Positions 1 to 34,112 of a stretch of DNA of 34,112 nt are shown one piece after another (the first letter of the stretch is position 1; each line of letters starts with the position of its first letter). Under the pieces are notes generated by a model. That model ran no database searches, was not told the DNA's origin, and was given only the letters and a program-made list of their open reading frames with translations. The DNA comes from Candidatus Sulfobium sp. (lineage in GTDB: Bacteria; Nitrospirota; Thermodesulfovibrionia; Thermodesulfovibrionales; UBA6898): assembly GCA_037380845.1 (NCBI GenBank), contig JARRRI010000041.1, positions 4,063 to 38,174 on the forward strand, read 5' to 3'. The position numbers and the translations under genes are program-made.

Positions 1-530
1 ACAAAGAGTCTTCCCAGCCCGTCCTGCCGCGCGGGCCGGCCGAGGTACATGGACGCAACCATTGTCCATTTGGACATCATGGGCATAAGGAAGAGAGAGA
101 AATAACAGGCGGAGGAGGAGAAACCGGAGATATCCACGAGCGCCAGATACTTCAGACCCAGCGAGAAGACGATAGTCGTCACCCCGATGGGTCCTGCGGT
201 GCCGTCCCTCATAATGCTCAGCTTCTTCTCCATATCTTTCGAGGCATCCCCGGTTGATTTTGACGCAAGTGCGTCGAATGTGTCGGCAAGCCCGTCGAGA
301 TGAAACCCGCCATTCGTCAGGACCAGCACCAGGAGGACCAGTGCGATGGCAAGGCCCGGCTGAAAGACCACACCCAGGGCCTTATCTGCTGCAACAAGCA
401 GGATGCCCTGGGCGAGTCCCACTGGGACAAAGAGAGCAGAACTCTTAGCGATATCGGCGTCATCGGCGGCTATCCCCGCCCCTACGGGTATAACCGTCAA
501 AAACTGAAATGCGGTCAAAAGCCTTTTCAT
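1..530 (-). CDS. cobS: Adenosylcobinamide-GDP ribazoletransferase (cobalamin synthase); runs off the left edge
   Basis: Not in the ORF track. Manual translation from ATG at 530 gives [15 protein letters not shown]...NGGFHLDGLADTFDA...IMRDGTAGPIG, which carries the CobS FLT.IP and H.DGLAD..D motifs. The start overlaps the cobT stop. Confidence 0.95.
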   Translation of the reverse strand, partial: MKRLLTAFQFLTVIPVGAGIAADDADIAKSSALFVPVGLAQGILLVAADKALGVVFQPGLAIALVLLVLVLTNGGFHLDGLADTFDALASKSTGDASKDMEKKLSIMRDGTAGPIGVTTIVFSLGLKYLALVDISGFSSSACYFSLFLMPMMSKWTMVASMYLGRPARQDGLGRLF

Positions 531-1582
531 TATTTCTCTTTGCCGCCGGAGACACCGGCCTCTCCGAAGGTAGCCATCTCTCTATAAATCCTGAGTCCGG
601 CCTCGATCATCAGCATCGCCAGGGCCGCCCCTGTTCCCTCTCCGAGTCTCAGGCCGAGGTCGAGTATAGGCGTCAGGCCGATCTTTTCGAGCATTACCTT
701 GTGCCCCCTTTCAACAGAGTTGTGGGCGGCGAACATATAATCCCTGGTCCGCGGCTCGACACTGTATGCCAGGAGCGCGCCGGCAGTAGAAATGAAGCCG
801 TCCACAACTACCGGGATCCGCTTTCCGGCCGCTCCCAGAATCAAGCCGGCAATCCCTCCTATTTCGGCTCCTCCGACCCTGGCAAGAACGCCGACCGGGT
901 CTTCCGGATCGGGTTCGTTCAGCGATATCGAATCCTCAATCACCCTGATTTTGTTCTGCAGAACGTCGCTGGTTATTCCGGTGCCCCTTCCTGTAACTTC
1001 GGCCGCGGGTTTCCCGGTGAGGACCGACGCGATGGCTGCCGAAGGAGTGGTGTTGCCGATCCCCATATCTCCTGTCCCGAACAGCCTGTATCCCTTCTCC
1101 GCATATTCTTCCGCGAGGCTGATACCCGCCTCAATGCACTGTTCAGCCTCCTCCCCCGTCATGGCCGGCCCCTTTCTCATATTTCTTGTGCCTGAGACGA
1201 CCTTCTTTGAAATCAGACCCGGGGTATCCCCGAAATCGAAATCCACGCCTATATCAACGACGACAACGTCGGCACCTGCATGCCGGGCAAGCACGTTTAT
1301 GCCTGCTCCCCCGTTCAGGAAATTGAAGACCATCTGGGTGGTAACCTCCTTCGGATAAGCCGAAACACCCTCCTCCGCAACCCCGTGGTCACCGGCAAAA
1401 GTAAAGATTACCTTTTTGTCGATTTCCGGCATAACATTCCCGGTAATTGCAACCAGCCTCCGTGCGAATTCTTCGAGACGGCCCAGGCTTCCGGGCGGCT
1501 TCGTAAGACTGTCAAGCCTCTTGCGGGCCTCCTCGGCCAGTCCGGTATCGGCCGGCAGAATCTTTTTCAATATTTCCTCCAT
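530..1582 (-). CDS. cobT: Nicotinate-nucleotide-dimethylbenzimidazole phosphoribosyltransferase
   Basis: [35 protein letters not shown] and LRLGEGTGA motifs. Confidence 0.97.
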
Positions 1583-2124
1583 TAAGCCCCTCCAGCCCCC
1601 TTTATTTTTACCGGAATTCCCGATACCGCCAGATAAACTTCGTGCGCAACTTCCGCCATCCTCTGGTTCAAAGACCCGGCTGCGTCCCTGTACCTCCTGG
1701 ACATCTCATCGGCAGGGACTATGCCCATGCCGACCTCATTGGAGACTATATAGATCCGCCCGGGACGATGAAGCGACGAGAGGGATTCAAGAAGGTTTTC
1801 TGTTTCCCTTTCGATGTCTGCGCCGCCCGAAATCAGGTTGTAAAGCCAAAGAGTGAGGCAGTCGAGAATTATTACCTCATAGCGATCTTCGATCTTCCTC
1901 AGCAGACTCCCGACCTTCAGCGGCTCCTCGTAAGTGTCGTATAGTTCGCCACGGTCCCGTCTGTGTCTTTCTATCCTGGATTTCATCTCATCGTCTGAAG
2001 GCCGGGCGGTGGCGACGAACGCCTTCCTGCCCGGAAAATCCGAAGCGGAGGCCAGAGCAAAACTGCTCTTGCCGCTTCTGGCCCCTCCCGTGACAAGGAT
2101 TATCCTCCTGCTCATCTTCTTCAT
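1582..2124 (-). CDS. cobU: Adenosylcobinamide kinase / cobinamide-phosphate guanylyltransferase
   Basis: [20 protein letters not shown] and [10 protein letters not shown] motifs. Start is 2124 or 2115; the ORF track uses 2151. Confidence 0.95.
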
Positions 2125-2134
2125 TTCTCCGGTC

Positions 2135-2911
2135 TCAGAAATTGTCCTCATAACTTATATATGCCTTCCCATGAGGATTTCTGACGACCTTGACGTTGAC
2201 ATCAAAGGCATTTCTGATAAGAGCATCGCTGAGGACATCCTGCGGCGGGCCCGCGCAAAGGATACCCCCGTCTTTGATAAGCACCACCTTTTCGAATTGC
2301 ATGGCGATATTGATGTCGTGCAGGGCCATGACTATCGACATGTCCCTTTCCTCCCTCAGTTTTTTCAGGAGTCTGACAAGTTCTATCTGGTATTTGATAT
2401 CAAGGTTTGCGAGAGGTTCGTCGAGAAGGAGAAGGCCGGCCCCCTGTAGAAGTGTCATGGCAATGAACGTCCGTCTCTTCTCGCCGCCGCTCAGATCGGT
2501 GATATGTGCGTCTGCCTTTTCAATCAGGCCGACCATGGACAGGGCGTCATCGGTAGTCATGGCGGGCGGTATATCGTAGGGGTAAAGCCCCATCCCCACC
2601 AGTTCCTTCACGGTGAAGGGAACGCTTACATCGAGTGTCTGGGGAAGGTAGCTAATCAGCTTTGCCCTGTCCCTGTTGTGATAGGAATGGAGGGCCTTCT
2701 CCCATAACAGCAGCCCGCCGGCCGCCGGCTTCAGGATGCCGCTTCCGAGCTTGAGTATCGTCGATTTGCCCGACCCGTTGGCGCCCAGAAGGCCGATGAA
2801 TTCACCTTCACCGACGGAGAGATTGAGATCCTCAATGAAGCTTTCTCCTCTGGCATAGGAAAACCGGATTCCCTCCAGTCTCAATATCATGGGCCTAGAA
2901 GCTGAGGACAT
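2135..2911 (-). CDS. btuD: Cobalamin/Fe-siderophore ABC transporter ATP-binding subunit
   Basis: GANGSGKS, LSGGE, LLLDEP and LHD motifs. B12 specificity is inferred from the riboswitch and cob neighbours. Confidence 0.85.
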   Translation of the reverse strand: MSSASRPMILRLEGIRFSYARGESFIEDLNLSVGEGEFIGLLGANGSGKSTILKLGSGILKPAAGGLLLWEKALHSYHNRDRAKLISYLPQTLDVSVPFTVKELVGMGLYPYDIPPAMTTDDALSMVGLIEKADAHITDLSGGEKRRTFIAMTLLQGAGLLLLDEPLANLDIKYQIELVRLLKKLREERDMSIVMALHDINIAMQFEKVVLIKDGGILCAGPPQDVLSDALIRNAFDVNVKVVRNPHGKAYISYEDNF

Positions 2912-3857
2912 TTTTCCTCCTCAGCAGGTAAAGGAAATAGGGCGCCCCGATTATGGCGGTTATTATACCCGCAGGAAGCTCCATCGGGGGGAGAAGCGAC
3001 CTTCCGATAAGGTCGGCTATACAGAGCAGAGCTCCCCCCATGACAGCAGAGGCGGGAACCAGATGCCGGCTGTCGGAACCGAGGAAGAAGCGCACGATGT
3101 GGGGGACAAGAAGGCCGATGAAACCTATCATTCCGCCCAGAGCCACAGAGGCCGCGGTCATCAGGCCGACAGATACGAAGAGCAGGAGCCTCTCTCTGTG
3201 CGGAGTAAAACCGAGGCTGTGTGCCAGTTCATCCCCCAGGATAAGGGCGTTGAGGGCCTTTGCTCTCCAGAGCGAAACCACCAGCCCGCCGGCTACGAAA
3301 GCAAGGCCGTAAGGCATAATGGACCAATCCGACATCGAGAGGTCCCCGAATATCCAGAGGGTCGCCCTTCTGAGGCCTTCGGTAGTAGATATGCTAAGCA
3401 GGAGCATCAGGAGTGCGGAAAAGAGGAAGCTCAGTCCTACACCCGCAAGAAGCAGCCTTTCCGGCCAGAGCCCTCCCCTCTTCCATCCCAGTATCCCCAC
3501 GATGCCGCCGGTTACGATCGCCCCTATAAATGCGAGGACGGGTATGGTGAAGGTTCCGAAAATGCTCAACCCCGCGACAATACCCGCTGCTGCCGCCAGG
3601 GCCGCGCCGCTTGAAATTCCCAGGATATAAGGATCTGCCAGGGGGTTACGCAGAATGCCCTGGAGCACGGCACCCGATGCACCGAGTGCCGACCCCATGA
3701 GCACCGCCACGACGACCCGCGGCGCCCTGATTGAAACGAGTATAACCTTTGATGTTTTATCCAGCTCAAAGGGATCGATGACGCTGGGTCCCAGGAGAAG
3801 AGATGCCGATATGACCGCAGTGAATACCAGGACGATGAAAAAGAGTCTGGTCTTCAT
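2895..3857 (-). CDS. btuC: Cobalamin ABC transporter permease (FecCD/BtuC family)
   Basis: QGILRNPLADPYILGISSGA, GMIGFIGLLVPH and ELPAGIITAIIGAPYF motifs. ATG at 3857 lies just after the btuF stop. Confidence 0.88.
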   Translation of the reverse strand: MKTRLFFIVLVFTAVISASLLLGPSVIDPFELDKTSKVILVSIRAPRVVVAVLMGSALGASGAVLQGILRNPLADPYILGISSGAALAAAAGIVAGLSIFGTFTIPVLAFIGAIVTGGIVGILGWKRGGLWPERLLLAGVGLSFLFSALLMLLLSISTTEGLRRATLWIFGDLSMSDWSIMPYGLAFVAGGLVVSLWRAKALNALILGDELAHSLGFTPHRERLLLFVSVGLMTAASVALGGMIGFIGLLVPHIVRFFLGSDSRHLVPASAVMGGALLCIADLIGRSLLPPMELPAGIITAIIGAPYFLYLLRRKNVLSF

Positions 3858-3858
3858 A

Positions 3859-4698
3859 CTATTGCCCCACCACCGCCCGCAGTTCTTCAATTCCCCGGAC
3901 GGTCCTAGGTCCAAGCCTGTAGAGGTCGTCGCTCACGTAAAACACCTCCCCGTTTTTCACTGCAGGCACTGTCTTAAGTCTGGCTAGAAGCCCTTCGGAC
4001 AACTTCCTGATGTCCGCGGGGTCATCATCTCTCATGTCAGGACCTATCACGATCATGTCAGGGGGGTCCCGAAGGATCGCCTCCAGCGAATATTTCGGGT
4101 ACTCGGATATCGACTTTGAGGCGGCGTTTTTTGCCCCTGCGATCTTTATCGCGTCGTCTATCACCGTGCCGGGCCCGGCTACGATCAAGGGATCAGGCCA
4201 GACGATGAAGAGCAGCTTTTTCCTCGGTCCTGAGGACTTCAATGCCTCAAGCCTTTCGAGCCTGGCTTCGTTATCTGCCGCTAGCCTGTCCGCCCTGTCT
4301 TTAACACCGAGGGCAGCCCCCAGTTCCCTTATTCCCCCGGCAAGGTCTTTTATCCTCCTGGCCGTGGAAACATAGGTCCTGATATGCAGGGAGCGGAGCC
4401 TCTCCTCAAACTCTTTGGAATTGCCGTCCGTTGTCATTACGACGACGTCAGGCTTCAGAGACACGACGGCCTCCAGGGACGGATTCGACATCCCCCCGAC
4501 CTTCGGTTTTGTCCTGGCCTCGGGAGGGTAGTCGCAGAAACTTGTTACCCCCACCAACCGGTCCCCCAAGCCCAGTGCGAAGAGTATCTCGGTCATGTTC
4601 GGCGCGAGTGAGATTATCCTCTCCGGCGTCCCGGCCCGGCAGGGGACGGGCAAAGAACAGAAAAGAATTACAAGCAGCATCAACGACCTTTTCAGCAT
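3859..4698 (-). CDS. btuF: Cobalamin-binding periplasmic protein
   Basis: Signal peptide followed by RIISLAPNMTEILFALG and VGVTSFCDYP. A GGAGG SD precedes ATG 4698. Confidence 0.88.
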   Translation of the reverse strand: MLKRSLMLLVILFCSLPVPCRAGTPERIISLAPNMTEILFALGLGDRLVGVTSFCDYPPEARTKPKVGGMSNPSLEAVVSLKPDVVVMTTDGNSKEFEERLRSLHIRTYVSTARRIKDLAGGIRELGAALGVKDRADRLAADNEARLERLEALKSSGPRKKLLFIVWPDPLIVAGPGTVIDDAIKIAGAKNAASKSISEYPKYSLEAILRDPPDMIVIGPDMRDDDPADIRKLSEGLLARLKTVPAVKNGEVFYVSDDLYRLGPRTVRGIEELRAVVGQ

Positions 4699-4708
4699 TC
4701 GCGCCTCC

Positions 4709-4753
4709 AAAAATAAAAAATCCTCAGAACCCGAATAAAGAGTCCTGAGGATT
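4709..4753 (-). terminator. Intrinsic terminator/attenuator of the riboswitch expression platform
   Basis: 12-bp stem AATCCTCAGGAC/GTTCTGAGGATT (one G-U pair) followed by TTTTATTTTT, immediately before the btuF SD. Confidence 0.8.
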
Positions 4754-4803
4754 GCACCCTGTTTTACTTCATCCTCACCTTTCTCCACGGAAAGGCCTTA
4801 AAA

Positions 4804-4857
4804 AGTGAGAAGTAAGAAGTCCAAAAACTACTTACTATTCACTCTTCACTTCTTACT
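4804..4857. repeat. Heptamer tandem repeats in inverted arrangement
   Basis: - strand reads AGTAAGA AGTGAAG AGTGAAT AGTAAGT AGT, then ACT TCTTACT TCTCACT. Confidence 0.7.
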
Positions 4858-4863
4858 GTCTTT

Positions 4864-5037
4864 ACAGGCAGGTCTTCTGGCTCTCCCGACCTTTGCCGGC
4901 CTTCCCATCCTGAAAATGAACAGTGGCCGATTGACGGCAAAGGCGCCTATTCCGCGGATGCGGAATCGGGATTACAGCGGCGGGACCGCTCCTGACTTTG
5001 ACAGGATTCCCTATTAAGCCTCTCGGCACCTATGAAA
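4864..5037 (-). ncRNA. Cobalamin (AdoCbl-type) riboswitch
   Basis: - strand reads AGGTGC..TTAATAGGGAA..GCGGTCCCGCCGCTGT..GCCACTG..GGGAAGG..GAGCCAGAAGACCTGCC (B12 box), upstream of btuF. Confidence 0.95.
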
Positions 5038-5066
5038 AGACTAATCTCAATTATCGGAAAAGTCAA
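5038..5066 (-). promoter_or_regulatory. Sigma70-type promoter of the riboswitch/btu-cob operon
   Basis: TTGACT-N17-TAGTCT directly 5' of the aptamer. Confidence 0.7.
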
Positions 5067-5073
5067 GCTCCCG

Positions 5074-5259
5074 TCAGATCTTCTGCAGTTCCGACCTCCT
5101 CACCTTAACCCGGTCACCGGACGACAGCGTTGCCCTGATCGTCGTGGCGGAGTGGTATTCCTTCTCCATGCATTCAAGCTCCATTCCATTTTCGAGTCTG
5201 GCGTCCTTGCCGGCGACAGTCTTGACGTCTTTCGTTTCGCCCAAATACTTAACTTTCAT
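5074..5259 (-). CDS. Small hypothetical protein (61 aa)
   Basis: GGAGG SD 8 nt before the ATG; last gene of the methyltransferase operon; beta-rich looking sequence. Confidence 0.75.
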   Translation of the reverse strand: MKVKYLGETKDVKTVAGKDARLENGMELECMEKEYHSATTIRATLSSGDRVKVRRSELQKI

Positions 5260-5289
5260 TTCAATGTCCTCCCTGACCGGGAGAGCCGC

Positions 5290-7269
5290 TTATGCAGCTC
5301 CCCGGCTCTCGGCAGTTAATAAGCTCTCTTCCTCATCAGGGGGCAGGATGCCCGCCAGATGGGGGAACTTGTCGAACATGTGAGGAAACTGCATCGCCTC
5401 GCCGAAGCGGTCGTTGAAGTCCTCCTCGAGAGCGAGCTCGACATATTCTACCCTGCGGGCGACATCGTTCGCCTCCCGTCTTTTGTCCACGTTAATCAAA
5501 GCGATCCTTGCGCCGTCACCTGCGGCGTTACCTATGGACTTGACCTTTTCGAGGTCGCAGTCGGGGTACATGCCGATCACCATCGCCGCGACCTTGTCTA
5601 TGTGGCTCCCGAAGGCGCCCGCCACCGCCAGCCTGTCGAAATTCGTGATGCCCAGTTTTCTCATCATGATGAGACATCCGGAGTAGAGAGCGCCTTTGGC
5701 AAGCTGTATGGCCCTGACATCTTTCTGATTGACGACAATGTCCTGATCTATCGAAGTTTCATGCTTCCACGCCAGCACGTATTCCGGAAGGTTCTTTGCG
5801 CCTCTTCTGAGCCGCTTTGACTTTAGGTCCATATTGATCTGGCCGTTCTTCCTGATGATGCCGGCCTTGAACATCTCGGCAATGGCGTCGATGATGGCCG
5901 AGCCGCAGATCCCCTTGGCCTGCATGTTGACCTTTCCGTCGCTCCAGCTGTCGTTTCCTATCACTTGATATGAAGCCTCGAGAGTCCCGGGGTCTATTTT
6001 GATACGCTCGATCGCGCCCGGAGCGGCTCTCATGCCGAACTCGATCTGCGCCCCTTCAAGCGCGGGACCGGTGGCACAGGAGCAGGATATGAGCTTTTCC
6101 CTGTTGCCCAGAACAAGTTCCCCGTTCGTCCCGATATCGATCAGGAGAGTAATCTCCTTCCGCTTATGCGGTGCATCGGCGATGAGGCACCCGACATTGT
6201 CGGCCCCTACAAAGCCTGCTTCAATGGGCAGGACGTGGATGTTGCCGGAAGGGAGAATCTTTATCCCGAACCGGTCCGCCTTTACGTCGACCGAACGGTG
6301 AAGGGCCGGCGTAAAAGGGGCCACTCCCATAAACTCGGGATTGATGCCCAGCAGTATGTGGTGCATGGCCGTATTTCCCACGAGGGTCATTTCACTTATG
6401 TCCCCGGGTGTATGGCCGGCCTTGTGCGCCGCGAGTCTTGCCAGGTTGTTAAGGCCTTCGATTATGGTAGCCTGAAGCTCTCGCAGGCCTTTTTCCTCAT
6501 CCATCATGCAATGAGTAATACGCGACATTACATCTTCGCCGTACTGCACCTGGGGATTCATCATGGACTCAGTGGCCAGGACTTCACCGGTATTGAGGTC
6601 CGTAAGATAACCGGCGCAAGTAGTAGTACCTATATCGACTGCAAGGCCGATATTTGTCTCCACGTTGCCCGGTTCGATACGGATTATCTCCTTTTTATGC
6701 CACAGCGTGACAGTCACCTTCCAGTCGCCCTTTCGGACAACATCAGGGAGTGTCTGAAGCACCCTGTAATCTATCGAGAGCCCCTTCAGTCCATGTTCTT
6801 TCAGGAGCGCCTCCGTGAGCCGCTCGAAGTCTCCCAGCGGATCGTCAAGGCTAGGCAGCGGCAGTTCCACATAATACTTCCCGACGGCGGGCTTCAGTTT
6901 CACCTTGATCTGTCCTGCCGCCTTGCTGACGACCTGTTTGCCGGTGCGGCTGGCCTCCGGAACAAACACGATGACGTCACCAAGTATCTTGGTCGCGCAG
7001 GCCAGGCGAACGTGTTTTTCCGACTCCTTTCGCTTCAGCACCTTCTTTTCCTTTTCGTCAAGGCCGCTCAGGTGTTTAAGGGAGGAGGTGATCCCTTCCT
7101 TCGGGAACTTTCCTTCCATTACGTTTACCTTGCATTTTCCGCAGACCATATGTTCGCCGCAGACAGCCTCAATACCTACTCCCAGGCGCCGGGCAGCATC
7201 GAGTATTGTTGTTCCCTCGGGCACCTGTCCGCGGCGACCCGAGGGTTGAAATATAATCGTATGATTCAT
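5290..7269 (-). CDS. Reductive activator of corrinoid proteins (RACo/AcsV/RamA-like; 2Fe-2S + ASKHA, DUF4445)
   Basis: N-terminal CGEHMVCGKC...RLAC ferredoxin; DIGTTT, NPQVQYGEDVMSRI, DIGTNGE, CATGPALEG, AGAFG and GNAAGDGA motifs. Confidence 0.93.
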   Translation of the reverse strand: MNHTIIFQPSGRRGQVPEGTTILDAARRLGVGIEAVCGEHMVCGKCKVNVMEGKFPKEGITSSLKHLSGLDEKEKKVLKRKESEKHVRLACATKILGDVIVFVPEASRTGKQVVSKAAGQIKVKLKPAVGKYYVELPLPSLDDPLGDFERLTEALLKEHGLKGLSIDYRVLQTLPDVVRKGDWKVTVTLWHKKEIIRIEPGNVETNIGLAVDIGTTTCAGYLTDLNTGEVLATESMMNPQVQYGEDVMSRITHCMMDEEKGLRELQATIIEGLNNLARLAAHKAGHTPGDISEMTLVGNTAMHHILLGINPEFMGVAPFTPALHRSVDVKADRFGIKILPSGNIHVLPIEAGFVGADNVGCLIADAPHKRKEITLLIDIGTNGELVLGNREKLISCSCATGPALEGAQIEFGMRAAPGAIERIKIDPGTLEASYQVIGNDSWSDGKVNMQAKGICGSAIIDAIAEMFKAGIIRKNGQINMDLKSKRLRRGAKNLPEYVLAWKHETSIDQDIVVNQKDVRAIQLAKGALYSGCLIMMRKLGITNFDRLAVAGAFGSHIDKVAAMVIGMYPDCDLEKVKSIGNAAGDGARIALINVDKRREANDVARRVEYVELALEEDFNDRFGEAMQFPHMFDKFPHLAGILPPDEEESLLTAESRGAA

Positions 7270-7292
7270 AAGTAATGCATAACCTCCTTCGC

Positions 7293-7369
7293 GGGGATGG
7301 CCGCCGTTTCCCAGGCCGTCGCAGCCGCCTCTGCAGACGACTGTCCCGAACCGGGAAAGCCGGCCGCCC
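7293..7369 (-). other. Long intergenic stem-loop between the corrinoid protein and RACo genes
   Basis: Outer stem GGCCG.GCTTTCCCGG pairs with CTGGGAAAC.GG.CGGCC; inner stem GTCGTC.GCAG pairs with CTGC.GACGGC. Confidence 0.6.
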
Positions 7370-7389
7370 TCGCTGTTTGACGGTGCAGG

Positions 7390-8061
7390 CTAGGCCGCCC
7401 TGCCTGACTTCAACGCCTCAAGCATCTTCATAGCCTCCCGGAGAGCGTTAGGCGCATTGTCAGCGGTTGTATCCGCACCGTATTCCTCGACTGTCTTTTC
7501 GCTGATCGGGGCTCCGCCTATCATGATCTTTACCTTCGGGTTCTTCTCCTTTATCATGGGGATGAGCTTCTTTATGCCCACCATGGAGGTCGTCATCATG
7601 GCCGAAAGCATCACGATGTCCGAGTCCGTCCTCAACTGCTCCTCGACGAACTTCTGGAGCGGCACGTCACGGCCCAGATCATGGACCGTCCAGCCCGATG
7701 CCTCGAAGATCGCCTTGATTATGTTCTTGCCGAGGTCATGAACGTCGCCCTGCATAACGCCCAGGACGACCTGGCCTTTCTTGCCCCCTTCTTTCACCTT
7801 TATGTGGGGCTTCAGTATATCCAGGGCCGCATAGAGCGCCTTGGCACACAGAAGGGTTTCCGGCACGAAGTACTCGTGGGTATCGAATTTCTCGCTCACA
7901 ACCTCCATACCTCCTGCCAGGCCTTCCATCGTCATCGTATAGGCATCGACGCCGGCGGCTACCGCCTCTTCGGCGATCTTCTTGGCATCGGCCGCCTTGT
8001 AGTTGATAACCGCGTCCTGCAACCTTTCTATCAGGTCTTTTTCTTTTTCAGTAAATGCCAT
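7390..8061 (-). CDS. Methyltransferase cognate corrinoid protein (MtaC/MtbC/MttC family)
   Basis: Four-helix cap (YFVPETL), GDVHDLGKN (DxHxxG), DLGRDVP, SAMMTTSM and IGGAP motifs. Confidence 0.95.
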   Translation of the reverse strand: MAFTEKEKDLIERLQDAVINYKAADAKKIAEEAVAAGVDAYTMTMEGLAGGMEVVSEKFDTHEYFVPETLLCAKALYAALDILKPHIKVKEGGKKGQVVLGVMQGDVHDLGKNIIKAIFEASGWTVHDLGRDVPLQKFVEEQLRTDSDIVMLSAMMTTSMVGIKKLIPMIKEKNPKVKIMIGGAPISEKTVEEYGADTTADNAPNALREAMKMLEALKSGRAA

Positions 8062-8082
8062 CGTCTAATCCTCCTTTGTTCT

Positions 8083-9147
8083 TTATTTATACACGCCGTA
8101 TTTCTTCGCAGCTTCGACGATTAATTTTGCCTTCATCAGGGGGCCGTTCGGCGGAAACTCACATCCTGTTGCCAGTACGAACCCTCCGCCCTTCGCGAAT
8201 ATCTCTATCTCAGCCTTGCATTCCTCCTCGATCTCCTCGGGGGTGCCGAGCATGGCAACGGGTCCCGGAGGTATCCACCCTATGGTCGCGATCTTGCCTC
8301 CCCACTTGGCCTTATGCTCTTCCCAGCTGTCCACATCGTCTGCAACGTAAGCGTGGGAAATGGCGTGCGGATTGGCCCATTTCTCGCACATGTCGAAATA
8401 GATGCCGTTTCCGCAGTTATGGAGACTTACCAGAGCACCCATGTCCCTGATGGTGTCACAGAGCCTCTTCAGTGACGGTCCCTCGAACTTCTCCCACAGC
8501 TCCTTGCCAAGGATGCTCTGGGAGCAATAGAGATTGTCGTAGCAGACCGAGTGCGCACCTGCCTCGACCTGGGCCTTAGCGTATTCAAGGAGCGTTTCGT
8601 CCATGGCCTGAAGCGCAGGGAGCACCGCATCCGGGTTTTCGATGAGATCCATGAAAAACTTCTCCGGACCGCGCATCATGCTCATCACACCCAGGGAGCC
8701 ATACACGAACCCAACTATCGCATGGGTCTTACCCACTACCTTAGCAATTCCGGCGGTCATATCGATGACGCTCTTCATCCTCTTGGTCTTCCTGGGGTCT
8801 ATCTTGGCGATCTTCTTGTAGTCATCGATGGTCTTTATGAAAGGGTTGTCGTAGTTCGGATGGGCGGTGTCCATCACGGGGAAGATCACCTCCTGTCCGA
8901 AATCAAAGGCCTCCACCGAGAGGTCCACCAGCGACACAACTCCGTCGTGGCCGATCATATCGAAGGCGTCGAGATGACCCTGCACCATCGCCTCCACATT
9001 GTCGCCGGTCGACCATTCGCCGTAGGTAATGCCGGAGAACCTGTGTGCCGCCCCGCAGACCAGCGGTGCTGCCGGTACCCGGTCAGGCTCGTTGTGAGTC
9101 AGGGTCGCTCCGACCCTTTCGAGACTCGTCATTTCATTCTTTGCCAT
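8083..9147 (-). CDS. MtaA/CmuA-family (URO-D fold) methyltransferase, intact
   Basis: ERV...PDRVP start, DLSVEA..FG, Zn ligands LHNCG and GCEFP, GTPEEI; next to the corrinoid protein; AGGAGG SD. Confidence 0.9.
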   Translation of the reverse strand: MAKNEMTSLERVGATLTHNEPDRVPAAPLVCGAAHRFSGITYGEWSTGDNVEAMVQGHLDAFDMIGHDGVVSLVDLSVEAFDFGQEVIFPVMDTAHPNYDNPFIKTIDDYKKIAKIDPRKTKRMKSVIDMTAGIAKVVGKTHAIVGFVYGSLGVMSMMRGPEKFFMDLIENPDAVLPALQAMDETLLEYAKAQVEAGAHSVCYDNLYCSQSILGKELWEKFEGPSLKRLCDTIRDMGALVSLHNCGNGIYFDMCEKWANPHAISHAYVADDVDSWEEHKAKWGGKIATIGWIPPGPVAMLGTPEEIEEECKAEIEIFAKGGGFVLATGCEFPPNGPLMKAKLIVEAAKKYGVYK

Positions 9148-9209
9148 TTTTACCTCCTCTTTTACTGCTGTTCATGTTGCGTTCCCATAATCGGAAACGT
9201 TGCCCACTG

Positions 9210-9878
9210 TCAATCAACCAGGATCAGACCGCTCCAGACTATCTCCGTCTTCGGCGGTATGTCGAAGGGGAGCCCTGCATTGATACTGGTCTTCACAACG
9301 TCGATCCCAACACCCTCCATGGACGGCCGCGCCTGGTACGGCCGGCGGCAGGCGTTGCCGGGGCCGGCGCACTTGTGGCAAAGCATGCAGTCTCCGCCTA
9401 TGAGCCCGAGGGCGTAAGGGAACCCGAGAGTGATCGCGCGCCCCTCGACTTCGTTCACCAGCTTGTGCAACTTCACCGACGAAAGCTTCATGTCGTCGAA
9501 GCTCTTCTGCCTGGCCCTCTTTTCTTCAGCACCTGTTCCCCCTTCCGTCCCCTTGCCTTCCAGGAACTCCAGCGCCTCGTTACGGTCGACATCCCCCATC
9601 GGCGCCGCCAGCGGGGTCCTCGTCTGAACGAGGACCGCCCTGCGGTACCTGCGGAGTGCCTTGCCGAATTCCTCGACGGTAGGGACGTTGGGGGGACAGG
9701 TGAGGCATTGGCCGAAATGGGGGCAGAGGGGGATCTGACACTTCATCCGCACACGTTCGTCAACTGCCACCAGGCGGGCCGAAAAAACCCTGGCCCCGCT
9801 GGCCCCTCTTTCCAGGGCGAACTCCTCCAGCTTTCTTAATTCGGCCGTTTTCGTCGTCGTCTTCTTCACTTGTTCCAT
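9210..9878 (-). CDS. DUF2284-like Cys-rich metal-binding protein
   Basis: VRMKCQIPLCPHFGQCLTCPP, GGDCMLCHKC...C and RPSMEGVGIDV motifs. Confidence 0.85.
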   Translation of the reverse strand: MEQVKKTTTKTAELRKLEEFALERGASGARVFSARLVAVDERVRMKCQIPLCPHFGQCLTCPPNVPTVEEFGKALRRYRRAVLVQTRTPLAAPMGDVDRNEALEFLEGKGTEGGTGAEEKRARQKSFDDMKLSSVKLHKLVNEVEGRAITLGFPYALGLIGGDCMLCHKCAGPGNACRRPYQARPSMEGVGIDVVKTSINAGLPFDIPPKTEIVWSGLILVD

Positions 9879-10090
9879 ACGTATGTTTTCGGGCGATATT
9901 CCTTAACATCTACCATGTCCTGGTTGAGTACGACCCGTTTCTTTTTCCAGCATTTGGGGCACATGTAGCGCGACCTGAAGCCCCTGTCGGGACCGGTATA
10001 TCTCAGTTCCATGTGCGACCTGCAGGCCTTTGTGCCGCATTCCGGACAGATGTAGTGGGCTTCTCCTTCACATTTGAAGCATTTTTCCAT
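9866..10090 (-). CDS. Small Cys/His zinc-finger-like protein (74 aa)
   Basis: CFKC, CPEC, CRSH and CPKC motifs; overlaps the DUF2284 start. Confidence 0.8.
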   Translation of the reverse strand: MEKCFKCEGEAHYICPECGTKACRSHMELRYTGPDRGFRSRYMCPKCWKKKRVVLNQDMVDVKEYRPKTYVWNK

Positions 10091-10109
10091 TCTTTTTCTC
10101 TCCTTTCTC

Positions 10110-12806
10110 CTAAGTAGTCAGTTTCTTGTAAATCAGGGGCAGCCTTGCAGGCAGCGTCTCGATATTGTCGATAAGCGTATAATTTGCCTCGCCGTACATA
10201 TAGGGAAGGTAGTCCCTGCTTTTCTTATCCACCGTGATACAGAAGGAATTTATTCCTTTTCTTCTGCCTTCCCAGAGAGCCCTTCGCGTGTCTTCGACAG
10301 CGTAATCCGCATCGCCGTAGTCGATGTCGTATGGTCTGCCGTCTGACATGAGGATGAGCAGCCTGATGCGGGAGGGCTGCCGAGCCAGCAGCCATCCGCT
10401 ATGGCGGATGGCCGCCCCGAGCCTCGTCTGGGCCATGGGTTTAATGTTACCGAACCGCATCTTCACCTGGTTTCCAAACCTCTCGCCGAAATCGCGCACC
10501 ACGAAGAAGTCGACCTTGTCGCGGTAGTGGGAGGAAAAGCCATAAACGGCCCAGTGGTCACCGATGCTCTCCAGCGCTTCGGCCATCAGGACGAGCCCCT
10601 CGCGCTCGACGTCGATGATCCGCTTGCCTGACGGCAGCTCATCGCCCGTGGAATAACTCATGTCCACCAGAAAAGCCACGGAAACGTCCCTGAGGTTCTT
10701 TTCGCGCCGGATATAAACTCTGTCGGAGGGCGTCCTGCCTGCGTGTCTGTCTACGACGGCTTCGATGGCGGCATCGAGGTCCAGGTCGTCGCCGCGCTCC
10801 TCTCGGAAATACCGCTTGACCCGGTCCGGCCTGAGCAGGCCGAAGTGCCGGCGTAGCAGGCTCACCAGCCCGTAATTATCAGAAATAGTCTCGTTGTAAA
10901 AGCGGGCGTTCGTCTCAACCATGTCCATTTCCCGGACGCGGCACCAGTCCTTCCTATAATCGTCAAGCTTCATGTCCCACTCGTCGTAGTAGACAGTCCG
11001 CCTAAGCCTCTTTTCGGACTCCATCTCCTCAACCACGGTGGAAACCTGTTCGGCGAGCTCATGCATCCGCTCGGCATCGGTAATCTGCCAGAATAGCTCC
11101 TCGGCTTCCACCGGCAGGCTCTCTTCGATTCGATCCAGCGCGGCCTCCACCTCCCCGGCCGATATCTCCGCCTTCTTGTCCCGGAACCTGTCCACGAGGT
11201 CCGTGACGAGCCGGGAGGTGCCTTCCCGTGTTTTATCCACCAGGTCATAGTCGATGATGCCGCGGTAGAAGGCCCTCTCCGGACCCTCTGCTGGCGGGCC
11301 GCATTCCGCATCACCGTCAAGGGAGTTGCAGATGCCCAGTGCAAGCTCATAAACCCGGGCAACGGTGCAGTCGGCAGTGCACACTTGTGCAAGGGCCTCA
11401 TTGAGCAGACCGCCGAGCTTCTGCCCCCCGTCGCTTCCCGCGGTCACGCCGCTGACGGTCCGGTAGCCCATGGCCTCGATGATCGACATTGGTGCCGGCT
11501 GAGACTGCCTCCGTCCGTTGACATATGCCGTCATGAGTTGGAGGCGGTCCCGCTCGAGACCGGGATACTGCAGGCCCATCAGGAAATCGATGCGCTCGTC
11601 CTCGAGAAACTCGAAGATCCTTGCGGCAAGCGGCGGGTTCGGGCAGTCGGCCAGCCCCGAGATCTCGGCCCGTCCGAGGTCGAAAGTGCCGTGCATCAGG
11701 TGGCCCAGCTCATGGGAGAGCATCAACTTGTACGCCTTGAAGTTCATGTCCTCCCCGGTGAAGACGTCCACCCGGGAGGGCAGGAAGATCCGCGAGCCGT
11801 CAGTCACGGAGAAGAGCCTGCTGAGACCCGGGAGGTTCTTGTAGAAGAGGGCTGAGGAGCGCAGCCTTAGCTTCCTTTGCGTGAGGGCCTCGGCGTAAGA
11901 TCTCAGCACGTACTGGATGTCCCTCAGTTCGAGCCCCTTGACAAGGTTCTCGACCGCATGCCTGCTCGAACCGGTCTGGAGGGAGAAGAAGGATTTACCT
12001 TTGTCCGTGGCGGCGTCCGCTGTCTCGAGCCCCTTGGCCACCCATTCCTCCAGGTCGTGTACGGTCAACCGGCCCAGGATCTGGGGCGCGGACTTGAAAT
12101 ACTGAACGGCCAGCTCGATCTTCTTCGACTTGCCCGCCCCCGAGCCCGCGGCCAAAAGGCTGTGGGCGTTATATTCCGCTTTCACCCGGGGGCTTTTCTC
12201 GATGAGATAAAGGCCCAGCCGGGCCCAGCGCTCAAGGTCGCAATGGTCGACCTTCTGGAGCACCTCGGGACTGGCCCTGAAATACTCCTTTGCCGCCTTC
12301 CACGAATGTCGCGCCATATCGCGGCCGAGAAATGCCCAGGTCTCGAAGCGTTCCGGACCGACCGACTTGAGCACCGTCACGCTGCCCTGGAAATACTGTA
12401 GGGCGACGTCAAGGTCAATCTCTGCCAGCGCGGCGCCATGGCCGATCCATCTCGAGACTGTATCGCCCGCCGCACCGGCCATGGACGGCAGGGCTTCGTA
12501 AGCCTCCTCCACAACGCTCCACTTGGAGCGGCCCATATCGAGCAATGCAATGAGGACTTCGGCCCTCACATGCGCGTCGGCCAGAGCCGACAAAGTGGCG
12601 GCGCCGCTGCCGAGGATGCGGAGGGCCAGAGGCCGGCTGAGCGGCGCCAGTGTATCCACAAGTTGGAAGAAGACAGTCCTGCCTGTCTCATCGAGGACCC
12701 CGCTGAGATTCGTTTCTGCGTCGCCGATCATGTCCTGGGCCCCGAGTTTTTCGGCCAGGGCCTTCAGCGGAACCGGGCCATCATTTTTCACGTAAGAGGT
12801 GTTCAT
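10110..12806 (-). CDS. CbbO/NorD-family VWA-domain adaptor protein
   Basis: YDEWD...Y...[34 protein letters not shown] and SDGRPYD motifs; ATGA overlap with the AAA+ gene. Confidence 0.9.
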
Positions 12807-13633
12807 ACGACCGCCGAGACTATCTCTTCCAGAGTTTTCTGTATCTCGATGTCATCCGTGATCGGCTTGATCATGGCCACCGTGCATGCCCTGCGCGGAT
12901 TAATGCCACGTTTTATGAGGACACCGGCATAGATGAGCAGCCTCGTGCTTACCCCTTCGTCGAGACCCCGGTCCTTCAGCCCCCGTATCTTCTCCGCGAT
13001 CTTTCTGAGGTCGGCCGCGGTCTTCTGGTCGACACCGCTTTCATGCACTACGATCTCCTCTTCAAGCCCTGCGGGCGGATAGTCGAATTCGATGGTGACG
13101 AACCGCTGCTTCGTGCTCTGTTTCAGGTCCTTCAGCACCGTCTGGTAGCCGGGGTTGTAAGAGACGGCCAGCATGAAGGTGTCGGCAGCCTCCAGGACCT
13201 GGCCGCGCTTCTCAAGGGGCAACATCCTTCGGTCGTCGGTAAGGGGGTGGATCACGACTGTGGTGTCCTTGCGGGCCTCCACGACCTCATCCAGGTAGCA
13301 GACGCCGCCGTGGCGGACGGCGAGGGACAGGGGGCCGTCCTGCCAGCGGGTGGAACTGCCGTCAAGGAGGTAACGCCCCACCAGGTCGCTTGCCGTAAGG
13401 TCCTCGTGGCAGGCGATCGTGATCAGCGGCAGGTTCATCTTGTAGGCCATGAACCCGAGGAAGCGCGTCTTGCCGCACCCGGTGGGACCCTTCAGCATAA
13501 GGGGCAGCTTGTCTTCGTAAGCGATTTTGAAAAGTTCCACCTCGTCCTGTATGGGCAGGTAAAACGGCTCGCTCGCGATCCTGTAGTCCTCCATATTTTT
13601 TTCAACTGTCTCTTTGTGAATTGTCTCTTGCAT
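12803..13633 (-). CDS. CbbQ/NirQ/NorQ-family MoxR AAA+ ATPase
   Basis: [50 protein letters not shown] and GVSTRLL motifs. Confidence 0.95.
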
Positions 13634-13638
13634 ATTCG

Positions 13639-14076
13639 TTACCTCTCGGTTTTATTGCTGCGGCTATGATTTTCCGGTTCCATGGACAGCCCATGCTCTT
13701 GAAATACCTGCTTAAGGGCATCTTCCGTAACGCGCGCGACAGCTTCACGGGAAAGACCGTAGATTACCGAATTTATCACCAACCGGAAGGTCGTGGCCGG
13801 TTCTCCGTCTTTCCCTTCCACGGTCAGGTCTGCGGGGTCGCCCAGCGTATCTGCCGCAAGAAAACCTGTCGCGTGTTCCACGTACGCCTTGATGTGCCCT
13901 ATATCCTTTGCCCCCTTCGCTACACATCCCGACGCTACGGCCGTCATGAGCGAGGCAGCGAAGCTCCTCAACTCCTCCGGTGGGACCGGCGTGCTGCGAG
14001 TTGCGAGGCAGGCGACTCCGTAGCCGTGTATCTCCCCGTGGGCCGGGTTTTCTTCAATGCGAATAAAATCGGTCAT
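13639..14076 (-). CDS. Hypothetical protein with IGHIK motif, probable partner of the G3E GTPase
   Basis: 145-aa ORF with ATGA overlap on the GTPase stop; stop codon 5 nt before the CbbQ start. Confidence 0.75.
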
Positions 14077-14690
14077 GCCGCAACGACCCTTTCCCTTACG
14101 GCCCCCGCGAGTTCGGTCAGTCCTTTGCCGGTGTGCGTCGAGAGTTCCAGGACAGCTGCCGCCGGATTGATTTTGATAGCTTCATCACGGGCTTTTCCGA
14201 GTGTCTCGGGCGGTACCCTGTCGGCCTTGCTGAGGGCGATTATGTCCGCGTCCCTCAGCTGTGTACCGACCAGCCTTTTCAAGGTATCGTAGGTGAGAAG
14301 CTTTTCGGCCCGCGTGGTGTCGAAGAGGACGATAGTGGGGCCGATTACGATATTATTTCTGGCCGCCCCGGTCAAAACATTTTCTCTGATAGTGTTCGGC
14401 ACTGCCATGCCCGTGGGCTCGACGAAGATGAGATCGGGCTTAGGCCCTTTTGCCAGGGACTCGAGGGTCCTGAGCATGTTCCCCGCAACCTGGCAGCATA
14501 TGCAACCTCCCCCAATGTCCTTCACCGTGAGGCCGAATTCCTTCATCACCCTGCCGTCGACCGGGACTTCGCCTGCGTCGTTTACGATTACGGCCGTCTT
14601 CAGCCCCGGTTCAGCCATCATTTTGGCAAGTGCTATGATCAGGGTGGTCTTCCCTGAGCCGAGGTATCCTGCGACCTGGATCAGTTTCAT
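14073..14690 (-). CDS. CobW/HypB/UreG (COG0523, G3E) GTPase, nucleotide-binding domain only
   Basis: Own ATG at 14690 (MKLIQVAGYLGSGKTT); GGCICC, EPTG and SKAD motifs. Also reachable as an in-frame fusion from 15536. Confidence 0.88.
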   Translation of the reverse strand: MKLIQVAGYLGSGKTTLIIALAKMMAEPGLKTAVIVNDAGEVPVDGRVMKEFGLTVKDIGGGCICCQVAGNMLRTLESLAKGPKPDLIFVEPTGMAVPNTIRENVLTGAARNNIVIGPTIVLFDTTRAEKLLTYDTLKRLVGTQLRDADIIALSKADRVPPETLGKARDEAIKINPAAAVLELSTHTGKGLTELAGAVRERVVAA

Positions 14691-14695
14691 ATCTT

Positions 14696-15536
14696 TCACG
14701 CCGCCTTCAGAGTCGACACGAGTTCTTCCATGTTCTTCCTGGGAACTTCGGGCCACAGATCGCAGCCGGGCCATTGCGCCGCACTCAGCCATGTCCTTGA
14801 TGATGGCATTCGTGTCTCCGCAGATATGCAGTATGTTCGGCCTGGGTATCTCCGACAGGATCTTGACGAGGTGAGGTTTTATGAGGGACCTGAAACTCTT
14901 GGGACTCATGACGTCAGAAGTCCCCCCCATCTCCCTGAGAGTGAAATAATCCGCACCGGCGTCGCGATATATTCCGAAAAGCCTTATGATGAATTCCGAG
15001 AGCTTTGCGAGGAGCTTGCCGGTCTTTTCGGGCTCCAGGAAGGACTCTTCGAAGAGGGCATCTAATTCTTTTACCTGTCCGGCGAGAGTGAAAGGCCCCA
15101 GGGCATAGGTTCCGATAGCCACCTCGTCACCCAGCTCCCGCCTGAGAGCCTTAATCGCACCCGTGACAACCGGTATCCTCCCCGCGTTTTCCATGTCTTC
15201 GGGGATCCTGACATCCTCAACTTCCACCACCGATTTTTCCTTTATCGTCGGGTAGAGAAGACCTTCTACCTCGTCATAAAAATTCATCTTCGCCCCGAGT
15301 GCCTCCGCTTCGACCCCGAGGTCAAAAGGTACCACCGCGCATTCATAGCCGAATTCTTTGTACATTCCTGCTGCTGCCCTGGCCATCAATTCCGGATCCC
15401 GGTGCACCTTGGAAAAAACGATGCCGTAATCATCGAGAACGGGTTTTATTACATTGCCCATCCCGCTGAAGACCGGTGGACGGTCCACCTTCTCACCGTT
15501 GAGGAATTTGAGGACTCTTTCTCTTGCTGAAAGCAT
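14696..15536 (-). pseudogene. Second MtaA/CmuA-family methyltransferase with internal deletion and frameshift
   Basis: 254 aa ending LHICGD...ECGA. The true C-terminus WPGCDLWPEVPRKNMEELVSTLKAA* is in another frame (14773-14696). Confidence 0.85.
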
Positions 15537-15682
15537 ACGTACTTTCTCCTTTCTGTGGAAGTAGTCTGTGGGGAGAAATTTGACTTTTTTGAGGAGCTGT
15601 TTCGCCGCCCTTCCCGGGCGCCTCCCGGCTCTTTTTCTATTTAGCGCCCCACAATTTTATGTTGTCACAGCCCCGGCCGACA

Positions 15683-15709
15683 GAACAATCGGGGTTTCCC
15701 TGATTCTTC
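15683..15709. promoter_or_regulatory. Palindromic candidate operator upstream of the methyltransferase operon
   Basis: GAACAATCGGGG-TTT-CCCTGATTCTTC (12-bp arms, 2 mismatches); candidate -10 TAAAAT on the - strand at 15654-15659. Confidence 0.5.
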
Positions 15710-15853
15710 GTCCGGAAAGGCCTTAGCGTAGCCTGAGAAGTCATGGAAATTATTTTTACTCCCCGAAAGGGGCTGTGAGGACAGGAATCTTTCAAAACGA
15801 ACGGAGCTGATATAAAGTATTTCACTGACCGGGTCCTTGTTTTTGTGTTTCAT

Positions 15854-15992
15854 AAAATCCCTCTTAACCCCTGGTCGCCTTCGGGCCGCCAGAGGCGGGT
15901 AAACTTCCTTTGCCAGTCACCCTCCCTTAATCCCTCCCGTCAAGGGAGGGAAATTTTCTGTCACTAGCCCGGGATTGGGAGAGGGGTATTTT
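15854..15992. repeat. REP-like palindromic element (CCCTCCC/GGGAGGG type)
   Basis: Imperfect outer IR AAAATCCCTCTTAACCCC / GGGATTGGGAGAGGGGTATTTT, with an internal TCCCTCCC-GTCAA-GGGAGGGA hairpin. Confidence 0.55.
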
Positions 15993-16047
15993 TGGGACAA
16001 ACCCCCATGAGCTTTAGTCTCACGAAGGAGAACGAAAAAGGCCTTTT

Positions 16048-16209
16048 CGTCATACCCGCAAACCTGCCTGCCGGCAGGCAGGGGCGGGTATATCCAGGTT
16101 CTCCTAAGAAAAATGGATTCTCGATGCGAGTCCCGAAGCGGGTCTCCGCGTAGGATGCTACGACTTCGCTGAGAGTCGCTGCGACCCAACTACTGCCTCG
16201 GGAATGACG
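16048..16209. repeat. Composite REP/MITE-like element, copy 1
   Basis: Inverted arms CGTCAT.CCCG...CGGG.ATCCA. The left arm carries the palindrome CCTGCCTGCCGGCAGGCAGG; the right arm matches 26917-27013 in reverse complement. Confidence 0.85.
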
Positions 16210-16323
16210 GCCTATAATCATTTTCGGAGCAAGATTCTATGTAGATTCAACTGTGAGACTGTTATAAGCGAAGGAGGCGCGGATAATTCCGGAAACGAGG
16301 GAATAAAGCCCTGAAACGACCGA

Positions 16324-16971
16324 CTACAGGGAGGTGAGCCCCTCCCGGACGGCATATTTGGTAAGTTCCGCCAGGCGGTGGATACCCAGTTTGTTCATGA
16401 TGTTGGTACGGTGGGTCTCCACCGTCTTGATGCTCACATTGAGTTCTTCGGCGATCTCCTTGGCGGTCCTTCCTTCAGCGAGGAGCTGGAGGACCTCCCG
16501 CTCCCTGTCTGAAAGAAGGGTATAGGCAGAAGACTCGGGCTTCGGCGTATGCCTGACATAACTTTCAACCACGATGCCCGAAATATCGGGACTCAGGTAG
16601 ATCTTGTCCGCCAACACGGTCCTGATGACTGATTCGAGCTCATCGAAGACATAGTCCTTCGAAAGATAAGCGGAAGCCCCGGCCTTGAGCATTTCAGCGA
16701 CGAAACGCCGGTCTGAATGCATTGACAGCGCGATGATCTTGATGTCCGGATGATCGGCTATGATCTGCCTGGCCGCCTCGATGCCGTTCAGATCCGGCAT
16801 CGCCACGTCCAGAATGACTATGTCCGGTTTGAGGTCCCCTACCATCCGGACCGTGGACCTTCCGTCCTCGGCTTCCCCGACGACCTTAATGGCGGGGTGT
16901 TTTTCGAGGAGCGTACGAAGGCCGTCGCGGATGAATTTGTGGTCGTCGGCAAGGAATACGTTGATGCTCAT
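16324..16971 (-). CDS. NarL/LuxR-family response regulator
   Basis: LADDH, ILDVAMPDLNG receiver; LSDREREVLQLLAEG...SIKTVETHR HTH. Confidence 0.96.
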   Translation of the reverse strand: MSINVFLADDHKFIRDGLRTLLEKHPAIKVVGEAEDGRSTVRMVGDLKPDIVILDVAMPDLNGIEAARQIIADHPDIKIIALSMHSDRRFVAEMLKAGASAYLSKDYVFDELESVIRTVLADKIYLSPDISGIVVESYVRHTPKPESSAYTLLSDREREVLQLLAEGRTAKEIAEELNVSIKTVETHRTNIMNKLGIHRLAELTKYAVREGLTSL

Positions 16972-19409
16972 GCGGTGACTGCTTCTGCCTTGCCGCTGAG
17001 GGGGGCGGTCAGAATTACGCAGGTCCCTTGTCCCGGCCGGGTCTTGACCACGAAGTCTCCGGTGAAGTATTTCATGCGCTCCCGGATGCTGAAGAACCCG
17101 AAGCTGTGCTTGTCTATCCGGTCAAGATCGAATCCCGTGCCGTCGTCCTGCACCGTGATCTGCATCTGGTTATACTTTCTTGCGAGCTGGATCTTCATAT
17201 GTTCGGCCCCGGCATGTTTGACGACGTTCATGAAGATTTCCCTGACCGCCTGGAACATGAGGATGCTGACCTCCCGGTCGAGGGGTTTCAACAGACCGTC
17301 GTCAAAGAAATCGACGGAGATGCCGTGCTGTTTCTGGACCTCCTCGGCAAGCCATTCAATCGTCGCCGCCAGCCCGAGCTCGTAGAGGATGGGAGGGCTG
17401 AGTTCGAAGGTAAGCGATTTTGTATATTTCATGGTCTTTTGCATAAGCGACCAGATCTCGTCCAGGAGTGCGGCGCGATCTCCGTCCGCAAGAGATCTGC
17501 GGAGCTCTCCGAATTTCATCCTCGTTATAGCGAGGGTCTGACCGATATGGTCGTGGAGGTCAGTTGCGAGGCGTCGTCTCTCATGCTCTTCGGCAAGAGA
17601 CAGTTCGGAGGCAAGGGAGCGGAGTTGTTCCTGGTAAACCCTGACTTTTTCTTCGGCCCTCCTTCGTTCTGTGATATCGCGCTGGGTGGAGATGAAGTGA
17701 GTTACCTTGCCGTGCTCGTTCCGTATGGGAGCGACGTGCCATTCCACGTCGTATCTTGTTCCGTCTTTGCGGCGGTTTACCGTCTCGATACAGAAGACGT
17801 CCCCGTGGGACCCCGAACCTTCCAGCTTCAGCCACTCCATGCCGTCCGTCTCTGGGCTCTGGAGGTGTATAGCAGGCTTTCCCATAACTTCTTCTGCCGT
17901 ATAACCCGTCATCTCGGTATAGGCGGTATTGACAAACACGATCCGGGAGGAGGGGGTCGAGGGACTGGCGCTCGTTATGACTATCGCGTCGTTGGTCTGC
18001 TGAATGGCCGATTCAAGGAGCATCAGCCTTTCTTCCGCACGCTTCCTCTCGGTGATATTACTGAAGAAGGTCAGGGTCGCCGGCCGTCCCATCCAGGTTA
18101 TCAGGACGGGGTTGGCCTCCACCCACTTCGTGTTCCCCCCGGCGTCTAAAATCCTGCACGAATAGACCAGCGGGAGGCTGTCGCCTTTCAACTTCCTCAG
18201 ATGGTTTTCCATCACTATGTCCCTGTCGTCGGGGTGAATGAATTCTATAAAGGATTTTGATGTCAATTCCTGGTAGGGCCGGCCCATGATCTTGACCGCC
18301 TTCGGGTTCAGAAACCTGAAGAAACCGTCCTGGATGATCAGGATCCCTTCGCTTGCGTTTTCGACGACCAGCCGGTATTTTTCCTCGGAGGTGCGCAGTA
18401 CTCCCTCTGTCCACTTTCTCTCGAGGACCTCGTCGTGGAGCTCTTCATTCGCCTTGGTAAGCTGTGCCGTGCGGGCTCTCACCTGGCTTTCCAGGTGGCT
18501 CCTGCATTTCCGCAGAAGCCCTTCGTGCCTCTTCCTCTCCGAGATATCGGTACCGACGCAGAGCACCTCTGACACTTCGCCGTCTTCGCCCGGCACTGCC
18601 CTGTTCTTCCACGACATCCAGACCCTTTGTCCGTCCTTGCGGACATTTTTATATTCAATGCTTGCGTAACGTGACGGATGCTGACCGATATTCCTGAGCA
18701 TTGCCTTCACCCCCCGGCTGTACTTGGGGGTGTCAGGTACGATGGAGCCGACTACGTTTCTGCCGACGATCTCTTCTTCCGAAAACCCGAAGAATTTCTG
18801 GGCAAACTCGTTGAAGAAGGTTACACTTCCCTCTTTGTCCATCCTTAGGATGACGACGTTAGCGTTTTCTACAAGTTCGCGATATTTTTCCTCTGTCTTA
18901 TGCAGGGCCCTCCTGGTATGCCTCTGCTTGGTGATGTCTTCTACCGTGCAGATCATCCCCTCGAGTCGATTGTCCCTGACCTTCGGAATCAGCCATCCTG
19001 ACTGATAAGTGAGCTTCCCCGCCGGCGTGATAACCGGGACCTCGTCATAGTAGACCGGCCGCAGACTCTTCCTTGCTTCCAGGTAATGCTCCTTGAAGTG
19101 CTTTATCGTGCTCTCAGGAAGGTCTTCAAGCACGTTCGCCCCCCATAATCTCTGCTTGGTGACGCCGGCGATCATCTCCATCCCCCTGTTGGCATAACGG
19201 ATGACATCGTGCGCATCGGTTACCCAGACGCCGCAGGCGATATTGTCGAGGATGCTCCTGTGAAGACTTATGGTTTCGGCGTCTTCTTCTTTCTCCTCCA
19301 AACGTTGCTTCTCGGCCTGCTCCAGTGAGGCCACTTTTTCCCTGAGCTGCTCAAGTTCCCGGATAAGCTGCTGCCTCGTCGGCTCTTTCTTTTTCTCTGC
19401 TGAATCCAT
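16968..19409 (-). CDS. Soluble multi-PAS (four) HisKA_3 sensor histidine kinase
   Basis: Four PAS/PAC units ending DITKQR, DISERK, NITERK and DITERR; ERRRLATDLHD, NVVKHA and DDGTGFD motifs; no obvious TM helix; ATGA overlap with the regulator. Confidence 0.94.
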   Translation of the reverse strand: MDSAEKKKEPTRQQLIRELEQLREKVASLEQAEKQRLEEKEEDAETISLHRSILDNIACGVWVTDAHDVIRYANRGMEMIAGVTKQRLWGANVLEDLPESTIKHFKEHYLEARKSLRPVYYDEVPVITPAGKLTYQSGWLIPKVRDNRLEGMICTVEDITKQRHTRRALHKTEEKYRELVENANVVILRMDKEGSVTFFNEFAQKFFGFSEEEIVGRNVVGSIVPDTPKYSRGVKAMLRNIGQHPSRYASIEYKNVRKDGQRVWMSWKNRAVPGEDGEVSEVLCVGTDISERKRHEGLLRKCRSHLESQVRARTAQLTKANEELHDEVLERKWTEGVLRTSEEKYRLVVENASEGILIIQDGFFRFLNPKAVKIMGRPYQELTSKSFIEFIHPDDRDIVMENHLRKLKGDSLPLVYSCRILDAGGNTKWVEANPVLITWMGRPATLTFFSNITERKRAEERLMLLESAIQQTNDAIVITSASPSTPSSRIVFVNTAYTEMTGYTAEEVMGKPAIHLQSPETDGMEWLKLEGSGSHGDVFCIETVNRRKDGTRYDVEWHVAPIRNEHGKVTHFISTQRDITERRRAEEKVRVYQEQLRSLASELSLAEEHERRRLATDLHDHIGQTLAITRMKFGELRRSLADGDRAALLDEIWSLMQKTMKYTKSLTFELSPPILYELGLAATIEWLAEEVQKQHGISVDFFDDGLLKPLDREVSILMFQAVREIFMNVVKHAGAEHMKIQLARKYNQMQITVQDDGTGFDLDRIDKHSFGFFSIRERMKYFTGDFVVKTRPGQGTCVILTAPLSGKAEAVTA

Positions 19410-19526
19410 AAGTACTTTTTATTATTATATAAAAATCCATAGAGAAAAGACACTTAAGCGTTATTTTGTGAAGGCCGCTATAATGTCGGCTTGAAATGAG
19501 CTCCCCTGAAATGTCAGATTACACTT

Positions 19527-20108
19527 ATGGCAGGTCTTTCGGGAGTCATCATCAGTTGCGGCATATTCAGACAGGAAATCGAATCCCTGGCAAGGGAAAG
19601 AGGTTTTTCAAAAGATGTGGTCTTTCTCGACGCGTCCCTCCATGTAAATTTCGACAAACTGAAAGCCCGGCTGACCGGTGCGCTGGAAAAATACGGGAAA
19701 GGGAGCAGGAAAGTGAAGGTCCTTTACGGACACTGTCATCCGGAGATGACTGAAATTATTGCTCGTTACGGCGCAAAGAGGATAGGAGCGGGCAATTGTC
19801 TGGAGGCGATTGCTGGCGCCGAAGAGATCGCAAGGATCGATAGAGAGGCAAAGACTTTCTTTCTGACATCAGGATGGGTAAACAATTGGGAGGCGATGTT
19901 CAGGCTCGGGGAGGAGGATTTCAATTTCGACTTCAGGAAGATGTTTTCGTCCTATAAACGCATAATTGTTTTTGACATCCGTGGAATTCCTGTCGATGAG
20001 GAAAAAGTGAGAAAACTGAGTGATTATGCGAAATTGCCGGTGGAAAGACGGTCAATGACCCTGGATCATTTTCGGAAGGTCATAAGTGCCCTCAATGACA
20101 AAGATTAA
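19527..20108 (+). CDS. DUF1638-like protein
   Basis: IISCGIFRQEI, LH....L, LYGHCHP, NCLE and FFLTSGW pattern; divergent from the kinase. Confidence 0.8.
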   Translation: MAGLSGVIISCGIFRQEIESLARERGFSKDVVFLDASLHVNFDKLKARLTGALEKYGKGSRKVKVLYGHCHPEMTEIIARYGAKRIGAGNCLEAIAGAEEIARIDREAKTFFLTSGWVNNWEAMFRLGEEDFNFDFRKMFSSYKRIIVFDIRGIPVDEEKVRKLSDYAKLPVERRSMTLDHFRKVISALNDKD

Positions 20109-20187
20109 CCCTGATCGGTCATTAAAAAACCCGGAAAACGCGGAAAGGGCGGCTAAAAAATCCTGTAGCGACATCTTACAGCCCTTT

Positions 20188-20211
20188 AGAACGGCCTCCC
20201 AGCCGTTTTCT
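20188..20211 (+). terminator. Possible intrinsic terminator between convergent genes
   Basis: AACGGC-CTCCCA-GCCGTT followed by TTCT; short U-tract. Confidence 0.35.
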
Positions 20212-20318
20212 GAAAGTCACTAAATCTTGAGCGCTCATTTGTGTGGTAGACAAATATAATCGTGTAGGCATTACAAGACTTTTCGGTGTTCCTTCTGCCT
20301 TTTGTGTAATGTCAGGAC

Positions 20319-20546
20319 TTACTCATTTTCTGAAGCCTTAATAGCGGCCAGTACTTCCGCGTTTTCAGGGAAGCGCCCCGACTGCTTCTTTGAGAAAATC
20401 AGCCTGCCGTCCACCTTGACTTCGAAGGCCCCCATATCATTGGAGTGTATAAGCTCCGCCTGGACACCGGTTTCCTGTTTAACTGCCATGGCGAGACTTG
20501 CCGCCATCGGGCGATAATTGCAGGTGCCGCAATATTCAATGGACAT
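20319..20546 (-). CDS. Rdx (SelT/SelW/SelH) family protein, Cys form
   Basis: IEYCGTCNY, GAFEV, IFSK and GRFP motifs. The start is uncertain because the AGGAGG lies 18 nt upstream of ATG 20546. Confidence 0.85.
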   Translation of the reverse strand: MSIEYCGTCNYRPMAASLAMAVKQETGVQAELIHSNDMGAFEVKVDGRLIFSKKQSGRFPENAEVLAAIKASENE

Positions 20547-20675
20547 ATTTCTTATAAAAGGCTTCCTCCTTCTTTTATAGTATACCGCCATTACTGGTTC
20601 CCCTGACTCCCGGGAGGTTTCCCGCCCTCACGGGGCGGCGGAATTTTACTCCCCCCCTTTCCTTGAGAAAGCAAC

Positions 20676-21041
20676 ATGAGAATTTGGGACATAGATCCGA
20701 AACTCCTCTGCAATAATCACCTCTTGGGGGAGCATAGGGAGCTTCACGCCGTTTGGACCATCATCACCAGGGGCAGGAAGGGCTATAGTTATCACCCCGA
20801 AACCGGAAGGTGGAAAGGCAAGCTGAGGGCATTATTTAATGTGCATCAGGAAATTGCCCGGGAGATGGCGGCGAGAGGGTTCCGTCATCGTAGTCCGCTG
20901 GATGAGACACTTGCAACGGGAGCGAAAGTTCAGGATGTATTAATCGACTCGCTTGAGAGGCAGGCGGAAATACTGAAGCAAAAGGGATGCAACTGCAGTG
21001 TCGCCACCCCGCGCGAATTCTTCCGTCACGCTGGAGAATGA
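20676..21041 (+). CDS. Pyrimidine-dimer DNA glycosylase / T4 endonuclease V family protein
   Basis: MRIW...LLGEHRELH, GY..HPET.RW and EMAARGFRHRSPL motifs. Confidence 0.8.
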   Translation: MRIWDIDPKLLCNNHLLGEHRELHAVWTIITRGRKGYSYHPETGRWKGKLRALFNVHQEIAREMAARGFRHRSPLDETLATGAKVQDVLIDSLERQAEILKQKGCNCSVATPREFFRHAGE

Positions 21042-21062
21042 AGGAGGAATGAACCCGGTGAG

Positions 21063-21407
21063 CTACCCCGGGGGCCAGTGCATGCGGCGGCCTCCCAGGA
21101 GATGGAGGTGGATGTGAAAGACGCTCTGTCCTGCTTCGGGATTGGTGTTCATCACCAGGCGGAAGCCGCTCTCGGCGACGCCTTTCTGGGCGGCGATCCT
21201 GTTGGCGACCTCGAACAAATGTCCGACAAGCGGCTTGTCTTCAGAGTCCAGATCCAGGGTGGTCGCGATATGTTTCCTGGGTATTACAAGGACATGGACC
21301 GGCGCCTGGGGATTGATATCCTCAAAAGCTACGGCCGTTTCGTCTTTATAAATAATTCTCGCCGTCGTCTTCTCCGATGCTATCCTGCAAAAAACGCAAT
21401 CAGTCAT
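21063..21407 (-). CDS. hinT: Histidine triad nucleotide-binding protein
   Basis: DCVFCRI, DINPQAPVHVLVIP, GQSVFHIHLHLLGG and WPPG motifs. Confidence 0.93.
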   Translation of the reverse strand: MTDCVFCRIASEKTTARIIYKDETAVAFEDINPQAPVHVLVIPRKHIATTLDLDSEDKPLVGHLFEVANRIAAQKGVAESGFRLVMNTNPEAGQSVFHIHLHLLGGRRMHWPPG

Positions 21408-21703
21408 GGGCTGTTCTTTTTCACCCGCCGTCCCCGCCTGGCCTCAAGCTCCTGAAAAATGTCTTCGTGGCTCAATCCTTCTGCAGTCATCAGTACCATG
21501 CAGTGGAACCACAGGTCCGCAAGTTCATGGACGATCTCCCGCCTGTCACCGGACTTCGAGGCTATGATGACCTCCGCCGATTCTTCGCCTATCTTCTTCA
21601 ATATTTCGTCTTTGCCTTTTAAGAACAATGATGAGACATAGGAATCCGGAGAAGGGCTGCCCATCCTTTCGAGGATGACCCTGTAGATATCATCGAGTAT
21701 CAT
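21404..21703 (-). CDS. hisE: Phosphoribosyl-ATP diphosphatase
   Basis: [16 protein letters not shown] and ELADLWFH motifs. Confidence 0.95.
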
Positions 21704-22074
21704 TTCTTCCCGTAAACGTCCTCTTCGGAAAAAGCCTTCTCCCGGACTTCTCTTCCTTCGATATCGGTGAAGAAACAGGAACGGTGACCGGTATGACAGG
21801 CCCCCGGCCCCTTCTGGTCCACCTTTATCAGCAGGGTGTCCCTGTCGCAGTCATAAAGTATCTCCCTGACCTCCTGCACGTGGCCGGATGTTTCCCCCTT
21901 TTTCCACAGCTTCCTGCGGGAGCGCGACCAGAAGTGGGTGTATCCGGTGGAGATCGTCTTTTCGACTGATTCCGTGTTCATGTATGCCATCATCAGCACT
22001 TCCCCGTTTTCAGCGTCCTGTATGATGGCGGGGATCAGCCCGTTTTTATCGAATTTCAGATCCTGCAATTTCAT
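21700..22074 (-). CDS. hisI: Phosphoribosyl-AMP cyclohydrolase
   Basis: [19 protein letters not shown] and [10 protein letters not shown] motifs. Confidence 0.96.
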
Positions 22075-22084
22075 ATCGTATCCC

Positions 22085-22567
22085 CTAAAGTTTGTAGCCT
22101 ATTTTCCTCAGAAATTCCTTCCTGTGGGCCTTGTCTTCCGGCGTTTCCACACCGCGCGGTGAAAATCCGTCGATTACACCCAGTATACCCCCGCCCAGCG
22201 ACGTCCGGGCCACGATAGCCTCCAGAGGGTTTGCAGTGGCGCAGTAAATACAACAGACTTCAGGACAGTTCTTTACCTGGGTAAGGATGTTGATCGGGAA
22301 CGCTCCTTTAAGGATGATGCAGAACACATGCCCTGCGTTTAAGGCCTCGAGATTACCGATGCAGGCCTTCACCAGATCGCCGTCGTTCCCTTCTGTCCTT
22401 ATCAGACAAGGTCCCGAGGCTTCGGTGAAAGCGACACCGAACTGGGCCTGGGGGACCGTAGTGGCGACGATTTCATAAAGGTCCTCAGCGGTCTTGATGA
22501 AGTGGGTCTGACCCAGTATGATGTTGCAGTCCTGCGGTATTTCGATCTTCACCGTTTCAATATCCAT
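22085..22567 (-). CDS. Adenosine-specific kinase family protein (DUF355)
   Basis: [28 protein letters not shown] and GVIDG motifs; AGGAGG SD before ATG 22567. Confidence 0.88.
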
Positions 22568-22602
22568 GGTCCGCCTCCTGTCCGTTATGATACAAAACGA
22601 TA

Positions 22603-22611
22603 TGCTATAAT
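22603..22611 (+). promoter_or_regulatory. Extended -10 promoter for DUF4390-ntrY-ntrX
   Basis: Perfect TGCTATAAT in an AT-rich divergent intergenic region. Confidence 0.55.
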
Positions 22612-22646
22612 TGAAAATAAATTTTCCCGGAGATGTCAAGCTTTTA

Positions 22647-23204
22647 ATGTCAAGGCTTCTTGCGATTTCTCTGCTTCTCGTCTGTATCCTCCTCCCCTCG
22701 CTGTCGGCAGGGCAGGAAATTTCCGGGCCGGCAGTCAGTATCCGGAACGGGGACATCCATGTGCGTTTCGGCCTGGTCCCCGACCCGAAATTCATCCAGG
22801 GAATAAGGGAGGGCATCGACAAGGAACTCAAATTTTATGTCGACCTTTTCAGGGTATGGGAGATATGGCCCGACGAGTTCATTCTTGGCAAGTCATACAC
22901 CAAGACGCTGAAGGCCGACCCCATAAAAGAAGAGTACGTGGCCACATCCCTCGACGGAAACATTCTGATCGAAAAGAGGTTCAGGTCTTTTGACTCCATG
23001 CTGGCCTGGGTATTGTCTTTCAAGGATGTTAAGCTCTCGGGAACCCGTGAACTGGAGCCCGGTCAATATTTTGTCAGGGTGACGGTCGAATCCCGGATCA
23101 GAAAACTGCCGCCGGTTATCGGTTACTTCATAATCTTCCTTTCGGAAAACGAATTCAAGATCCATAAAGACTCGGGTCTGTTTACGGTCAGAGGCAGCCG
23201 GTGA
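22647..23204 (+). CDS. DUF4390-like exported protein
   Basis: Signal peptide; typical position immediately upstream of ntrY-like kinases, with GTGA overlap. Confidence 0.75.
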   Translation: MSRLLAISLLLVCILLPSLSAGQEISGPAVSIRNGDIHVRFGLVPDPKFIQGIREGIDKELKFYVDLFRVWEIWPDEFILGKSYTKTLKADPIKEEYVATSLDGNILIEKRFRSFDSMLAWVLSFKDVKLSGTRELEPGQYFVRVTVESRIRKLPPVIGYFIIFLSENEFKIHKDSGLFTVRGSR

Positions 23205-25237
23205 AGAAGCTTCGCTTCCAGGCCTTCATTTCATTGGGCATAATTCTGATGTTTCTTGTCTTCGGGATCGAGTTTCATTACGCCGGTACCGGAAAGGTGC
23301 CTTTTCTTGTCAAGCTGGTCCTTCTCATACTTTTGAATGTTACTGTTCTTGCCTTGTTCGTTCTCATCTTTTTTGTGGCCAAAAGTCTCGTGAAGGTATA
23401 CCTGGAGAGGAAAAACAGGGTGCCGGGTTACAGGTTCAAGACGAAGATCGTGGTGATAATCGTCGTTCTCACAATGATTCCTTCTTCTTTCCTTTTTGTT
23501 ATTTCCAGCGGTGTTGTAACCAATTATCTCGACAGGTGGTTCGATCCCCAGATCAAGCAGCCTCTGAGCCTTTCCATCGATGTTGCAAAGTCCGCATATG
23601 ATATGCAGCGGCGGCAGGTCCTGGCGTACGCCAAGGCAGTTGCTGCGGGCAGGCCGTCACCGGAGAACTATACCGTAAAACGTCTTACAGAACCACCCGT
23701 AAACGCGTCCGAGATGATGAAGGCCGCGTTCGAGGGAAAAGCCGGGGTAGAGGTCATAACCGGGAAAAAAGGGGACGTGATCAGGGCGGCGGCCCCTGAA
23801 TACCGCAGGGGAAAGCAGAGAGGCGTGACGGTGGTGGAATCTTTCCTCAGCAAGGACATGAGCAGGAACGCCGAAAAGATCAAGTATGCCTACCAGAACT
23901 ATCTCACCCTGGAATCGATGAAGACGCCTCTAAAAACGAATTACCTGCTGATACTCAGTTTTTTGACTCTTCTTACCATATTCATGGCCCTCTGGGTGGC
24001 GCTGAGGATTTCAAGGGGCATAACGGACCCTATACAGATATTGGCCCAGGCCACGGAGGAGGTCGCGAAAGGGAACCTCAATACCACGATCGATATCCAC
24101 CGGGAGGATGAAATAGGCCTGCTGGTCGATTCTTTCAACAACATGGTCAGCGAACTGAAAGACAACAAGGAGTCCCTCCAGCGCGCATGGACCGAATCCG
24201 ACAGGCGCAGGCTTATCATAGAAAACATACTTGAAAATATCAATTCCGGCGTTCTGTCGCTCGACACGGCCGGCAATATTCTTACCGTGAATTCGGCGGC
24301 ATGTGTGATCCTGGGAATATCGCCTGAGGAGATCATAGGCAAGAATTACTCCGGCCTCCTCTCGATGCTGCAGTCGGAGGAACTCAAGGAGACGGTCAGG
24401 AATATAAGGGTCAAGGATTTCAAGGGCCTGGAGAGGGAACTCAGGGTGACCGTGGGAGACAGGCGGGTGCTGCTGCGCATCTTTATCACCACGCTGGGTG
24501 ACCCGAACAATTTCTGGGGTACCCTCGTTGTCTTCGACGACCTCTCGGAGATCGTGAGGGCCCAGAAGGCCCTTGCCTGGCAGGAGGTGGCCCGCAGGAT
24601 AGCCCACGAAATAAAGAATCCCCTTACCCCGATAAAGCTTTCGACCGACCATATGATAAAGAAGTGGCACAACGGGGATAATGATTTCGGACAGGTATTC
24701 GAACGGTCGACGAGGACCATTATAAAAGAGGTAGAGAGCCTGAGACGGCTGGTCAACGAGTTTGCCAGGTTCGGCAAGATGCCGGAGATAAAGAAGACCC
24801 CTATGCTCATTTCCTCTATAATAGAAGGGGTGGTCAATCTTTACCGTGATTACAGAGAAGTCGAGATCACTGTGTCGAAAGAGGAGAACGAGCAGTTCGT
24901 TGAATTGGATGCCGAGCAGTTCAAACGGGTCATAATAAATTTAGTTGATAACGCCATGCAGGCGATGCAGGAAAAGGGAAGGATCGACATCGCCGTCAGT
25001 CACGACATTCCCTCGAACAGGGTGTACGTGGACATCAGCGACAACGGCCCCGGCATACCGGAAGAAGATAAGGAGAAGCTGTTTCTCCCCTATTTCTCCA
25101 CAAGAAAGGACGGGACCGGCCTGGGCCTTGCGATCGCGAGCAGGGTCGTGACGGAACACCACGGATACATCAGAATACGGGACAACAAGCCTACTGGTAC
25201 AGTGTTTACCATAGAGTTGCCGATAAAGGAGGCCTAA
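23201..25237 (+). CDS. ntrY: NtrY-like membrane sensor histidine kinase (HAMP-PAS-HisKA-HATPase)
   Basis: N-terminal TM helices; AWQEVARRIAHEIKNPLTPIKLS, LFLPYFST and GTGLGLAI motifs. Confidence 0.9.
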   Translation: MKKLRFQAFISLGIILMFLVFGIEFHYAGTGKVPFLVKLVLLILLNVTVLALFVLIFFVAKSLVKVYLERKNRVPGYRFKTKIVVIIVVLTMIPSSFLFVISSGVVTNYLDRWFDPQIKQPLSLSIDVAKSAYDMQRRQVLAYAKAVAAGRPSPENYTVKRLTEPPVNASEMMKAAFEGKAGVEVITGKKGDVIRAAAPEYRRGKQRGVTVVESFLSKDMSRNAEKIKYAYQNYLTLESMKTPLKTNYLLILSFLTLLTIFMALWVALRISRGITDPIQILAQATEEVAKGNLNTTIDIHREDEIGLLVDSFNNMVSELKDNKESLQRAWTESDRRRLIIENILENINSGVLSLDTAGNILTVNSAACVILGISPEEIIGKNYSGLLSMLQSEELKETVRNIRVKDFKGLERELRVTVGDRRVLLRIFITTLGDPNNFWGTLVVFDDLSEIVRAQKALAWQEVARRIAHEIKNPLTPIKLSTDHMIKKWHNGDNDFGQVFERSTRTIIKEVESLRRLVNEFARFGKMPEIKKTPMLISSIIEGVVNLYRDYREVEITVSKEENEQFVELDAEQFKRVIINLVDNAMQAMQEKGRIDIAVSHDIPSNRVYVDISDNGPGIPEEDKEKLFLPYFSTRKDGTGLGLAIASRVVTEHHGYIRIRDNKPTGTVFTIELPIKEA

Positions 25238-26580
25238 TGTCGAAGGCTGTCGTTATGATAGTGGATGACGAGGAGAGCATCAGAGAGACCCTTTCGGGGA
25301 TATTCGAAGACGAGGGATATGAAACGGTCACTGCTGCCTCGGGAGAAGAAGGGGTCCGCGCGGCAAAGGAATCGGGTCCTGACATTGTTCTGCTCGACAT
25401 ATGGCTTTCGGGGATGGACGGCATTGAGACCCTGAAGGAGCTCCGTGAACAATACCCCGATCTCCCGGTGATAATCATCTCGGGGCACGCCAACATAGAA
25501 TTGGCCGTGAAGGCAACCAGGATAGGCGCCTATGACATTCTTGAAAAGCCGCTTTCCATGGAGAAAGTGCTTCTTACTGTCTACAGGGCGCTCGAAAAGA
25601 GAGACCTGGAACGCGAAAACCGTACGCTACGCCGGGATTTGGAAAAGAAGTGGAAGATGGTGGGGAATTCGCCGAAAATGGGGCATCTAAGAGAACAGAT
25701 AAAGATGGCGGCGGCCAGCAACGGCAGGGTATTGATTCTGGGGGAAAGCGGCTCCGGCAAGGAGCTGGTTGCCCATTTACTGCACGAAAACAGTCAGCGG
25801 GCGGGCAGGTCTTTCGTTGAGGTGAACTGTGCTGCTATTCCCCAGGAGCTGATCGAGAGCGAGCTGTTTGGCCATGAGAAGGGTTCGTTCACCGGCGCCT
25901 TCGAGACAAAGGAGGGAAAGTTTGAACAGGCCGACAACGGCACGCTTTTTCTTGACGAAATCGGGGACATGTCGCTGCAGACCCAGGCAAAGGTGCTGAG
26001 GGTCATCGAAACGCAGGAGTTCCAGAGGGTCGGAGGCAACAAGAACATCAAAGTTGACGTCAGGATAATTTCAGCAACAAACAAGGAACTCAACGAAGAG
26101 GTGAAAAAAGAGCGTTTCAGGGAAGACCTTTATTTCCGGCTGAATGTGGTGCCGATAAAAGTCCCCCCACTGAGGGAGAGACCCGACGACATTCCCCTGC
26201 TGGTGGACCATTTTCTGGAATATTTCGCTTCCGAATACGGACAGCAGCCCAAGAAGATTACGCCCGAGGCTATCAGGATCCTGCAGAAGTTTTCATGGCC
26301 CGGCAATATCAGGGAGCTTAAGAACGTGCTCGAGAGGGTCGTAATCATGACCCCTGCGGGGACTATAACGCCGGCGGACCTTTTTCTGCCCGAAGCGACG
26401 ATGTCGGACTACTTTTCCATAAATTCATTGAAGGATGCAAGGGAGCTGTTCGAAAAGGATTTTATCTCGCGGAAACTGGAGGAGAACGCCTGGAACATAT
26501 CGAAGACAGCGGACGTTCTCGATATCGAGCGAAGCAATCTTCACCGCAAGATAAAGGCATACAATATAAAGATGCCCTGA
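25237..26580 (+). CDS. ntrX: NtrX-like sigma54-interaction response regulator
   Basis: LLDIW receiver, GESGSGKE, GSFTGA, FLDEIGDM, WPGNIREL and Fis-type HTH. Confidence 0.9.
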   Translation: MSKAVVMIVDDEESIRETLSGIFEDEGYETVTAASGEEGVRAAKESGPDIVLLDIWLSGMDGIETLKELREQYPDLPVIIISGHANIELAVKATRIGAYDILEKPLSMEKVLLTVYRALEKRDLERENRTLRRDLEKKWKMVGNSPKMGHLREQIKMAAASNGRVLILGESGSGKELVAHLLHENSQRAGRSFVEVNCAAIPQELIESELFGHEKGSFTGAFETKEGKFEQADNGTLFLDEIGDMSLQTQAKVLRVIETQEFQRVGGNKNIKVDVRIISATNKELNEEVKKERFREDLYFRLNVVPIKVPPLRERPDDIPLLVDHFLEYFASEYGQQPKKITPEAIRILQKFSWPGNIRELKNVLERVVIMTPAGTITPADLFLPEATMSDYFSINSLKDARELFEKDFISRKLEENAWNISKTADVLDIERSNLHRKIKAYNIKMP

Positions 26581-26656
26581 AACAGCCGGTCACTGGGAGA
26601 AGGGGCGGTGAAAAAATGCTGAGAATGATAAATATGAAGATCTTAAGAGAGGTGAT

Positions 26657-26875
26657 GTGCTAATGAAGGTTTTATTCAACGTAGGCACGATCTTCTGCTT
26701 TGACTGCGTGATGGCCCTCAGACGGTTTATAGGTTCCATGAAGGGGGTGAAAGGGGTCGAGGTCGATGAGGGGAAGGTATCGGTCGAATACGACCCGTCG
26801 AAGATAAGCGAGGAAAAAATCGCGCAGATCGCAAAAGACAGCATAGAGAAATTGGGATACAAAATACTGGACTGA
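26657..26875 (+). CDS. Heavy-metal-associated (HMA)-like small protein
   Basis: CFDC (CxxC), GVKGVEV, VEYDP and LGY; GAGGTG SD. Confidence 0.75.
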   Translation: MLMKVLFNVGTIFCFDCVMALRRFIGSMKGVKGVEVDEGKVSVEYDPSKISEEKIAQIAKDSIEKLGYKILD

Positions 26876-26916
26876 CGTTTACTTTATCGTTACAAAAACA
26901 GACTTCATTACGAATT

Positions 26917-27059
26917 CATCAGTCCCGAGGCAGCAGTCTGGTCGAAGCGACTCTCAGCGAAGTCGTAGCGACCTTACGCGGGGACCCGCTTCGGGACTTG
27001 CATCGAGAATCCAGGTTTTAAGGCAGATTGGATGCCCGACTAAGACCCCGGGCATGACG
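26917..27059. repeat. Composite REP/MITE-like element, copy 2
   Basis: The left arm matches the reverse complement of 16114-16209 (86/97 by manual alignment). Right arm is TGGATGCCCG..CGGGCATGACG. Confidence 0.85.
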
Positions 27060-27199
27060 GAAAAGGAACCACGATCCGGCAACGTTCAGTAAACTCTGAT
27101 ATAAGAAGGTTAGCAAGCTTAAGAGCGCTTCAGTCAGCCATTTGCGGCCGGTTTATTTATAATCTTTTTGCAACGTCAGGGTTGGGATAATATAGATAC

Positions 27200-30100
27200 A
27201 TGTCATGGGACAGACGCAAATTATGCAAGATGGCCTCAGCCGTACTGGCAGCAGTTGTCATTTCCCTGACAGTTTTTGTTTATCTCTATTTCGCCTCTCT
27301 GAAAAAGGACTTGCTGACAGTCCTTTCCGCCAGGGCTGCTGAGGCCATCGGTCAACCCGTCAGCATAGCCGATATCTCCTGCCGATTCCCGGGAAGCATT
27401 ACCGCGTATGACATAATTGTCGGGAATCCCCGGGGCTTTGCCCCGGGAAGACTCTTACGGATAAAAAAGGTCACAGTGAATATGAAGTTGGGGGAGCTTT
27501 TTTCACGGAGATTTTATTTCAACAGTATCGGCGTAGACTCCCCTGAGGTAACAGTTATAAGGAACGAAGAGGATAAATTCAATGTATCTGACATAATGAG
27601 GCAATTTCTTTCAGGAGGCTCATCCGGGGCCGGCTACCGTATCGATGCTCTCAATATAACCTCGGGTATCTTCAGCATAAACGCCGACGACAGGATGACA
27701 GCAAGAAAAGTCGATGTCGTCATTCGAAATCTTTCGTCCTCGCCGAAATCCAGAACGGTCATAAAAGGCGGCTTGATGTATGCCGGAAACAGAATGCGAC
27801 TAAGTGGGTGGGCATATCTCAAGGCAGACCCCGGGCGGTTCGGGATTAACGTCTCGGCGACGGATTTTTCACCTCCCTGGTCTGGCGAAGGCCTCAATAA
27901 ATACGGGATAGACACGGGGAAGGCAGTTCTTGACATGGACGTCAGGGCGGAGAGATATGCAGGGAAAGGGATCGAAATTAAAACGAGCCTCAGGGTAAAA
28001 AAGGCCCGCGTCGCGGGCTTCCCTTCGGCCGGGGATATCGCCCTGACTTCCGATTCCCTTCTTGACATCGGCGCAGGCACCCTTGCTGTCAGAGATTTGT
28101 CGCTGCGTGCCGGCAAGGATTCGGAAGCCCGGCTGAAGGGGGTGATTACCGGCCTGCAAAAAAATCCGGCCTACACGGCCGGGCTGAAGATAGAAAAATT
28201 CGACCTCAGCGCGCTGCACCTTGCAGGTATCAAGCTTGCCGGCGCTTTGACTTCCGGCGACCTGCGAATGAAGGGGCAGCTGGGAGGCTCGTTCCCTGCG
28301 GTCTCCGGCCGGCTTTTTTTGCGGGATGCCTCGGTAACGTCGGAGACGTTCGTCGCCGGCAGGATCGATGCAAGGGTGATCATGTCGTCGTCCAGGGGGT
28401 TTTCATTCAGGGCCGAATCGACGGCAAATGTTATGGTTCCGGGAAGGAACGGACTTGAAAAGCCCGCCGGTCTGCGCCTCTCCCTGAGCGGACGGGGCCG
28501 GCCGGGAAAAATGGCGCTAAGCTCTTCGGTCACGACTGGCCCGGTGAAAATGACCATTCAGGGGAAAGCGGTTCATGCAGGCGGCGTGCGTCTGGACTCG
28601 GAAGGTCTTCTGAAGAATAAAAGATTTTCGGGCAGAGAGGAGTTGGAGATAAAAGATTTGACGGTCGGAGGACGCGCCATGGGCAGTTTTGTCCTTCATT
28701 CGCACGCGCAGCTGGATAAAGATGTTTTCGAGCTGAAAGGCCTGACTGTAAAAAATGAACGTATGACTGCCGGAGCGAAGACTGTAGAGGTCAGGTCTTT
28801 GGGGGGGAAGTCAGGCCGCAGGATAGATATTGAGGATTTAACCGCCGATTATCCCGCCGGGCCGGCGGGACTGATACACCTCAATCTTTCCCTGGACGTG
28901 AGAGACGGGAAAAGCCCCCCTTCGGGTTCTTTCGACGTCTCGGCAGAGCGGATCAGTTACAGGAATATCGTCGGGGGCCCCCTGGAAGGCGGGGGAAGGT
29001 TTAATGACAAGACCTTTGACGTTGACCTTCACCGGGTGAAGCTTTTCGGGGGGAACTTGAAATGTAGCCTGGAGGGTGGCATCAAGGAGGGCTATTTCCC
29101 GTTGCTGGTCAAAATGGACGCGGAAAAAATCGGTCTGGCCGGCGTGTCCGGCGCATTGTCGGAATTTGTGAAATTGCCCTACCGCCTGTCGGGAGGGACG
29201 GGAATGTTCTCCTTTGAAGGCGCCTTCCATTCAGCGGAAGACGTCACCGGAAAAGCGTCTTTTCGCCTGTCGTCACTTTCAGCCTCCAGACGCAGTGACG
29301 GGAAGGGGCTGCTGACGGGGGCCGATTTGTCCGGGGACATAGTCTTCGCCGGAAGAGACCTTGATTTCAAGGCCGGTGCACGTGTCGGCAACGTGGCGGC
29401 CCGTGCCCGGGGCGGCATGGAAGATTTTACGGGGGCGGGGAGGAAGGCAGGAATAAGCATAGACGTTCCAAAGGTGCGGGCGGCGGATATAAGGGACGCC
29501 TTCTGGGACATCTTCCCTGATGCCTTTCTATACGCCGGTCTCGACGGGTCGCTGTCGGCATCGTTGACAGCGGAGCTTTCCGGGGGCGGCCTCGACCTCG
29601 ATGGAGGCGTCAGCCTCAGGGGTTTTGTACTTACAGGGGAGAACGGCAAATATTCCGTCGGCCCCATAAACGGCACTATCCCACTGACTTACAGGCGGGC
29701 CGGGAAATATCCGGGCGATGCTCTTCCGGTCTTTGACAAATCCGGGTTCTCCCGGCTGCGGCGATATTATGAAAAGCGGCAGGCAACGGACGATTTCAGC
29801 ATCATAAATGCAGGATCTTTCTCGTATGGTTTCAAACTGCTGGATGACATTGAAGTCACGGTAAAGCCTGAAAACGGTTTTTTGAATATAGGAAAAGTTA
29901 GTGCTAACATATTCGGAGGAAAACTTGAGGGTTCTGCCGTGCTGGGGCTCCCGGGAGGTCTGAGATACACGGCCGGCTTTATCGTCGACGGTCTCAGCCT
30001 GACGAAACTCTGCGACAATATCGGTCCGATCAGGGGATACATTTCCGGTAAGGTCGACGGAGTCGCGGAGGTCAAGGGTTCCGGCGCCGGCATTTCAGGA

Positions 30101-30412
30101 CTCATCGGCAAGGCGGACTTCTGGGCTTACTCCACCGAAGGTGAGAAGACCATGATCAGCAAGGAATTCCTGAGGAAGGTCGGCGGGCCGGCGATGAGGG
30201 CTTACCTCGGGGACAGACGCTTCGATAAGGGCATAATGGACCTTTATATTCAGAAAGGATTCCTCATCTTCAAGGACCTCGACATATCGCACACGAATTT
30301 TCTGGGGGTCAGGGATCTTGCGATCAGGGTTGCACCTTTCAACAACAGGATCAGGCTAAAGGACCTGCTCTGGAGCATAACCGAGGCGGCGCAGAGGGCG
30401 AAGAAAGAGTAA
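27200..30412 (+). CDS. AsmA-like / YdbH-like bridge-like lipid transfer protein
   Basis: Single N-terminal TM anchor followed by about 1000 aa of Gly-rich alternating beta-strand sequence; followed by a DUF1318-like gene. Confidence 0.75.
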   Translation: MSWDRRKLCKMASAVLAAVVISLTVFVYLYFASLKKDLLTVLSARAAEAIGQPVSIADISCRFPGSITAYDIIVGNPRGFAPGRLLRIKKVTVNMKLGELFSRRFYFNSIGVDSPEVTVIRNEEDKFNVSDIMRQFLSGGSSGAGYRIDALNITSGIFSINADDRMTARKVDVVIRNLSSSPKSRTVIKGGLMYAGNRMRLSGWAYLKADPGRFGINVSATDFSPPWSGEGLNKYGIDTGKAVLDMDVRAERYAGKGIEIKTSLRVKKARVAGFPSAGDIALTSDSLLDIGAGTLAVRDLSLRAGKDSEARLKGVITGLQKNPAYTAGLKIEKFDLSALHLAGIKLAGALTSGDLRMKGQLGGSFPAVSGRLFLRDASVTSETFVAGRIDARVIMSSSRGFSFRAESTANVMVPGRNGLEKPAGLRLSLSGRGRPGKMALSSSVTTGPVKMTIQGKAVHAGGVRLDSEGLLKNKRFSGREELEIKDLTVGGRAMGSFVLHSHAQLDKDVFELKGLTVKNERMTAGAKTVEVRSLGGKSGRRIDIEDLTADYPAGPAGLIHLNLSLDVRDGKSPPSGSFDVSAERISYRNIVGGPLEGGGRFNDKTFDVDLHRVKLFGGNLKCSLEGGIKEGYFPLLVKMDAEKIGLAGVSGALSEFVKLPYRLSGGTGMFSFEGAFHSAEDVTGKASFRLSSLSASRRSDGKGLLTGADLSGDIVFAGRDLDFKAGARVGNVAARARGGMEDFTGAGRKAGISIDVPKVRAADIRDAFWDIFPDAFLYAGLDGSLSASLTAELSGGGLDLDGGVSLRGFVLTGENGKYSVGPINGTIPLTYRRAGKYPGDALPVFDKSGFSRLRRYYEKRQATDDFSIINAGSFSYGFKLLDDIEVTVKPENGFLNIGKVSANIFGGKLEGSAVLGLPGGLRYTAGFIVDGLSLTKLCDNIGPIRGYISGKVDGVAEVKGSGAGISGLIGKADFWAYSTEGEKTMISKEFLRKVGGPAMRAYLGDRRFDKGIMDLYIQKGFLIFKDLDISHTNFLGVRDLAIRVAPFNNRIRLKDLLWSITEAAQRAKKE

Positions 30413-30474
30413 CTGTGCAACGTGGTGAAAATGTTTATCGTTTCCGGCTTTGCCGGTCGGAAGGAGGAAAAGAA

Positions 30475-31107
30475 ATGAAGAGAAGAATAAGGTTGTTCCC
30501 GGCAGCGGTTTTATTTGTCATAGTCTCCTGTGCAGTTATTACCGTCAACATCTATTTTCCGGAAAAGGCCGTGGAAGAGGCATACAAGAACCTGGAAAAG
30601 GAACTGATGACGCCGGAGAAGGGTGTCCCCGGGAAGAAGAACGAAGAAGGTTCGCCGGCCGGCAGGCCCGAAAGTCGTATCAGGTTTGACTTCGTCCCTT
30701 CGGCTTTCGCCCAGGAGCCGGGACTGGCGGACAAGATTTCCGAGCTTGTAAAGCAGATGCCCGATGTGGTAAATGCCTACCGCGAAATGGGGGCGAGGAT
30801 AGCGGAGACCGACAGGTTGAGAGACAGCGGCAAAGTGGGAGAGGAAAACGACGGCCTGCTGGTGGTAAGAGAAGGGCAGCTGTCGCCGGCCGAAAGAAAG
30901 ATAGTCAATGCGGAAAATGAAAACAGAAAGACCGTTATGCGCGGCATGGCGAAGGCCATAATACGCATCAACAGGCTGAGGGAAAACGAAGCGAACATCC
31001 GCCAGGTCCTGCCGCAGGCCACGGAAGAGTTCGCCAAGATCAGGCGTGAATCGGCAAAGAAGGGCTGGTGGGTGCAGGATCCTGACGGCAATTGGCGCAG
31101 GAAATGA
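30475..31107 (+). CDS. DUF1318 (YdbL-like) lipoprotein
   Basis: Lipobox-like IVSC, ITVNIYFP, GKVGEENDGLL, ENENR and GWWVQ..DG.W; AGGAGG SD before ATG 30475. Confidence 0.8.
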   Translation: MKRRIRLFPAAVLFVIVSCAVITVNIYFPEKAVEEAYKNLEKELMTPEKGVPGKKNEEGSPAGRPESRIRFDFVPSAFAQEPGLADKISELVKQMPDVVNAYREMGARIAETDRLRDSGKVGEENDGLLVVREGQLSPAERKIVNAENENRKTVMRGMAKAIIRINRLRENEANIRQVLPQATEEFAKIRRESAKKGWWVQDPDGNWRRK

Positions 31108-33206
31108 TCAATAAGGAAGCGGTAAGAGATTTCTTCAGGGAAAAGACCGGCAAGCCCCTCTCTTTCAAGGAGCTGGTCCGCCGGTTGGGTCTCAGCAAAC
31201 CCGAAGGCAGGGCACTGAAGAGGGTGCTGAGGGAGATGCTTCGCGAGGGAGAAATAGTCCTCACGCGGAAGGGACTATACGGACCCGCCGAGGACATGAA
31301 CCTCGTTACGGGATACTTCGAGGCCCACAGGGAGGGATACGGTTTCGTTATCCCGGAAAAGCCCGGAGAAAGAGACATCTTCGTTCCCCGGGGGGCGTCG
31401 CTGGGCGCGATGGACAACGACCGCGTCATCGTGAGGATGGAGAACCGGAGGAGGCGGGGAGGGAGGATCGTGAGGATCCTCCAGAGGGCCCAGGCGAGGG
31501 TTGTGGGCAGGCTCGATGTTACGAAGCACGCGGCGTACGTGAGGCCTAAGGACAAGTCCATTACCTTCGATCTTTATGTGGCGCCGGGCGACAGGCGCAG
31601 GGCCGGCGACGGCGATAAGGTCATTGCGGAGATCATCTCGTACCCCACCGATAAGAGGCCGCCCACGGCCAGGATCGTGAAGGTCATCGAAAAGCCGAAA
31701 GACCCGAAGGGAGAGGTCGAGGCGATCATAGACGAATTCGGCCTGCCGAGGAGGTTTGCGAAACGGGTAAACGACGAGTCGAAACTCCTTCGCGGAAAAA
31801 GTAAACAAGAGGGGGGGCGCAGAAAGAGAAAGGACCTTCGGGGACTTGCTACAGTTACCATCGACGGCGAAAGGGCGAAGGACTTTGACGATGCGGTATC
31901 CGTCGGCCTCGCCGAGCACGGGTACAGGCTTTGGGTACACATCGCCGACGTCGGCTTTTACGTCACCTGGGGTTCAGCGATCGACATGGAGGCGAGGAAG
32001 CGCGGCACCAGTGTCTATTTCCCGGACAGGGTTATCCCCATGCTGCCGAAGGAACTTTCGGAAGACCTGTGCAGTCTCAAGCCGAAAGTGGAACGTCTCG
32101 CCCTCACCGTAGAGATGGATTTCGACAGATACGGCAACAAGACGGCGAAGACGTTTTATCCAAGCCTGATAAAGAGTGACGAGAGGATGACCTACACATC
32201 CGTTCGCAAGATACTCGTTGATCAGGATGCCGGCGAGCGCGAAAAATATGGATATCTTCTCAGGGACTTTGAGCTTATGGGAGAACTCTGCGGACTTCTA
32301 AGATGCAACAGACTGGAGAGGGGAAGTCTCGATTTCGATCTGCCCGAACCCGAAATCGTCCTCGATCTGCAGGGCAACCCCGAGGCGGTACTGAAGGCGG
32401 AAAGGAACTTCGCCCACATGATCATAGAGGAGTTCATGATCGCTGCGAACGAGTCGGTGGCGGAGCATCTCGAAGGGAGGGGGGTCCCCAGTCTCTACCG
32501 CATACACGAAGAGCCGGACCCCATGAAGCTGGAAGATATCATGAGGGTCCTGAAACCCCTGGGGAAAATGGGACGGAAGACATTGAAGACACCCAAGGAT
32601 TTTTCGGACGTACTCAAGGCGATAAAGGATACCCCCCAGGAGGAAGTTATCAATTATATAGTCCTCAGGAGCCTCAAGCAGGCGCGGTATTCACCGGTCA
32701 ACGTCGGCCACTTCGGCCTCGCCTCTGAGTGCTACACTCATTTCACCTCCCCCATAAGGCGGTATCCCGACCTCGTGGTGCACAGGATCCTGCGTGAAGT
32801 CCTCCTGAAGAAGAGCCTGCCCGACAAGAGGAGGAAGGAACTGGAAGGCATGCTTCCGGATATTGCCTTCAGCTCTTCACGGACCGAAAGGGTTTCCGAC
32901 GATGCCGAGAGGCAGGTGGTGGATGCGATGAGGGCCTGGTTTATGAAGGACAAGGTTGGCGATGAGTTCGACGCGAAGATTGTGGGCGTAACACCCTATG
33001 GAATGAGGGTAAGACTGAAGGAATTCTATGTGGACGGCTTCCTCCATGTCTCATATATGACTGACGATTTCTATCAGTTCAATGACAGGAACATGACCAT
33101 CTACGGCAGAAATACGAAAAAGACATACAAGATAGGGCAGGAATTGCGGCTGCGGGTCGATAAGGTAGACCTTGAGGAGCGGGAGATAATTTTCGGACTG
33201 GCGTGA
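31104..33206 (+). CDS. rnr: Ribonuclease R
   Basis: TIDGERAKDFDDA, HIADV, RGTSVY, YTHFTSPIRRYPDL and C-terminal S1 domain; ATGA overlap at 31104. Confidence 0.96.
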   Translation: MINKEAVRDFFREKTGKPLSFKELVRRLGLSKPEGRALKRVLREMLREGEIVLTRKGLYGPAEDMNLVTGYFEAHREGYGFVIPEKPGERDIFVPRGASLGAMDNDRVIVRMENRRRRGGRIVRILQRAQARVVGRLDVTKHAAYVRPKDKSITFDLYVAPGDRRRAGDGDKVIAEIISYPTDKRPPTARIVKVIEKPKDPKGEVEAIIDEFGLPRRFAKRVNDESKLLRGKSKQEGGRRKRKDLRGLATVTIDGERAKDFDDAVSVGLAEHGYRLWVHIADVGFYVTWGSAIDMEARKRGTSVYFPDRVIPMLPKELSEDLCSLKPKVERLALTVEMDFDRYGNKTAKTFYPSLIKSDERMTYTSVRKILVDQDAGEREKYGYLLRDFELMGELCGLLRCNRLERGSLDFDLPEPEIVLDLQGNPEAVLKAERNFAHMIIEEFMIAANESVAEHLEGRGVPSLYRIHEEPDPMKLEDIMRVLKPLGKMGRKTLKTPKDFSDVLKAIKDTPQEEVINYIVLRSLKQARYSPVNVGHFGLASECYTHFTSPIRRYPDLVVHRILREVLLKKSLPDKRRKELEGMLPDIAFSSSRTERVSDDAERQVVDAMRAWFMKDKVGDEFDAKIVGVTPYGMRVRLKEFYVDGFLHVSYMTDDFYQFNDRNMTIYGRNTKKTYKIGQELRLRVDKVDLEEREIIFGLA

Positions 33207-33300
33207 TCAATGAGAGCAGACGTGCAAGGATGTTCTGTCTTCAGCCGGCCTATTACTTATGCTTTCCCCTCCCGGTCCCGGCAACGGGATATGCCCTTGT

Positions 33301-33353
33301 CGTCATCCTTGAGGCAGTAGTCTGGATTCCCGCTAAAGGCATGCGGGGATGAC
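33301..33353. repeat. Short/deleted member of the same REP-like family, copy 3
   Basis: CGTCATCCTTGAGGCAGTAGTCTGG joined directly to the arm TGGATTCCCGC..GCGGGGATGAC. Confidence 0.7.
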
Positions 33354-33447
33354 ACCTCAAAAAAGATTCCGCAAACATAAATAAGAGCCGGATGAGCTGT
33401 ATCATGAAAAAATTCCGGAAAGATAAGGCGCAGCGGACAGATAACCC

Positions 33448-33477
33448 TTGACTCATGCCCCGGCAGGCAAATAAAAT
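33448..33477 (+). promoter_or_regulatory. Candidate sigma70 promoter firing antisense through tRNA-Phe toward lnt
   Basis: TTGACT-N18-TAAAAT. Confidence 0.45.
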
Positions 33478-33479
33478 CA

Positions 33480-33555
33480 TGGTGGGCAGTCGCAGAATCG
33501 AACTGCGGACACGAGGCTTTTCAGGCCTCTGCTCTACCGACTGAGCTAACTGCCC
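33480..33555 (-). tRNA. tRNA-Phe (GAA)
   Basis: GGGCAGT acceptor stem, anticodon arm GAGGC-CTGAAAA-GCCTC, TTCGATT T-loop and encoded CCA; 76 nt. Confidence 0.98.
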
Positions 33556-33572
33556 TTGGATAATAACTATAA

Positions 33573-34112
33573 CCATTAGCTTTTTCAGGGATACTGTTAG
33601 TCCTGTCCTTCCCGGTCTTCGATTTTTATTTTCTGGCGTGGATTGCCTTTGTACCTCTTCTCGTTTCCCTGTGGGGAAAGAGGGGCCGGCAGGCCTTTGT
33701 CCACGGCTATGTTTTCGGTCTGGTCTATTTTTTCGGCACGTTGTACTGGGTATATCATTCCATAAACTTCTACGGCGGTGTCTCCTTCCCGGCGAGTATT
33801 TCGATAGTATTGCTTTTATGCGCCTACCTAAGCCTTTACCCGGCGCTGTTTTCCGGTATTTTTATCGCCCTGGTCAGGAAGAGCAGGCTGCCGGCTCTTC
33901 TTATCGCGCCCGTGATATGGGTCGCTCTGGAATTCGTGCGCTCCTATGCCCTTACGGGCTTCCCCTGGGCCAGCGTCGGTTACAGCCAGTATAAATTTCT
34001 CCATATGATCCAGATCTCTGACATAACGGGTATTTACGGAGTTTCATTCCTGGTGCTTGCAGTCAACGGCGCCATTGTGGACCTTTTCCTCCTCCGGAAG
34101 CGGGTGCGGGAC
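33573..34112 (+). CDS. lnt: Apolipoprotein N-acyltransferase; runs off the right edge, start codon unclear
   Basis: Not in the ORF track. Manual translation gives SGILLVLSFP..LAWIAFVPLL..YWVYHSI..WVALEFVRS..TGFPWASVGYSQ..GIYGVSF. Confidence 0.92.

Follow-up and report, generated by a model that had tools for sequence, protein, structure and literature searches.

The eleven genes at positions 5074 to 15536 of the window (the whole 34,112-nucleotide stretch that was analyzed) pointed to an undescribed ATP-driven machine that would assemble or repair one of the operon's zinc methyltransferases. The genes are best explained as a single unit, inherited together and built of two layers. The first layer is best explained as a corrinoid-dependent methyl-transfer core of the thiol or selenol type, made up of two MtaA-like enzymes (best read as TIM barrels whose zinc is bound by His-Cys-Cys), a corrinoid carrier of the His-on type, and RACo. 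The second is best explained as a maturation or repair module. It comprises a COG0523 GTPase with its 145-aa partner, an AAA+ hexamer of the NorQ type with a NorD-like adaptor (NorDL), a zinc finger with eight ligands, and the Cys-rich DUF2284 protein. The earlier note had suggested a new client for the AAA+/VWA pair, either the methyltransferase or the corrinoid protein; this idea was supported, and none of the computable results that bear on it refuted it. The balance tilts slightly toward NorQ and NorDL being an assembly or metal-loading machine that acts on the second MtaA-like enzyme, MtaA2. This reading is built on the gene identities, their strict co-inheritance, the separate clade of the ATPases, the distinctive domain layout of NorDL, and a co-fold that passed its controls. 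A literature search found no paper on a NorQ/NorD-type pair within a B12 methyltransferase operon.

All of the operon genes were on the minus strand, and open reading frame (ORF) and profile checks bore out every coding region that the earlier note had named, within the coordinates that it had given. The order was MtaA-like protein, short COG0523 GTPase, 145-aa protein, NorQ-type AAA+ ATPase, 898-aa NorD-like VWA protein, zinc finger, DUF2284 protein, MtaA-like protein, corrinoid protein, RACo, and 61-aa protein. The overlaps between neighbors that had been noticed were located in three gene pairs (at 14073-14076, 12803-12806, and 9866-9878), and the remaining intergenic gaps were 5 to 120 bases. 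In the Pfam scan of window ORFs, no gene for Rubisco, NO reductase, or nitrite reductase turned up, in line with the earlier note. The cluster also lacked a pterin methyltransferase.

The count of eleven genes was correct for the organism and incorrect for the database record, which showed 10 ORFs because 170 bases were missing at 14774|14775. In the record, the first MtaA-like gene (MtaA1) and the GTPase formed a single 487-aa ORF (14073-15536, URO-D plus cobW), in which about 30 out-of-frame residues separated the end of the URO-D match from the GTPase. The 5' part of MtaA1 (14775..15536, minus strand; residues 1-254, HICG at residue 237) matched Pfam URO-D over profile positions 3-261 of 346 (E 4.5e-48) and NCBIfam PRK06252 (179.5 bits), and the remainder of the gene lay out of frame at 14691-14774. 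The 170-base deficit was apparent relative to three orthologous loci (L010, L006, and L012), and 170 extra letters were present at exactly this junction in Logan contigs of all four public runs checked, which came from three studies and included one run that was possibly the source of the record. The deficit is thus a gap in the assembly. MtaA1 orthologs were about 336 aa and had a PGCD motif at the end. The GTPase (14073..14690, minus strand; 205 aa) was a COG0523/CobW-type G3E GTPase that carried the metal motif GGGCICC (CxCC) but lacked a CobW_C domain; it matched Pfam cobW (E 1.2e-34) and the CobW-related model NF041053 (121.5 bits, under the 180 cut-off of that model), and it was an ORF of its own, of 201-206 aa, in 29 orthologous loci.

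The 145-aa protein (p145; 13639..14076, minus strand), whose gene shares 4 bases with that of the GTPase at its stop, carried IGHIK and a gH.Ka motif and had orthologs in 29 loci (32-72% identity); it had no match in Pfam or NCBIfam, and the Atlas gave unnamed clusters only. The 74-aa Cys/His finger (9866..10090, minus strand) matched zf-HIT at E 3.9e-4, which is below the cut-off. It followed NorDL in 34 of 34 loci, and the columns of its eight ligands (C4, C7, C15, C18, C23, H26, C44, and C47) were invariant in 23 sequences. The 222-aa DUF2284 protein (9210..9878, minus strand; Pfam E 6.6e-41), a predicted Cys-rich metal-binding protein, had the conserved motifs KCqiPlCPH..CPP and GG.CmlC..C...C. 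The 223-aa corrinoid protein (7390..8061, minus strand) combined a B12-binding cap with a Rossmann domain and had a GDVHDLGKN (DxHxxG) motif (Pfam B12-binding plus B12-binding_2; TIGR02370, 186 bits). RACo, the ATP-dependent reductive activator of corrinoid proteins (5290..7269, minus strand; 659 aa), had all four domains, i.e., 2Fe-2S, linker, middle, and ASKHA (Pfam Fer2, RACo_linker, Raco_middle, and RACo_C_ter), and matched the AcsV model at E 7e-147. The last gene, p61 (5074..5259, minus strand; 61 aa), had a CmEKEyHS motif and no family match in Pfam or NCBIfam.

The operon is directly preceded by genes for a LuxR-type response regulator (16324-16971, minus strand) and a PAS histidine kinase paired with it (16968-19409, minus strand), both identified via Pfam. 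This pair was upstream in 16 of the 30 loci that reach upstream (manual count), all of the Nitrospirota type, and it probably regulates the operon. Divergent from the kinase is a gene for a DUF1638 protein (19527..20108, plus strand; Pfam E 3.4e-32), orthologs of which (51-78% identity) neighbored the cluster in 14 of the 34 loci. According to the portion of Price et al. (bioRxiv 10.1101/192971) that was available, the DUF1638 family co-occurs with RamA/RACo-type activators.

The linkage of the operon genes is not a matter of chance. Gene content and order were identical in 34 of 34 loci wherever the contig extended, with p61 as the sole exception (found at 22 of 24 loci extending past RACo). 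The loci came from metagenome-assembled genomes (MAGs) labelled Nitrospirota, Nitrospinota, Desulfobacter/Desulfatibia (Desulfobacterota), and, in one case, "Rokubacteria". Full-length orthologs of NorDL and of MtaA2 (at least 69% identity) occurred in one identical set of 7 genomes among the 301 sampled from the host phylum, and the next MtaA2 matches in this sample were at most 32% identical. For MtaA2 relatives of about 40% identity, a COG0523 GTPase was in the same locus in 25 of 38 metagenome loci of at least 12 kb and, among the matches listed, was directly downstream of the methyltransferase; NorQ or NorDL was in none of the 38. These counts suggested that the GTPase goes with the MtaA2-type methyltransferase, that the motor is a later addition, and, as a point against the proposed machine, that the core can work without it.

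The NorQ/CbbQ-type MoxR AAA+ ATPase (12803..13633, minus strand; 276 aa) matched Pfam AAA_5 plus CbbQ_C and had Walker A (GPTGCGKT) and Walker B motifs at residues 49 and 113, respectively. In a tree, the 30 cluster ATPases were monophyletic (support 100/99, stem 0.46) and lay outside the few reference pairs that were included (four NOR linked, one Rubisco linked, and eight orphan). Thus, the clustering with Rubisco- or NOR-linked clades that the earlier note had named as a refutation was not observed. The second QD pairs found in cluster genomes resembled the cluster pair at no more than 56-61% identity for Q and 41-44% for VWA, and their VWA proteins did not have residues 1-240 of NorDL.

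NorDL (10110..12806, minus strand; 898 aa) is a NorD/CbbO-like adaptor with more than 115 full-length homologs and no Pfam match at E 0.01. Its last 300 residues correspond to the NorD VWA domain (PDB 9qhd_G, E 6.4e-53). At the N-terminus, a clade-specific domain of helical repeats (the N-domain, about residues 10-300; 11907-12806) is followed by an HExxH zincin-like module (about residues 300-450; HELGH at 11700-11714), by a helical region and linker in the models, and by the VWA domain with its MIDAS (about residues 690-898; DMSYS at 10650-10664). The MIDAS residues D715, S717, S719, T794, and D822 were invariant in 21 sequences.

MtaA2 (8083..9147, minus strand; 354 aa) matched URO-D over its full length (E 2.5e-51). 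The top PDB match was MtaA 4ay7 (E 1.3e-11), with HxC and C aligned, so that H243-x-C245 and C329 are the putative zinc ligands. Zinc sites of MtaA-type barrels are generally surface accessible, and it was not obvious why MtaA2 would need an ATP motor. When NorDL residues 1-330 were co-folded with MtaA2, the corrinoid protein, and the zinc finger, the score was 0.68 (runs of 0.65, 0.70, and 0.68), the runs shared at least 51% of contacts, and the partner pLDDT was at least 70. The best of three controls scored 0.00. Of 157 solved complexes, 116 reached the mark for this score, versus 2 of 215 mismatched pairs, in a calibration that, unlike our job, did not use custom alignments and four chains. 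The score expresses the confidence of a model rather than a measured interaction. The single job did not extend to MtaA1, the GTPase, p145, DUF2284, RACo, or the VWA/MIDAS domain, and there may be other or additional clients. The predicted interface consisted of NorDL residues 55-56, 92-97, 132-133, and 213-226 and MtaA2 residues 246-248, 266-275, 291-297, 309-316, and 348-354, which adjoin the ligands H243 and C245. On this model, the NorDL N-domain is predicted to dock on MtaA2. Residues conserved at 90% or more made up 25 of 31 interface positions in MtaA2 (157 of 323 elsewhere) and 9 of 21 in NorDL (68 of 309 elsewhere); the enrichment in MtaA2 was weak support because an active-site face is conserved anyway. 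MtaA2 segments 264-276 and 289-298 were invariant within the clade and differed in relatives of 36-53% identity, which are without QD.

The same docking site suits a CbbQO-like activase, which would open MtaA2 or an MtaA2-carrier complex and free an inhibitor or dead-end product, such as sulfide or selenide on the zinc, with no metal insertion. The predicted site is the active-site face of MtaA2, the ATPase was nearest to solved CbbQ proteins (5c3c, E 5.7e-114, 383 bits; 6l1q, E 4.8e-106, 357 bits), whereas NorQ was slightly further (335 and 333 bits; 9qh4, E 3.6e-99), and the core system occurs elsewhere without QD, like Rubisco without activase. Substrate inhibition of the related Mlp2 by selenide is described in the available text of Kountz and Balskus. 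However, these enzymes have no known inhibitor in this lineage, the metallochaperone-type GTPase, zinc finger, and Cys-rich metal-binding protein suit metal handling better, and the HExxH metal-binding motif of NorDL is intact. We regard an activase as unlikely.

Alternatively, the motor could open the apo-carrier for cobamide insertion or exchange in the base-off/His-on form. No protein of the set was more conserved than the corrinoid protein (78-91% identity across 22 orthologs), and G3E GTPases such as MeaB aid B12 loading in other systems. Directly after the operon, a cobalamin riboswitch (4850..5048, minus strand; Rfam RF00174, 91.9 bits, E 9e-22) heads a separate B12 uptake and salvage unit with btuF/C/D-like genes (2135-4788, minus strand) and cobU, cobT, and cobS (3-2151, minus strand), assigned via Pfam. 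In addition, CobST, also an AAA+/VWA pair, works with CobW to drive cobalt chelatase, as far as the accessible part of a preprint (10.64898/2026.10.09.757910) describes it. Yet the B12 genes followed the cluster in only two further loci (L016 and L034) of the 34, relatives without QD also hold corrinoid proteins, and replacing MtaA2 alone reduced the co-fold score to 0.00. The carrier contributed no residue to the confident interface of the co-fold; this point is weak, since an unnamed residue is one that the tool treats as uncertain. A carrier client thus seemed decidedly improbable.

The HExxH module raised the idea that NorDL is an active metallopeptidase in protease-coupled quality control, which would cleave a pro-peptide after metal insertion or cleave damaged enzyme. 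H365, E366, H369, and E402, D403, E404, and R405 (HExxH plus EDER) were invariant in 21 sequences. The top structural matches of residues 300-450 were all zinc peptidases, namely BepA (6sar, Z 5.8, 111 aligned, rmsd 3.3), ZMPSTE24 (6bh8, Z 5.6), abylysin (4jiu, Z 5.3), BlaR1 (8exp, Z 5.0), jannalysin (4jix, Z 5.0), and selecase (4qhf, Z 4.4), and a weak profile match was to selecase MJ1213 (E 0.3). The module may be called zincin-like from the motif and these Z scores (4.4-5.8), which are below the trustworthy level of the tool, and Foldseek returned nothing at E 0.001 or better. Moreover, NorDL paralogs have HAWAQ in place of HExxH, which suggested that the fold has a noncatalytic role in the family, and an unsystematic look at the neighboring proteins revealed no cleavable extension. 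Peptidase activity therefore seemed very doubtful.

The earlier note had also asked whether the client gene lies elsewhere in the genome. In the organism's own genome, a true cNOR is encoded elsewhere (norCB, G000:C3:19013-21028; NorB versus 3o0r_B, E 1.3e-123), which speaks against a new client, and the operon ATPase is the sole CbbQ_C match; because there is a cNOR and no other NorQ, NorQ and NorDL may have a side job for it. A cNOR-type NorB was found in 16 of 34 cluster genomes, of which 5 (G004, G012, G015, G027, and G034) had a second CbbQ_C gene, 10 had the cluster copy only, and G002, where the cluster contig is cut, had none. The remaining counts left the new-client idea unrefuted. 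A NorB match was missing in 16 of 34 cluster genomes and a Rubisco-large match in 29 of 34 (Rubisco-type matches in only 5), the NorB figure being one for MAGs of unstated completeness, and 64 of 81 NorB-positive genomes in the phylum sample had no NorD-like match. That the pair is simply the NorQD of this cNOR, placed among methyltransferase genes by accident, is extremely improbable given these counts, the absence of NorB and NorC matches within 10 kb at all 34 loci, the 7-of-7 co-occurrence of NorDL with MtaA2, the separate ATPase clade, and the existence of cNORs lacking NorQD (Appelgren and Adelroth 2025, PMC12067857, in the text available).

For the assembly or metal-loading machine, we infer the binding and the direction in which it acts, as well as metal and substrate. 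The proposed mechanism runs as follows. The clade-specific N-domain of NorDL would dock on the active-site face of MtaA2, as the co-fold predicts, and the VWA finger and C-terminus would, by analogy, plug into the NorQ ring. ATP hydrolysis would then twist or stretch the NorDL linker and open MtaA2 for loading of its metal site. The metal would most simply be zinc passed on by the GTPase, and the intact HExxH...E site of NorDL may serve as a metal way-station. The proposed insertion of NorDL into the ring is like that of NorD, and NorQD, in the available text of Kahle et al. 2026 (PMC13036017), inserts FeB through linker twisting.

The operon was located at positions 5074 to 15536 of the window, on the minus strand, and consisted of densely packed ORFs with three overlapping gene pairs. 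In the record, its upstream end was a single ORF (14073 to 15536) in which a URO-D/MtaA-like domain, representing the first MtaA-like methyltransferase (MtaA1), was followed by a cobW-type GTPase. Next came p145 (13639 to 14076), a 145-aa protein without a family; NorQ (12803 to 13633), a CbbQ/NorQ-type AAA+ ATPase; and NorDL (10110 to 12806), an 898-aa NorD/CbbO-like VWA adaptor. The remaining genes encoded a 74-aa Cys/His finger (9866 to 10090), a DUF2284 protein (9210 to 9878), the second and full-length MtaA-like enzyme, MtaA2 (8083 to 9147), a corrinoid protein (7390 to 8061), the corrinoid activator RACo (5290 to 7269), and p61 (5074 to 5259), a 61-aa ORF. RACo contained 2Fe-2S, linker, middle, and ASKHA domains (Pfam E values of 1.7e-10 to 4.3e-98). 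Pfam and NCBIfam produced zero matches for NorDL, p145, and p61, and Atlas look-ups of p145 and the Zn finger returned unnamed clusters only.

The joined MtaA1-GTPase ORF was 487 aa in length, and its URO-D domain stopped at profile position 261 of 346, with the continuation absent from the other frames. Relative to three orthologous loci, 170 bases were missing from the record between positions 14774 and 14775. The contigs of all four public runs (4/4, from three studies; one run was possibly the source) carried 170 extra letters at exactly this junction, which indicated that the organism has eleven genes and that the 487-aa ORF is chimeric. The alternative that the ORF is a genuine fusion or deletion was rejected because the public contigs carry the missing 170 bases. 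Relatives carried separate genes for MtaA1 (about 336 aa) and for the GTPase (201 to 206 aa). Hence, the eleven-gene operon described in the earlier note was borne out once the gap was restored from the public contigs, although the record itself shows MtaA1 and the GTPase joined.

Upstream of the operon were genes for a LuxR-type response regulator and a PAS histidine kinase, followed by a divergent DUF1638 gene (19527 to 20108, plus strand), whose orthologs adjoined the cluster in 14 of 34 loci. Price et al. (bioRxiv 10.1101/192971) describe DUF1638 as codistributed with RamA-like activators and as required for a split methionine synthase. On the other side, a cobalamin riboswitch (RF00174, 91.9 bits; 4850 to 5048, minus strand) was found between the p61 gene and a btuF-like gene, and btuFCD-like and cobU/T/S genes were located downstream of it. 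The position of the riboswitch indicated that the B12 uptake and cobU/T/S genes form a separately regulated unit adjoining the operon. Elsewhere in the window, a tRNA gene (33483 to 33555, minus strand; Rfam, 69.5 bits) overlapped a 107-aa ORF, which is therefore probably not a gene.

NorDL had more than 115 full-length homologs (about 880 to 913 aa; 51 to 78% identity), and a locus scan using one genome per species yielded 34 loci. These were in MAGs labelled Nitrospirota/Thermodesulfovibrionales, Nitrospinota, Desulfobacter/Desulfatibia/Desulfobacteraceae, and, in one case, "Rokubacteria." When the window proteins were compared to all ORFs of the 34 loci via BLAST, the eleven-gene order was identical at every locus, and each operon gene was found wherever the contig extended far enough. 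Among loci reaching the relevant position, the four genes upstream of NorDL were present in 30/30, the Zn finger in 34/34, and p61 in 22/24; these counts carry no statistic because related genomes are not independent. Thus, the linkage of the chaperone pair to MtaA, the corrinoid protein, and RACo, for which the earlier note had proposed a neighbourhood survey, recurred in 34/34 loci. The lack of NO reductase linkage noted for the window also held, as NorB and NorC had zero matches at all 34 loci. In a 301-genome sample of the phylum Nitrospirota, full-length NorDL was found in seven genomes, including that of Candidatus Sulfobium sp. (one copy was cut by a contig end). MtaA2 orthologs (at least 69% identity) were present in exactly those seven genomes, and the next MtaA2 matches in the sample had at most 32% identity. 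The cluster was patchily distributed, with occurrences in 2/6 of its own family and in several phyla, which fits transfer as a unit.

The NorQ ATPase contained Pfam domains AAA_5 (E 7.9e-31) and CbbQ_C (E 2.6e-32), a Walker A motif (GPTGCGKT) at residue 49, and a Walker B motif (YLDE) at residue 113. Its matches to solved structures included CbbQ (PDB 5c3c, E 5.7e-114) and NorQ (9qh4, E 3.6e-99), and it weakly matched CobS (PDB 9ujv, E 1.3e-4; TIGR01650, E 4.8e-5). The gene for its VWA-MIDAS partner was directly adjacent: the NorDL start codon was located 4 bases before the ATPase stop codon, and the same was true of 30/30 loci reaching upstream. We built a tree of 43 ATPases, namely, 30 from the cluster, six second copies from cluster genomes, four NOR-linked and one Rubisco-linked plasmid references, and two from orphan plasmid pairs. 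One reference is labelled S. meliloti, and plasmid annotations of "cytochrome c plus cbb3-type subunit I" were read by us as norCB. The 30 cluster ATPases were monophyletic (support 100/99, stem 0.46) and fell outside all 13 others, including the Rubisco-linked reference (Cereibacter, L051). The phylogeny that the earlier note had suggested thus placed the cluster apart from NOR- and Rubisco-linked ATPases, in a tree with few references.

Several other pairs of this type (QD pairs) were seen during the survey. Six cluster genomes had a second, orphan pair in which the Q protein was 56 to 61% identical and the D protein was 749 to 812 aa in length and only 41 to 44% identical to NorDL in the VWA part. 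The neighbours of these orphan pairs (L040-L046; genomes G004, G012, G015, G027, G031, and G034) included DsrC-like, SelA, and ThiF/JAB genes; they were not informative, and no obvious client was found nearby in the six genomes. The closest plasmid ATPase (64% identity) was that of Miltoncostaea oceani (L050). The genes after it specify a hypothetical protein (362 aa) and, separately, a VWA protein (548 aa), an arrangement that looks like a split adaptor. On plasmid pB of Ancylobacter polymorphus (L049), an orphan pair, made up of a CbbQ-type ATPase and a VWA protein of 764 aa, was encoded back to back with ureD, ureG, and ureC, which may be a coincidence or may reflect another client. In addition, all sampled genomes of two families of the phylum, f25 (50/50) and f28 (24/24), encoded a VWA protein whose open frame was about 1000 to 1100 aa long. 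It was 43 to 51% identical to the VWA part of NorDL and, in some genomes, weakly similar (26 to 28%) in the N-part; it is another large QD-type adaptor.

The final 300 residues of NorDL corresponded to a NorD-type VWA domain, which aligned to NorD (9qhd_G, E 6.4e-53) through the finger region, MIDAS, and C-terminus, ending at residue 896 of 898 in NorDL and residue 643 of 646 in 9qhd_G. The MIDAS residues D715, S717, S719, T794, and D822 (DxSxS...T...D) were invariant in 21 sequences, and a VIA comparison of NorDL with 9qh8_G yielded a Z score of 10.8. In the full-length NorDL model, the VWA part was poorly modelled (pLDDT <50), and the only matches of this model in Foldseek and VIA searches were to the VWA domain and to designed helical repeats. 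A NorDL profile aligned weakly (E ~1e-13) to the N-domain of the orphan D proteins from profile position 239 onward, indicating that residues 1 to 240 of NorDL are clade specific.

Between these two regions was an HExxH module. The motif HELxH...EDER (H365, E366, H369, and E402-R405) was invariant in the 21 NorDL sequences, and the paralogs had HAWAQ...EAVR at the same positions. In the NorDL model, HExxH and the downstream Glu were on helices 352 to 371 and 391 to 413. When a model of residues 300 to 600 (pLDDT 86) was analyzed via VIA, M48/minigluzincin zinc peptidases were the best matches for residues 300 to 450. Ten zinc peptidases covered this segment at Z scores of 4.2 to 5.8, which are too low to stand alone; they included BepA (6sar; Z 5.8, rmsd 3.3, 111 aligned residues), ZMPSTE24 (5.6), abylysin (5.3), and selecase (4.4). 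The profile match between NorDL and selecase was weak (E 0.3), and a Foldseek search with the 300 to 600 model found nothing at E 0.001 or better. Residues 221 to 227 of NorDL (GSGAGKS; window positions 12126 to 12146) fit the P-loop pattern [AG]-x4-G-K-[ST]. This segment was rejected as a nucleotide site because conservation in the family consensus does not extend to the Ser/Thr position; the same loop is a predicted contact of MtaA2.

With regard to the methyltransferases, the best PDB match of MtaA2 was MtaA (4ay7, E 1.3e-11), and its zinc ligands H243, C245, and C329 aligned to those of 4ay7. The MtaA1 orthologs carried HICG...PGCD, and both MtaA1 and MtaA2 were below the NCBIfam equivalog cut-offs. 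The GTPase (Pfam cobW, E 1.2e-34) had a CxCC motif in the form GGGCICC that was conserved in 30 sequences. At 205 aa, it was without a C-terminal CobW_C domain, and a p145 profile had zero matches among the long CobW-like proteins of related loci; hence, there was no sign that p145 is a split-off CobW C-terminal domain.

A search of 1.84 billion representatives identified graded relatives of MtaA2 in other phyla, including those of Phosphitispora fastidiosa, Desulfosudis oleivorans, and Actinomycetota and Eubacteriales MAGs. Around one such relative (40% identical, 553 cluster members), we examined 38 metagenome loci of at least 12 kb. A COG0523 GTPase was present in 25 of these loci, immediately after the methyltransferase gene in those whose gene order was listed, and a corrinoid protein, RACo, and DUF2284 were present in 12, 11, and 8, respectively. 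NorQ, NorDL, p145, and the Zn finger were found in 0/38. These counts indicated that the GTPase (and DUF2284) goes widely with this methyltransferase type, and that the NorQ-NorDL-finger-p145 block is an addition of the lineage studied here. Across metagenome loci L055-L134, many of which are labelled gut or fermenter, the next gene after the roughly 40% identical MtaA2 relatives encoded a COG0523 GTPase of full length. RACo, DUF2284, and a corrinoid protein often accompanied it, and NorQ and NorDL never did.

To identify a candidate client, residues 1 to 330 of NorDL were co-folded as the partner with MtaA2, the corrinoid protein, and the Zn finger; the four chains were supplied as 23-row alignments from the same loci. 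The co-fold score was 0.68 (0.65, 0.70, and 0.68 in individual runs), and the best of three controls scored 0.00, as did the control in which MtaA2 alone was replaced. In calibration, 116 of 157 solved complexes scored at or above the mark, as against 2 of 215 mismatched pairs; these counts hold only approximately for our own alignments and four chains. The runs shared at least 51% of contacts, and the pLDDT of the partner was at least 70. PDB sequence searches found no solved chain matching the NorDL N-domain, so it is unlikely that the co-fold passed because the model had already learned a solved complex.

On the NorDL side, the confidently predicted interface comprised residues 55 to 56, 92 to 97 (with invariant W96 and S97), 132 to 133, and a Gly-rich loop at 213 to 226, in which G221, A224, G225, and K226 were invariant. 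On the MtaA2 side, the predicted contacts were residues 246 to 248, immediately after zinc ligands H243 and C245, together with 266 to 275, 291 to 297, 309 to 316, and the C-terminal tail (348 to 354). Conserved residues made up 25/31 of the MtaA2 interface compared to 157/323 elsewhere, and 9/21 of the NorDL interface compared to 68/309 elsewhere. The active-site face of MtaA2 is conserved in any case, which limits the weight of the MtaA2 figure. Segments 264 to 276 and 289 to 298 of MtaA2 were invariant in the clade and differed in 36 to 53% identical relatives. In 10 of 11 aligned relatives of this kind, a Cys was at or beside the position of V272, usually as a "DDC" motif, whereas the clade had "DDV." The co-fold model supports binding of the NorDL N-domain to MtaA2. 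The proposal that the chaperone pair has a new client, with the Zn methyltransferase as a candidate, thereby gained support from the predicted complex (0.68 versus 0.00 for the control).

Our best reading is that the operon encodes a thiol/selenol-type corrinoid methyl-transfer system with a dedicated maturation/repair machine. The motor would dock on MtaA2, and its most likely job would be ATP-driven opening of MtaA2 so that metal from the GTPase could be loaded, by analogy with FeB insertion by NorQD and with CobW/CobST. FeB is the non-haem iron of cNOR, the cytochrome c-dependent NO reductase; its insertion by NorQD, and a proposed twisting-insertion model, are described by Kahle et al. (2026, PMC13036017). 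A more elaborate version is possible, but we regard it as rather doubtful: a previously undescribed metallocentre assembly line for a soluble methyltransferase, comprising a G3E GTPase, a Zn-finger helper, a Cys-rich carrier protein, and a NorQ/NorD-type motor. The adaptor of the motor would keep the metal at its intact HExxH site, and the active-site metal of the MtaA-type enzyme would be loaded as ATP hydrolysis opens the barrel. Judging from the His-Cys-Cys sites and from the similarity to type 1 mlp clusters, the substrates may be methylated sulfur or selenium compounds; SelA is encoded in the genome.

Instead of loading metal, the machine may remove an inhibitor in the manner of an activase, it may load the carrier with cobamide, or its HExxH module may carry out a proteolytic step. 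A different kind of explanation is that the pair serves a client encoded elsewhere, and the pair may have a side role for the organism's own cNOR. The genome, which is 100% complete by markers, has one CbbQ_C gene, that of this operon, and encodes a true cNOR on another contig (G000:C3:19013-21028; NorB versus 3o0r_B, E 1.3e-123), preceded by a 224-aa NorC-like protein with two CxxCH motifs (two haems). No NorQ or NorD was found beside this cNOR. Against such a role, a NorB-type match was present in 18 of the 34 cluster genomes (16 cNOR-like and 2 qNOR-like) and absent from 16 (MAG completeness not given). Furthermore, 64 of the 81 genomes with a cNOR-type NorB in the 301-genome sample were without a NorD-like match at E 1e-20 or better, which indicates that most cNOR-encoding genomes of this phylum do without such a pair. 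Appelgren and Adelroth (2025, PMC12067857) likewise report that some cNORs do not need NorQD. A cNOR side role cannot explain the operon linkage. Therefore, the possibility raised in the earlier note, a client gene elsewhere, stood insofar as a cNOR is present on another contig, but not in view of the 16/34 genomes without NorB, the 64/81 NorB genomes without a NorD-like match, and the separate ATPase clade. With regard to Rubisco, there were 0 Rubisco-large (PF00016) matches in the Candidatus Sulfobium genome, weak family matches in 5/34 cluster genomes and none in 29/34, and neither NorB nor Rubisco-large matches in 14/34.

MoxR-type AAA+/VWA pairs are widespread, and the clients that are understood are few: Rubisco, cNOR, and chelatases. 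If the assembly-line reading is correct, this pair would be the first MoxR/VWA insertase whose client is cytoplasmic and neither respiratory nor Rubisco, and the metal of the MtaA2 subtype would possibly be something other than simply spontaneously bound zinc; the "DDC" Cys of most QD-free relatives is Val here. MtaA2 is a genetically clean, soluble, expressible candidate client with a concrete predicted interface, and its solubility means that the NorQD twisting-insertion model could be tested without a membrane protein. The operon also bears on the maturation of corrinoid-dependent methyltransferases in anaerobes and on the role of the poorly understood MtaA-like (mlp-type) systems in sulfur/selenium methyl cycling by marsh and sediment bacteria. 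The link between the COG0523 GTPase and the methyltransferase extends to gut and fermenter metagenomes, which suggests that assisted metal loading is needed more widely than has been recognised.

The operon resembled four known systems in part. As in NorQ-NorD, an AAA_5 plus CbbQ_C ATPase was encoded next to a protein with an alignable VWA part, with a 4-base overlap between the two genes. Unlike NorQ-NorD, norCB was not nearby in 34/34 loci, the ATPases formed their own clade, and the neighbours were corrinoid methyltransferase genes. NorDL also exceeded the solved NorD chains (646 and 638 aa) by about 260 residues; it had an additional helical domain at the N-terminus, and its HExxH was intact. 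As in CbbQ-CbbO, the partner was a large VWA protein with a MIDAS, the best sequence match of the ATPase was solved CbbQ (5c3c), and the NorDL N-domain was distantly homologous to that of 750- to 810-aa CbbO-sized paralogs (E 1e-13). In contrast, HExxH was intact in NorDL and degenerate in those paralogs, and there was no Rubisco linkage. CobW works with the aerobic cobaltochelatase CobNST, of which CobS/CobT is the motor, and the operon shared with these proteins a COG0523 GTPase with CxCC, a MoxR-related AAA+ protein, a VWA protein, and a corrinoid setting. However, the ATPase was of the CbbQ/NorQ type rather than CobS, the GTPase was a short 205-aa form, Pfam revealed no CobN-like subunit among the cluster proteins, and the predicted partner is a methyltransferase rather than a tetrapyrrole chelatase.

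The gene content was similar to that described for type 1 mlp clusters by Kountz and Balskus (bioRxiv 10.1101/2023.07.31.551370), which have several SCMT-like URO-D enzymes with His-Cys-Cys, a corrinoid protein, and RACo/RACE, lack a folate methyltransferase, and have a proposed methyl-sulfur/methyl-selenium role. The operon had at least two SCMT-like candidate Mlps, a corrinoid protein, and RACE, and no pterin-binding/folate methyltransferase was found among all ORFs (Pfam and NCBIfam). Synteny was strict in this cluster, whereas the mlp clusters are reported to lack conserved synteny. The main text of that preprint, whose supplements may list such genes, does not contain NorQ, CbbQ, von Willebrand, AAA, CobW, DUF2284, chaperone, ATPase, Nitrospir, or Nitrospin, and the main text of the paper on the SAO system (Haft and Gwadz, bioRxiv 10.1101/2022.07.06.499078) does not contain CobW, DUF2284, MtaA, corrinoid, NorQ, or CbbQ. 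Our literature searches, judged by titles and the beginnings of abstracts, found no paper describing NorQ/NorD or CbbQ paired with a corrinoid methyltransferase. Thus, the chaperone type itself is known, and what would be new here, given the predicted complex, is the client of a NorQD/CbbQO-type chaperone, along with the architecture of its adaptor.
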